Below, in pieces: positions 1-48,784 of a stretch of 48,784 bases of DNA. Each line of letters begins with the position of its first letter. The stretch's first letter is position 1. This DNA is from an uncultured SAR86 cluster bacterium (GTDB taxonomy: Bacteria > Pseudomonadota > Gammaproteobacteria > Magnimaribacterales > AG-339-G14). The DNA lies in assembly GCA_902528485.1 (NCBI GenBank), contig CABZTA010000004.1, positions 1 to 48,784 on the forward strand, written 5' to 3'. The position numbers and the translations under genes were made by a program. Below the pieces are notes generated by a model, which was not told the DNA's origin, did no database searches, and saw only the letters and a list, made by a program, of their open reading frames with translations.

Positions 1-225
1 TTTATTAAATTTATCAACTCTTCCACCTGTATCAACTAATTTATGCTTACCTGTATAGAATGGATGAGAAGCTGAAGATATATCAAGCGGACAATAAGGA
101 TAGGATTTTCCTTCCCATTCTTTTGTTTGTTCAGTTTGAATGGTTGAAGGAATAAGAAAGTACTGATCTACACTTGTGTCATGAAAAAGTACTTCTCTGT
201 ATTCTGGATGAATGTCTCTTTTCAC
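1..225 (-). CDS. rpmE2: 50S ribosomal protein L31, type B (Zn-independent); 3' end runs off the window
   Basis: Not in the ORF track; read by hand. GTG at 225 gives [75 protein letters not shown], with L31 motifs IHPEY, SHPFYTG and GRVDKF and no CxC/CxxC zinc ligands. Divergent from priA, as is typical. Confidence 0.95.
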
Positions 226-285
226 TTTGTTTGCTTAATAAATTTAGTGACGGCATGATACCAGAGAAGTTTTTATTATCAACAT

Positions 286-2448
286 ATGAAAGATTCTGAA
301 TACAATGTTGCAGAAGTAGCTGTTCCAGTGCCTGTAAGGAGCAGTTTTTCATATCTCAGTAGAAATCAAATTCTCCCTGGAACCAGAGTAAAAGTTTCTT
401 TTGGTTCAAGAACTTTAATTGGAGTAGTGATATCTTCATCTGAGAAATCTGATTCTCATAGAGACCTAAAGTTTATTGATTCTGTTTTAGATGATAAGGA
501 ATTACTAAATAAGAAAGATATTGAATTAATTTCATGGTTATCAAATTACTATAAAACTCCAATAGGAGAGGTGGCTAAACTTTTTTTCCCTCCTTCAATG
601 AGAAAGGAGATTGAAATTCCGGATGAGCAAGAGATTTTTGAGCTTACTCAAAAAGGAGAATTTTATAGCGAAGATCTCCTTAAAAAATCTCCCAAACAAC
701 TTGAAATGTTGTCCTATTTCAGAAAAGAAAAAACAGCCACACGCCATGGCTTGAAGAGTATTTCATATGATTCGAGAATTCTCAGAGAGCTTGTAAAGAA
801 GGAGCTTATTTCTCAAAAGAAAATCAAATATAAAGAAGAAATTCAATATGAAAGTACAGAAAACTTTCTTGAACTAAACAGCGAACAAAAGGCAGCCTAT
901 GAGTCTTTCAAAGAATCTTTAGAATCTTTTAAGGTGCATCTTTTATTTGGTGTCACTGGAAGTGGTAAAACTGAAACGTACATGCATATTATTAGCGATG
1001 TGTTAGAAAATCATAAACAAGTTGCAGTTTTGGTTCCCGAGATTGGCTTAACCGGATCTTTAGAAAAATCACTTAAAAGTCGATTTGGAAACAAGGTAGT
1101 TACAATGCATTCTTCCTTGTCTAATAAAGATAGACAAAGATCTTGGAAGTCCATTCAGTCATCAAGTGCAAAAATTATCCTAGGCACAAGGTCTTCTATT
1201 TTTACTTCAACTCCTGATTTAGGACTCATTATTGTTGATGAAGAGCATGATTCTTCTTATAAGCAAAATGAGATGCCGTGTTATTCAGCTAGAGACACTG
1301 CCATTTATAAAGCTAAATTGCATGGTTGTCCGGTTATTTTGGCATCTGCTACTCCAAGCCTTGAATCGTTCAATAATGCAAAACTAAAAAAATATGCTTT
1401 GAATAAACTTGAGGAAAGAGCAAGTGAAGCCAACAAGCCAAAACTCGAATTAATTGATCTTCGAGGTAAAGAAATTATTTCAGGGCTTGCCACAAATACG
1501 ATAGCTGAAATTAAGAAAGAACTCACCAATGGAAATCAAGTTATGATCTTTCAAAACAGAAGAGGTTATTCGCCTGTGATTGTTTGCGAGTCATGTGGGT
1601 GGTCGCCTAATTGCCCAAATTGTGACGTTAGAATGGTCTATCACAAACAAACAAATAAATACTCTTGTCATCATTGTGGATATGCTGAAAATTACTTCCA
1701 AGAATGCAAGGTTTGTCCAAACAACGAGCTATCTTTCTATGGGGCAGGAACCGAAAAATTAGAGGAGTCTTTAAGGGCTATTTTTCCTGATTTCCCTATC
1801 TTAAGAATAGATAGCGATATTTCATATAAAAAAGATCTGAATACTTTGCTAGCTCAACCGTTAAAAGGGGAACCTATGATTCTAGTTGGCACGCAGATTC
1901 TTGCCAAAGGTCATCACCTCCCAGATATCACCTTGGTAGTTATTTTAGATGGAGATTTCAGTCTTTACAGTCTCGACTTCAGAGCAACGGAAAGAATGAA
2001 TCAACTAATCACACAAGTATCGGGCAGATCAGGAAGAGGCAACAAGTCCGGAAAGGTATTGATTCAAACTTTTGTGCCTGAGCATCCAAGTCTTGAAAAG
2101 GTCGTCGATTCTAGTTACGAGACTCTTGCAGAAAATCTCCTTCAAGACAGAAATCAAAATAAGCTTCCTCCTTTTTATCATTCGATAAATTTAATAACAG
2201 AATCAACTTCTTACATCTCTTGCAAAGAGGAATTAAATAAAATTAGAAGCATGTTTGTAAATCCTCACATTGATGTGATTGGACCTCAGCCATGCATCAT
2301 TGAAAAAAGAAAAAACATCTTTAGGTGGCAAATTTCAGCAAAAAGTAAAAACAGAACTCTGCTACATAACTCTCTCGATAGAGTATTAGAAAATCATAAG
2401 ATTATTGGCAACAAAGTTAGGTTATCTATTGACGTGGATCCTTTATGA
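286..2448 (+). CDS. priA: Primosomal protein N' (replication restart helicase)
   Basis: GVTGSGKT Walker A, LVPEIGL, DEEHD, SATPS, four CxxC pairs, GTQILAKG, QVSGRSGR, C-terminal DVDP. Confidence 0.97.
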   Translation: MKDSEYNVAEVAVPVPVRSSFSYLSRNQILPGTRVKVSFGSRTLIGVVISSSEKSDSHRDLKFIDSVLDDKELLNKKDIELISWLSNYYKTPIGEVAKLFFPPSMRKEIEIPDEQEIFELTQKGEFYSEDLLKKSPKQLEMLSYFRKEKTATRHGLKSISYDSRILRELVKKELISQKKIKYKEEIQYESTENFLELNSEQKAAYESFKESLESFKVHLLFGVTGSGKTETYMHIISDVLENHKQVAVLVPEIGLTGSLEKSLKSRFGNKVVTMHSSLSNKDRQRSWKSIQSSSAKIILGTRSSIFTSTPDLGLIIVDEEHDSSYKQNEMPCYSARDTAIYKAKLHGCPVILASATPSLESFNNAKLKKYALNKLEERASEANKPKLELIDLRGKEIISGLATNTIAEIKKELTNGNQVMIFQNRRGYSPVIVCESCGWSPNCPNCDVRMVYHKQTNKYSCHHCGYAENYFQECKVCPNNELSFYGAGTEKLEESLRAIFPDFPILRIDSDISYKKDLNTLLAQPLKGEPMILVGTQILAKGHHLPDITLVVILDGDFSLYSLDFRATERMNQLITQVSGRSGRGNKSGKVLIQTFVPEHPSLEKVVDSSYETLAENLLQDRNQNKLPPFYHSINLITESTSYISCKEELNKIRSMFVNPHIDVIGPQPCIIEKRKNIFRWQISAKSKNRTLLHNSLDRVLENHKIIGNKVRLSIDVDPL

Positions 2449-2863
2449 TATTGATCAGCCTCTTTTCATCATTGTCGCAATGATTTAACTCAATAATATA
2501 ATCAGGATTATTAAAATATCTCTTTGATTTTTCTGGCCATTCAACCAAGGTGATGGCATTTTCCTCGGTTAAATAATCTTCCACCCCAATAGCTTGAAGT
2601 TCTTTATCATCTTCAATTCGGTATAAATCAAAATGAAAAACTTTTAAATTATCAGATTCGTATGACTCTACTATTGTAAAGGTTGGACTTTTTACAAATT
2701 CATCAAAGCCAAGCTCTTGAATTAATCCTCTTACAAAAGTTGTTTTCCCTGCTCCCAAATTTCCTATCAAGTTTATAAGAAGGGAATTTTTAAATCCTTT
2801 AATTAAAGAGGCAAAATTTTTTGCTTTATCCTCAGTTTCCTTTTCGCCGATTAATTCTTCCAA
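2426..2863 (-). CDS. tsaE: tRNA t6A37 biosynthesis ATPase TsaE
   Basis: GNLGAGKTT, VKSPTFTIVESY, HFDLYR and VEWP motifs; follows nnr as in other Gammaproteobacteria. TTG start. Confidence 0.95.
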   Translation of the reverse strand: MEELIGEKETEDKAKNFASLIKGFKNSLLINLIGNLGAGKTTFVRGLIQELGFDEFVKSPTFTIVESYESDNLKVFHFDLYRIEDDKELQAIGVEDYLTEENAITLVEWPEKSKRYFNNPDYIIELNHCDNDEKRLINIIKDPRQ

Positions 2864-2887
2864 TGTCTATATTAATATTTTTCTCAC

Positions 2888-3715
2888 TTATAACTCTAAA
2901 TCAACAAGATGATCTAGAAGAATACTTGGTCTAAGAGATCTTTGACCATAATTCTCTTGCAGGCTATCGCAAGCAACCGCGTGGTGAAAAACGCCCAAAA
3001 TAGATGCTTCCTTAGATGACAGTCCCTGTGCTAAATAGCCTGAAATCATGCCGCTTAAGACATCTCCCATACCACCAACAGCCATTCCTGGATTGCCAGC
3101 CGGGCAAACTGAAAAAGAGCCTCCATCATAAACAATTGTTTCTTTGCCTTTCAATACAACAGTGCCTGGATATAGATCAAATAATTTTTTTGCCATAATC
3201 TGTCTATTTTTTTGACTGCTAATTTTATTAGCTTTTAATAGCCTGGCTGCCTCCCCTTCATGAGGAGTGATGATTAAGTTCTTTCTGGGAATCTTGAAGT
3301 CTAGGATCTTAGGTAATAGGTTCAATCCATCTGCATCAATCAAAATTGGCAAATTCCTTTTTTTGGCAGCATGCAAAGATTTATAAAGAACTTGTTCGGA
3401 CCAAGCATTGGTTCCAAGCCCTGGTCCTATACAAAGCACGCTAGGTTTTAGTAAATGATCATCCAAATCTTGACCTGAGTTTACTGGTTTTGCCATTACC
3501 TCTGGACAATAGCTTAAGGCTGCAGTCACGTTCTCTGATCTAGTGGCCAGACTAACTAATCCAGCTCCACAGGATATAGCTGCCGTGGATGCAAGAATTC
3601 CTGCTCCACCAAATCCTTTGTTTCCTGCGACAACTAAGACATGCCCAAAAGAATGTTTATTAGCATTCGGAATTCTTTTTAGCTTTTTTAGTATTGACCT
3701 TACTTTATTTTCCAT
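2888..3715 (-). CDS. nnrD: ADP-dependent NAD(P)H-hydrate dehydratase (YjeF C-terminal domain only)
   Basis: NKHSFGHVLVVAG, GAGLV, IGPGLG, DADGL, TPHEGEA, VLKG and GMGDVLSG; only 275 aa, so no epimerase domain. Confidence 0.92.
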   Translation of the reverse strand: MENKVRSILKKLKRIPNANKHSFGHVLVVAGNKGFGGAGILASTAAISCGAGLVSLATRSENVTAALSYCPEVMAKPVNSGQDLDDHLLKPSVLCIGPGLGTNAWSEQVLYKSLHAAKKRNLPILIDADGLNLLPKILDFKIPRKNLIITPHEGEAARLLKANKISSQKNRQIMAKKLFDLYPGTVVLKGKETIVYDGGSFSVCPAGNPGMAVGGMGDVLSGMISGYLAQGLSSKEASILGVFHHAVACDSLQENYGQRSLRPSILLDHLVDLEL

Positions 3716-3779
3716 TTTTTCAATTCGATGTTTATAAATATAGTGTTATTCTATTTCTTTTCAAAAATAATTTTAGTCA

Positions 3780-4640
3780 ATGTCCGATAAAGATTCGAAT
3801 AAAGAGCATCAATATAAAATAAATCACAGCATTGCTGATCCAAATCAAGAGGCTGCAATCCCAGTGCCTGCTGCTACAGTTCTGTTGGTTAGAGAAGGGA
3901 AAACCACTCCAGAGGTTTTTATGATCCAAAGAGCAGCCAAAACAAATTTTGGCGGCGCTTGGGTTTTTCCAGGCGGTAAGTTAGATCAAGAAGACTACCA
4001 AGAGTCGCTGTACGATAAATGTGGAGGACTAAACGATCAAAAAGCTTCTGAAATCTTGGGTATCGAATCCTCAGGCTTAGGTTATTGGGTAGCTTGCATC
4101 AGAGAATGCTTCGAAGAATGCGGAGTTCTTTTAGCCTATACCGAAGACAAGAAACTATTCAATCCAGATGTCGAGCAACAAAAAATTCTTGATTCTTATC
4201 GTGATAAGTTAAATAACGGAGAGCATGTTTTAAATGAACTTTGCGAAGAATTTAATCTGACTCTTGCCACGGATCATCTAGGATTTTTGTCTCATTGGAT
4301 TACCCCAAAAATGGAAAAACGTAGGTACGACACTAGATTTTTTGTCGCGCTTTCACCGGAACATCAAAAAGCAGAGCACGATGGTGGCGAGGGAGTTAAG
4401 AGCACTTGGATTACTCCAGAGGAAGCACTAACAAAAGGTGCTGAAGGAACTTTTCCGATTATCATGCCAACCATAAAAAATCTTGAAGCTATTTCAGGAT
4501 TTTCAACAACTGAGGATCTTCTGGACGATAAATCTAAAAATAATCACCAAAAGTCTCCCTCCATACTTCCAAAATTTTTCATGGAAGATGGAAAGCTAGT
4601 AGGACTTTTGCCAGGGGATCAAGGTTATGAAGATCACTGA
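3780..4640 (+). CDS. NUDIX hydrolase (NUDT19-like, split Nudix box)
   Basis: PAATVLLVR, VFPGG...(insert)...IRECFEECG, HWITP, RRYDTRFF and PT motifs typical of this subfamily. Confidence 0.88.
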   Translation: MSDKDSNKEHQYKINHSIADPNQEAAIPVPAATVLLVREGKTTPEVFMIQRAAKTNFGGAWVFPGGKLDQEDYQESLYDKCGGLNDQKASEILGIESSGLGYWVACIRECFEECGVLLAYTEDKKLFNPDVEQQKILDSYRDKLNNGEHVLNELCEEFNLTLATDHLGFLSHWITPKMEKRRYDTRFFVALSPEHQKAEHDGGEGVKSTWITPEEALTKGAEGTFPIIMPTIKNLEAISGFSTTEDLLDDKSKNNHQKSPSILPKFFMEDGKLVGLLPGDQGYEDH

Positions 4641-5439
4641 GCTATCACCTTTAGTAAAAAGATTAACTGCAGGCAACGCAAGTGTCTTTACAGGACCTGG
4701 AACAAATACTTATATAGTCGGTAAAGAAAATTTCACAGTCATCGATCCCGGACCAGCCATTGAAGAACATATCAAAGATATTGTAAAAGTTTGTGGAGAG
4801 GATATTTCACAGATTCTTGTGACACACACGCATCCAGATCACTCACCTGGGGCAAAATTACTTCACCAAAGGACTGCGGCTCCAGTGATGGGTATGTATG
4901 CCAAGTATCCAAAGCATCAAGATAGAACTTTTAAACCAAACAAAGAACTATCAGAAGGAGATGAGATCAAAGAAGTCGATCATACTTTGATTGCTATTCA
5001 TACTCCTGGACATGCATCTAATCATATTTGTTTTTTCTTAGAAGAAGAGAAAATGTTATTTACTGGAGATCACATCATGGAGGGATCTACGGTTGTAATT
5101 TCTCCTCCCGATGGAAACATGAGGGAATACATTGATTCTTTAGAAAAGCTGAAAGCACTTGGTATCAAAACCATTGCACCTGGACATGGTGAAACCATGC
5201 GAGATGCTAATGCTGTTGTTGACTGGATAGTAAGCCATAGGATGTTTAGAGAGAAAAAAGTAGTTGATGCAATAACTGAGTTAAATCGATGCACGATAGA
5301 TGAACTTTTGCCAAAAGTTTATGATGATGTTGGAAGTCACTTGCATGGCATCGCAAAATCTTCTCTAGAGGCTCACTTAATAAAGTTGATAGAAGAAAAA
5401 AAAGTAACTAAAGATAAAGATATCTATATCTGGGGCTAA
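4627..5439 (+). CDS. Metallo-beta-lactamase-fold hydrolase (LACTB2-like, C-terminal winged helix)
   Basis: TGPGTNTY, IDPGP, THTHPDH, TPGH, GDH, PGHG and AHLxKL; overlaps the NUDIX stop by 14 bp. Confidence 0.9.
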   Translation: MKITELSPLVKRLTAGNASVFTGPGTNTYIVGKENFTVIDPGPAIEEHIKDIVKVCGEDISQILVTHTHPDHSPGAKLLHQRTAAPVMGMYAKYPKHQDRTFKPNKELSEGDEIKEVDHTLIAIHTPGHASNHICFFLEEEKMLFTGDHIMEGSTVVISPPDGNMREYIDSLEKLKALGIKTIAPGHGETMRDANAVVDWIVSHRMFREKKVVDAITELNRCTIDELLPKVYDDVGSHLHGIAKSSLEAHLIKLIEEKKVTKDKDIYIWG

Positions 5440-5441
5440 CT

Positions 5442-6083
5442 TTAATCTGGAAGTCTTACTCCGCAGCCCCCAATACCACAATAACCGTTTGGGTTTTTCG
5501 CAAGGTATTGTTGATGATAATCCTCAGCATAAAAGTAATCTTCTAATGGAAGAATTTCAGTCGTGATTTCAGGGTATCCTTCTTTTTTTAATGCTTCGCT
5601 GTAATTCACTTCACTCTTTTTGATTTGATCCAATAAAGTTTCATCAGAGTAATAAATTGCAGATCGATATTGTGTTCCCATATCATTGCCTTGTCTCATC
5701 CCTTGAGTAGGGTCATGACCCTCCCAAAAAATCTTAAGTATTTCTTGTAAGGAGATAATTTTGGGATCAAACACCACATGCACAACCTCAGTATGTCCGG
5801 TTAGGCCACTACAAACTTCCTCATAAAGAGGGTTAGGCGTAAAGCCTCCTGCATAACCAACCGAAGTAACATAAACTCCTTCTATATTCCAAAAAAGTCT
5901 CTCAGCTCCCCAGAAGCAGCCCATCCCTAGAAATATTTCAGACATACCTTCAGGAAAGGGCCCTATCATTGATGAGTTATTTACAAAGTGACTTTCATTA
6001 AACTGGATTTCATCAGTTCTTCCAGGGAGAGAGTCTTGCTCATTCACCATCAGGATTTTTTTGGATCTATCTATAAAAAACAT
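5442..6083 (-). CDS. msrA: Peptide-methionine (S)-S-oxide reductase
   Basis: GCFWG active site, YEEVC, HDPTQGMRQGND, AEDYHQQYL. Confidence 0.97.
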   Translation of the reverse strand: MFFIDRSKKILMVNEQDSLPGRTDEIQFNESHFVNNSSMIGPFPEGMSEIFLGMGCFWGAERLFWNIEGVYVTSVGYAGGFTPNPLYEEVCSGLTGHTEVVHVVFDPKIISLQEILKIFWEGHDPTQGMRQGNDMGTQYRSAIYYSDETLLDQIKKSEVNYSEALKKEGYPEITTEILPLEDYFYAEDYHQQYLAKNPNGYCGIGGCGVRLPD

Positions 6084-6085
6084 AT

Positions 6086-8026
6086 TTATTTATTTAATCG
6101 ATTGTTGATCAAATGGTCAACTACACTTGGATCAGCAAGGGTTGTCGTATCTCCAAGATCATGGATCTCATTTGCAGCAATTTTTCTCAAAATTCTTCGC
6201 ATAATTTTTCCTGACCTCGTTTTAGGCAAGTCAGGAGAAAATTGAATAATGTCTGGTTTAGCGATGGCACCAATCTCTTTAGCTACCAAATCCACTAATT
6301 CTTTCTTTAGAGAGTCTTCACCCGAAGAACCTATCATTAGGGTAACGTAACAGTAAATTCCTTGCCCTTTTATTTCATGTTCGTAACCAACAACAGCAGC
6401 TTCTGCGACTTGTTCATGCAAGACTAATGCACTTTCTATTTCAGCGGTGCCAAGCCTATGTCCTGAGACATTTAAAACATCATCAACCCTTCCTGTTATC
6501 CAAAAATATCCATCTTCATCTCTTTTAGCTCCATCCCCAGTAAAATAATATCCAGGGTAAGTTTTAAAATATGTATCAATGCATCTTTGATGATCTCCAT
6601 ACACTGATCTGATTTGAGAGGGCCATGGATCTTTGATGGCTAAATTACCTGAACCTGCTCCAGATATTTCTTTGCCATTTTCATCTAGAAGCACAGGATT
6701 TACTCCAAGAAATGGCTTAGAAGCACTGCCAGGTTTCTGAGATGTCAAAGCTGCTAGGCCAGTTATCATCATTGCTCCAGTTTCTGTTTGCCACCAGGTG
6801 TCGACAATTGGACATTGACTATTACCCACCACATTAAAATACCATTCCCAAGCTTCTGGATTTATTGGTTCTCCAACGGTTCCTAGTACTTCTAAAGATC
6901 CCCTGTCGGTTTTTTTTACAGGCTCATCACCTTGAGCCATTAATGCTCTTATCGCTGTTGGAGCTGTATAAAAAATATTTACCTTATATTTATCCACAAT
7001 ATCCCAAAATCTTGAATAATCTGGATAAGTTGGGACTCCCTCGAAAATAACTGAGGTAGCACAGTTCATCAGAGGACCATAAACAATATAAGTATGACCG
7101 GTTATCCAACCTACGTCCGCTGTGCACCAATAAACCTTGCCTTTTTTATAATTGAATACAAGTTCGTGAGTTATTCCAGAAGAGAGAAGGTATCCAGCAG
7201 TTGTATGCAAGACTCCTTTTGGTTTTCCAGTTGAACCAGACGTGTAAAGAATGAAAAGTGGATCTTCGGAATCCATTGGCTCACATTCACAGTGAGGTTC
7301 AAAATTTGAAATTACGTCAGAGTAGGCAACATCAATCTCAGGATTTATATTAATTGCTGTATCTGTATTTTTAACAACTATAACAGTGTGAACATTAGGA
7401 CATTGCTCTACTGCGGAGTCCACATTGTTTTTTAGAGGAACTTTTTTACCTCCTCTTAATCCTTCATTTGCTGTAATTATCGTTTGGCAATCAGAATCAA
7501 GAATTCTGTCTTTCAATGATTCGACAGAAAATCCTCCAAAAACTACTGAATGTACCGCACCAATTCTTGCGCAGGCCAGCATTGAATAAATAGCCTCCAA
7601 AATCATGGGCATGTAAATACACACCCTATCTCCTTTTTTTATTCCTCTTGATTTAAGTAAATTAGATAATCGACATACCTGTTCATATAATTCTTTATAA
7701 GTAATTCTTTTAGATGTCCTGCCATCGTCACTTTCCCAAATGAAAGCGATGTCTTTGCCATTATTTTCAAGATGTCTATCGACGCAATTAAAGCAAGCAT
7801 TCAATTTTCCATTAGAAAACCACTCAAACTCAGCTTCTTCCATATTTGTGGAAAGTACATCATCAAAAGGCTTTATCCAATTCAATCTAGATAAAGCTTC
7901 CTCGCCCCAAAATTTATTTGGATTATCTAAAGAGAGTTTATAAAGTTCACTGTATTTCTCTTCAGACATCAGAGGAACAAGATTAGATATTTTTGGAACT
8001 GGGTAGATCTTATCTGACATTTTCAA
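6086..8026 (-). CDS. acs: Acetyl-CoA synthetase
   Basis: [47 protein letters not shown]. Confidence 0.97.
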
Positions 8027-8487
8027 ACTAGCTTTTTTACGTTTTTTAATGATAAACCATTGCCTTCAATATAAGGGCATCTAATTTCTTTTAAGCCTGC
8101 AACAAAAAAATCTCTATTTTTCCAATCATAATGAGGAATTGTCAGATTAGGAGTTGAGATTTTTTCATCTCCATAAAAAATAATATCTATATCGATTGTT
8201 CTTGGCCCCCATCTTTCCTTTCTAATTCGACCTAAATCATTTTCTATAGACAAGACTTCTTCGAGTAACTCATATGGAGTTAGCTTAGTTTCAATATGGA
8301 TAGCTTGATTTAGAAAGTCTCTTTGTTTAATTTGACCGTAACTTTTGGATTGATAGATTGACGATGTAGTTAGTATTTTTGTGTTTTTAATCCTCTCGAT
8401 AAGAAGAATAGCTTTTTTTAGGTAATTTTGTGAATTTCCAGAATTACTGCCTGTTACAAGGTAGACCTGATTAGATCCATTGGACAT
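8023..8487 (-). CDS. folK: 2-amino-4-hydroxy-6-hydroxymethyldihydropteridine diphosphokinase
   Basis: [22 protein letters not shown]. Confidence 0.95.
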
Positions 8488-8489
8488 CT

Positions 8490-9131
8490 TTATCCGTATT
8501 GCTGTTTTTCTTTGATCTCTTCGATTGTTTTACAATCAATACATTGAGTTGCAGTTGGTCTTGCTTCAAGTCTTTTGATTCCTATCTCGATACCGCAAGT
8601 TTCACAGAAGCCGTAAAAATTATCTGATAGATCCTTCATAGACTGTTCGATCTTTGAAATAAGTTTCCTTTCTCTGTCTCTTTTTCGAAGTTCAAGCATG
8701 AATTCTTCTTCTTTAGATGCTCTATCAACTGAATCAGGAAAGTTACCTTGGTCATTCTGAATTAAATCTTCAGTTCTTTGTTGCTCTTCGTGAAGTGCAT
8801 TTTTCCATGCTTGTAAAATATTTTCAAAATGCTTTTTTTGGTTAGCATTCATGTATTTTTCATTTTTTTTTGACTTATAAGGCTGGAAGGTGCTTGAAAA
8901 GTTTGAAAAATCAGAAATATCTACAGTAGATTTTTTAGGAGCTGTTTTTTTGGCAACTTTCTTTGTAGAAGATTTTTTTGCAGAAGCCTTCTTTGCAGGA
9001 GTTTTTCTTGCAGCGGTTTTTTTAACTGATTTTTTTAAAGCCTTAGCTACTTTAGTTGATGATTTTGTTTTTGCAGGAACTTTCTTTGTGGAAGCTTTTA
9101 GTTTCGATTTTGTTTTTTTTGCTGTAGCCAT
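8490..9131 (-). CDS. dksA: RNA polymerase-binding factor DksA with a long Lys/Ala-rich N-terminal extension
   Basis: C-terminal DksA core (YMN, [13 protein letters not shown], [14 protein letters not shown]...[15 protein letters not shown]) preceded by about 70 aa of KKxxAKK-type low-complexity sequence. Confidence 0.95.
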
Positions 9132-9188
9132 CTATTAGAAATTTAGGTTGTGCAAGATAGCAAAAGAAACTTTAATTTACTAGTTTTT

Positions 9189-10193
9189 TTAAAGTGCATT
9201 GAATTCTTTTTGGTACTTTAGATATTCTTCTCTTTGCAGCCGAGGACCAAAAACGGTGACGCCTCTTGAAGCTAAAAAACATCCAAATTTTGCCGCTTCT
9301 TCATTTGAACAACCTCCAAGCAAACTATTTAAAACGGCTCCAGCAAACATATCTCCAGCTCCATTTGTATCTATTGGATCCACTTTGTATCCCTCGACAT
9401 ATTGAATATCATTATTTTCAAGGATCATAGCTCCTTCAGAGCCAAGAGTTACGAAAACTTTTTTTGAATACTCTCCAAGTTTCTTTATTGCATAGTCAAG
9501 GTTTTCTAATTCAGTTATTACTTTTGCTTCATCGTCATTACAAAACAAAACGTCAACTTTAGAATCTAAAACATTTAGCATTCTTTCCTTAAATGCTGAC
9601 ACTATGTTTGGATCTGATAAAGTGAAAGCAATTTGTACATTTTTACTTTTTGCTAATCTTATTGCTTCCATGCAAGCATCATAAGAATCATCTCCACTCA
9701 TCATGTATCCTTCCAAATATATTAGTTTGCTATCATCAAAAATCTCATCAGCCACATCTGTAGCAGTTAAATCAGAACTTATTCCTAAGCAAGTACTCAT
9801 GGTTCTTTCAGCATCTGGACTTACCATGACAGTGCAAGTTCCAGAATTTATGCTTGAATCAAGCATGACTGAATGATCTATGTTTACTCCAGCATCCGAG
9901 AGATCGCCTAAATAAAAATTACCATTCTTGTCATTTCCTACCTTACATATATAGCTACAGGATGATCCTAAAATCGAGGCAGCAAAAATAGTATTAGTTG
10001 CAGATCCTCCACAAGCTAAACTGGGTTTTCCATACTCTTTTTCCAAACTATTCAATAAGTTAGTTTGTTCATCGGAATCAACTAAATGCATAGTCCCTTT
10101 TTCGAAGCCTTGTTTCTTAAGAAAAGAATCAGTTACATGAAATTCACTATCAACTAGAGCATTTCCAAGTCCAATGAGATCGAATTTAGCCAT
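9189..10193 (-). CDS. PfkB-family carbohydrate/nucleoside kinase (adenosine kinase-like)
   Basis: GNALVD, GGSATN, DAERTM, EGY and DTNGAGDMFAG PfkB signature. Confidence 0.88.
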   Translation of the reverse strand: MAKFDLIGLGNALVDSEFHVTDSFLKKQGFEKGTMHLVDSDEQTNLLNSLEKEYGKPSLACGGSATNTIFAASILGSSCSYICKVGNDKNGNFYLGDLSDAGVNIDHSVMLDSSINSGTCTVMVSPDAERTMSTCLGISSDLTATDVADEIFDDSKLIYLEGYMMSGDDSYDACMEAIRLAKSKNVQIAFTLSDPNIVSAFKERMLNVLDSKVDVLFCNDDEAKVITELENLDYAIKKLGEYSKKVFVTLGSEGAMILENNDIQYVEGYKVDPIDTNGAGDMFAGAVLNSLLGGCSNEEAAKFGCFLASRGVTVFGPRLQREEYLKYQKEFNAL

Positions 10194-10838
10194 TTAACTT
10201 TGTTTAATAATTTTTTTTATTTTGTTTAAAGCCCCTGAAGGTGAATTATTATTAAAAAGAAATTTCGAAATTGCAAAAAAATTGTAATTATCCTTCAAAA
10301 GTATTCCTATATTTTTTTCATCAATTCCTCCAATTGCAATCAATGGCCTAGATGAATTCCGCCTCAAAAGGGATCTTTGATTAGGTCTAACTATAACAGC
10401 ATCAGTCTTAGTTGATGTTTTAAACATTGAACCAACAGCCAAATAATCCCAGTTAAATATCTCGATAGGAGGATTTTTCACGAGACCCAGATTATTTTTA
10501 CAAGAAAGCCCTATAACTTTTTCTCTGAAATATGAGCTAAACACTTTTTTTTCGTCATCAGTTTTTTTAAGAAAGTTCTCATAATCTTCCATGCCTAAGT
10601 GGACGCCATCAGCATTTAAATCTTTTGCAATCTCTAGGTGATCATTAATAATCAATTTGCAGCTGTGTTTTTTTGTTAATTTTAATATCTTACTAGCCAC
10701 AGAATATATCTGATCTAAAGTTTCACCCTTTCTTCTGATCTGGAGAAAATCAATTTTCGCTTCAATCAATTCTTGAGACTTTTCTATTAACTGATTTTCT
10801 TCAATGTCATTTGGAGTAATTGCGTAAATGCCTTTCAT
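10194..10838 (-). CDS. thiE: Thiamine phosphate synthase
   Basis: GIYAIT, LQIRRK, LIIND, DGVHLG, DYLAVG, TSTK, AIGGI. Confidence 0.88.
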   Translation of the reverse strand: MKGIYAITPNDIEENQLIEKSQELIEAKIDFLQIRRKGETLDQIYSVASKILKLTKKHSCKLIINDHLEIAKDLNADGVHLGMEDYENFLKKTDDEKKVFSSYFREKVIGLSCKNNLGLVKNPPIEIFNWDYLAVGSMFKTSTKTDAVIVRPNQRSLLRRNSSRPLIAIGGIDEKNIGILLKDNYNFFAISKFLFNNNSPSGALNKIKKIIKQS

Positions 10839-11581
10839 AACAATTTTTGACCCTTTCCAATATTCTTGAAAAGTTTCAAGTAAGAATTAGTTTTATTGCT
10901 TGCCTTTTCACAAGAATCTATAACAGAGAATTTTTTTGCCAAAAAAATTGTTAACAAAGATGAGAGCATACATCCCGTTCCATGAAAATATCCTTTTAAA
11001 AGATGATTCTTAAATTGAAGCGGATCGGATCCATCGCTAAATAAATAATTCATAATTTTTTTATTTTTAATTTTGCCAGTGATTAAAATATTTTTAACTC
11101 CTAATTCATAAAGGAACTCAATTGAATTTTCTACATTTTTTTTATTACTCAATTTAAAAAGTTCTTCTTCATTGGGCGTTACGATGCTTGCTAAAGGTAT
11201 TAATTCATCTCTCATAAATTCAATTGCTTTGTTGTTCAAAAAAGACTTCCCTGATGTTGGCCCAATTACAGGATCTATCACAATAGGCATATTTGTTTTG
11301 ACTAGATAATTCTTTATTTCTCGAGCAATCTCATAGCTACCAATTAAGCCAATTTTGATTGCATCTGGTTTTATATCTTCAAGTATGAAATCCAATTGTT
11401 TTTTGAATACTTTCTCATTGGTGGGAAAATTACCTTTAGATTTTTGTGAATTTTGAACAGTTTCAGTAGTTATTAAAGTTAGTGGATGACACTCATTAAG
11501 GCGGCAAATATAAGCATCCATCATCACTCCAGCCCCTCCGCTTGGATCATGCCCCCCTATAATTAAAATTTTCTTTTTCAT
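10835..11581 (-). CDS. thiD: Hydroxymethylpyrimidine/phosphomethylpyrimidine kinase
   Basis: GHDPSGGAG, TVQN, IKIG, DPV, TPN, HGTGC. ATG at 11581 (MKKKILIIGG) preferred over the TTG at 11596. Confidence 0.88.
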   Translation of the reverse strand: MKKKILIIGGHDPSGGAGVMMDAYICRLNECHPLTLITTETVQNSQKSKGNFPTNEKVFKKQLDFILEDIKPDAIKIGLIGSYEIAREIKNYLVKTNMPIVIDPVIGPTSGKSFLNNKAIEFMRDELIPLASIVTPNEEELFKLSNKKNVENSIEFLYELGVKNILITGKIKNKKIMNYLFSDGSDPLQFKNHLLKGYFHGTGCMLSSLLTIFLAKKFSVIDSCEKASNKTNSYLKLFKNIGKGQKLL

Positions 11582-11629
11582 GTTTTTTGATTTCAATTAA
11601 GTATAATTCCCAGCCGTTTTTAAATATAC

Positions 11630-12649
11630 ATGATGAAAAGAATTAAAATCGCTATAGCAGGAGTCACTGGATACTCTGGCAGAGAATTAAAAAAAATTCT
11701 GGATGCACATGAGCATGTAGAAATTGTATCTGTCTATGCATCATCAAGCATTGGAGAGCGACTGGATGAATCAGCTTCTGTTAAAAATAAAGATGAAGCC
11801 TTGATTATTTCAAATATTGATAAAGCATCTTTTTCTAATATTGATGCCATCTTCTTTTGTACTCCTCACGATTTTTCCATGCAGTATGTTTCAAAAATAT
11901 TATCCGCAGGAGTCAAAATCATCGATTTATCAGCTGATTATAGATTCAATGATGCAGATAGATGGAAGAAAAATTATGAAACTGATCACAAAGATCCAAT
12001 GAATTTGAAGGAAAGCATCTATGGCCTGCCAGAACTTTACAGGGAAAATATAAAAACATCACATTTAGTTGCAGTGCCAGGTTGTTATCCAACTGCAAGT
12101 CTCTTGTCATTAATACCGATCATGAGTGAGCTTAAAAGTAACGATATTATTATAGACGCGAAATCTGGCTATAGCGGTGCTGGAAAAGCTAAATCTGAGC
12201 ACGGTCTTGCAGAGTCAATGAAAGATAACTTTAGAGTTTACTCTCCAGATTTTCACAGACATGAAGATGAGATCAAATACTATGCAGAAAAAATCATGGA
12301 TAAGAAATTTAATGTTTCATTTGTTCCTCACTTACTTCCTCACTTCAGAGGGGAGTACATAACAGCTTATGTTGAACCTATAGATATAAGCCAAGATTTC
12401 CAAAAAATTTATGAAGATTTTTATGCTCATGAAAAACTAGTAAAAGTTTTAAAAAAAGGTACAGTACCTGAAATAACAAACATAAGCGGGAAACCTACCT
12501 GCGAAATTTCCGTCAGTGTTAAAAAAAGCAGCAATAAATTAATTATAAATGCTGCCTTAGATAATTTACTGAAAGGTGCAGCAAGTCAAGCAGTTCAGTG
12601 TTTTAATCTTATGCATGACATTGATGAGTTTTATTCGCTAAAATATTAA
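11630..12649 (+). CDS. argC: N-acetyl-gamma-glutamyl-phosphate reductase
   Basis: GVTGYSG, IDLSADYR, YGLPE, PGCYPT, SGYSGAG, DNLLKGAASQA. Confidence 0.96.
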   Translation: MMKRIKIAIAGVTGYSGRELKKILDAHEHVEIVSVYASSSIGERLDESASVKNKDEALIISNIDKASFSNIDAIFFCTPHDFSMQYVSKILSAGVKIIDLSADYRFNDADRWKKNYETDHKDPMNLKESIYGLPELYRENIKTSHLVAVPGCYPTASLLSLIPIMSELKSNDIIIDAKSGYSGAGKAKSEHGLAESMKDNFRVYSPDFHRHEDEIKYYAEKIMDKKFNVSFVPHLLPHFRGEYITAYVEPIDISQDFQKIYEDFYAHEKLVKVLKKGTVPEITNISGKPTCEISVSVKKSSNKLIINAALDNLLKGAASQAVQCFNLMHDIDEFYSLKY

Positions 12650-12651
12650 TA

Positions 12652-12999
12652 ATGATAGAAAAATTTGAGCCAAAAGAAATTTTCTTAACAGAAAATGCAA
12701 TTTCAAAAATTCTCTCGCTGAGGGAAGAAGAATCAAATAAATCTCTTATGTTAAGAGTTTTTGTTACTGGTGGTGGCTGTTCAGGCTTCCAATATGGATT
12801 CAAATTCGATGATCAAAAAGATGATGAAGACACCCTTGTAGATTTTGATGGCGCAGACGTTGTTGTAGACCCTTTAAGTATGCAATATGTATTCGGCTCC
12901 ACTATAGATTATGTCCAGAATCTTGAGGGAGCAAAGTTTGTTGTTGATAATCCAAATGCAGCAACTCAATGTGGTTGCGGAGCATCCTTTTCAATTTAA
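12652..12999 (+). CDS. erpA: Iron-sulfur cluster insertion protein (A-type carrier)
   Basis: LRVFVTGGGCSGFQYGF, NPNA, CGCGASF; argC-erpA-anmK synteny. Confidence 0.93.
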   Translation: MIEKFEPKEIFLTENAISKILSLREEESNKSLMLRVFVTGGGCSGFQYGFKFDDQKDDEDTLVDFDGADVVVDPLSMQYVFGSTIDYVQNLEGAKFVVDNPNAATQCGCGASFSI

Positions 13000-14120
13000 T
13001 TTTTATTAATCTCACCTAACAGGCTGGGTTTAGCTCCCGTTGAAAGTTTTAAATAAATTTTCTCCCCTTTAAGTCTTTTTTTTGCCAACCAAGCGAAAGT
13101 TGCGGCTTCAATATATTTAGGTTTGAGTCCTAAAGTATTTATATTTTTTATTGGAAATGACGATCCAAGAAGTATTTTTAATCTTGATACCAGAAACTTA
13201 TTTTCTGCTCCACCACCGCAGAGATAAATAGAAGCTTTTTTGATAGGACAAAAATTTTCGATACTTTTATAAATTGATCGAGCAGTTATCTCTGTTAGGC
13301 ATGCTGCTAGATCAGCAGAAGAGGCTTTTCCAAGTTTTTCTTGGAATTTATCTAAATTAAAATTTTCAATTGAATAGCTATTTGGCAGCTCAAACTGAAA
13401 TAATTTAGATTTTAGATATTTATCAATTTCAATTTTGTATTGATAAATATCTCCTTTAGCAGCCAATTGACCATCCTTATCAAATTGATATTTTTTGTCA
13501 GAATTTTTTTGAATAAAATTATCAATCATGCAGTTGCCTGGACCACAATCCCATCCAAAAGATTTCCCTTTTTTTGGAAGAAATGTCATGTTTGAAATTC
13601 CGCCTATGTTTATGATGAGTCTGTCTTCGGCAGTAGATTTAAAAAACTCCTTGTGAAATGATGGAGTCAAAGGTGCTCCTTGACCTCCATTTTTTATATT
13701 GGCCTGTCTGAAGTTAGATACAGTGGTTATATTTGTTTCTCTTCTAATTAAAAATGGGTCTCCTACTTGAAGAGAAAATGTTTTCCTTGCTTGTCTTTTG
13801 TGCATAAGAGTTTGTCCGTGAGATCCAATTGCACAAATTTCACTAGCCTCGAAAGGGGTTTTTTTAATAAGCTTATTTATTGTCTTTGCTGAGATTTCTC
13901 CTACCTTATGATCAATTTCTTTCAGAACCCTTTTAGAAGGAAGTTTCTTATTTCTTGATATATTTAATACTGTATCTTTAAGTTTTTTATCGTATTTGGT
14001 GGAAGCAAAGTTTAAAACAGATATCTTTTTATCAATTTCGAATAACCCTGCATCTATTGAATCTGCACTCGTCCCAGAAAGGACTCCTATGAACAAGTTA
14101 CTCTTCAATTTTTTCTTCAT
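12996..14120 (-). CDS. anmK: Anhydro-N-acetylmuramic acid kinase
   Basis: GVLSGTSADSID, GSHGQT, GGQGAPL, NIGGISN, DCGPGN, CGGG, EAATFAWL. Confidence 0.95.
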   Translation of the reverse strand: MKKKLKSNLFIGVLSGTSADSIDAGLFEIDKKISVLNFASTKYDKKLKDTVLNISRNKKLPSKRVLKEIDHKVGEISAKTINKLIKKTPFEASEICAIGSHGQTLMHKRQARKTFSLQVGDPFLIRRETNITTVSNFRQANIKNGGQGAPLTPSFHKEFFKSTAEDRLIINIGGISNMTFLPKKGKSFGWDCGPGNCMIDNFIQKNSDKKYQFDKDGQLAAKGDIYQYKIEIDKYLKSKLFQFELPNSYSIENFNLDKFQEKLGKASSADLAACLTEITARSIYKSIENFCPIKKASIYLCGGGAENKFLVSRLKILLGSSFPIKNINTLGLKPKYIEAATFAWLAKKRLKGEKIYLKLSTGAKPSLLGEINKN

Positions 14121-15417
14121 TTGAACTGAAAAGCTTTTTTTTAAGTGTGTTCATTTTCAAATCAAGAGCTAAAGCAAAATTCGTAAAATCTTCTTTATTT
14201 TTTGATTCGATAGGCTTGGCATTAGGGAATTTAACTCTCAAAGGATCTGTATGCATTCCATTTACTCGGAATTCATAGTGAAGATGCGGCCCAGTTGCAA
14301 GACCAGACTTACCAACATAACCAATAATGTCTCCCTGATCTACTTTAGAGCCAACTTGAAGACCCTTAGCATATCCTGACAAATGAGCATATCTAGTTGT
14401 GTATTCATTGAAATGTCTTATCTCAATTAGTCTTCCATATCCGCCTTTATTTGCTCTATAGATTACAGTTCCTTCACCGGTAGTTCTTACTGGAGTGCCA
14501 GTTTTCGCAGCATAGTCAACTCCAGTATGAGCTCTTATGGTATTCAAAATAGGATGTTTTCTATTCAAGTTATATTTTGAACTTACATAACTAAATTCTA
14601 CGGGAGATCTCAAGAATGCCTTTTTTAAGTTATTTCCTCCTTGTGAAAAATAGTCCTTTTTGCCATCTTGAAAAAATCTAACAGCACTAAATTTATTTTC
14701 ACCCCTATAAAAATTCGCAGAAATTATATCCCCGTTTCTTACCTTATTGCCTTTCCAATAAAGTTGCTCATATATAAGCTCAAAACTATCCCCAGATCTT
14801 ATGTCATAAATAAAATCAATGTCCCAGCCAAATATGTAAGCTAAATCCATGATTATACTTTCAGGAATATTGTTTTTTTTCCCGGACATAAACAGTGAAT
14901 CTTCAATCGTTGCTGAGTGATAGATTTCTTCTTTATCAAGAATTCTTGAAAACTTAGATATTTTAAATAAACCATTTTTAAAGATTGCCTCGTATCCATC
15001 CATAAAATTTGATGTTACTGAAATTGATATTGGATTCATTAAAAAATCATGAACAATTTCTACAAAGTCTCCTTCTTTGATTCTGGCCATTCTTTCTGAA
15101 CTTTTTGCTCTTACTAATGCTTGGATAAACCTATCTGGAATATTTTCGTTTCTTAGAATCTTGATTAAATTATCCTGATTTTTAACTTTTATTTGCTTGT
15201 ATACCCTTTTTTTATTTGTCTCAATAACTTCATTATCATCTTGTTGCCCTAGTTTTATTGTTTCTCGCTCATATTTTATTTCTTCATCATCAGGAAAGGA
15301 TAAAGAAAATTCTTCAAATCCTCTTGGTAATGAGAAGTACATAAGAGCTATCAAAGAACTTATTAAAAAGAAAATGATCCCTAAATAAATTCGAATTTCT
15401 TTAAAAAAACTTAGCAT
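14098..15417 (-). CDS. M23-family peptidoglycan DD-metalloendopeptidase (MepM/OapA-like), N-terminal membrane anchor
   Basis: IFGWDIDF, RKHPIL, HTGVD, YAHL, ATGPHLHYEF; conserved tyrS/M23/anmK neighbourhood. Confidence 0.92.
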   Translation of the reverse strand: MLSFFKEIRIYLGIIFFLISSLIALMYFSLPRGFEEFSLSFPDDEEIKYERETIKLGQQDDNEVIETNKKRVYKQIKVKNQDNLIKILRNENIPDRFIQALVRAKSSERMARIKEGDFVEIVHDFLMNPISISVTSNFMDGYEAIFKNGLFKISKFSRILDKEEIYHSATIEDSLFMSGKKNNIPESIIMDLAYIFGWDIDFIYDIRSGDSFELIYEQLYWKGNKVRNGDIISANFYRGENKFSAVRFFQDGKKDYFSQGGNNLKKAFLRSPVEFSYVSSKYNLNRKHPILNTIRAHTGVDYAAKTGTPVRTTGEGTVIYRANKGGYGRLIEIRHFNEYTTRYAHLSGYAKGLQVGSKVDQGDIIGYVGKSGLATGPHLHYEFRVNGMHTDPLRVKFPNAKPIESKNKEDFTNFALALDLKMNTLKKKLFSSNEEKIEE

Positions 15418-15482
15418 TAATTGAATTTTAAATTAAAAAAATAGGTAAAAAAGGTTGATCTAAATTATCATAAACACAGATC

Positions 15483-16697
15483 ATGGATAAAGATACTAAA
15501 CAAGCTCTTGAAATTATCAAAAGAGGTTCTGATGAAATCATACCCGAAGATTTTTTTAAGAAATTATTAACATCTAAAAAAAAACTTACAGTTAAAGCTG
15601 GATTTGATCCTACCTCAGCAGATCTGCATTTAGGGCATACGGTACTTATAAACAAACTCAAAGCATTTCAGGATTTAGGGCATACGGTAATATTTTTAAT
15701 AGGGGATTTTACTGGCTTAATTGGTGATCCCTCAGGAGTCAACGAGACAAGACCAAATATCGATGAAAAAAAATTAGCAGAGAATTCGAAGACTTACGCT
15801 GATCAAGTTTTTAAAATTCTGGATAAAAAGAAAACTAAAATTAAATTTAATTCATCTTGGTTTAAAAAAATGAAACCTGATGAATTTATAAGACTCTCAT
15901 CGATAATGACTGTCGCGAGAATGCTAGAAAGAGATGATTTTAAAAAAAGATACGAAAATAATAAGCCGATTTCTTTGCATGAATTTTTATATCCCCTTGT
16001 TCAAGGATTTGACTCTTATGCACTGAAAGCTGACATTGAATTAGGAGGGACTGATCAAAAGTTTAATCTTCTAGTTGGGAGAGAAGTTCAGAAACATTAT
16101 GGACAGGATGAGCAAGTAATTATTACCGTGCCTTTATTAGAAGGATTAGATGGCGTTAAAAAGATGTCTAAATCTCTCGATAACTACATAGCTTTGAATG
16201 ATAAACCTAATGAAATGTTTGGAAAAATTATGTCCATATCTGATGATTTGATGTGGAGATATTTTGACTTACTCAGCTTCAGATCCAATGATGACATAGC
16301 TTTACTCAAAGATAAGGTTAAAAATGGAGAGAATCCTATGACTTTTAAAAAAGCACTTGCCACAGAAATTGTAGAAAGGTTTTATGATAAGAAATCATCA
16401 GAGAAAGCCGAGAAAGCATTTACAAATGTTTTTAGTAAGAAGCTAGAACCTAATGAAGTTCCTAATTTTGAAATAAATGAAACCTCCAGGATATCAATCG
16501 TTGAACTTCTAACACATGAGGATTTAGGCAGTAAATTTATTCAAAGTAAGTCAGAGTGTCGCAGATTGATAAAACAATCAGGGATTAAAATGAACAATAA
16601 AAAAGTTGAAAATCCTAATCTTTTGATAGATTTGGGAGAAGAAAACTATTTCCAAATAGGTAAAAGAAAACATCTTAGAATCAAGCTAGTAAGTTAA
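15483..16697 (+). CDS. tyrS: Tyrosine--tRNA ligase
   Basis: GFDPT, HLGH (HIGH), [14 protein letters not shown]-terminal S4-like domain. Confidence 0.97.
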
Positions 16698-16746
16698 AAA
16701 AAATAGTACTTTGCTTTTTTTTAAACAACTGTATACTGACCGTCCC
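16696..16746 (+). promoter_or_regulatory. Putative sigma70 rRNA promoter
   Basis: A-tract (16696-16703), -35-like TTGCTT (16711-16716), -10 TATACT (16732-16737), then a GC-rich discriminator GACCGTCCC typical of stringently controlled promoters. Spacer is short (15-16 bp). Confidence 0.6.
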
Positions 16747-16786
16747 TACCGCCAAAAATCCTTTTTTTTTTGTGCATTTTCAGGGG

Positions 16787-16827
16787 TGTTTTTTTACAGT
16801 TTATTCAAGTAATTCGTGCGGGCACTT
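16787..16827 (+). promoter_or_regulatory. rRNA leader boxA-like element and 5' arm of the 16S processing stem
   Basis: TGTTTTTTTACA (16787-16798) resembles boxA TGCTCTTTAACA. ATTCAAGTAATTCGTGCGGGCACTT (16803-16827) is complementary to GAGTGTCCGTTCGAATTACTTGAAT (18501-18525). Confidence 0.65.
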
Positions 16828-16944
16828 GCCTTAATTATTAAGGTTCGTGCAATTTTTTAGAAGTTTTTTAAAACTTCATTTGTTGAGTTGTTACACGACA
16901 ACTCACACTCGTAATTGATGTTCATTTATTGAGCGTCCATTTTT

Positions 16945-18476
<1,532 letters not shown>

Positions 18477-18776
18477 AATATACACACGACTTAATATTGT
18501 GAGTGTCCGTTCGAATTACTTGAATCTTCTATAGATCGCTAAATTGACACTATTTAGATCTCAAGAGTTCTTTAAAAGTATTGTAATTCCAAAATATGAA
18601 TGAATTTATTCATTCATGATCAACAATTTTTTGTTATCAATTGTTGATTGTTTTATCAAATTTTTTTGATAATTCACCAAGTAATATTCTGAGATTTATC
18701 TCAGAATGCTAATGGCAAATTCTGGCGCTTAGTAATCAGAAAACTTTCATACTTTTTTAAGTAATTAAAAATATAT
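18477..18776 (+). other. 16S-23S internal transcribed spacer without tRNA genes; boxA, processing-stem arms and AT-rich hairpins
   Basis: About 300 bp with no tRNA cloverleaf. boxA-like AGTTCTTTAAAA at 18566-18577. GTATTGTAATTCCAAAAT (18578-18595) pairs with ATTTTGGAATTCAATAC (21725-21741). Confidence 0.85.
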
Positions 18777-21683
<2,907 letters not shown>

Positions 21684-21753
21684 ATATTTTTAGTTATTTA
21701 GAAATTTTTCTAAACTAAGTCAGAATTTTGGAATTCAATACAAAAACGAATTT

Positions 21754-21871
21754 TGCTCGATGACAATAGCAAGTGTGTCCCACCTGAATCCATTCCGAAC
21801 TCAGAAGTGAAACCACTTAGCGCCGATGGTAGTGTAGCTTCTGTTACGCGAGAGTAGGACATCGTCGAGCT
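21754..21871 (+). rRNA. rrf: 5S ribosomal RNA
   Basis: CCACCTGAATCCATTCCGAACTCAGAAGTGAAA, CGCCGATGGTAGTGT, GAGAGTAGG; terminal stem GCTCGATGA/TCGTCGAGC. Confidence 0.97.
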
Positions 21872-21891
21872 TTTCGTTTAAAGATAATCCT

Positions 21892-22689
21892 TTAGTCAAC
21901 AATAGCGCCTAAAGAACTTGCAAACTCTCCATTCTTTGGGAAATGGGCTGATAACCCAGAAAATGAAATCCATCTTTTTAGAACACTCTTATATAAGTCA
22001 TATTGAGGCGTTCTACCAACAATATAAATAAGCTCGCAATTGCATGCCGCCGCAGTCGCAGAAGCCATCCTGGCAACAGTCTGACCAACTAAATTCATTA
22101 TTGCGGCAGTTCTATCTGCTTTCCCAGATTTGCTTCTGTATCTTACTTTTCCAAAATTTACAGCAGTTGCATCTTTAGGTAATTGACCTATGGGTCCTGA
22201 TACTACTTCGTTTAACAATAGATCTACCCTTTCAATTTTACCTATACTAGCAAGTTTATTAATTTCATTTGGATTATTAACATTGTTAATCAAGTTACTT
22301 AAACCGATAATAGTTCCTCCACCAACACCTGTTCCCCCCGCGTGAGAGGTCATTATGCCGTCACTCAATACAAATGCTGTTCCAGAACCGGAACTGATAA
22401 TTAGCTTTTTCTTATCATTTTTAGCCAGATAATTTGTTCCCTTACTGATCGCTTCTATTTCATTCGCATGTGATAGCTCAATTCCACCTATCTTTAAAGG
22501 TAAATCATAGTGCTTTCCACCTGTTACGCCTATGGAATCAATATCATCAAAATTAACCAGTTTATGGATTTGTTTTGAGATATTTTTAACTGATAACTTC
22601 TTAGAATCGAAAGATATAAACTTTGGCTTAGATTCATCTAGAATAGATAAATCCGTAAAACTAATGCCAAAATCAATACCTAATTTCAT
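21892..22689 (-). CDS. Type II (Fumble/CoaW-like) pantothenate kinase
   Basis: Likely start MKLGIDFG at 22689. Motifs GIDxG, VTGG, NEIEAISKG, GSGT, GGTGVGGGTIIGL, VDL and TAVNFGK parallel staphylococcal/eukaryotic type II PanK. Confidence 0.8.
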   Translation of the reverse strand: MKLGIDFGISFTDLSILDESKPKFISFDSKKLSVKNISKQIHKLVNFDDIDSIGVTGGKHYDLPLKIGGIELSHANEIEAISKGTNYLAKNDKKKLIISSGSGTAFVLSDGIMTSHAGGTGVGGGTIIGLSNLINNVNNPNEINKLASIGKIERVDLLLNEVVSGPIGQLPKDATAVNFGKVRYRSKSGKADRTAAIMNLVGQTVARMASATAAACNCELIYIVGRTPQYDLYKSVLKRWISFSGLSAHFPKNGEFASSLGAIVD

Positions 22690-22711
22690 TAATCTTTTGT
22701 ATTCATCATAC

Positions 22712-25123
22712 ATGAACAATTTTAAACAAATAATTACAGTTTGTATTTTTGCTTTTTTTTTAACCAATTGTGGAGGAGGAAAGGGGAGCTCATCACAACC
22801 TTCTTCTCCAAGTAATGATACTCCTTCACAAAACTCTCAATCTTCACAGACAAATTCAAATCAATCACAATCTTCTCAAGACTCAAGCAGCTCAGATTCA
22901 ACTGCAACATATCTTGAATTAATGACCAAATTTACTGGTTCAGTTGAATATAATAATCAATATGGTCTTTCAATGATCAATGCTCTAGAGCCTTATGCAA
23001 ATAATCTTTCAGGCGCTGGAACAACTATTGGGATAATGGACAGTGGAATTGAAACTAACCATATTGAGCTTAATTCTCAGAATAAAATTACAACCGATAG
23101 TGTTTTAGATTATTCTAATTTTTCAGGGTACAGGGCACCTACCGCAGATGATAAAACTCATGGAACTTTTGTCGCATCAATTGCCGCAGGCGAGAGAGAT
23201 GAAAGCAATAATCCCAATGATATTCAGGGAGTTGCTTTTAATGCTCAAATCCATTTCATTGCAATCCCTTTAGCAGAACCAGATGATGATTACGAGCCTG
23301 TAGAAGTAACTGAAGAGAATGCAGAGGATTACAGCGGTCTTGATCAGGCATATGCCTCCTTTTATAGAGACTTTACATCCAGATATGTTACTGCAGTAAA
23401 TAATAGTTATGGGATGCAAGGAAACATTGCAGATTATGAAGAGTCAGCAGTGAGAGCATCTTTCCCGACTGTGATTGAAACTATTGCTCAGAAAAATAAA
23501 ATTAATAAAAGCATCTTTGTATGGAGCGCAGGTAATGCTGGGGGATACTCCGATCAGGATGCAGATAACTCAAGCCCAGAAATATTCCCAGGCATGGTTT
23601 ATTTTATAGAAGAGCTTCAAGATACTTCTGTTGCTGTTGTCTCAGTGAACGAAGAGGGCCTTATTGCAGATCATTCCAATCGCTGCGGCTTAGCAAAAGA
23701 TTTTTGTATTGCTGCTCCAGGTGAGAACATTACAGGAGCTTATGTTACAACTGAATATCCCGAAAATAATAATTATGGAACAGGTTCAGGTACATCTTTT
23801 GCAGCACCTTTCGTAAGTGGCGCAATTGCTTTGTTAACAGAAAAGTTTAGAGGGCAGCTTACTGGACAAGAAATTCTTCAACGTATTTATGTCACCGCTA
23901 ACAAAGAAGGTGTTTACTCAAACTCAGATATTTATGGCCAAGGTCTTCTTGATCTTAAAAAGGCAATTGAACCAATTGGTCAAACATATTTCATTTCTCC
24001 TATATCAAATCAAATTAATACCTTTTCACAGGCTAATATATTTTTAAGTTCACCATTATTTGGAAATCTCAATAACATGGATAACAAATTTACCTTAACC
24101 TACTTTGATCAGATGGGAGCGCCTTTCTCGATAAAAGCAAAACAGATAGTAAGAAATAATAATCCAGAAAATAGCTATTTACCTAGATTTCAAAACTCAC
24201 ATGCAACTAGAGCTCAAAATGAATATTTAAAGTTATTTTCTTCATTTGAGAATTACGATTTTCTATCTAATCAAGCTACTCAAAAGAGTGGGTTCTCTTA
24301 TGCCCATCGCATAAATTCTAGAAACTTTTTAAATTTATCCTTAAATCAAAAAAATGATTCTTATTTATCTCTGACTTCTCATGATCCCATCAACAATTTT
24401 GTTTCCAATGGGCCAAGTGTTAATTATTCATATAAAGATAAGAGAATTGGTTATGAATTTACAATTTCTAAAGGCTTTCAGGGATGGAATCCTTGGACTG
24501 ATCAAGATAAAGCTTATTCGCAATATTTTTCAACTAAATTAAGCGTTTACTCAAAAAATAATAAAACTTCTATCAAGTTAGGACGCCTTGAGGAGAATTC
24601 TTCGTATCTCGGGATGATGTTTTTGAATGGTCAAAATTCTTCTAAAAGTTCTTATTCTTCTGTATTTACTGTAGATTCAGATTTTTCTATAACCGACAAG
24701 TTCTCAGGCTTTCTTTCATTAACTGGCATGGAAGCAAAACCTTACGAAAATTTCTCGTTCATCAACTTTAGAGCGGGTTCTTCATTTCTCACCTCAAGTA
24801 ATTTCAGCATTCTAGGAAAAGATATCTTTAATAAAAATGATCTTTTTAGATTAGATTTTTCATTGCCTTTATCTATAGAAAAAGGTACAGCTGACCTAGA
24901 ATTTATCTCCGGAAGGGATTATTTTGGAAAATATACCTCAGATATTCTGAGAGTTGATTTAGCGCCTGCTCATAGAGAAAGAGTTATTTCTGTAAGCTAT
25001 TCAACGCCAGTTAATACATTCTCCGTATTTGGGCTAAAGCTACTTCTGATTGAGAACCTAAACAACATAAGAAAAGAAAGTCAGGATAACCTGACTTTCT
25101 TTTTTAGATTGAAGATAAATTAA
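22712..25123 (+). CDS. S8 subtilase-family serine protease, lipoprotein, with a beta-rich C-terminal region
   Basis: Likely start MNNFKQ at 22712; lipobox-like FLTN-C followed by GGG; Ser/Gln-rich linker; catalytic IMDSG, HGTFVAS, SAGN, GTSFAAP; IYGQGLLDL. Confidence 0.88.
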   Translation: MNNFKQIITVCIFAFFLTNCGGGKGSSSQPSSPSNDTPSQNSQSSQTNSNQSQSSQDSSSSDSTATYLELMTKFTGSVEYNNQYGLSMINALEPYANNLSGAGTTIGIMDSGIETNHIELNSQNKITTDSVLDYSNFSGYRAPTADDKTHGTFVASIAAGERDESNNPNDIQGVAFNAQIHFIAIPLAEPDDDYEPVEVTEENAEDYSGLDQAYASFYRDFTSRYVTAVNNSYGMQGNIADYEESAVRASFPTVIETIAQKNKINKSIFVWSAGNAGGYSDQDADNSSPEIFPGMVYFIEELQDTSVAVVSVNEEGLIADHSNRCGLAKDFCIAAPGENITGAYVTTEYPENNNYGTGSGTSFAAPFVSGAIALLTEKFRGQLTGQEILQRIYVTANKEGVYSNSDIYGQGLLDLKKAIEPIGQTYFISPISNQINTFSQANIFLSSPLFGNLNNMDNKFTLTYFDQMGAPFSIKAKQIVRNNNPENSYLPRFQNSHATRAQNEYLKLFSSFENYDFLSNQATQKSGFSYAHRINSRNFLNLSLNQKNDSYLSLTSHDPINNFVSNGPSVNYSYKDKRIGYEFTISKGFQGWNPWTDQDKAYSQYFSTKLSVYSKNNKTSIKLGRLEENSSYLGMMFLNGQNSSKSSYSSVFTVDSDFSITDKFSGFLSLTGMEAKPYENFSFINFRAGSSFLTSSNFSILGKDIFNKNDLFRLDFSLPLSIEKGTADLEFISGRDYFGKYTSDILRVDLAPAHRERVISVSYSTPVNTFSVFGLKLLLIENLNNIRKESQDNLTFFFRLKIN

Positions 25124-25125
25124 GG

Positions 25126-26277
25126 TTAAGCTTGGTTTAGCATTTCTGCTACAGCTTTTGCTTGCTCATTTGACTCTTTGACAATTTGCTCGGAACTCTC
25201 AAGAGGTTTAGTTATCTCTGCCCAATCGATTTCAAAATCACTTGGTGCATTTTCATATTCAAGCAAACCTAACTCTTCATATTTTGGCCTGATTGAGTCA
25301 GTTAGAAGACCAATTTTAGATAGATTAGGCATAACCCTTGAAAATAGGAAGTTTCTAAAAGTTTCCATAGCTCCTGATTCCAAAGTGAATTGTCTGGCTT
25401 CATCAGGTGTCATTTTCAAAAATTTCTGCATAGCAGTAGTATTAATGATTCTATCTCTTGAGATAACGCATGCTTCGTAGGCAAACTGAGCTCTGTCTTC
25501 TACTTCTTCAGGACTTAAGGTTTTTATGTATTCCTCAAGATAATTAATCCCAAAAGTTACGTGCCTAGCTTCATCTCTAATTACATAATGAAGCAGTTGT
25601 TTTAGAAGCACACAATTTGTATCTAGCTTTAGGTTAGTAAAGGCAGCCAAGGCAAGACCTTCTATAATTACTTGCATGCCAATAAATTTTAGGTCCCATC
25701 TTTCATCGGTTAAAATCTTGTCAAGTAAGGCCTTTAAGTTTGCATTGACAGGATAATGAAAACCTATTTTTTCTTGGAGATATCTATTAAAAACCTCAAC
25801 ATGTCTGGCTTCATCGAAAGTTTGTGAAGCAGCATAAAGTTTTGCATTGTATGTTGGTGCACAACTTGCAATTTGTGAAGCAACTAATAACGCACCTTGT
25901 TCACCGTGTAAGAATTGGCATAAAAGTTCAGCTGTCTCATGCCTATCAAATTCTATCTTTTCTTCATCAGATAGGTTCTTCCAAGCATCTAATTGTTCGT
26001 GAGGTGGTTCAAACAATTCTCCACCAACTAAAGGCTTATCTTTAGGGTGATTATAACTCCAATCTAAATCTATAGAACCGTTCCAATTTAGTTCTTTACC
26101 TAACTCATAAAGTCTTTTGATTCTGTTTTCTGCAACGGTGTAATCCCAATTGTAAGCTCCTGTTAGAGGAGTTTTAAAGATTTCAACAACATCTTGTACA
26201 TGCTTCTCTTCTAGGGGTAATTCATCGTCAAAATATAATAAATCTTCTGGTGGTCCGTTTCTTTTTACAATTTCCAT
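25126..26277 (-). CDS. Ferritin-like diiron protein (AurF/oxygenase-like superfamily), function unknown
   Basis: HGEQGAL, DEARH (twice) and IEGLA give the duplicated E...ExxH diiron ligand pattern. Confidence 0.82.
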   Translation of the reverse strand: MEIVKRNGPPEDLLYFDDELPLEEKHVQDVVEIFKTPLTGAYNWDYTVAENRIKRLYELGKELNWNGSIDLDWSYNHPKDKPLVGGELFEPPHEQLDAWKNLSDEEKIEFDRHETAELLCQFLHGEQGALLVASQIASCAPTYNAKLYAASQTFDEARHVEVFNRYLQEKIGFHYPVNANLKALLDKILTDERWDLKFIGMQVIIEGLALAAFTNLKLDTNCVLLKQLLHYVIRDEARHVTFGINYLEEYIKTLSPEEVEDRAQFAYEACVISRDRIINTTAMQKFLKMTPDEARQFTLESGAMETFRNFLFSRVMPNLSKIGLLTDSIRPKYEELGLLEYENAPSDFEIDWAEITKPLESSEQIVKESNEQAKAVAEMLNQA

Positions 26278-26334
26278 ATGTGTACCTTTTTCAAAAATTC
26301 ATTTAAGCATTTTGAATGCCTAGGGTCAATTTAA

Positions 26335-28080
26335 TCAAGTTTCAAAGAGTGAGGTTAATTGATCAAGCATAGCCCCTCCTAATTCTTCTGCTCTGTGTAT
26401 AGTGACTGCTTTTTTATAGTATCTTGTAACATCATGTCCGATACCTATCGCAATAAGTTCTGTCTCAGACGAAGTTTCAACTTTTTTGATAACATCTCTT
26501 AGATGAGTATCTAGATAATTAGTAGAATTGGTTGATAATGTACTGTCATCAACTGGTGCACCATCTGAAATAACCATTAATATTTTTCTTTGCTCAGGTC
26601 TTTTATTAAGTCTGTTTTGAGCCCATAACAAAGCTTCACCATCTACATTTTCTTTTAAAAGCCCTTCTCTGAGCATTAGTCCTAGATTTTTTCTTCCTCG
26701 TCTCCAAGCCTGATCGGCAGGTTTAAAGATTATGTGTCTTAAGTCATTTAAGCGTCCTGGATTAGGGATTTTGCCTTGCTCTAACCATAACTTTCTGGAG
26801 TCTCCACCTTTCCAGTGCTTGGTTGTAAATCCAAGGATTTCTGTCTTTATGTTGCATCTATTCAGTGTGCTGCCAATGATATCAGCACATATGGCTGCAG
26901 TAGTCATTGATCTTCCTCTCATAGATCCAGAGCTATCAACCAAAATAGAAACAAGGGTGTCTTTAAACTCTGAGTCTTTTTCAATTTTGAAACTCAGCGG
27001 AGTAAGAGGATCTACGATAATTTTGTGAAGCTTGCTAGGATCGAGTTGGCCCTCCTCTTTATCAAATTCCCAAGATCTATTTTGTTGAGCTAATAATAAT
27101 CTTTGGAGTCTATTAGCTAATTTTGCTATAGCATTTTTACTAGATTCCATTAATTGATCTAACCTTCCTCTTAGCCTAGATAACTCATCTGAATCACATA
27201 ATTCTTCTGCCTTTACTTCTTGGTCAAAATCTTTTGTATAAACTTTATATTCTTGTTCTCCTACTTTTTTAAGGAGTTCTTCTAATTTCGATCTATTTTC
27301 AATCCAAGAATCTTCATCAGCATCAACTTCTCCTTCTTCAATATCCATTTCTTCATCCTCAACGGATGTATCTTGTTCATCACTTTGACCATCTTCTGAA
27401 TCAGTTTCTTCTTCCTCTTCTTGATTTTCTTCTTCGTCAGAATCATCCTCGTTTTCTTCATCGTTATTCTCGTCATCTTCTTCATTAGGCTTTTCCTCAT
27501 CAACACTTATCTCAAGGTCCTTGAGTAAAGAAAAGATGATTTTTGAAAAGTCCAAAGAGCTATCTAAAGAGTCTTCTAACTGCCCTAAGTATTTGTCTTG
27601 AAAAGTGATAAGTTTTTCATAGAGATCTTCAAATTTTTTTGAATCAGGACGACTTATATCTTGTCCAAGAAGCTTAGATCGTAGCCAATGAGAGATGGCT
27701 AGAGAAGAAGAGTCTTCATTAGCGTCCAAAGAATTAATATTTTTCTGAAAAAGAAATTTTAGGTTTTTCGAAACTCCAAGAAACTTTTTTGAGCCTAAAA
27801 GTTCGACCCTAGTAAGATCTAGGTCCTTGATGATTTCATTCACTTTTGTATCGCTATGAGCAAATAAATCATTTCCTGAATATTTATTTATCAAAGCAAC
27901 TTGATCAGACTTTGCTCTTAGATCAATAAAGTTTTTAATTGGTTGGAGCGGTTCTGGCAGGGAACTTTGCCTTAAATTTTCTATTCCAAAATTTACATTC
28001 AATTCTAAATCTTCAGAAATAGCTTTAGCCGACGCTGCAAGAGCATCCTTTATGGTTTGTTTATCAGATTTCTCTAACAA
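26335..28080 (-). CDS. cobT: CobT-like protein (VWA/MIDAS domain, acidic linker)
   Basis: [75 protein letters not shown]. Confidence 0.92.
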
Positions 28081-28083
28081 AAT

Positions 28084-29070
28084 TTAATTGGATTCTGAGC
28101 TCAAGGAACTTTTGGTCTCAGCACCAAAACATCTCTGAAAATATTCTGAAATAATTGGTCTTTCAGTTTCATCTGACTTATTTAGAAAACTAAGCTCGAA
28201 TGATTTAACCAAATCCTCAAAAATAGAATAATTTTCTGCCCAACTAATTACAGTTCTTGGTGACATCAATGTTGATATGTCTCCACTCTCGAAGCCTTTT
28301 CGCGTTAAATTAGCTAGCCTTATCATATTTAGAACGATTTCTTTACCTTCATTATTGTCTAATTCTTTTACTTTTGAGAGGATAACCTTTTGTTCAAGCT
28401 CCTCATCTAAATAATTTAAAACTGAAACAATTTGCCATCTGTCCATCTGCCCCTGATTTATTTGCTGAGTGCCATGATAGAGGCCAGTGCTATCTCCCAA
28501 ACCTACAGTGTTTGCAGTCGCAAATAATCTAAAATATGGATTAGGAGTTAAAACTCTGTTTTGATCTAGTAAGGTTAATTTTCCCTCGGCTTCAAGTATT
28601 CTTTGTATGACAAACATCACATCTGGTCTTCCAGCATCGTATTCATCAAAAACCAATGCAACCGAATTTTGTATTGCCCATGGAAGTATACCTTCTACAA
28701 ATTTTGTTAATTGCTTCCCATCTTCAATGACAATTGCATCTTTGCCTAATAAGTCCAATCTACTGATGTGACTATCTAGATTAATTCTGACACAAGGCCA
28801 ATTTAATCTAGAAGCTACTTGTTCAATATGGGTAGACTTACCAGAACCATGTAAACCTTGAATCATCACTCTACGATTATGAGAAAAACCTGCAAGAATT
28901 GAGAGAGTTGTATCTTTATCGAAACAATAATCCGGATCAAGGGCAGGAACATACTCGCTAGATTCAGAATAGGCTGGCACCTCAAGCTTGGAGTCAAAAC
29001 CAAAGGTATTTCCAACGCTAACCTTAATATCAGGAATAGCGCTAAGATTTTGGGAAGTTGAAATTGTCAT
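28084..29070 (-). CDS. cobS: CobS-like AAA+ ATPase
   Basis: GLHGSGKSTHIEQVA, DEYDAGRPDVMFVIQR, TANTVGLGD, GTQQINQGQMDRW, MSPRTV. Confidence 0.94.
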   Translation of the reverse strand: MTISTSQNLSAIPDIKVSVGNTFGFDSKLEVPAYSESSEYVPALDPDYCFDKDTTLSILAGFSHNRRVMIQGLHGSGKSTHIEQVASRLNWPCVRINLDSHISRLDLLGKDAIVIEDGKQLTKFVEGILPWAIQNSVALVFDEYDAGRPDVMFVIQRILEAEGKLTLLDQNRVLTPNPYFRLFATANTVGLGDSTGLYHGTQQINQGQMDRWQIVSVLNYLDEELEQKVILSKVKELDNNEGKEIVLNMIRLANLTRKGFESGDISTLMSPRTVISWAENYSIFEDLVKSFELSFLNKSDETERPIISEYFQRCFGAETKSSLSSESN

Positions 29071-29160
29071 ATTTTTTTTAATTTATTATTCTTTATACCC
29101 TAAAACTTCAAATATATAGCTATGACTTTTTGTTAACTTCGTCTAGACTTCTTTTTTTTT

Positions 29161-29946
29161 ATGAATGCCGTAGATAAAAATATATGGACAAAGCTTCAAT
29201 CCGAGGCTGAAGACTATATAAAACTTAATAAAGATTATAAAGACTTTTTGGAGTCTTTGGTTCTATCTAATGACGATTTTATTTCTTCTATTAGCCTAAA
29301 ACTATCAAGAGACTTATCTCAGTCATGGTCTTTTTCTGATAAAAAATTGTATACAAGTATTTTAAAGGCCCTGAATATTGCAGATATTTCAAAAGCCATT
29401 GAGATGGATCTTAATGCAGTTATTTCCAGAGACCCTGCAACAAATACCGTCTTAGAAACTTTCTTATTTTCTAAAGGATTCTCAGCTTTGCAAGCATATA
29501 GGGCATCTAATTATCATTGGAAAGACCAAGATCTATTGTCTTATTTTCTTCAAAGCAGGAGTTCACAAGTTTATGGCGTAGACATACATCCTGCTGCTTC
29601 CATTGGAAAAGGGATTATGCTTGATCATGCTACTGGAATAGTAATTGGAGAAACTTCAGTGATCGAGGATGATGTCTCTATATTTCAAGGAGTAACTCTT
29701 GGTGGGACAGGAAAAGAGATAGGAGATAGACATCCTAAAGTTAGGAAGGGAGTCTTAATTAGTTCAGGAGCTAAAATCTTAGGTAATGTTGAAATAGGTG
29801 AGGGAGCAAAAATAGCTGCCGGTAGCGTAGTTCTAGATGATGTTCCTGAGCATATGACTGTGGCAGGTGTTCCAGCAAAAGTAGTTGGTAAGACTTCGAT
29901 GAAAACCCCTGGGACTGAAGTAGATCACACAATTGAGGAAAATTAA
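29161..29946 (+). CDS. cysE: Serine O-acetyltransferase
   Basis: RDPA, KGFSALQAYR, VDIHPAA, LDHATGIVIGET, TLGGTGK, DRHPK, GVPAKVVG. Confidence 0.96.
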   Translation: MNAVDKNIWTKLQSEAEDYIKLNKDYKDFLESLVLSNDDFISSISLKLSRDLSQSWSFSDKKLYTSILKALNIADISKAIEMDLNAVISRDPATNTVLETFLFSKGFSALQAYRASNYHWKDQDLLSYFLQSRSSQVYGVDIHPAASIGKGIMLDHATGIVIGETSVIEDDVSIFQGVTLGGTGKEIGDRHPKVRKGVLISSGAKILGNVEIGEGAKIAAGSVVLDDVPEHMTVAGVPAKVVGKTSMKTPGTEVDHTIEEN

Positions 29947-30833
29947 TGTCATCACAGAAAAGTTTAGATGATTTGGTCCAGACTCTTAACCTAGAAAAGT
30001 TGGAAGAGAATCTTTTCCGAGGTGAATGTGAAAAAACAGCATGGGGTAGAGTTTTCGGCGGCCAAGTTTTGGGCCAGGCCTTAAGTGCAGCATATAACAC
30101 TATTGAAGAGGAAAGGTATGCTCATTCATTTCATGCCTATTTTTTAAGACCAGGAAGAATAGATATTCCTATTGTTTATCAAGTAGTAAGAATAAGAGAT
30201 GGAGGGAGTTTTACAACGAGAACAGTCGATGCAATTCAAAACGGTGAAGCAATTTTTAATATGTCTGTTTCTTTTCAAAAGGACGAAGGTGGCTTTGAGC
30301 ATCAATTTGATATGCCTGATGTTCCTGGGCCTGAAGAACTTAAAAGTGAGAGAGAATTACGAGAGTCTATGATGGATCAAATTCCTGAAGAGTACAGGGA
30401 TGGATTCTTGAGAGAGAAAGCAATCGAATTAAGAACAGTTGAGCAATTCAATCCATTGAACAGTGAAAAAAAACCTCCTTACAAACATACTTGGATGAAG
30501 GCAAATGGAAATCTGCCGGATGATATTCTTGTTCATCAAAACATACTGGCATACGCATCAGATTTTGGATTGCTGAGTACAGCACAACTTCCGCACGGTA
30601 TCGGTTGGGGAGGTATGAACAGAAAAGTTATGGCAGCGAGCATTGATCATGCCATGTGGTTTCATAGACCTTTCAGAACAGATGAATGGTTGTTATATGT
30701 CACAGATAGCCCGAGCGCGAGCAATGCAAAAGGTTTTAATAGAGGAAGCGTTTACACTCAGGACGGAATATTGGTAGCTTCAGCTATTCAAGAAGGATTA
30801 ATGAGAAGGATAGACTCAGATTACTCTAAATAA
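29946..30833 (+). CDS. tesB: Acyl-CoA thioesterase II
   Basis: VFGGQVLGQAL, HSFHAYFLRPG, RDGGSFTTR, YASD, SIDHAMWFH, QEGL. Confidence 0.94.
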   Translation: MSSQKSLDDLVQTLNLEKLEENLFRGECEKTAWGRVFGGQVLGQALSAAYNTIEEERYAHSFHAYFLRPGRIDIPIVYQVVRIRDGGSFTTRTVDAIQNGEAIFNMSVSFQKDEGGFEHQFDMPDVPGPEELKSERELRESMMDQIPEEYRDGFLREKAIELRTVEQFNPLNSEKKPPYKHTWMKANGNLPDDILVHQNILAYASDFGLLSTAQLPHGIGWGGMNRKVMAASIDHAMWFHRPFRTDEWLLYVTDSPSASNAKGFNRGSVYTQDGILVASAIQEGLMRRIDSDYSK

Positions 30834-32271
30834 GAGCTGTAGAACCCATTAACTCCTTATCAATTTCTCTAGCCGCGGCTCTTCCCTCATTTATCGCCCA
30901 AACAACTAGTGATTGACCTCTTCTGCAATCTCCGGCAGCAAAAACTTTTGGATGAGATGTTTGATGGATATTATGATCAGCCTTAAAATTAGACCTTTCA
31001 TCAAGGTCAATATTCACATCTTGATTGATATAGCTTTCCGGCCCCAGAAAACCCATCGCGAGTAAGATGAGGTCTGCTTCCCAAGTTTTTTCTGTACCTT
31101 TTATTTCTTTAAAAGCAGAGTCAACCATTACAGTTTTGATTCCGGTAAGCTTTCCAGACTTATCTCTTAAGAATTCTTTTCCAGAGATCGAATATTCCCT
31201 AGGATCTTTTCCTAACACCTCAATTGATTCTTCATGACCATAATCAACCTTATGTATTCTAGGAAAAAGAGGCCAAGGATTATTATCTGCTCTATCTTTT
31301 GGTAACTCTGACATTATTTCAAAATTAAGAAGGCTTTTGCATTTATGCCTCAATGAAGTACCCAGGCAATCGTTTCCAGTATCTCCTCCACCAATGACGA
31401 TAACGTTTTTATCTTTAGCAGAAATAAATTTTTTATTCTTAAGCTTGCTGTCCAGAAGACTCTTTGTGTTTTTACCTAAAAATTCCATAGCAAAGTGAAC
31501 ACCATCTCCTTCTCTTCCAGGGATGGAAAGGTCTCTGGGTTTTGTTGCTCCAATGGTTAGAAGGACAGAATCATTATCATTGATAAGATCTTCAAGTGAG
31601 AGAGAATTTAGTGCACCAATATCAGTATTTGTATGGAAAACTATTCCTTCTTTTTCCATAATTTCAATTCTCATATCCAAAATTGATTTATCAAGTTTCA
31701 TGTTAGGAATTCCGTACATCATTAATCCGCCAATTCGATCGGATCTTTCATAAACATCAACATTGTGACCGACGCTGTTTAATTGTTGTGCAGCTGAAAG
31801 GCCAGCAGGACCGGATCCAACTATAGCTATTTTTCTGTTAGTTCTGACCTCAGGAACTCTTGGTTTCAACCATCCAGATTTTATTCCTTTATCAGCGATG
31901 GCAAATTCTAGATTTTTGATTGCCACAGGAGTTTCGGTTATGCCTAAAACACAAGCTCCCTCACATACTGCAGGACAAACTCTTCCAGTAACCTCGGGAA
32001 AATTGTTTGTTTTGAAAAGTCTGTCGAAAGCATCTTCCCATTGTTCGTTGTAAACCAAATCGTTCCACTCAGGGATTAAGTTATAAACAGGACAGCCTTC
32101 GCCAGATTGACAAAAAGGTACTCCACAATTCATGCACCTTGCTGCTTGAGTGTTCAAGAGCTTTTCATCATGATCTGTGTATATTTCTTTAAAGTCTAAT
32201 ACTCGAGACTTTGCTGGCCTATATGGCTCAACCTCTCTAGAAAATTCTTTAAAGCCAGTTACTTTTCCCAT
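30826..32271 (-). CDS. gltD: Glutamate synthase small subunit
   Basis: MGKVTGF, RCMNCGVPFC, GRVCPAVCE, GSGPAGL, GGGDTG, GDCRRGQSLVVWAI. Confidence 0.97.
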   Translation of the reverse strand: MGKVTGFKEFSREVEPYRPAKSRVLDFKEIYTDHDEKLLNTQAARCMNCGVPFCQSGEGCPVYNLIPEWNDLVYNEQWEDAFDRLFKTNNFPEVTGRVCPAVCEGACVLGITETPVAIKNLEFAIADKGIKSGWLKPRVPEVRTNRKIAIVGSGPAGLSAAQQLNSVGHNVDVYERSDRIGGLMMYGIPNMKLDKSILDMRIEIMEKEGIVFHTNTDIGALNSLSLEDLINDNDSVLLTIGATKPRDLSIPGREGDGVHFAMEFLGKNTKSLLDSKLKNKKFISAKDKNVIVIGGGDTGNDCLGTSLRHKCKSLLNFEIMSELPKDRADNNPWPLFPRIHKVDYGHEESIEVLGKDPREYSISGKEFLRDKSGKLTGIKTVMVDSAFKEIKGTEKTWEADLILLAMGFLGPESYINQDVNIDLDERSNFKADHNIHQTSHPKVFAAGDCRRGQSLVVWAINEGRAAAREIDKELMGSTALI

Positions 32272-32272
32272 T

Positions 32273-35200
32273 TCAACTCACTTTTAATTTCTTTTCCTTC
32301 ATTTCTATCATGACCCTCTTATAATCAGTTGGCATTACTTTGACAAAGCTATCTAATGCACTATTCCAACCATTAAGAATTTTAGTTGCTATTGCTGAAT
32401 CAGTATATTTCTTATGATTATTAATTAATTGCTTAAGCTCTTTCAAATCTTCTTCATCTTCTAAATTTTCAAGCTCAAAGGTGCTGGTGTTACATTTTTT
32501 CTTGAATAGTTTTTTTGGATCATAAACATATGCAACACCTCCGCTCATCCCGGCACCAAAATTTCTGCCTGTTTCTCCGAGAATTACAGCTACTCCTCCT
32601 GTCATATATTCGCAGCCATGATCTCCAATGCCCTCAACTACAACCTTTGCTCCACTATTTCTTACACAGAATCTTTCTGCTGCAATTCCTCTAAAATATG
32701 CTTCACCTCCAGTGGCTCCGTATAAAGCGACATTTCCAAGAATAATATTCTCTTCAGCTAGAAAACTAGATTCTTTGTCAGGGTAGATTATGATTTTTCC
32801 ACCCGAGAGACCCTTTCCAACATAGTCATTGGCATCTCCCTCCAGTTCTATAGTCATTCCCTTACAACTCCATGCCCCAAGACTTTGTCCAGCAGACCCA
32901 TTTAATTTCAAGTAAATAGAATCTTCTGGCAAACCATTATTTTCCCAAACTTTCGATATTTCGTTAGATAGGATCGTTCCGAAAACCCTATCGGTATTTC
33001 CAATTTCTTGTTCTATTTTTATCTTTTTTCTGTTGAGTATGCTTGGTTTTATTTTTCTCAGCAGTTTAAGATCTAAAGATTCTTCGAGATTATGATTTTG
33101 ATCTTGAGTCTTATATACATCAGTATTTTTAAAAACCTTTTCAGCAGGAGTTAAAACATTTGATAAATCAATTCCATCTTTTTTCCAATGGTTAATGGCA
33201 GTGTCCAACTCAAGCAAATCAACTCTGCCAATCATTTCATTAAGAGTCTTGATGCCTAACTTAGCCATTATCATTCTCAATTCTTTTGCAACCATAAATA
33301 GGTAATTTACGACATTCTCAGGTTTGCCTTTGAACTTCTCTCTTAGATCCTTATCTTGTGTTGCTATACCTACAGGACAGGTATTTAGGTGGCACTTTCT
33401 CATCATGATACAGCCCAAGGTAACCAAAGGTGCAGTTGAGAAGCCAAACTCTTCAGCCCCCAAAATTGCAGCTATTGCAACATCTCTTCCCGTTTTTAAT
33501 TGACCATCTGTTTGCAGGACTACTCTTGATCTTAGATTATTCATTACTAGAGTTTGATGTGTCTCGGCAATACCTAACTCCCACGGAAGTCCTGCGTGCT
33601 TGATGGAAGTTAATGGAGAGGCTCCTGTTCCCCCATCGTGACCTGCTATAACTAAATGGTCAGTTTTAGCTTTAACGACCCCAGCTGCAATTGTGCCAAC
33701 TCCTATTTCAGAGACCAATTTCACACTTATTCTAGCTTTTCTATTTGCATTTTTAAGATCATGGATAAGTTGAGCTATATCTTCAATGGAATAAATATCG
33801 TGATGCGGGGGAGGGCTAATCAATCCTACACCAGGAGTGGAATGCCTGATTCTTGCAATATATTGATCCACTTTCTTGCCAGGTAATTCACCGCCTTCTC
33901 CAGGTTTTGCTCCTTGAGCTATTTTTATTTGTAGCTCATCAGAATTAGTCAGGTACCACATCGTGACCCCGAATCTTCCAGAGGCAACTTGTTTTATTGC
34001 AGATCTCTTAGACCTTCCATCTTTTAAAGGCTTAAACCTAACTGGATCCTCTCCTCCTTCACCAGTATTGGATTTGCCCCCAAGCTCATTCATAGCCAAA
34101 GCAAGTGACTCATGAGCTTCAGTTGAAATTGATCCCAAAGACATAGCTCCTGTAGCGAATCTTTTTACTATTTCTTTTTCCGACTCAACCTGATCGAGAG
34201 GTATACCTTTTTTTGGATATTTGAACTTCATCAAACCTCTGAGAGTACTATTTCTTGTAGTTTGTTCATTGGCATGATTAGAAAATTCCCAATATTTAGT
34301 CTCATCATTAGCCTGAGAAGCCAATTGCAATGAGGAAATTGATTTAGGATCCCACATATGAGAATCACCCCCATTACGCCAATGGAAATCTCCAGGATTT
34401 GGAAGAACTGAAACTTTATTTTGATCATATTCTGGGTAACCTATAGAGTGCCTTCTTTCAACTTCATCTGCCAATACATCAAAATTAACCCCTTGTACCC
34501 TACTGGTAGTTCCAGGGAAACAAAGTTTTATTATTTCTTCTGCCAATCCAACAGCTTCAAATATTTGAGCACCTTTATATGATTGAAGAGTAGAAATACC
34601 CATCTTAGCCATAACCTTTAACATACCTTTTGCAACACCCTTTTTGTATGCATTTACAAGATCTGAAGAACTTTTCAGATTTTCATCTTGCAGGATGCCA
34701 TCGTCTAGAGATTTCTCTAATACATCAAATGCTAAGTAAGGATTAATGGCATCTGCGCCATAGCCTATCAGAAGGCAATGATGGTGAACTTCTCTTGCTT
34801 CACCTGATTCAACTATCAATCCAAGTTGAGTTCTTTTCTCTTTTTTAACTAGATAATGATGAATTGATGAGCAAGCAAGCAATGAACTAATAGCGATTCT
34901 ATCTTTTGATAATTCACGATCAGATAGCAGCACAAATGAATAGCCTTGTTTTATTGCATCTTCTGAATCTCTACAAATTCTCTTCAGAGCTTTTCTTAAG
35001 CCTTTTGATCCGCTCCCTCTCTCGTAAGTAATATCGATAATCTTGGTTTTCCATCCAAAGGCGCTTAATTTTTTTATACTTTCGAGCTCTTGATTCGAAA
35101 GAATTGGATGTTTTAATCTTAATCGATGAGCATTTTTTTCTTGGGATTCTAGTAAATTACTTTCAGGACCGATTAAGCATTCAAGCGACATAATCACTTC

Positions 35201-36832
35201 TTCCCTGATTGAATCAATTGGAGGATTAGTAATTTGGGCAAAGAGTTGTTTGAAGTAGTCGTAAATCATTCTAGGCTTGTCAGATAAACAGGCTAAGGCA
35301 GCATCATTTCCCATTGAACCGAGAGGATCCCTCAGCTCTGTTACAAGAGGCAGAAGCATGAATTCAAGGGTTTCCGTTGTATAACCAAAGGACTGCATTC
35401 GTGAGATCAGATCTTCCTTAGAAGATTTGACTTTATATTTTTTAAGATCTTGCAGATCTACAATTTGGTTATTTATCCAATTACGGTAAGGATGTTTATT
35501 TGAAATATTTTTTTTGATTTCCTCATCAGGAATCATTCTTCCCTTCTCAAAGTCAATTAGAAACATTTTTCCTGGTTGCAGCCTACCTTTTGAAAGAACC
35601 TTAGATTGATCAACTGGGAGGACTCCTACCTCTGATGCCATGATGACTTTGTCATCATCTGTAACATAGAATCTGCTTGGTCTGAGACCATTTCTATCTA
35701 AGACTGCTCCAACATAATTACCGTCAGTAAACACAATCGAAGCAGGTCCATCCCAAGGCTCCATGAATGAAGACGAGTATTCATAAAAAGCCTTTTTTGC
35801 TGAACTCATTTCATTATCGTTTTGCCATGCTTCAGGAATCATCATCATTGCTGCTTCTGTAAGTTCTCTTCCAGACATAATTAAAAGCTCCAGAACATTA
35901 TCGAAAGATCCCGAATCTGAGCAGTCTGGTTCAGCAATAGGAAACAACTTTGTAATTTTTGAACCAAAGTATTCACTTTTTGCTAGACCTTGTCTGGAAT
36001 ACATTTGATTCATATTTCCCTTAAGTGTATTTATTTCACCGTTATGGCACATATACCTGTTTGGCTGAGCTCTGTCCCAAGAAGGAAATGTATTGGTACT
36101 GAATCTTGAATGAACCATTGCAAGGTGAGTTTCAAACTTTTTATGTTCTAAATCTGGATAAAAAGGGAAAAGTTGTGCAGGAGTCAACATTCCTTTATAA
36201 GCAATTAGTCTCGAAGACAAAGTACATGCATAAAACATAAAGGATTGTTTTAAATTTTCCTCGTATCTCAAGCGCTTAGTAAAAATTTTTCTGATCAAGT
36301 AAAGTTTTCTCTCAAATGCGTCTTGATCTAGTTTCGATGCTCTTTGGATAAAAATTTGTTGAATTTCAGGTTGGCAGTCTAATGCAGCTGGACCAACGTT
36401 TGCCTTTTTAGGATTAACCGGTACTTTTCTCCATCCTAAAAATTTTTGACCCTCTGATTTTATTATTTCTTCGACTACTTTTTTGCAATATGATCTTTCC
36501 TTTCTGTCTTGAGGAAGGAAAATATTCCCAGTAGCGTAACTCCCAAAAGCAGGAAGATTTATTTTGATTTTTTTTGCTTGTTCCTGGAAAAAAGAATCTG
36601 GTAGAGCCATAAGAATCCCAGCTCCATCACCAGTGTTTTCCTCAAACCCACATCCACCTCTATGGTCCATCCTAGAGTTGATTAAATAGGCATCATCCAT
36701 AATCTCTCTAGAGGGGATGCCTTTAATATTAGCAACTAAGCCGACGCCACAAGAGTCTTTCTCACTATTTGGGTCGTAAAGTCCAATTTTTTTAGGACGT
36801 TCTAGTAATTTATTTTCTTTATCTTCTACCAT
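32273..36832 (-). CDS. gltB: Glutamate synthase large subunit
   Basis: DSCGVG Ntn cysteine, HSRFSTNT, EPWDGPA, KQVASGRFGV, CIMMRKCHLNTC, GDHGCEYMTGG. Confidence 0.98.
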   Translation of the reverse strand: MVEDKENKLLERPKKIGLYDPNSEKDSCGVGLVANIKGIPSREIMDDAYLINSRMDHRGGCGFEENTGDGAGILMALPDSFFQEQAKKIKINLPAFGSYATGNIFLPQDRKERSYCKKVVEEIIKSEGQKFLGWRKVPVNPKKANVGPAALDCQPEIQQIFIQRASKLDQDAFERKLYLIRKIFTKRLRYEENLKQSFMFYACTLSSRLIAYKGMLTPAQLFPFYPDLEHKKFETHLAMVHSRFSTNTFPSWDRAQPNRYMCHNGEINTLKGNMNQMYSRQGLAKSEYFGSKITKLFPIAEPDCSDSGSFDNVLELLIMSGRELTEAAMMMIPEAWQNDNEMSSAKKAFYEYSSSFMEPWDGPASIVFTDGNYVGAVLDRNGLRPSRFYVTDDDKVIMASEVGVLPVDQSKVLSKGRLQPGKMFLIDFEKGRMIPDEEIKKNISNKHPYRNWINNQIVDLQDLKKYKVKSSKEDLISRMQSFGYTTETLEFMLLPLVTELRDPLGSMGNDAALACLSDKPRMIYDYFKQLFAQITNPPIDSIREEVIMSLECLIGPESNLLESQEKNAHRLRLKHPILSNQELESIKKLSAFGWKTKIIDITYERGSGSKGLRKALKRICRDSEDAIKQGYSFVLLSDRELSKDRIAISSLLACSSIHHYLVKKEKRTQLGLIVESGEAREVHHHCLLIGYGADAINPYLAFDVLEKSLDDGILQDENLKSSSDLVNAYKKGVAKGMLKVMAKMGISTLQSYKGAQIFEAVGLAEEIIKLCFPGTTSRVQGVNFDVLADEVERRHSIGYPEYDQNKVSVLPNPGDFHWRNGGDSHMWDPKSISSLQLASQANDETKYWEFSNHANEQTTRNSTLRGLMKFKYPKKGIPLDQVESEKEIVKRFATGAMSLGSISTEAHESLALAMNELGGKSNTGEGGEDPVRFKPLKDGRSKRSAIKQVASGRFGVTMWYLTNSDELQIKIAQGAKPGEGGELPGKKVDQYIARIRHSTPGVGLISPPPHHDIYSIEDIAQLIHDLKNANRKARISVKLVSEIGVGTIAAGVVKAKTDHLVIAGHDGGTGASPLTSIKHAGLPWELGIAETHQTLVMNNLRSRVVLQTDGQLKTGRDVAIAAILGAEEFGFSTAPLVTLGCIMMRKCHLNTCPVGIATQDKDLREKFKGKPENVVNYLFMVAKELRMIMAKLGIKTLNEMIGRVDLLELDTAINHWKKDGIDLSNVLTPAEKVFKNTDVYKTQDQNHNLEESLDLKLLRKIKPSILNRKKIKIEQEIGNTDRVFGTILSNEISKVWENNGLPEDSIYLKLNGSAGQSLGAWSCKGMTIELEGDANDYVGKGLSGGKIIIYPDKESSFLAEENIILGNVALYGATGGEAYFRGIAAERFCVRNSGAKVVVEGIGDHGCEYMTGGVAVILGETGRNFGAGMSGGVAYVYDPKKLFKKKCNTSTFELENLEDEEDLKELKQLINNHKKYTDSAIATKILNGWNSALDSFVKVMPTDYKRVMIEMKEKKLKVS

Positions 36833-36863
36833 CGATAATATTCCATCCTTCCTATTAGAAAGA

Positions 36864-36922
36864 TGCGTTCCTTCGGTTTTAATTTTTTACCTACTTCCGT
36901 CCTTTAAATAAGGATGAACGAT
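36864..36922 (-). ncRNA. glnA-motif (class I glutamine) riboswitch aptamer in the gltB 5' UTR
   Basis: Minus-strand RNA AUCGUUC-A-UCCUU AUUUA AAGGA-C-GGAAGUA-GGU AAAAAAUUAAA ACC-GAAG-GAACGCA. It shows P1 CGUUC/GAACG, P2, an E-loop (GGAAGUA/GAA) and P3, as in the glnA RNA motif, about 30 nt upstream of a nitrogen-assimilation gene. Confidence 0.85.
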
Positions 36923-36973
36923 TGATCTTAAGCCCAAGATCGCAAGGAAGAATAATGATTTCTTATAAGTTTA

Positions 36974-37003
36974 TTTATACCAAAATATCATAAAAAAGAC
37001 CAA
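36974..37003 (-). promoter_or_regulatory. Candidate sigma70 promoter for the riboswitch-gltBD transcript
   Basis: Minus strand TTGGTC-18 bp-TATAAA with an extended -10 TG. The region is very AT-rich, so chance matches are possible. Confidence 0.35.
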
Positions 37004-37034
37004 TTTTTATTCTGTAATATAAAAATTATATTTT

Positions 37035-38123
37035 TTATATTTTTAAGCTATTAAGGATTTTCTCATCAGGAACGTTTTCAACAATTTCCACTTTTCCTAG
37101 GCCATTTAATATGATGAACCTTAAGTTGTTATTTTTGTTCTTTTTATCCAACTCCATTGCTTTTAAAATTTTTTGAGGTTCACAATTAGAAGGCAACTTT
37201 GTTGGGAGTTTAAATTTTTTTATGACACCCATAACTCTATTAAATTCCTTAACTGTCAATTTTTTAAGTAAAAAAGACAATTTTGCCGCACATAGCATAC
37301 CAATCCCTACAGCCTCTCCATGATTTAATCCTCTAAAAGATTGGACGCTCTCAATTGCATGTGCATAAGTATGCCCAAAGTTTAGGTGCGCTCTAACCGA
37401 TTTCTCTTCTTCATCTTGCTCCACAACTTTTGATTTAATTTTTGAAGATATCTTGATGAGGTCTGCCAACTCAATATAATCTGTTCTCTTTCCTAACTTT
37501 CCTCCAAACTTCTCTAATTTTGATAAAAGTCTTATGTCGTCAATAAGTGCATGTTTAATAATTTCTGAATATCCAGCAGCCATATGCCTTTTACTAAGTG
37601 ATTTTAAAAAATATGTATCAATCAACACAGCTTTTGGCTGCTTAAATGCACCAATCATATTTTTAAATTTTTTACTATTAACTCCTGTCTTACCTCCAAT
37701 AGAAGCATCCACCTGAGCTAGAAGAGTGGTAGGAATGTGCATAACCTCTACTCCTCGTAGATATACCGAGGCTACAAAGCCTGAGAGATCAGTTGTAATA
37801 CCGCCGCCAAAAGAAACAATCAACGAATCTCTAGAAAATTTCAAATCTATTAATTTTTCTAAAATTTTTTGAGAGGTCTCAATAGATTTATTTTTTTCAT
37901 TCGCAGTAAACTTTAATGATTCAAATTTACTCGGTTTTGATTTCCGTATGAAGCTCTTTACTTTTCTGATTGATAAATCAGGAAGCTTTGAGTCAAAAAT
38001 AAGAAAAATTTCTTTTGAATTAGATATCTTTTTTAAGGAAAAGCTATTAATAAAATTATCACCAAAATAAATGGAATAATTTGAACTAGGAGAACTTACC
38101 TTTAATTGTTTAATTGTTTTCAT
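37035..38123 (-). CDS. aroB: 3-dehydroquinate synthase
   Basis: GGGITTD, PTTLLAQVDASIGGKTGVN, KNMIGAF, EIIKH, LNFGHTYAHAIE, HGEAV, DKK. Confidence 0.96.
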   Translation of the reverse strand: MKTIKQLKVSSPSSNYSIYFGDNFINSFSLKKISNSKEIFLIFDSKLPDLSIRKVKSFIRKSKPSKFESLKFTANEKNKSIETSQKILEKLIDLKFSRDSLIVSFGGGITTDLSGFVASVYLRGVEVMHIPTTLLAQVDASIGGKTGVNSKKFKNMIGAFKQPKAVLIDTYFLKSLSKRHMAAGYSEIIKHALIDDIRLLSKLEKFGGKLGKRTDYIELADLIKISSKIKSKVVEQDEEEKSVRAHLNFGHTYAHAIESVQSFRGLNHGEAVGIGMLCAAKLSFLLKKLTVKEFNRVMGVIKKFKLPTKLPSNCEPQKILKAMELDKKNKNNNLRFIILNGLGKVEIVENVPDEKILNSLKI

Positions 38124-38616
38124 TTAGTTCTTCAATAATTTTTAAAAGAATATTTTTGCTTTTATATTTATCAACGTTAATTTCAAAATTTGAAACTTCT
38201 TTATATAACTCTAACCTTTGATCGTATAGTTCTTTGAGTTTTTTGAACCTATCTATATTTTTTAAAAGAGGTCTTTTGTCCGATCTTGATGTTCTTTTGC
38301 GCTGTCTTTCAACTGAGGCATTTAGGAAAATAACTTTATTTTCCTTTAATTTTTTACGATTTTCTTGATTTATAACAATACCTCCGCCGGTAGCAATAAC
38401 CATATTCAAACTATTTGGAATATTAATCAAAAACTCTCTCTCTTTTTCTCTGAAATATTTTTCTCCACTATTTTCAAAAATCTCACTTATGGTTTTTCTT
38501 TCTTTCTTTTCAATTTCTTTGTCTGTATCCATGAATTCTTTATCTAAACTTTTGGCGAGTTTCTTCCCCAAGCTTGATTTTCCAGATCCCATTGGGCCAA
38601 CAAGAAAGATGTTCAT
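38110..38616 (-). CDS. aroK: Shikimate kinase
   Basis: GPMGSGKS, DTD, FRxxE, ATGGG, RPLL. Confidence 0.96.
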   Translation of the reverse strand: MNIFLVGPMGSGKSSLGKKLAKSLDKEFMDTDKEIEKKERKTISEIFENSGEKYFREKEREFLINIPNSLNMVIATGGGIVINQENRKKLKENKVIFLNASVERQRKRTSRSDKRPLLKNIDRFKKLKELYDQRLELYKEVSNFEINVDKYKSKNILLKIIEELNENN

Positions 38617-38652
38617 CTACTCATTATATCTATTAGAATTATCTTTTAGAAA

Positions 38653-41049
38653 ATGAAAAAGTTTTTTAGTTCATTATTCAGGTCAAAGATATTTCTAATA
38701 TCTCTAATTACTATTCTTTTGCCATTTCAGATGGCACTTGGTGTTTATATATATCTTTATCCTGAATTACCAAAAATTAGTGACCTTGATAAAGCAGAAT
38801 TACAAATCCCATTAAAAATTTATACTAGCGATGGAAAGCTTATTTCTGAATTTGGGGAAATTCATAGAACTAAAATTATTTTTGAAGACATACCCAAAGG
38901 GCTTGTTAATGCCTATCTAGCAGCAGAAGACGATGAATTTTTCTCCCATACGGGTATAGATTTTACAGCTCTTGCTAGAGCGCTAAGTGAGTTGATAATT
39001 ACTGGAGAAAAAGGCAGCGGAGGAGGAACTTTGACAATGCAAGTTGCGAGAAATTATCTGCTTACTCAAGAAAAAACCTATAAAAGAAAATTAAAAGAAA
39101 TCTATACGGCCTTTATGCTTGAAGTTTTTTTAACTAAAGAGCAAATATTTGAACTTTATGTAAATAAAGTTTTTTTAGGAAACAGAGCCTATGGCGTTGT
39201 TGCGGCTTCCTCAATTTATTACGGAAAACCTCTTCAGGATTTATCTGTAGCTCAATTTGCAATGATTGCTGCTTCAACGCAAAGACCATCAGAGGTGAAC
39301 CCACTAGCAAATAAAAGAAGAGCATTGAATAGAAGAAATTGGATACTTAAACGAATGGAAGATCTCGGTTACATCTCAGAGATTGATTATGAGGTAAATG
39401 TTTCTGAACCTCTTACAGCAGATAATTTCGGAATTAAACCTGAAGTGGAAGCGGGTCATTTGGCGGAGGAGATAAGAAAATACATGGTTAGTAACTATGG
39501 GAATGAAGTATATAAAGATGGCTATGAAGTTTATTCATCAATTAATTCAGAACATCAACTCTCTGCCAATAAAGCCCTTAAAACTGGTATAGAGAGTTAT
39601 GAGAATCGACATGGATTTAGAAAGCCGCAGAATTATGAAAATTTGATTCCTAATAAATTTTTTAATAAGTCCGAAGTGTTCTATCAATTCTTTTATCAAG
39701 ATATAGATTTTTCTGATGAGTATGGAATAGAAAAAACGGATGAGCATCCTTTCAAGGAGATTGAATCTCTTTATGAGTCACTCCCAAAATACAAAAATTT
39801 TGTCCCTGCTATATTTCTTTCAGTAGAAGATCAAGTTGTATTTCTTATTAACTCTAATTTAGAGCTCATAAAAATTTTTAAAGAGGACTTGAGAACGAAG
39901 ATTAGACCAAAAATAGATGAGAATAGAATAGATAGAGAGGTGCAGGAATTCTCGGATTTCTTCTCTCCTGGAGATCTCGTTTGGATGAATGAAAGTGGAG
40001 AAAAAGTAGAATTTTCTCAATATCCAGAGATTCAATCATGTATCGTGAGTCTTGATCCAAAGGATGGAAAGATCTTGGCTTTGGTCGGCGGATATGACTT
40101 TTACTCAAGTAACTATAATCGAGTTTTTCAAGCAAAACCCCAACTTGGTTCAAACTTTAAACCTTTTTTATATAGTGCTGCTTTTGAGAATGGTTATAAT
40201 CCATCCTCAATAATCCTTGATGCACCTATAGTTTTTGAAGATGAGAATTTAGAAGATGTCTGGCGCCCAAAAAATTCATCTGGCAGATTCTATGGACCAA
40301 CAAGATTAAGAGAGGCATTGGTCCAGTCAAGAAATATAGTTTCAGTGAGACTTCTTCAGGAATTAGGTATCGATAAAGTAAGAAGTCATGTTCAGAAATA
40401 TGGATTCCAAGAAGATGAAATTCCGAATGATTTGTCTCTGGCTCTAGGATCTTACAGTTCAACACCCCTACAAAATGCAAAAGCTTTTTCTATCATTGCT
40501 AATGGAGGAAAAGCGATAGAGCCTTATTACATTGAAAAAATCGTTCTTCCTAATTCAGAAGTATTAGATTTCTCAAAAACTAAAACTTTAGATTTTAGAA
40601 CCTCAAGATTATGGAACGGATACAATGAAGAAAATAATGAAAAGGCAATCATCGATCCCAGAATTACATATGTAATTAATGATATCTTGATAGAAGCGGC
40701 AAAAAGAGGAACAGCAAGCAATATAAAAAAATTATCCAGAGATGATTTTGCAGGAAAAACTGGGACAACTAATGATGCAGAAAGTACTTGGTTTACAGGC
40801 TTTAATAATAGCTTCTTAGCAACTGTTTGGTTTGGATATGATCAACCTAAACCACTAGGGGAGAGAGAGTTTGGAAGTACAACTGCTTTACCTATCTGGA
40901 TGAATTATGTCTCCGAGGTTGAGAATTATATCGACAAAGGAACGCAATCAAGACCTAAGAATCTATCAGCAGCCAGATTGAATAAAAGTACAGGAGAAAT
41001 TGCCAGGCCGGATGAAAAGAATATCTTCTTTGACTTTCTAATAAATTAA
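38653..41049 (+). CDS. mrcA: Penicillin-binding protein 1A
   Basis: N-terminal TM segment; transglycosylase EDDEFFSHTGID, GTLTMQ, RKLKE; transpeptidase GSNFK, SRN, KTG. Confidence 0.94.
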   Translation: MKKFFSSLFRSKIFLISLITILLPFQMALGVYIYLYPELPKISDLDKAELQIPLKIYTSDGKLISEFGEIHRTKIIFEDIPKGLVNAYLAAEDDEFFSHTGIDFTALARALSELIITGEKGSGGGTLTMQVARNYLLTQEKTYKRKLKEIYTAFMLEVFLTKEQIFELYVNKVFLGNRAYGVVAASSIYYGKPLQDLSVAQFAMIAASTQRPSEVNPLANKRRALNRRNWILKRMEDLGYISEIDYEVNVSEPLTADNFGIKPEVEAGHLAEEIRKYMVSNYGNEVYKDGYEVYSSINSEHQLSANKALKTGIESYENRHGFRKPQNYENLIPNKFFNKSEVFYQFFYQDIDFSDEYGIEKTDEHPFKEIESLYESLPKYKNFVPAIFLSVEDQVVFLINSNLELIKIFKEDLRTKIRPKIDENRIDREVQEFSDFFSPGDLVWMNESGEKVEFSQYPEIQSCIVSLDPKDGKILALVGGYDFYSSNYNRVFQAKPQLGSNFKPFLYSAAFENGYNPSSIILDAPIVFEDENLEDVWRPKNSSGRFYGPTRLREALVQSRNIVSVRLLQELGIDKVRSHVQKYGFQEDEIPNDLSLALGSYSSTPLQNAKAFSIIANGGKAIEPYYIEKIVLPNSEVLDFSKTKTLDFRTSRLWNGYNEENNEKAIIDPRITYVINDILIEAAKRGTASNIKKLSRDDFAGKTGTTNDAESTWFTGFNNSFLATVWFGYDQPKPLGEREFGSTTALPIWMNYVSEVENYIDKGTQSRPKNLSAARLNKSTGEIARPDEKNIFFDFLIN

Positions 41050-41054
41050 TTAAA

Positions 41055-41639
41055 TTACTTATAAATTGTAAGCACTAATTTTGAAGAATATTCATTCCAT
41101 TCTTCTAATACTTTTCTTTTAAAATTTGATCTTACAAAGCTCTGAATCTTTCCCTCTAGAATGGAAATTATCAATCCAGCTGAATCAGTTGGAGTTAAGT
41201 TGAATTTTGTCTTGCTTGATTGTTCATAATTTTGGAAGGCAAGTTTTATCTCAAGCTCAAATCTTTCAAATAAATGATTTACTTTTTCTTCTATTTTTAC
41301 TTCATCTGGACTGAGTGCTTCTCTAGTCAAAATTTTACAAATACCTTTGTTTTTCTCACAAAAAGCTAATATTAGTGTACAAATGTTAAAAGGAGTCTCC
41401 GGGCTTGAAACCTCTTTTTTAATGGACGATATTCTCGGAAATATATTTTCCTCACAAAAATCAACTAAACCTTCGAATATCTTTCTTTTGCTTGGAAAAT
41501 GTTTATAGATGGCAGCTTCAGTTATCTCGCATCGTTTTGCTAATTCAGCAGTAGTAATTTTTATCGGTTCTTTACTCTCAAGCATGGAAACTAAAGTTTG
41601 CATAATGTTAATTTGTCTTTTGGTCAGAGTTTCAGTCAT
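41055..41639 (-). CDS. slmA: Nucleoid occlusion factor SlmA (TetR family)
   Basis: ITTAELA, EAAIYKHFPSKRKIFEGL, FCEKNKG, FVRSNF; located next to argB/algC. Confidence 0.88.
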   Translation of the reverse strand: MTETLTKRQINIMQTLVSMLESKEPIKITTAELAKRCEITEAAIYKHFPSKRKIFEGLVDFCEENIFPRISSIKKEVSSPETPFNICTLILAFCEKNKGICKILTREALSPDEVKIEEKVNHLFERFELEIKLAFQNYEQSSKTKFNLTPTDSAGLIISILEGKIQSFVRSNFKRKVLEEWNEYSSKLVLTIYK

Positions 41640-41640
41640 C

Positions 41641-42492
41641 TTATTTAGTTATCCAGGTTCCAACACCTTTGTCAGTAAGTATTTCAACTAAAACTGCATG
41701 CGGTACTCTACCATCGACGATATGGGCACTTTTCACGCCGCTTTCTAGACTTTTAATCACTGATGAGAGTTTTGGAAGCATTCCTCCTTTTATGTTTTTA
41801 GCAATTTTTTTGGCTTTTTTGATATTCATTTCAGATATTTTTTTCCCTGTGTTAGTCAACACTCCTTTTACATCCGTCATCATAATTATCTTTTCAGCTC
41901 TTAATTTTTCAGCAACCTTGCAAGCCACATGATCAGCGTTAATATTGTAATGCATTCCAAATCTATCCCTGCCAATTGGAGCAATTACAGGAATTTTTCC
42001 ATTAAAAATATTTTTCTTAATTAAATTTCCATCAACTTTTGTGATATCACCGACAAAACCAAGATTCATCTTTGTTTTAATTTTTTTACAGATAAGAATA
42101 CTTTCTCTAACGTCATTGAATGTTTTTGTCTTTGCTCCCCAAGTTTTGATCAGTTCAGCAATATCTCCGTTTACTTCTCTGAGAGTTTTAATAATGATTT
42201 TTATTGAATTTTCGTCTGTTTTTCTAAGACCATCAATAAAAACACTTTTAATATTGCTCTTCTTCAAATTTCTTTCAATTTGTGGACCGCCTCCATGAAC
42301 AAGAACAGGAAATATTCCAATTTGCCTCATCAAAGCGATATCTCTTGCAAAATTTTGCCTTAACTTACTTTCTTTCATGGCGCTTCCACCATACTTAATG
42401 ACCACTATCTTTCCTGAAAACTTTTGTATATAGGGCAATGCCTCACTGAGGATCTTTGCAAGTGATTCTGCTGATTTGCTATCTTTGATCAT
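41641..42492 (-). CDS. argB: Acetylglutamate kinase
   Basis: EALPYI, VIKYGG, VHGGGPQI, NINAD, GGMLPK, DGRVPHAVLVEI. Confidence 0.96.
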   Translation of the reverse strand: MIKDSKSAESLAKILSEALPYIQKFSGKIVVIKYGGSAMKESKLRQNFARDIALMRQIGIFPVLVHGGGPQIERNLKKSNIKSVFIDGLRKTDENSIKIIIKTLREVNGDIAELIKTWGAKTKTFNDVRESILICKKIKTKMNLGFVGDITKVDGNLIKKNIFNGKIPVIAPIGRDRFGMHYNINADHVACKVAEKLRAEKIIMMTDVKGVLTNTGKKISEMNIKKAKKIAKNIKGGMLPKLSSVIKSLESGVKSAHIVDGRVPHAVLVEILTDKGVGTWITK

Positions 42493-43871
42493 TAAAAATT
42501 TGTTTTGATCGTATTATCCACTTTTGAAATAGCTTTTTTAAATACATTTTTTATTTGATCTAAATCTTTAGATGTATTTCCTTCAAATCTCAAAACCAAG
42601 TTTGGTGAAGTATTTGATGCTCTAATAAGGCCCCAGCTAGAATCTTTATCTATTCTAATTCCATCTAGGGAGCTAATTTCTCCATTTTCCTTCTCCAGTA
42701 TTTTTATTAGTTTACTTATTATTGAAAACTTATTTTCATCTGAGACAGATATATTTATCTCAGGAGTCGATAAATTTTGAGGCAGTTCAGAGAAGATTAC
42801 TGATGAACTTTCTTCTTTTTCTGACAAAATTTCCAACATCCTACTTCCAGCGTAAATAGCATCATCGAAACCGAACCATCTGTCATTAAAGAAAATATGC
42901 CCACTCATTTCTCCTGCTAAAAGTGCATTCTTTTCAAAAAGATTTTTCTTTATATAGGAGTGGCCGGTTTTTGACATATAAGCTATGCCAGAGTTTTCTT
43001 CTATGAAATTTTTTAAAAGGTTAGAACATTTAACGTCAAAAATGATTGTGGCATTCTTATTTTTCATTAACACTTGATCCGCATACAGAATCATTTGAAT
43101 ATCCGGGTAGATAATTTTCCCTGAGTTATCAACAATTCCAACTCTATCCGCATCACCATCCAAGGCTATACCAATATCGGCATTTGATTCTTTTATTTTT
43201 TTCTGTAAATCTTCAAGATTCATTGGATTGCCAGGATCAGGATGATGATTTGGAAAGTTTCCATCTACTTCGCTGAAAAGTTCTATAACTTCACAACCAA
43301 TCTCTTTAAATGCCTGTGGCGCAATCACTCCTCCAACGCCATTTCCACAATCAAGACAAATCTTCATGGGTCTTTTTAATGAGATATTTTTTCTAAGCTC
43401 GTCAATATATTCATCCAAAACATCTCTCTCCTCCAAATGACCTTTTTTGATATCTTTCAAGTATGTGCCTTGGAGTATGTAATTTTTAATTTCTTGAATT
43501 TCTTGCCCAAAGATAGTTTTACCTCCCAAAATTATTTTAAAACCATTGTATTCTTTGGGGTTGTGGCTACCCGTGATCATAACTCCATTCTTAGTTTTGA
43601 ATTTCTCGACCGCAAAATAAAGCAAGGGTGAGGGCACCATACCCACATTTATGACGTTTACGCCATTTTCTAAGAAGGAGTTAATCAAGGCTGAGCAAAT
43701 TCTTTCACCAGACAATCTTCCATCGCGTGCCACAGCTACTTGCTTTAAACCTAATTTTTTAATTTGATGACTTAAAGCTGATCCCAATGCGCTAACAAAT
43801 TCATCGCTCAGGTCCTCAGATGCAATACCTCTGATATCATATGCTCTAAAAATATTTTGATTAATTTGCAT
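42492..43871 (-). CDS. algC: Phosphomannomutase/phosphoglucomutase
   Basis: FRAYDIRG, TGSHNP phosphoserine loop, DGDADR metal loop, GEMSGH, RASNT. Confidence 0.94.
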   Translation of the reverse strand: MQINQNIFRAYDIRGIASEDLSDEFVSALGSALSHQIKKLGLKQVAVARDGRLSGERICSALINSFLENGVNVINVGMVPSPLLYFAVEKFKTKNGVMITGSHNPKEYNGFKIILGGKTIFGQEIQEIKNYILQGTYLKDIKKGHLEERDVLDEYIDELRKNISLKRPMKICLDCGNGVGGVIAPQAFKEIGCEVIELFSEVDGNFPNHHPDPGNPMNLEDLQKKIKESNADIGIALDGDADRVGIVDNSGKIIYPDIQMILYADQVLMKNKNATIIFDVKCSNLLKNFIEENSGIAYMSKTGHSYIKKNLFEKNALLAGEMSGHIFFNDRWFGFDDAIYAGSRMLEILSEKEESSSVIFSELPQNLSTPEINISVSDENKFSIISKLIKILEKENGEISSLDGIRIDKDSSWGLIRASNTSPNLVLRFEGNTSKDLDQIKNVFKKAISKVDNTIKTNF

Positions 43872-43888
43872 TTGGTTCTAATTTAGAT

Positions 43889-44827
43889 ATGGATACTTCA
43901 AAAGGCCTCGAAAATATAGAAGGCGTTGTATGGTTTGACGGTCAGTATGTTGACTGGAAAGATGCCAAAGTTCATGTTTTAACTCATACTCTTCATTACG
44001 GATTAGGTGTATTTGAAGGTGTTAGAGCTTATTCTACCACGCAAGGACCAACGATTTTCCGTCTTAGGGACCACACAGATCGCCTTTTTGAATCTGCAGA
44101 AACAGTAAAATTAAAAATTCCTTATTCAAAAGACGAAATAAATAAAGCTCAAATAGAAGTTGTAAAAAAAAATAAATTAGAAGAAGCCTACATAAGGCCT
44201 ATGTGTTTCTATGGCTCTGAAGGTTTAGGACTAAGGGCTGATAATCTCAAAGTTCATTGTATTGTCGCTGCTTGGTATTGGCCAAGCTACCTTTCTCCAG
44301 AGCTTTATGAGAAAGGAATCAAAGTAAAACTATCATCCTACACAAGGCAAAGAGGAAATAAAGTTTCGAGATCAAAAGTTAACGGGAACTACGTCAATTC
44401 AATTGTTGCTCTAAATGAAGCTCTTGAAGCGGGTTTTGATGAAGCATTAATGTTAGATACAGAAGGAAATGTCGCTGAAGGTTCTGGAGAAAACTTTTTT
44501 ATGGTGAAAGATGGGAAAATATTCACTCCTGATGTTGAGGCCTCACTTAATGGCATTACAAGAAAAAGCATAATTGACTTGGCTAAAAATGAAAAAATTG
44601 ATGTCATTGAAAAGAAAATATCTCCGGAAGAGATTATTCAGTCAGATGAACTTTTTTTTACCGGAACTGCAGCAGAGGTATTACCAATTACACATGTTGA
44701 TAAAAATAAAATATCAGATGGACAAAGAGGACCTATTACCAAGATTCTTCAATCAAAATACTCCAGTCATGTGAAAGGAGAGAATATTTTATTTCCTGAA
44801 TGGTTAACTAATATTTCTGATCATTGA
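43889..44827 (+). CDS. ilvE: Branched-chain amino acid aminotransferase
   Basis: LHYGLGVFEG, YIRP, SKVNGNY (PLP lysine), EGSGEN, LNGITR, GTAAEV. Confidence 0.96.
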   Translation: MDTSKGLENIEGVVWFDGQYVDWKDAKVHVLTHTLHYGLGVFEGVRAYSTTQGPTIFRLRDHTDRLFESAETVKLKIPYSKDEINKAQIEVVKKNKLEEAYIRPMCFYGSEGLGLRADNLKVHCIVAAWYWPSYLSPELYEKGIKVKLSSYTRQRGNKVSRSKVNGNYVNSIVALNEALEAGFDEALMLDTEGNVAEGSGENFFMVKDGKIFTPDVEASLNGITRKSIIDLAKNEKIDVIEKKISPEEIIQSDELFFTGTAAEVLPITHVDKNKISDGQRGPITKILQSKYSSHVKGENILFPEWLTNISDH

Positions 44828-45780
44828 AAATTTTGATCATAAAAACCTCTTCTCTGGGAGATATAATTCATTCTTTTCCAGCTATAGAGGATATAAAGAA
44901 GAATTATCCTGAATCTAGAGTAGATTTTCTAGTGGATAGTACATTTCTCAATACGGCAAAATTAAATAAGTCTATAGATCATTTTTTTCCAATTTCATTG
45001 AGAGAAAAGAAAAATCAATCTTTAATGAAAAGACTCAAGAATTTGAATGATGAAATAAATGCGTCTTTTAAAAATATCACTTATGACTTTGTAATTGATT
45101 TTCAAGGATTGATGAGAACTCAAATCATAGGATCAAAAATCAAAAAAATATCTAGTGCCAAAAACTTTATTGGATATGAATTTAGTTCAGCAAAGGAAGG
45201 ACTTTTAACTTTTTTATACGACAAAAGAATTAATGTAACTAAGGATGAACACGCAGTAATCAGAATGAAAAAATTAGCAGCTGAAAGTTTAAATTATGAG
45301 CTAAACAAAGAGCATGACTATGGTTTTAAGCTAGAAGGCTTGGATAAAAAAAATAAGATCATTTTTGTTCACGGATCGAGTAGAAGAAATAAAGAATATC
45401 CCTTAGATTATTGGAAAATATTGGCTGATCACTTAAACAATCTCAATTTAGATATTTGCGTACCTGTCCATGGAGAGAATCAATTAAATTTCTTTAAAGA
45501 AATAAATGAAATTAATTCTAGGGCCATTAAGTTAGAAACTGATAATTTTCATGAGATCAAAGAAGAGTTTGTTAAATGTTCATTTTTTATAGGAGTTGAT
45601 ACAGGTCTTACTCATCTATGCGCAGGATTAGGATTATCTGGAATTTTTTTATTTGGACCTACGGATCCATCAAAAGTAGGACCTGTTTTTAATCATCAAA
45701 GAGTGATCAAGAAATCAGAAATGACTGAAATAAATCCTTCTCTAATTATTGAGATGCTTAAAGAAGAAAGTTTTGAGTAA
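44824..45780 (+). CDS. waaC: Lipopolysaccharide heptosyltransferase I (GT9)
   Basis: KILIIKTSSLGDIIH, IDFQGL, HAV, GVDTGLTHL, LFGPT; follows ilvE as in Pseudomonas-type waa loci. Confidence 0.82.
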   Translation: MKILIIKTSSLGDIIHSFPAIEDIKKNYPESRVDFLVDSTFLNTAKLNKSIDHFFPISLREKKNQSLMKRLKNLNDEINASFKNITYDFVIDFQGLMRTQIIGSKIKKISSAKNFIGYEFSSAKEGLLTFLYDKRINVTKDEHAVIRMKKLAAESLNYELNKEHDYGFKLEGLDKKNKIIFVHGSSRRNKEYPLDYWKILADHLNNLNLDICVPVHGENQLNFFKEINEINSRAIKLETDNFHEIKEEFVKCSFFIGVDTGLTHLCAGLGLSGIFLFGPTDPSKVGPVFNHQRVIKKSEMTEINPSLIIEMLKEESFE

Positions 45781-47032
45781 AGAAAAACTAAAAATTGGTC
45801 TGATAACTTATAGAGGTAATCCTTCTTCAGGGGGTCAAGGTATTTACATAAACTATCTAAGTAGAGCTCTATCGGATCTAGGCCATGAAGTTACCGTTAT
45901 TTCTGGCCCTCCCTATCCAGAAATAAGAAAAGATATCAAACTAGTTAAAATACCTAGCCTTGATTTATTTTCAAAAAAAAATAAGTTTTTTGACGTTAAA
46001 TTTTCAAAATTATTATCTTTGAATAACTTGAAAGAATGGATTAGCGCAAACACTGGCGGCTTTCCTGAGCCACATACTTTTGGACCAAGACTGAAGAAAT
46101 TTATTGAAGAAAATGCTGATCAATTTGATGTAATTCATGACAACCAATCTTTGTGTAAAGAGCTTATTTCTCTTCAGCAGAAACTTCCTTTAGTAACAAC
46201 AATTCATCACCCAATTACAAAAGATTTAGAATTTCAGCTGAAAAGTACAAATGATTTTTTTTTAAAACTCCTCATCAAAAGATGGCACTCATTTATTCCA
46301 ACTCAAATAAAGGTTGCAAAAAAATTAAAAAAAATTCTTGTTCCCTCTAAATCATCTGAGAAAGATGTCATTAAAGATTTTTCGTTGAAGGAAGCAAGTA
46401 TTGAAGTTGTTTATAATGGCATAGATTTAAGTTTCTTCTATCCTTCCGAAAAGCCTTATGAGGAATACAAAATATTATCCATAGCAAGCTCAGACGTACC
46501 GATGAAAGGTTTAGATTATATGATCAAAGCTTTTCCAAAAATCAAAAAAAATTATCCAAAGGCTAAATTGAGTGTTTTAGGAAAAATAAGAGAGGAGGGA
46601 CACACAGAAAGACTAATAAATAGTTTAGATTTTAAAGATGATATAAATTTTGTATCAGGTCTATCTCATTCAGAATTAAGAGAACAATATTGCTCATCTC
46701 ATGTAGTAGTTATTCCTTCCTTGTATGAAGGTTTTGGATTTGCTGCTGCAGAAGCAATGGCTTGTGGAGTTCCTGCAGTGGTATCCGATGGCGGATCTTT
46801 AAAGGAAATCATTGGAGAGGCAGGAAAGGTCATTATCCCTGGAGATGAAAATGCTATCGTTGATGCTGTAAATGAATTATTTTCTTCAAAAGATTTAAGA
46901 AAAAACATTGTAGCCAATGGTATATCAAGAGTTAAAGATAAATTTACGTGGCACAATGCTGCTTTAAAACTAGAAAATATTTATCAACAAATGATAGTGA
47001 ATCATGCAAACAATAAATATTCAAAAACTTAA
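45773..47032 (+). CDS. GT4 glycosyltransferase, resembling actinobacterial ManT-type alpha-mannosyltransferase
   Basis: YRGNPSSGGQGIY...LSRAL...GHEVTVISGPPYP, PSLDL, GFPEPHTF, DVIHDNQSL, TIHHPIT and PSLYEGFG..AAEAMACG. Start probably TTG 45773, overlapping the waaC stop; the ORF track start is 45749. Confidence 0.85.
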   Translation: MSKEKLKIGLITYRGNPSSGGQGIYINYLSRALSDLGHEVTVISGPPYPEIRKDIKLVKIPSLDLFSKKNKFFDVKFSKLLSLNNLKEWISANTGGFPEPHTFGPRLKKFIEENADQFDVIHDNQSLCKELISLQQKLPLVTTIHHPITKDLEFQLKSTNDFFLKLLIKRWHSFIPTQIKVAKKLKKILVPSKSSEKDVIKDFSLKEASIEVVYNGIDLSFFYPSEKPYEEYKILSIASSDVPMKGLDYMIKAFPKIKKNYPKAKLSVLGKIREEGHTERLINSLDFKDDINFVSGLSHSELREQYCSSHVVVIPSLYEGFGFAAAEAMACGVPAVVSDGGSLKEIIGEAGKVIIPGDENAIVDAVNELFSSKDLRKNIVANGISRVKDKFTWHNAALKLENIYQQMIVNHANNKYSKT

Positions 47033-47708
47033 TCTTTCTGATAATGCAAAAATTCTTGATCTTGGTTGTGGAGAAGGTCGGCATTGTTTTGGCGCATACA
47101 TGCATGCGAATATAGATGTTTATGGTTTTGACTTAAATCCAAAGGATGTTCAGAAAGCTGTAAGTAATTTTCCACAATTCGATGAAAAATCTAATATTAA
47201 AAGTTGCAATTTTGGATGTACTGATGCAACAAAACTTCCTTTTGCTGACGAGACTTTTGATTACTTGATTTGCTCTGAGGTACTAGAGCATATTCCAGAG
47301 GTTGATTGTGCAGTTGATGAAATTATTAGAGTTACCAAGCAAAAAGGTAAAATTGCCGTAAGTGTTCCTTCTTTTTTTCCAGAATGGGTTTGCTGGTCTC
47401 TTAGTAAAGATTACCAATTAACACCAGGTGGACATGTAAGGATTTTTAAATACAAACAATTAAGAAAAATGATTGAGGATAGGAATTGCAAATTTATAGA
47501 GAAACATCGTGAACATGCACTTCATAGTCCGTATTGGTGGTTAAAATGCTTATTTTGGAAGAACCAAGACAATTCATACTTAGTAAATAAATATCATGAC
47601 TTTCTTGTGTGGGATATGATGAAAAAACCTTTCATAACAAGACTTCTAGAAAAAATACTGCAACCTTTGATTGGTAAAAGCACAGTTATTTATTTTGAAA
47701 AAAATTAG
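47004..47708 (+). CDS. Class I SAM-dependent methyltransferase (Methyltransf_11-like)
   Basis: LDLGCGEGRH, LPF, SEVLEHI, VSVP..FPE..CW.LS, GGHVRI, HALHSPYWWLKC, LVWD, IGKS. Confidence 0.88.
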   Translation: MQTINIQKLNLSDNAKILDLGCGEGRHCFGAYMHANIDVYGFDLNPKDVQKAVSNFPQFDEKSNIKSCNFGCTDATKLPFADETFDYLICSEVLEHIPEVDCAVDEIIRVTKQKGKIAVSVPSFFPEWVCWSLSKDYQLTPGGHVRIFKYKQLRKMIEDRNCKFIEKHREHALHSPYWWLKCLFWKNQDNSYLVNKYHDFLVWDMMKKPFITRLLEKILQPLIGKSTVIYFEKN

Positions 47709-47717
47709 AATCTTATT

Positions 47718-48713
47718 TTGAAATCTTTATCTGGGTTAAATCATCTTTTGGAATATATTACCGAGAGTCAAAATGAAGGGGGGGGAATTCCTTCAGAGAC
47801 AGGGAAAATTCTTGATCCTTGGGATCATATTGAATGCTGCATGGCTTTGGATGTATTTGGAGAAAAAGAAAGATCATCGCTAGGCTTCCAATGGCTTATT
47901 GATCATCAAGAGGATGATGGATCATGGTATTCAGAGTATCAAGCAGACAAAAATATTTCTTCTAGAAAAGAATCGAACTTCTCTTCGTATATTGCAATTG
48001 GAGCACTACATAATTACGAGAGCTATAAAGATTTAAAATTCTTAGAAAACCTGCTTCCAACTCTTGAAAAGTCTCTTGAGTTTACTCTCTCAGCCCAAAC
48101 TGATTTTGGTGAATTCTCTTGGGCTATGGAAAATGGAAAATGGCTAGATGATGCTTTAAAAACAGGTAATTCATCGATCTACATGAGCTTGAAAGCTTAT
48201 AAAAAAATTTTTGATCTGTTAGGTAAGAATTCTAATCAAATAGAAAGTTCACTCACAGCTCTAAAAAAAGTTTTTTTAACTAACACATCTAGATTTGATA
48301 GGAATTGGGATTCAAAAGAAAGATACAGTATGGATTGGTACTATCCGATTTTGGCAGGAATTTATGATAAATCAGAAGCCATTAAAAAAATTAATTCCAA
48401 ATGGGACATTTTTATCAAAGAAGAGTTTGGTTGTAGATGCGTCAGTGATAGGCCATGGATTACTGTGGCTGAAACATCGGAACTAATAATAACGCTAAAT
48501 AAAATAGATGAAATAAAAAAAGCCAGGGATCTATTTAAAAAAGTAAGCGAATTAAAAGATCCCAAAGATAATATCTTTTGGATGGGCTATGTTTTTGATG
48601 ATAGGAAATATTGGCCAACTGAAAAACCTACTTGGACTGCTGCAGCTTTTATTCTTGCAGCGAATGCATTAAATGGATTTACTTCGGCAGGTGACTTTTT
48701 TAAGAATTTGTAG
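47718..48713 (+). CDS. (alpha/alpha)-barrel protein usually auto-annotated 'prenyltransferase'; MmpH-like putative glycoside hydrolase
   Basis: DPWDHIECCMAL, QEDDGSW, YIAIG, RYSMDWYYP, PWITVAETSE, FWMGY, WPTEKPTWTAAA; third gene of the GT4-MTase cassette. Confidence 0.72.
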   Translation: MKSLSGLNHLLEYITESQNEGGGIPSETGKILDPWDHIECCMALDVFGEKERSSLGFQWLIDHQEDDGSWYSEYQADKNISSRKESNFSSYIAIGALHNYESYKDLKFLENLLPTLEKSLEFTLSAQTDFGEFSWAMENGKWLDDALKTGNSSIYMSLKAYKKIFDLLGKNSNQIESSLTALKKVFLTNTSRFDRNWDSKERYSMDWYYPILAGIYDKSEAIKKINSKWDIFIKEEFGCRCVSDRPWITVAETSELIITLNKIDEIKKARDLFKKVSELKDPKDNIFWMGYVFDDRKYWPTEKPTWTAAAFILAANALNGFTSAGDFFKNL

Positions 48714-48714
48714 T

Positions 48715-48783
48715 CTAAATTTTTTTTAATATTCCTAAAGTTTCATATAGTTCCATGAATTTAAATTGCTTTGTTTCCTTCAC
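48715..48783 (-). CDS. C-terminal fragment of a convergent gene, possibly a MeT1-like (Methyltransf_24) O-methyltransferase
   Basis: Minus-strand frame open from the window edge reads VKETKQFKFMELYETLGILKKI-stop (TAG 48717-48715), ending next to the upstream gene's stop. Only 22 aa are visible, so identity rests on weak resemblance plus context. Confidence 0.4.
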   Translation of the reverse strand: MKETKQFKFMELYETLGILKKI

Positions 48784-48784
48784 A

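Follow-up and report, generated by a model that had tools for sequence, protein, structure and literature searches.

A probable glutamine-activated riboswitch of the glutamine-I family in the glutamate synthase (gltB-gltD) leader of a streamlined marine gammaproteobacterium

The window analysed here (the whole stretch of DNA, 48,784 nucleotides) is one complete contig of a 0.89-Mb, 60%-complete assembly (G000) of a SAR86 cluster bacterium, with a G+C content of 34.5% outside the rRNA operon. The order to which it belongs comprises four families with genomes of approximately 0.7-1.6 Mb; this subdivision, the sizes and the G+C content agree with what PMC11582366 describes for the SAR86 order. 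The window carries gltB and gltD, which encode the large and small subunits of glutamate synthase (GOGAT), with gltD starting 1 nt past the gltB stop codon, and aroK and aroB lie upstream of the gltB leader on the same strand. From the aroB stop (37035) to the gltB start (36832) there is a gap of 202 nt which, when ORFs of at least 100 aa are considered and the 285 nt at the contig start are excluded from the ranking, is the longest outside the rRNA operon region, as the first-pass annotation of this DNA had noted. A full 16S-23S-5S operon (16945-21870) is found on the same contig, and it ties the contents of the leader to a host, a point that the same annotation had made. Its assignment of that host to the gammaproteobacteria also agrees with our data, since the same leader types occur in public records titled 'Gammaproteobacteria bacterium'. 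Contigs from four public RNA runs cover coding parts of gltB only, within 35800-36717.

The gap contains a complete glutamine-I (glnA RNA) aptamer. In a search of both strands of the 48.8-kb window with 4,227 Rfam families, Infernal aligned the model RF01739 to 36922..36862 of the minus strand; a score of 65.3 bits (gathering score 35) and an E-value of 2.5e-12 place the match well outside chance expectation. The alignment takes in the full model (1-53 of 53) without any pair being marked as non-canonical, and the match was recovered again in a scan of the whole genome. It is the one riboswitch among the Rfam matches in the window, the others being the 16S, 23S and 5S rRNAs; glutamine-II (RF01704, Downstream-peptide motif) has no match in the window at its gathering score. 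A glnA-motif riboswitch associated with glutamate synthase had been proposed from the letters alone, with a covariance-model search as the suggested check, and both the identity and the association hold: the 3' end of the aptamer is located 30 nt before the gltB ATG, on the same strand. The range proposed then, 36864-36922, is the same aptamer less two 3' bases, and all the P1, P2, P3 and junction elements named for the three-stem junction are present, on a strand (minus) that had not been given. The features of the locus are listed in Table 1. Aligned to RF01739, the aptamer of the window has a C at 36865 as well as the CGG within its junction; in the crystal structure, as described by Klahn 2018 (PMC6212724), the linchpin C that follows P1 enters a long-range G-C pair closing the ligand pocket.

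Table 1. Features of the gltB-gltD locus and its leader (window coordinates)
Feature	Position	Strand	Basis or remark
gltD, glutamate synthase small subunit, 481 aa	30826..32271	-	TIGR01317, 687 bits (cut-off 447.7)
gltB, glutamate synthase large subunit, 1519 aa	32273..36832	-	NF008730, 1728.8 bits (cut-off 1047)
gltB start codon AUG	36830..36832	-	11 nt past the Shine-Dalgarno (SD) hairpin; N-terminus conserved in the genus
Hairpin CAUCUUUCU (36865-36857) / loop AAUA / GGAAGGAUG (36852-36844), predicted to bury the SD region	36844..36865	-	Fold
C directly 3' of P1, at the position of the family's linchpin C; first base of the SD hairpin	36865	-	RF01739 alignment
Glutamine-I (glnA RNA, RF01739) aptamer, complete	36862..36922	-	61 nt; Infernal
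P1 3' strand GAACG	36866..36870	-	RF01739 alignment
Junction GAAG	36871..36874	-	RF01739 alignment
P3 hairpin GGU (36891-36889) / 11-nt A/U loop / ACC (36877-36875)	36875..36891	-	RF01739 alignment
Junction CGGAAGUA, E-loop/ligand-pocket strand	36892..36899	-	Identical to family consensus
P2 hairpin UCCUU (36914-36910) / loop AUUUA / AAGGA (36904-36900)	36900..36914	-	RF01739 alignment
P1 5' strand CGUUC	36916..36920	-	RF01739 alignment
Conserved 5' element: pyrimidine stretch AUUCUUCCUU (36953-36944) and hairpin GAUCUU..AAGAUC (36941-36924)	36924..36953	-	Conserved across the genus
Candidate extended -10 promoter TGGTATAAAT	36973..36982	-	Invariant in all genus leaders, flanks vary

RF01739 is widespread in the order, where 57 of 101 genomes match at E<=0.001 and 44 exceed the gathering score. 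Within the window's genus (g1), 10 of the 15 other genomes match, and the five that do not are 71-88% complete. All 11 fetched loci of the genus (G000 and ten others) precede gltB, 33-35 nt before the ATG, and the long P3 loop is common to the whole genus. P2 and P3 are backed by compensatory changes among relatives. In the 68 distinct aptamers obtained from 80 loci of the order, the third pair of P2 is CG in 37 and UA in 31, and the fourth is UA in 35, CG in 19 and UG in eight, with six non-pairs; the first pair of P3 is GC in 36, AU in 18 and GU in 13, and the third is CG in 33, UA in 27 and UG in seven. The 5' strand of P1 (CGUUC) was fixed in the search pattern, so that its identity in 68 of 68 aptamers carries no information.

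In order to identify the genes under these aptamers, all listed loci of the order were read downstream except one at a contig edge; Pfam and NCBIfam models were applied to one or a few members per class, and the rest were assigned by eye from near-identical N-termini. The 11 gltB leaders are all in g1. GS type I follows three leaders in g7, GS type II-like genes follow 14 (12 in g7 and two in g12), and a Gcw_chp porin-like protein follows 13 in g7. The remaining classes are a circularly permuted ATP-grasp protein (three leaders, g6 and g9), a TonB-dependent receptor (two, g12), small ORFs that have 43-54 aa and match no Pfam family (12, in several genera), DUF4177 (one, g16) and DUF4278-like ORFs (15). 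One of the DUF4278-like leaders has canonical tandem aptamers (g14), and the other 14 are weaker-scoring (g2, g4, g9 and g10): the aptamer is long-armed in 12 distinct leaders and short-armed in one (G018), while the leader L040 of G028 lies outside the read-out. One weak match inside a GS coding region was discarded as a false positive. Beyond the order, a sample of one genome per family of the class Gammaproteobacteria, scanned with stricter filters, gave 0 of 149 genomes in other families, the matches being G000 and one other genome of the same order. An exact-core scan of species genomes returned, among the at least 80 matches listed, 53 cyanobacterial, 16 alphaproteobacterial (SAR11, SAR116 and others) and seven gammaproteobacterial ones. 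A table in PMC12379486 also records RF01739 in two SAR86 MAGs.

Downstream of the aptamer, the GGAAGGAUG side of the hairpin is the sole SD-like stretch before the gltB AUG (the 3' end of the window's 16S rRNA reads ..CACCUCCU..), and its spacing to the AUG is long, with 13 nt from the AAGGA core. The hairpin between aptamer tail and SD region has 9 bp and -10.0 kcal/mol and begins straight after P1. Because the platforms of the gltB type and of the small-ORF type did not line up in a MAFFT alignment, the formal count of pairs was replaced by per-sequence folds and by a helix scan with shuffles. All distinct CAUC-tail leaders (18 of 18) form the hairpin; eight of them precede gltB, and ten precede small ORFs or DUF4177 in other families. 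In the ten non-gltB leaders the inner stem differs yet stays complementary, and one gltB leader retains the SD helix through a U-A to U-G change. The helix scan required perfect 6-bp pairing between the six bases after P1 and the SD-containing stretch preceding a start codon, in 158 distinct leaders with at least 60 nt downstream each (53 from the order and 105 among the species-genome matches listed). A tail-SD helix with a start codon was found in 72 of the 158, whereas 200 shuffles averaged 0.65 and reached 3 at most. These 72 leaders fall into seven helix classes that covary on both strands: CGCCUC/GAGGCG (48), CAUCUU/GAGAUG (9), CAUCUU/AGGAUG (8), CGCUUC/GAAGCG (2), CGUUCC/GGAACG (2), CACCUC/GAGGUG (2) and CGUCUC/GAGGCG (1). 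The class of 48 consists of cyanobacterial DUF4278 (gifB-type) leaders. The tail-to-SD hairpin is thus the commonest expression platform of the glutamine-I family.

This architecture suggests how the leader may work. When glutamine is absent, the tail-SD hairpin would block ribosome binding at gltB; L-glutamine, once bound, would draw C36865 into the long-range G-C pair of the aptamer, and the withdrawal of this base would loosen the SD hairpin and allow translation of gltBD. The glutamine-ON reading is proposed because the window leader shares its build with gifB-type leaders, the Synechocystis gifB leader being glutamine-activated. According to Klahn 2018 (PMC6212724), expression from the gifB (IF17) leader of Synechocystis sp. 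PCC 6803 goes up after an ammonium upshift in a glutamine-dependent manner under a constitutive promoter, and glutamine was postulated to melt an RBS-blocking helix that starts at the linchpin C. The two leaders belong to the same RF01739 family and have the same platform design, in which nucleotides from the C 3' of P1 pair with the RBS, so that activation by glutamine is expected in both. In contrast to the gifB leader, the window leader precedes gltBD instead of a DUF4278 GS-inactivating factor, has a gammaproteobacterial host, belongs to the class CAUCUU/AGGAUG and not to the gifB-type CGCCUC/GAGGCG, and possesses the 11-nt A/U loop in P3 and the additional conserved 5' element. By this analogy, glutamine would switch gltBD translation on, and high glutamine would lead to more GOGAT, the sole enzyme turning glutamine into glutamate in a genus without detected GDH and GlnD. 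Taking the conserved aptamer and platform together, we consider it probable that the gltB-gltD leader of this streamlined marine gammaproteobacterium carries a functional glutamine-I riboswitch and that glutamine turns translation on.

The minimum-energy fold contains both P1 and the SD hairpin, and therefore the coupling between aptamer and hairpin depends on a single tertiary pair, which is derived from the literature. In addition, in most small-ORF leaders the hairpin has an energy of -4.8 to -6.0 kcal/mol, weaker than the approximately -10 of the window, so melting through one lost pair is less obvious here. The adjacency and coexistence of P1 and the hairpin would also suit the opposite logic, in which glutamine stabilises P1, stacked on the adjoining SD hairpin, gltBD is turned off, and GOGAT is made at low glutamine. 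Negative control was deemed reasonable for some assimilation genes linked to glnA RNAs (Weinberg 2010, PMC2864571; Klahn 2018, PMC6212724), and the GS genes of the order bear a different platform, with a spacer of about 80 nt, indicating that the logic of control varies within the family. Nevertheless, the platform class is the one common to the cyanobacterial DUF4278 (gifB-type) leaders, of which the Synechocystis one is activated by glutamine, and since glutamine is the substrate of GOGAT, repressing the sole glutamate-forming enzyme (GDH in 0 of 5 genus genomes) at high substrate would make little physiological sense. We therefore regard repression by glutamine as unlikely and retain activation as the working model.

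Upstream of the aptamer, the pyrimidine stretch of the conserved 5' element pairs with the same SD region in folds of the full leader. In the window this long-range fold equals in energy the fold with the aptamer and the local hairpin (-30.3 kcal/mol each), and the pyrimidine-SD helix persists with P1 imposed and the tail held single-stranded (-27.0 versus -30.3 kcal/mol). As the stretch can hold the SD region, the SD might stay closed after the hairpin has been loosened, and the activation model is incomplete in this respect. Pairing of the 5' half of the aptamer with the SD region was also considered; the complementarity exists in the window, but the pairing is not favoured, as a P2 change in the leader L013 is compensated inside P2 with none in the SD, and the data do not need it. 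The presence of an extra conserved element would fit a real aptamer that acts mainly through transcript elongation or stability (Rho-dependent termination, RNase access) and not through ribosome binding. Rho or RNase effects coupled to translation often accompany switches that sequester the SD, which also speaks for a contribution of this kind. On the other hand, the promoter/terminator scan detected no terminator-like site of the intrinsic type in 36700-37200, and in related leaders (18 of 18) it is precisely the SD that the conserved helix occupies. A main action by this route is, in our view, improbable, somewhat more so than repression by glutamine. As for transcription initiation, the TGGTATAAAT box may be an extended -10 promoter, given its invariance in the genus. 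The consensus promoter scan did not flag it, reporting instead TTAATA-18-TATAAT (37054..37025), a promoter-like site that was rejected since shuffles give as many.

The genome contains a second glutamine-I aptamer. A default-filter genome scan yields one RF01739 copy, a count superseded by a laxer Rfam scan that finds a further match of 37.6 bits (gathering score 35) on another contig, C1 (L198, 1976..1837, minus strand), in line with the first-pass suggestion to look for additional copies. This copy lies past the glnK-amt terminator and a TGGTATAAT box, and is followed by a 53-aa ORF that contains three YRG repeats. The ORF scores 23.8 bits against DUF4278, for which the cut-off is 25.3, and six tested relatives score 17.9-25.1 bits. 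The two copies have the same RF01739 core and a promoter of the same TGnTATAAT type. They differ in that the second is long-armed, with about 90 extra, highly conserved nucleotides of structure within P3, and has the tail CGUU.., a platform element of about 60 nt and a mini-protein as target. An RNAalifold analysis of 13 long-armed leaders paired the 5' strand of P1 with the internal GAACG of the insertion and not with the distal one. Should glutamine turn both switches on, GOGAT would rise at high glutamine together with a putative GS inhibitor, and the gltBD switch and the second switch (DUF4278, IF17-like mini-protein) would exert negative feedback on the glutamine pool.

The same slot is occupied differently in three sister genera of the family. 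No glutamine aptamer is present in the gltB leaders of g2, g3 and g4, which contain a TTGCACT-N5-AGTGCAA palindrome that we take to resemble an NtrC box, and one to three tandem units, in each of which a short hairpin is followed by an A-rich linker and then by bases complementary to the loop of that hairpin. A single copy of this pattern per genome, located at gltB, was found in 4 of 4 genomes of g2, 7 of 9 of g3 and 6 of 6 of g4. The window's genus has none (0 of 6 genomes), and the reversed pattern, used as a control, gave one match in 101 genomes. The leader matches no Rfam family at E<=0.1. The bases behind the final unit are also able to pair around the start codon; sequence diversity is low, and the alignment is out of register for g2. 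This pseudoknot-like leader is a candidate for an undescribed cis-regulatory RNA in the same position. That sister genera run gltB without a glutamine aptamer, and that protein regulators exist in the genus, would be compatible with an aptamer that is a decaying or idle relic, with gltBD under proteins only (PII, NtrB and the short NtrC). This explanation is, however, very hard to reconcile with a core in which every position matches the consensus, and with aptamer and platform kept in 11 of 11 fetched genus loci despite variation of flanks and loop, including the U-A to U-G change that retains the SD helix; we give it hardly any weight.

The protein regulators of nitrogen were searched in five genomes of the genus (G000, 60% complete, and four others, 85-94%). 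PII is present in all five, beside amt in G000 (contig C1) and in three of the other four. Full-length NtrC exceeded the cut-off in 0 of 5. An operon of glnII, ntrB and a short ntrC-like regulator is present in the four other genomes, where it was read out in G002, and was not found in the incomplete G000 assembly; the short regulator has 256-258 aa and comprises only a receiver and a Fis-type HTH domain. GlnD, sigma-54 (RpoN) and GDH (Glu/Leu/Phe/Val dehydrogenase family) were each found in 0 of the 5 genomes, at 60-94% completeness. The first-pass annotation had proposed RNA-level nitrogen sensing in place of protein regulators, with ntrBC and glnB/glnK as genes to look for. This stands for GlnD, sigma-54 and full-length NtrC, and does not stand for PII or for the ntrB and short ntrC-like genes of the relatives. 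As PII, NtrB and the short NtrC are kept and GlnD, sigma-54 and GDH were not found, the riboswitch looks like a stand-in for the missing glutamine sensor GlnD beside a reduced protein system, and not like a replacement for all protein regulators.

Across the order, GlnD is over the cut-off in 45 of 101 genomes; it was found in 25 of 25 genomes of the family f2 and 22 of 25 of f3 (0 of 3 in its genus g12), f1 yields only scraps of 16-20 bits, and f4 has it in 0 of 25. RpoN has the same distribution, with only a C-terminal remnant of 80-90 aa in g2 and g4. Among the 101 genomes, g1, g7 and g12 are the only genera with switches ahead of GS or GOGAT genes, and in these genera GlnD exceeds the cut-off in 0 of 6, 0 of 25 and 0 of 3 genomes, and RpoN likewise in 0 of 6, 0 of 25 and 0 of 3. 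In the seven switch-bearing genera with GlnD and RpoN (g6, g9, g10, g11, g14, g15 and g16), the switches precede accessory genes only. Since riboswitches also occur in GlnD-bearing genera, the idea that they substitute for GlnD amounts to a correlation across three independent lineages at most, and with relatives that are not independent of one another the association of switches with GlnD and RpoN is a lead and no test. As a tentative proposal, which we hold with less confidence than the gltBD switch itself, glutamine-I RNAs may serve as the direct glutamine sensor of GS-GOGAT in those lineages of the order that lack GlnD and sigma-54, the two ON switches of this genome may constitute an RNA-only feedback, and the gltB leader may be a slot in which RNA sensors are exchanged.

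Control of GOGAT by nitrogen status is known from protein systems, such as TnrA and GltC acting on gltAB in Bacillus subtilis, and Nac and Lrp acting on gltBD in E. coli; in B. subtilis, GOGAT expression is lowered when glutamine is scarce. GOGAT is tied to nitrogen status in those systems as in the window, with the difference that their sensors are proteins acting on transcription, whereas here the sensor would be the mRNA leader. Among RNAs, glutamine-II (RF01704) has the same ligand and related junction sequences (Weinberg 2010, PMC2864571), and a different architecture. In marine metagenomes, the same study described glnA RNAs, tandem copies among them, upstream of genes for glutamate synthase and PII and of glnA and amt. 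The motif-gene association of the window is therefore the one that it described; the hosts were then unknown, whereas lineage, platform and context are defined here. Where Klahn 2018 (PMC6212724) states the occurrence of these switches, only cyanobacteria and marine metagenomes are named, and the glnA-linked cases appear there as having no known expression effect or taxonomic affiliation. The literature matches listed for RF01739, for the glutamine riboswitch with SAR86, and for gltB/GOGAT describe no gltB-linked switch, platform or regulon for the order; the word 'riboswitch' is absent from a SAR86 genome paper (PMC11582366), and the literature on DUF4278 concerns, by title, only cyanobacteria or cyanophages. 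The supplement of Klahn 2018 contains no mention of glutamate synthase, GltB or proteobacteria, while its Table S2 and the additional files of Weinberg 2010 may list gltB-linked cases. In summary, the riboswitch class and its link to glutamate synthase have been in print since 2010, and the window newly defines host, platform and genomic context.

Knowledge of the glutamine-I class itself is unchanged by the window's switch. A gltBD-linked switch is now placed on an rRNA-bearing contig of an abundant type of marine gammaproteobacterium with a small genome, and the natural leaders, with their varied genes and platforms, form a set for experiments. Together they would offer a testable picture of how streamlined ocean heterotrophs may sense nitrogen by RNA.

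Directly 5' of the aptamer, the gltB leader of the window carries a conserved element (Table). Its pyrimidine stretch and the aptamer tail are complementary to one and the same Shine-Dalgarno (SD) region; the window leader consequently has two folds of equal energy. The short frame opening inside the SD strand has six codons here and three in most relatives of the genus. Because the SD abuts it, the 6-codon frame is probably not translated.

Table. Coordinates of features in the window and in related loci
Feature	Location	Strand	Remarks
5' leader element: AUUCUUCCUU and 6-7-bp hairpin	window 36924-36953	minus	conserved, directly 5' of aptamer
6-codon frame from AUG within SD strand (GGAUGG)	window 36826-36846	minus	UAG overlaps gltB codon 2
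Second RF01739 copy	contig C1, locus L198 1976..1837	minus	37.6 bits vs Rfam gathering score 35
53-aa ORF, three YRG repeats	locus L198 1778..1617	minus	DUF4278 23.8 bits, just below cut-off 25.3
Operon: GlnII-like glutamine synthetase (GS, 326 aa), NtrB-like kinase, 256-aa NtrC-like regulator	locus L197 (G002:C1:269500-278500) 3472-6424	minus	same-genus relatives
RpoN C-terminal frames, examples	G016:C1:833391-833573; G025:C3:85547-85726		genera g2/g4

The same genome holds a second RF01739 copy, on contig C1, which was not picked up by the genome scan at default filters. Its P3 includes approximately 90 nt of extra conserved structure, and it lies between the glnK-amt terminator with a TGGTATAAT box and the 53-aa ORF with YRG repeats.

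Regarding nitrogen-control proteins, the kinase of the GlnII-NtrB-NtrC-like operon in same-genus relatives scores 227.6 bits with NF008293 (cut-off 240), and the 256-aa regulator has receiver and Fis-HTH domains without the sigma-54 activation domain. Sigma-54 was not found in the same-genus genomes carrying this operon. In the sister genera g2 and g4, the RpoN match is confined to an open frame of 80-90 aa corresponding to the C-terminal end (38-48 bits), which looks like the remnant of a lost sigma-54 gene.

The glutamine aptamer is absent from the gltB leaders compared in the sister genera g2, g3 and g4 (loci L207-L213, L217, L225 and L226). These leaders contain the palindrome TTGCACT-N5-AGTGCAA and one to three tandem units, each combining a hairpin with an A-rich linker and a segment whose sequence complements the loop of that hairpin, in a pseudoknot-like arrangement; the last unit overlaps a helix able to cover the start codon. 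The unit is present once per genome, at gltB only, in four of four g2, seven of nine g3 and all six g4 genomes, and in none of six from the window's genus. No Rfam family matches it at an E-value of 0.1 or below. The leader structure is a candidate for an undescribed cis-regulatory RNA.

Leaders from other families of the order (loci L002-L024 and L055-L080) have glutamine aptamers, single and tandem, upstream of GS-I, GS-II-like, Gcw_chp porin-like, TonB-receptor and ATP-grasp genes. Their platform is different, a spacer of around 80 nt with a conserved GUUAAAC..GUUUAAC hairpin, and upstream lies an ACCAT-N6-ATGGT palindrome adjoining TTGCACC. Downstream of 12 leaders there are basic ORFs of 43-54 aa belonging to no family, several with FPYYL/PFYP-like C-terminal tails. 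At three loci of family f4 (G067:C1, G058:C1 and G091:C1), the riboswitch faces a porin-like gene, with gltB divergent some 200-250 nt away; the switch and gltB are thus neighbours in this family too, on opposite strands.

Follow-up and report, generated by a model that had tools for sequence, protein, structure and literature searches.

Described polysaccharide systems and the layout of the locus

The closest described counterpart of the locus considered here is the mycobacterial cluster for methylmannose polysaccharide (MMP), which in M. hassiacum comprises MHAS_04402-04405, coding for ManT, pMeT3, MmpH and MeT1 (PMC9883506 section 18). Mycobacterial pMeT3 is itself still putative, and the binding of acyl-CoA or fatty acids by the polymer is a role that has only been proposed, and for mycobacteria (PMC9883506 introduction). 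The one substrate that MmpH is reported to cleave is 3-O-methylated alpha-1,4-mannan (PMC9883506 section 8); the enzyme has its fold class and the position of its catalytic base in common with GH15 and GH125 of clan GH-L (PMC9883506 section 11), but differs from them in its negligible sequence similarity, endo-action and extra subsite. An acetylated MMP of Streptomyces griseus is also named (PMC9883506 Fig. 1 legend, reference 12). The mycobacterial 6-O-methylglucose lipopolysaccharide or MGLP, the counterpart of MMP among cytoplasmic polymethylated alpha-1,4 polysaccharides and likewise a proposed binder of acyl-CoA (PMC9883506 introduction), is not cut by MmpH (PMC9883506); it is glucose-based and made by different genes, and the proteins described below were not matched to its enzymes.

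We analyzed a 48,784-nucleotide stretch from an uncultured SAR86 cluster bacterium, hereafter the window, which is a whole contig, so that this assembly holds no sequence past 48784. Its 3' end carries three co-directional ORFs, for a GT4, a SAM methyltransferase and a 331-aa barrel protein, followed by the tail of a convergent fourth gene (Table 1). By gene content this appears to be a complete MMP-type cassette with the fourth gene cut by the contig end. A reading made from the sequence alone had taken 45773-48784 for an MMP-like cluster with the mycobacterial gene order. Both points hold: three of the M. hassiacum MMP enzymes have full-length homologues here, with the fourth represented by the tail of its gene, and the order ManT-pMeT3-MmpH-MeT1 is that of MHAS_04402-04405. 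The motifs that it quoted were likewise all found in the translations, namely GGQGIY..LSR, GFPEPHTF and HDNQ in the GT4, GGHVRI and HALHSPYWWLKC in the methyltransferase, and DPWDHIE, SMDWYYP and WITVAETSE in the barrel protein.

Table 1. Genes of the cassette and its upstream neighbor (window coordinates)
Feature	Position	Strand	Remarks
LPS heptosyltransferase I (GT9, WaaC type)	44824..45780	+	neighbor, outside cassette; TIGR02193
ManT-like GT4	45773..47032	+	419 aa from TTG 45773
pMeT3-like class I SAM-dependent methyltransferase, putative 3-O-methyltransferase	47004..47708	+	234 aa
MmpH-like (alpha/alpha)6-barrel endo-hydrolase	47718..48713	+	331 aa
MeT1-like 1-O-methyltransferase gene, 3' end	48715..48784	-	stop codon and last 22 codons, contig end cuts the rest

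The methyltransferase ORF overlaps the GT4 by 29 nt, and the barrel gene starts 10 nt past the methyltransferase stop. The longest GT4 ORF begins at TTG 45749 (427 aa); the alternative TTG at 45773 overlaps the stop of the upstream GT9 gene, has a purine-rich stretch just before it and agrees better with the ManT alignment than the longer ORF does. All three frames are open, and the local G+C of 0.32-0.33 falls within what other protein-coding parts of the window show. The cassette proteins look soluble, with a maximum Kyte-Doolittle value of at most 1.38 over 19-residue windows and no N-terminus resembling a signal peptide, and are therefore probably cytoplasmic. RNA-library contigs from four studies cover parts of all three genes, one contig of 834 nt spanning the junction of GT4 and methyltransferase, a weak line of support since such libraries can hold DNA.

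Relationships of the four proteins

In the comparisons with mycobacterial ManT, OrfD (pMeT3), MmpH and MeT1 that the sequence-only reading had proposed as a check, all four genes proved orthologous, with full-length similarity at 35-42% identity and retention of the catalytic residues. The GT4, comprising the Pfam domains Glycos_transf_1 and Glyco_transf_4, has M. hassiacum ManT as its best PDB match (7qsg; E 2.7e-83; residues 13-417 of 427), the next match (E 1.4e-22) being separated from it by a gap of 60 orders. Hand mapping of the ten ManT functional residues named in PMC9883506 section 14 showed eight to be identical (G15, H142, K240, L291, E313, G314, F315 and E321) and two to be changed, D293 to His307 and L317 to Phe331. 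D293, the residue proposed to read guanine N2, is Asp in the Streptomyces and Parvibaculum homologues and T, H, N or E in most gammaproteobacterial ones. By homology, the GT4 is predicted to be a ManT-type alpha-(1->4)-mannosyltransferase.

The methyltransferase (Pfam Methyltransf_31/11/25) and the gene flanked by manT and mmpH in a close relative of M. hassiacum are reciprocal best hits; the MmpH of that locus (L137) scores 630 bits against 7qsj. The E-values in the two directions are 2.3e-59 and 1.8e-59, and the next matches lie at 1.3e-8 and 1.1e-6. Across nine methyltransferase sequences from five phylum-level groups 50 columns are invariant, including GGH.RI and H.LH.P.WW..C. With its place between manT and mmpH, it is most probably of the pMeT3 type.

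No Pfam family was found for the barrel protein, and a weak TIGR01577 match of 24 bits lies far under the 820.7-bit cut-off; against the PDB it matches MmpH (7qsj) at E 1.2e-63 over residues 12-329, the sole other match having E 0.93. By hand mapping, all 11 named active-site residues of MmpH are identical: D47, W49, D50, N101, F102 and T163 correspond to D33, W35, D36, N87, F88 and T149, and M215, Y219, E262, E265 and W315 to M205, Y209, E252, E255 and W306. Of these, D33, W35, M205, Y209, E252 and E255 are invariant among nine gammaproteobacterial homologues. Its homology predicts an MmpH-type endo-alpha-(1->4)-mannosidase, with D47/D50 as acid and E262 as base.

The convergent fourth gene, of which only the end had been glimpsed, is real: the 22 residues encoded at 48718-48783 (minus strand) match residues 184-205 of P0121 at 100% identity, P0121 being a 205-aa protein whose gene occupies the corresponding place in a sister genome of 99% identity (G013), and the stop of the window's gene lies one base from that of the MmpH-like gene. 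P0121 belongs to Methyltransf_24, and its only PDB matches (E 4.6e-40; residues 11-204) are 6g7d, 6g80 and 6h40, which we take to be MeT1, the PDB title reading 'Methyltransferase domain protein'. By way of the sister-genome protein, the window itself holding only 22 codons, the gene is predicted to encode a MeT1-type reducing-end 1-O-methyltransferase.

Distribution, descent and genomic neighborhood

The order GT4, methyltransferase, hydrolase is present in 76 of the 80 named loci on genome contigs (three more are cut by contig ends and one is gapped) and in 20/20 actinobacterial loci. A MeT1-like gene is convergent downstream in 66 of the 80, the arrangement that the window has in common with most actinobacterial loci; Streptomyces loci keep the order of the first three genes, and in most of them the MeT1-like gene lies some 4-6 kb further on, downstream. 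The cassette is followed by a 240-aa hexapeptide-repeat transferase in Simiduia, Microbulbifer, Pseudomaricurvus and a Syntrophaceae MAG; these four lineages may thus have an acetylated form, though not that of the window, where, unlike the case of the acetylated MMP of S. griseus, no acyltransferase gene adjoins the cassette.

Of the 61 genomes of the window's order, 59, spread over four families and 14 genera, carry the hydrolase and 58 the MeT1-like gene, the same two genomes being without both. The cassette is also found in Halieaceae, Cellvibrionales, Parvibaculum, Syntrophaceae, a haloarchaeon and Streptomyces. In trees, the sequences of the order form their own clade among the proteobacterial ones, apart from Actinobacteria (98 for the split in the tree of MmpH and 100 in that of GT4). 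Purifying selection acts on the genes: dN/dS (NG86) against 8 of the 15 same-genus genomes is 0.065-0.142 for the methyltransferase, the barrel gene and the 269 codons at the 3' end of the GT4. The cassette is vertically conserved across this order of small-genome marine bacteria, of which it is a core feature, as well as a feature of many other non-actinobacterial microbes. A literature search turned up no report of a cluster or polymer of this kind beyond Actinobacteria, in line with the sequence-only reading, to which no such polymer was known from Proteobacteria.

Relative to the mycobacterial cluster, the window's differs in its host, a low-G+C marine gammaproteobacterium with a small genome and LPS, and in lying amid LPS-core genes. 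The GT9 gene (230 bits with TIGR02193; cut-off 185.3) overlaps ilvE upstream and the GT4 start downstream. Only in the window's own genus (L020, L028) does it stand between ilvE and the GT4; elsewhere in the order that place is taken by different LPS-core genes or by none. Flanking genes vary between lineages, and what relatives keep beside the cassette are ilvE, LPS-core genes and hldE. The sequence-only reading had connected the cassette to nearby CoA-related genes. While tesB, acs, a NUDIX gene and a weak PanK-II-like gene are indeed present in the window, they lie 15-42 kb away, past an rRNA operon, and CoA genes were not among the neighbors within about 8 kb of the cassette in the loci of ten relatives; that connection is not borne out.

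Predicted product, donor supply and alternatives

We consider it likely that the cassette produces and keeps up a pool of short, linear manno-oligosaccharides in the cytoplasm, alpha-(1->4)-linked and O-methylated, with a methyl-blocked reducing end. By analogy with the mycobacterial enzymes, the MmpH-like hydrolase would cut mature chains into defined fragments, which the ManT-like GT4 would elongate from a nucleotide-mannose donor; the pMeT3-like enzyme would methylate the added units and the MeT1-like enzyme would cap free reducing ends, amounting to polymer replication by hydrolase priming. The sugar, the linkage, the methylation pattern, the cycle of primer recycling and any binding of fatty acyl chains, such as would underlie the acyl-CoA buffering suggested by the sequence-only reading, are all modeled here on the mycobacterial system.

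Against this reading weigh the doubtful donor supply, the changed D293, the setting amid LPS-core genes and the cut fourth gene. As for the donor, the window has a phosphomannomutase/phosphoglucomutase gene at 42492-43871. Most genomes of the order, in contrast to the mycobacterial setting, are without a recognizable canonical GDP-mannose pyrophosphorylase: a ManC-type enzyme (TIGR01479) scores above cut-off in 5 of the 61 and gives a near-full-length match in 10. The PF00483 proteins of four 93-97% complete genomes (G016, G038, G042 and G045) comprise GalU, a MurU-like protein and GlmU, together with RmlA in G016 and, in G042, a CBS-fused 346-aa protein assigned to none of these; no other GDP-mannose pyrophosphorylase candidate was found among those of G016, G038 and G045. 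The MurU-like gene of G016 adjoins an APH-family kinase gene. Outside the order, two of four carriers checked have a ManC-type enzyme above cut-off and two of four a partial match, and a mycobacterium, the fifth genome checked, had no TIGR01479 match. Cupin-only matches to TIGR01479 fall on ORFs of about 250-260 aa in 42 of the 61 genomes, and a conserved 250-260 aa fusion of an HldE-domain-II-like nucleotidyltransferase (PF01467) with a PMI-type cupin (PF01050), verified in two of them, could be a candidate source of an unusual nucleotide-mannose. A far-reaching view, which we offer tentatively and hold to be somewhat improbable as a whole, is that polymethylated mannose polysaccharides are an old and widespread cytoplasmic polymer rather than an actinobacterial specialty. 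They would be a core trait of this abundant, streamlined marine gammaproteobacterial order, with OM60/NOR5-type bacteria and Cellvibrionales, and would in that order be fed by a non-canonical nucleotide-mannose route through the fusion. Their role might be other than tuning type I fatty acid synthase, for instance chaperoning hydrophobic chains in lipid catabolism or cold, and seawater organic matter might owe some of its methylated sugars to them.

The same enzyme cycle might instead yield a chemically different polymer, an MMP analogue built from a non-GDP mannose, glucose or heptose donor. This is suggested by the 49 of 59 carriers in the order without a near-full-length ManC match, by an inventory of GalU, RmlA, MurU-like and GlmU proteins only in the examined genomes, by the substitution in the window of His for the guanine-contacting Asp293 of ManT, a position variable in gammaproteobacterial homologues, and by the fusion, which could feed an unusual nucleotide-mannose. 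However, the pocket of MmpH, an enzyme reported to be narrowly specific, is identical in all 11 named residues, the sugar-contacting E313, G314, F315 and E321 of ManT are kept, and both methyltransferase families, compared between Actinobacteria and Proteobacteria, show a mean column identity of about 60%, a point in favor of a single conserved substrate; on balance we judge a different polymer unlikely. The neighborhood, in turn, could suggest that the cassette builds or trims a methylated mannan of the cell surface, either an LPS core extension or an O-chain-like polymer. It follows ilvE in 7/7 examined loci of the order, with GT9, waaG-like and WaaP-like genes upstream in four of the seven; hldE lies downstream of the MeT1-like gene in two scanned loci (L020 and L022; L028 has a 448-aa ORF there), a Kdo transferase follows the cassette in Luminiphilus, the window's GT4 start overlaps the heptosyltransferase I stop, and in one gammaproteobacterial locus (L025) the GT4 and methyltransferase genes are separated by one for an ABC-ATPase. 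Terminal 3-O-methylmannose caps occur in E. coli O8 and Klebsiella O5. An O-chain with 3-O-methylmannose is known in Oligotropha carboxidovorans (PMC9883506 introduction), and such polymers resemble the predicted product in being methylated mannose polymers of Proteobacteria.

Surface polymannans of this kind are, however, alpha-1,2/1,3-linked, lipid-linked and exported, whereas the window combines four soluble-looking proteins with a predicted reducing-end 1-O-methyltransferase and endo-hydrolase, which suit a free polymer rather than a lipid-linked one. No ABC_tran domain was found among the 36 window ORFs scanned and the cassette proteins have no hydrophobic segments, so that neither the Wzm/Wzt-type exporter nor the membrane-associated chain terminator of an ABC-transporter-dependent O-polysaccharide locus was seen. 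The same cassette in the same order is moreover present in LPS-less mycobacteria, Streptomyces and a haloarchaeon, with flanks that differ between lineages, and we regard a surface role as very improbable. Finally, the label 'actinobacterial-type' in the sequence-only reading, taken as import, is not supported by the distribution and the trees. A last alternative is that the cassette is a decaying or recently acquired actinobacterial island with no role in its host. The characterized relatives are actinobacterial and the family is rare in wider samples (10 of 400 genomes of the class, 5 of 401 of the phylum), but this idea, to which we give next to no credence, is contradicted by occurrence in 59 of 61 genomes of the order, a single clade of the order within the proteobacterial sequences and dN/dS of 0.07-0.14, as well as by open frames and a G+C typical of the window's protein-coding stretches.

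The cassette at the contig end and its four proteins

The window is an entire contig, taken from an assembly of 0.89 Mb and 60% completeness. Three genes lie in its last 3 kb, all reading in one direction and either overlapping or nearly touching. They encode a GT4 glycosyltransferase, a class I SAM methyltransferase and a hydrolase-like protein, and are met by a convergent frame cut off by the contig end (see the table for all coordinates). An LPS heptosyltransferase I gene precedes them, with ilvE upstream of it and a divergent phosphomannomutase/phosphoglucomutase gene also present there. Scans of 43500-48784 returned no excess of promoter-like sites (15 against a shuffle mean of 21.5) or of terminator-like sites (3 against 3.1 in shuffles). 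The sequence-only reading had seen in this stretch a methylmannose polysaccharide (MMP) cluster in mycobacterial gene order, and every motif that it quoted is found in the translations of the three ORFs.

A search of all PDB sequences pairs the GT4, over its whole length, with ManT of Mycobacterium hassiacum (7qsg, E 2.7e-83), the runner-up GT4 standing at E 1.4e-22, and the 331-aa protein matches MmpH over residues 12-329 (7qsj, E 1.2e-63). The latter, a barrel protein, belongs to no Pfam family, and its sole match in the family-library search is TIGR01577 at 24 bits. The convergent frame was identified through a sister genome (G013) that is 96-99% identical over the three cassette genes and in which the convergent gene is complete: the final 22 residues of its 205-aa product are the frame at the window end. 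This product is a Pfam Methyltransf_24 protein, has no matching NCBIfam family, and finds in the PDB only 6g7d, 6g80 and 6h40 (E 4.6e-40, full length), titled there only 'Methyltransferase domain protein', which we take to be structures of MeT1.

The window methyltransferase has no close solved relative in the PDB (top match E 4.5e-9), and its orthology was tested with 20 loci taken from a sample of the class to which a Streptomyces carrier belongs. All 20 show GT4, methyltransferase and hydrolase in that order together with a MeT1-like gene. The hydrolases of two of these loci score 630 and 610 bits against 7qsj, which marks the two as coming from close relatives of M. hassiacum. In one such relative, the gene flanked by manT and mmpH is the reciprocal best hit of the window methyltransferase (E 2.3e-59 and 1.8e-59), with the next matches at 1.3e-8 and 1.1e-6. 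In M. hassiacum itself the tags run MHAS_04402 (ManT), 04403 (pMeT3), 04404 (MmpH) and 04405 (MeT1) (PMC9883506), and the gene order there is therefore that of the window.

Functional residues named in PMC9883506 were placed by hand onto the printed alignments. All 11 of those named for MmpH are identical in the window protein (D47, W49, D50, N101, F102 and T163 correspond to D33, W35, D36, N87, F88 and T149; M215, Y219, E262, E265 and W315 to M205, Y209, E252, E255 and W306). So are eight of the ten named for ManT (G15, H142, K240, L291, E313, G314, F315 and E321), with Phe in place of L317 and His in place of D293. D293 is a proposed contact to guanine N2 (PMC9883506); its position holds Asp in the Streptomyces and Parvibaculum homologues and T, H, N or E in most gammaproteobacterial ones. 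Mean column identity is about 60% in both methyltransferase families across Actinobacteria, Alpha- and Gammaproteobacteria and Desulfobacterota, the pMeT3-like alignment additionally taking in a haloarchaeon. Judged by these similarities, this marine gammaproteobacterium carries a genuine MMP-family gene cluster: the PDB matches and reciprocal best hits pair the GT4 with ManT, the methyltransferase with the pMeT3 position, the barrel protein with MmpH and, via G013, the tail with MeT1, and bear out both the family membership and the mycobacterial gene order that had been claimed.

Coordinates of the cassette, its surroundings and related loci (L-numbers are loci in relatives or in other contigs)
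Feature	Sequence	Position	Strand	Remarks
GT4 glycosyltransferase	window	45749 or 45773 to 47032	+	ORF
Class I SAM methyltransferase	window	47004-47708	+	ORF
331-aa hydrolase-like protein	window	47718-48713	+	ORF; no Pfam family
Convergent MeT1-like frame	window	one base past hydrolase stop	-	open frame; leaves contig at its end
LPS heptosyltransferase I gene	window	upstream, overlaps GT4 start		TIGR02193, 230 bits, above cut-off
NUDIX gene	window	3780-4640
acs	window	6086-8026
PanK-II-like ORF	window	21892-22767	-	type II (eukaryote/Staphylococcus-type); 180 bits, below cut-off of 234; adjoins 5S rRNA gene
CobS-like gene	window	25126-26277	-
CobT-like gene	window	26335-29070	-
tesB	window	29946-30833
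Glutamate synthase large-subunit gene	window	32273-36832
Glutamine riboswitch RF01739	window	36862-36922	-	65.3 bits
PF01467+PF01050 fusion, 249-258 aa	L129	11135-11884		own genome, contig C2, outside window
PF01467+PF01050 fusion, 249-258 aa	L130	6777-7553
Alpha/beta-hydrolase (Hydrolase_4 type)	L020	8148-9023		window's genus
Alpha/beta-hydrolase (Hydrolase_4 type)	L021	8471-9442		sister genus
Alpha/beta-hydrolase (Hydrolase_4 type)	L034	2817-3644		Luminiphilus
240-aa hexapeptide-repeat acyltransferase	L057	7740-8462
240-aa hexapeptide-repeat acyltransferase	L064	7741-8463
240-aa hexapeptide-repeat acyltransferase	L035	7945-8667
240-aa hexapeptide-repeat acyltransferase	L062	7099-7821
681-aa ABC-ATPase-domain protein	L025	9755-11800		one gammaproteobacterial genome

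Distribution and descent

The four genes belong to the conserved core of an entire order of marine bacterioplankton. The survey of marine Gammaproteobacteria that the sequence-only reading had proposed traced the cassette by its hydrolase across 4 families and 14 genera of the window's order; 59 of 61 genomes have it, as do 36 of the 37 high-quality ones. Cultivable Gammaproteobacteria carry it as well, among them Halioglobus sp. Uisw_031, Microbulbifer aestuariivivens NBRC 112533, Simiduia aestuariiviva CECT 8571, Pseudomaricurvus hydrocarbonicus JCM 30134 and Seongchinamella sediminis U0301, and so do Alphaproteobacteria MAGs. The MeT1-like gene is present in 58 of the 61, the window's own genome having its tail only, and two genomes, of 92% and 81% completeness, lack this gene and the hydrolase alike. 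Even samples gave the hydrolase in 10 of 400 genomes of the class, one further genome being left unscored, and in 5 of 401 of the phylum, own genome counted each time; the actinobacterial class sample had it in 88 of 301, a count that takes in one genome flagged unpublished (G491). Among 1.84 billion representative proteins it has 514 matches at E <=1e-10 and 115 at <=1e-30.

A pattern scan with one genome per species recovered at least 577 relatives. The best 80 of these come, on the gammaproteobacterial side, from Halieaceae, Luminiphilus, Halioglobus, Cellvibrionaceae, Spongiibacteraceae, Microbulbifer, Simiduia and Pseudomaricurvus, and otherwise from Parvibaculum, Syntrophaceae/Smithella/Desulfomonilia MAGs, Natrinema sp. 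74 and Streptomyces. All three genes are found in 77 of these 80, in tight order in 76, and the remaining 3 loci are interrupted by contig ends; a convergent MeT1-like gene lies downstream in 66, at most 400 nt away in 44 of those.

Individual loci depart from this layout. In one genus of the order the MeT1-like gene does not adjoin the hydrolase gene, lying about 10 kb off in one genome (G040), where the ORF after the hydrolase gene is a different one, of 200 aa, and on a separate contig in another (G052). The chromosome of the haloarchaeon Natrinema sp. 74 (L072) carries GT4, methyltransferase and hydrolase in the same order, and its whole genome gave no MeT1-like match with the query used.

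The cluster had been framed as actinobacterial, and here the trees speak against the earlier reading. In the hydrolase tree (111 sequences) Actinobacteria stand apart from all others with support 98; the one gammaproteobacterial sequence placed among them (L026) is, like L024 and L023, a very long branch, and its placement was treated as unreliable. Sequences of the window's order cluster together (support 80), and the group next to them combines the other Gammaproteobacteria with Alphaproteobacteria and an archaeon; Alphaproteobacteria (100) and Desulfobacterota (99) form one group each. The GT4 tree, built from 61 of 105 rows after dropping L026, L024, L023 and alternate rows of the three largest groups, again separates the order (99) from Actinobacteria (100) and sets it next to other Gammaproteobacteria with weak support (75). 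Together the two trees argue that the cassette is no recent acquisition from Actinobacteria; it looks old and, within lineages, mostly inherited by vertical descent. Comparison with 8 of the 15 genomes of the same genus puts dN/dS at 0.065-0.107 (methyltransferase), 0.083-0.106 (hydrolase) and 0.075-0.142 (GT4, final 269 codons).

Genomic neighbourhood

The cassette follows ilvE in the 7 loci of the order that we examined. Between the two lies a GT9 gene in the window's genus (L020, L028) and, in another family of the order, a GT9, a second GT4 and a WaaP-type kinase gene (scanned in L022); ORFs in L029 match this set by size alone. Downstream of the MeT1-like gene comes hldE in both loci scanned for it (L020, L022). 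Luminiphilus has the layout glnE-ilvE-hydrolase-cassette-Kdo transferase, and the flanks in lineages other than these are unrelated.

The acyl-CoA-buffering role suggested earlier had leaned on CoA-related genes nearby. Those genes exist (tesB, acs, a NUDIX gene and a weak PanK-II-like ORF), but they lie 15-42 kb from the cassette, past the rRNA operon, and in 10 relatives' loci none of them was seen in the roughly 8 kb around it; being distant and not conserved beside the cassette, they are ruled out as support for its role. Of the sequence-only reading as a whole, the observation and the core interpretation hold, and the actinobacterial framing and this neighbourhood argument fall away.

Several further genes were noted at or near these loci. 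An alpha/beta-hydrolase gene lies beside the cassette in the window's genus, its sister genus and Luminiphilus, and in one gammaproteobacterial genome an ABC-ATPase-domain protein is encoded between GT4 and methyltransferase. A hexapeptide-repeat acyltransferase gene directly follows the cassette in Simiduia, Microbulbifer, Pseudomaricurvus and a Syntrophaceae MAG, which hints that the polymer may be acylated there, as MMP is acetylated in Streptomyces griseus. Elsewhere in the window, a CobT-like and CobS-like pair sits beside an AurF-like di-iron oxygenase gene, the window being otherwise without cobalamin genes, and the glutamine riboswitch is directly 5' of the glutamate synthase large-subunit gene. 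A SAR86 FISH probe has no target site when up to 2 mismatches are allowed; inspected by eye, the region differs from a related probe at 4 positions.

Predicted product and its sugar donor

So far MMP has counted as a speciality of mycobacteria and some related organisms, linked to the unusual lipid metabolism of these bacteria. The survey in print took in only mycobacteria and eight related actinobacteria, and the words 'proteobacteria', 'phylum', 'phyla', 'archaea' and 'Gram-negative' are absent from its main text (PMC9883506). The 150 MmpH and 149 ManT homologues compiled there (Figs S7 and S10, Table S1) may nonetheless include non-actinobacterial ones. A full-text literature search, taken at the level of titles and abstract starts and with most subscription journals outside its reach, had among the papers listed none on an MMP cluster outside Actinobacteria; its match for 'polymethylated polysaccharides' with Proteobacteria concerns MGLP. 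By analogy with the mycobacterial enzymes, the product of the window cassette is very probably a methylated, capped alpha-1,4 manno-oligosaccharide, which would be made via the cycle known from mycobacteria, primed by the hydrolase. All four proteins lack 19-residue hydrophobic windows above 1.38 and signal-like N-termini.

As for the donor, TIGR01479 (ManC-type bifunctional enzyme) scores above cut-off in 5 of the 61 genomes of the order and is near-full-length in 10. In 42 it matches by its C-terminal cupin only, on ORFs of about 250-340 aa, most of these genomes being without a normal ManC, and in 9 there is no match whatever. The cupin ORF in the two genomes inspected joins a PF01467 nucleotidyltransferase, whose best matches are to HldE domain II, to a PF01050 PMI cupin; metagenomic relatives of this fusion bear no other name than 'adenylyltransferase/cytidyltransferase family protein'. 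In four genomes that are 93-97% complete, the PF00483 proteins are GalU, MurU-like and GlmU, with RmlA in addition in G016, where the MurU-like gene adjoins an APH-family kinase gene, and one 346-aa protein without assignment in G042. Outside the order, TIGR01479 is above cut-off in Halioglobus and Parvibaculum, partial in the Syntrophaceae MAG and Natrinema, and unmatched in the mycobacterium checked. The apparent absence of the standard GDP-mannose enzyme from most genomes of the order points to an undescribed donor pathway, and the PF01467+PF01050 fusion is a candidate for a putative, likewise undescribed, route to nucleotide-mannose.

With these carriers, the question of what the polymer does leaves its mycobacterial context, fast-growing, harmless organisms become available for testing its function, and an unrecognised class of methylated oligosaccharides is predicted in the ocean. 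Several studies' marine and seawater metagenomes contain the cassette stretch. Parts of each of the three genes are represented in RNA-library contigs from four studies, which does not by itself prove transcription, just as the parts left uncovered in individual RNA runs have no bearing on expression. Among these contigs, one of 834 nt spans the GT4/methyltransferase junction and two perfect 151-nt pieces lie within the hydrolase gene.
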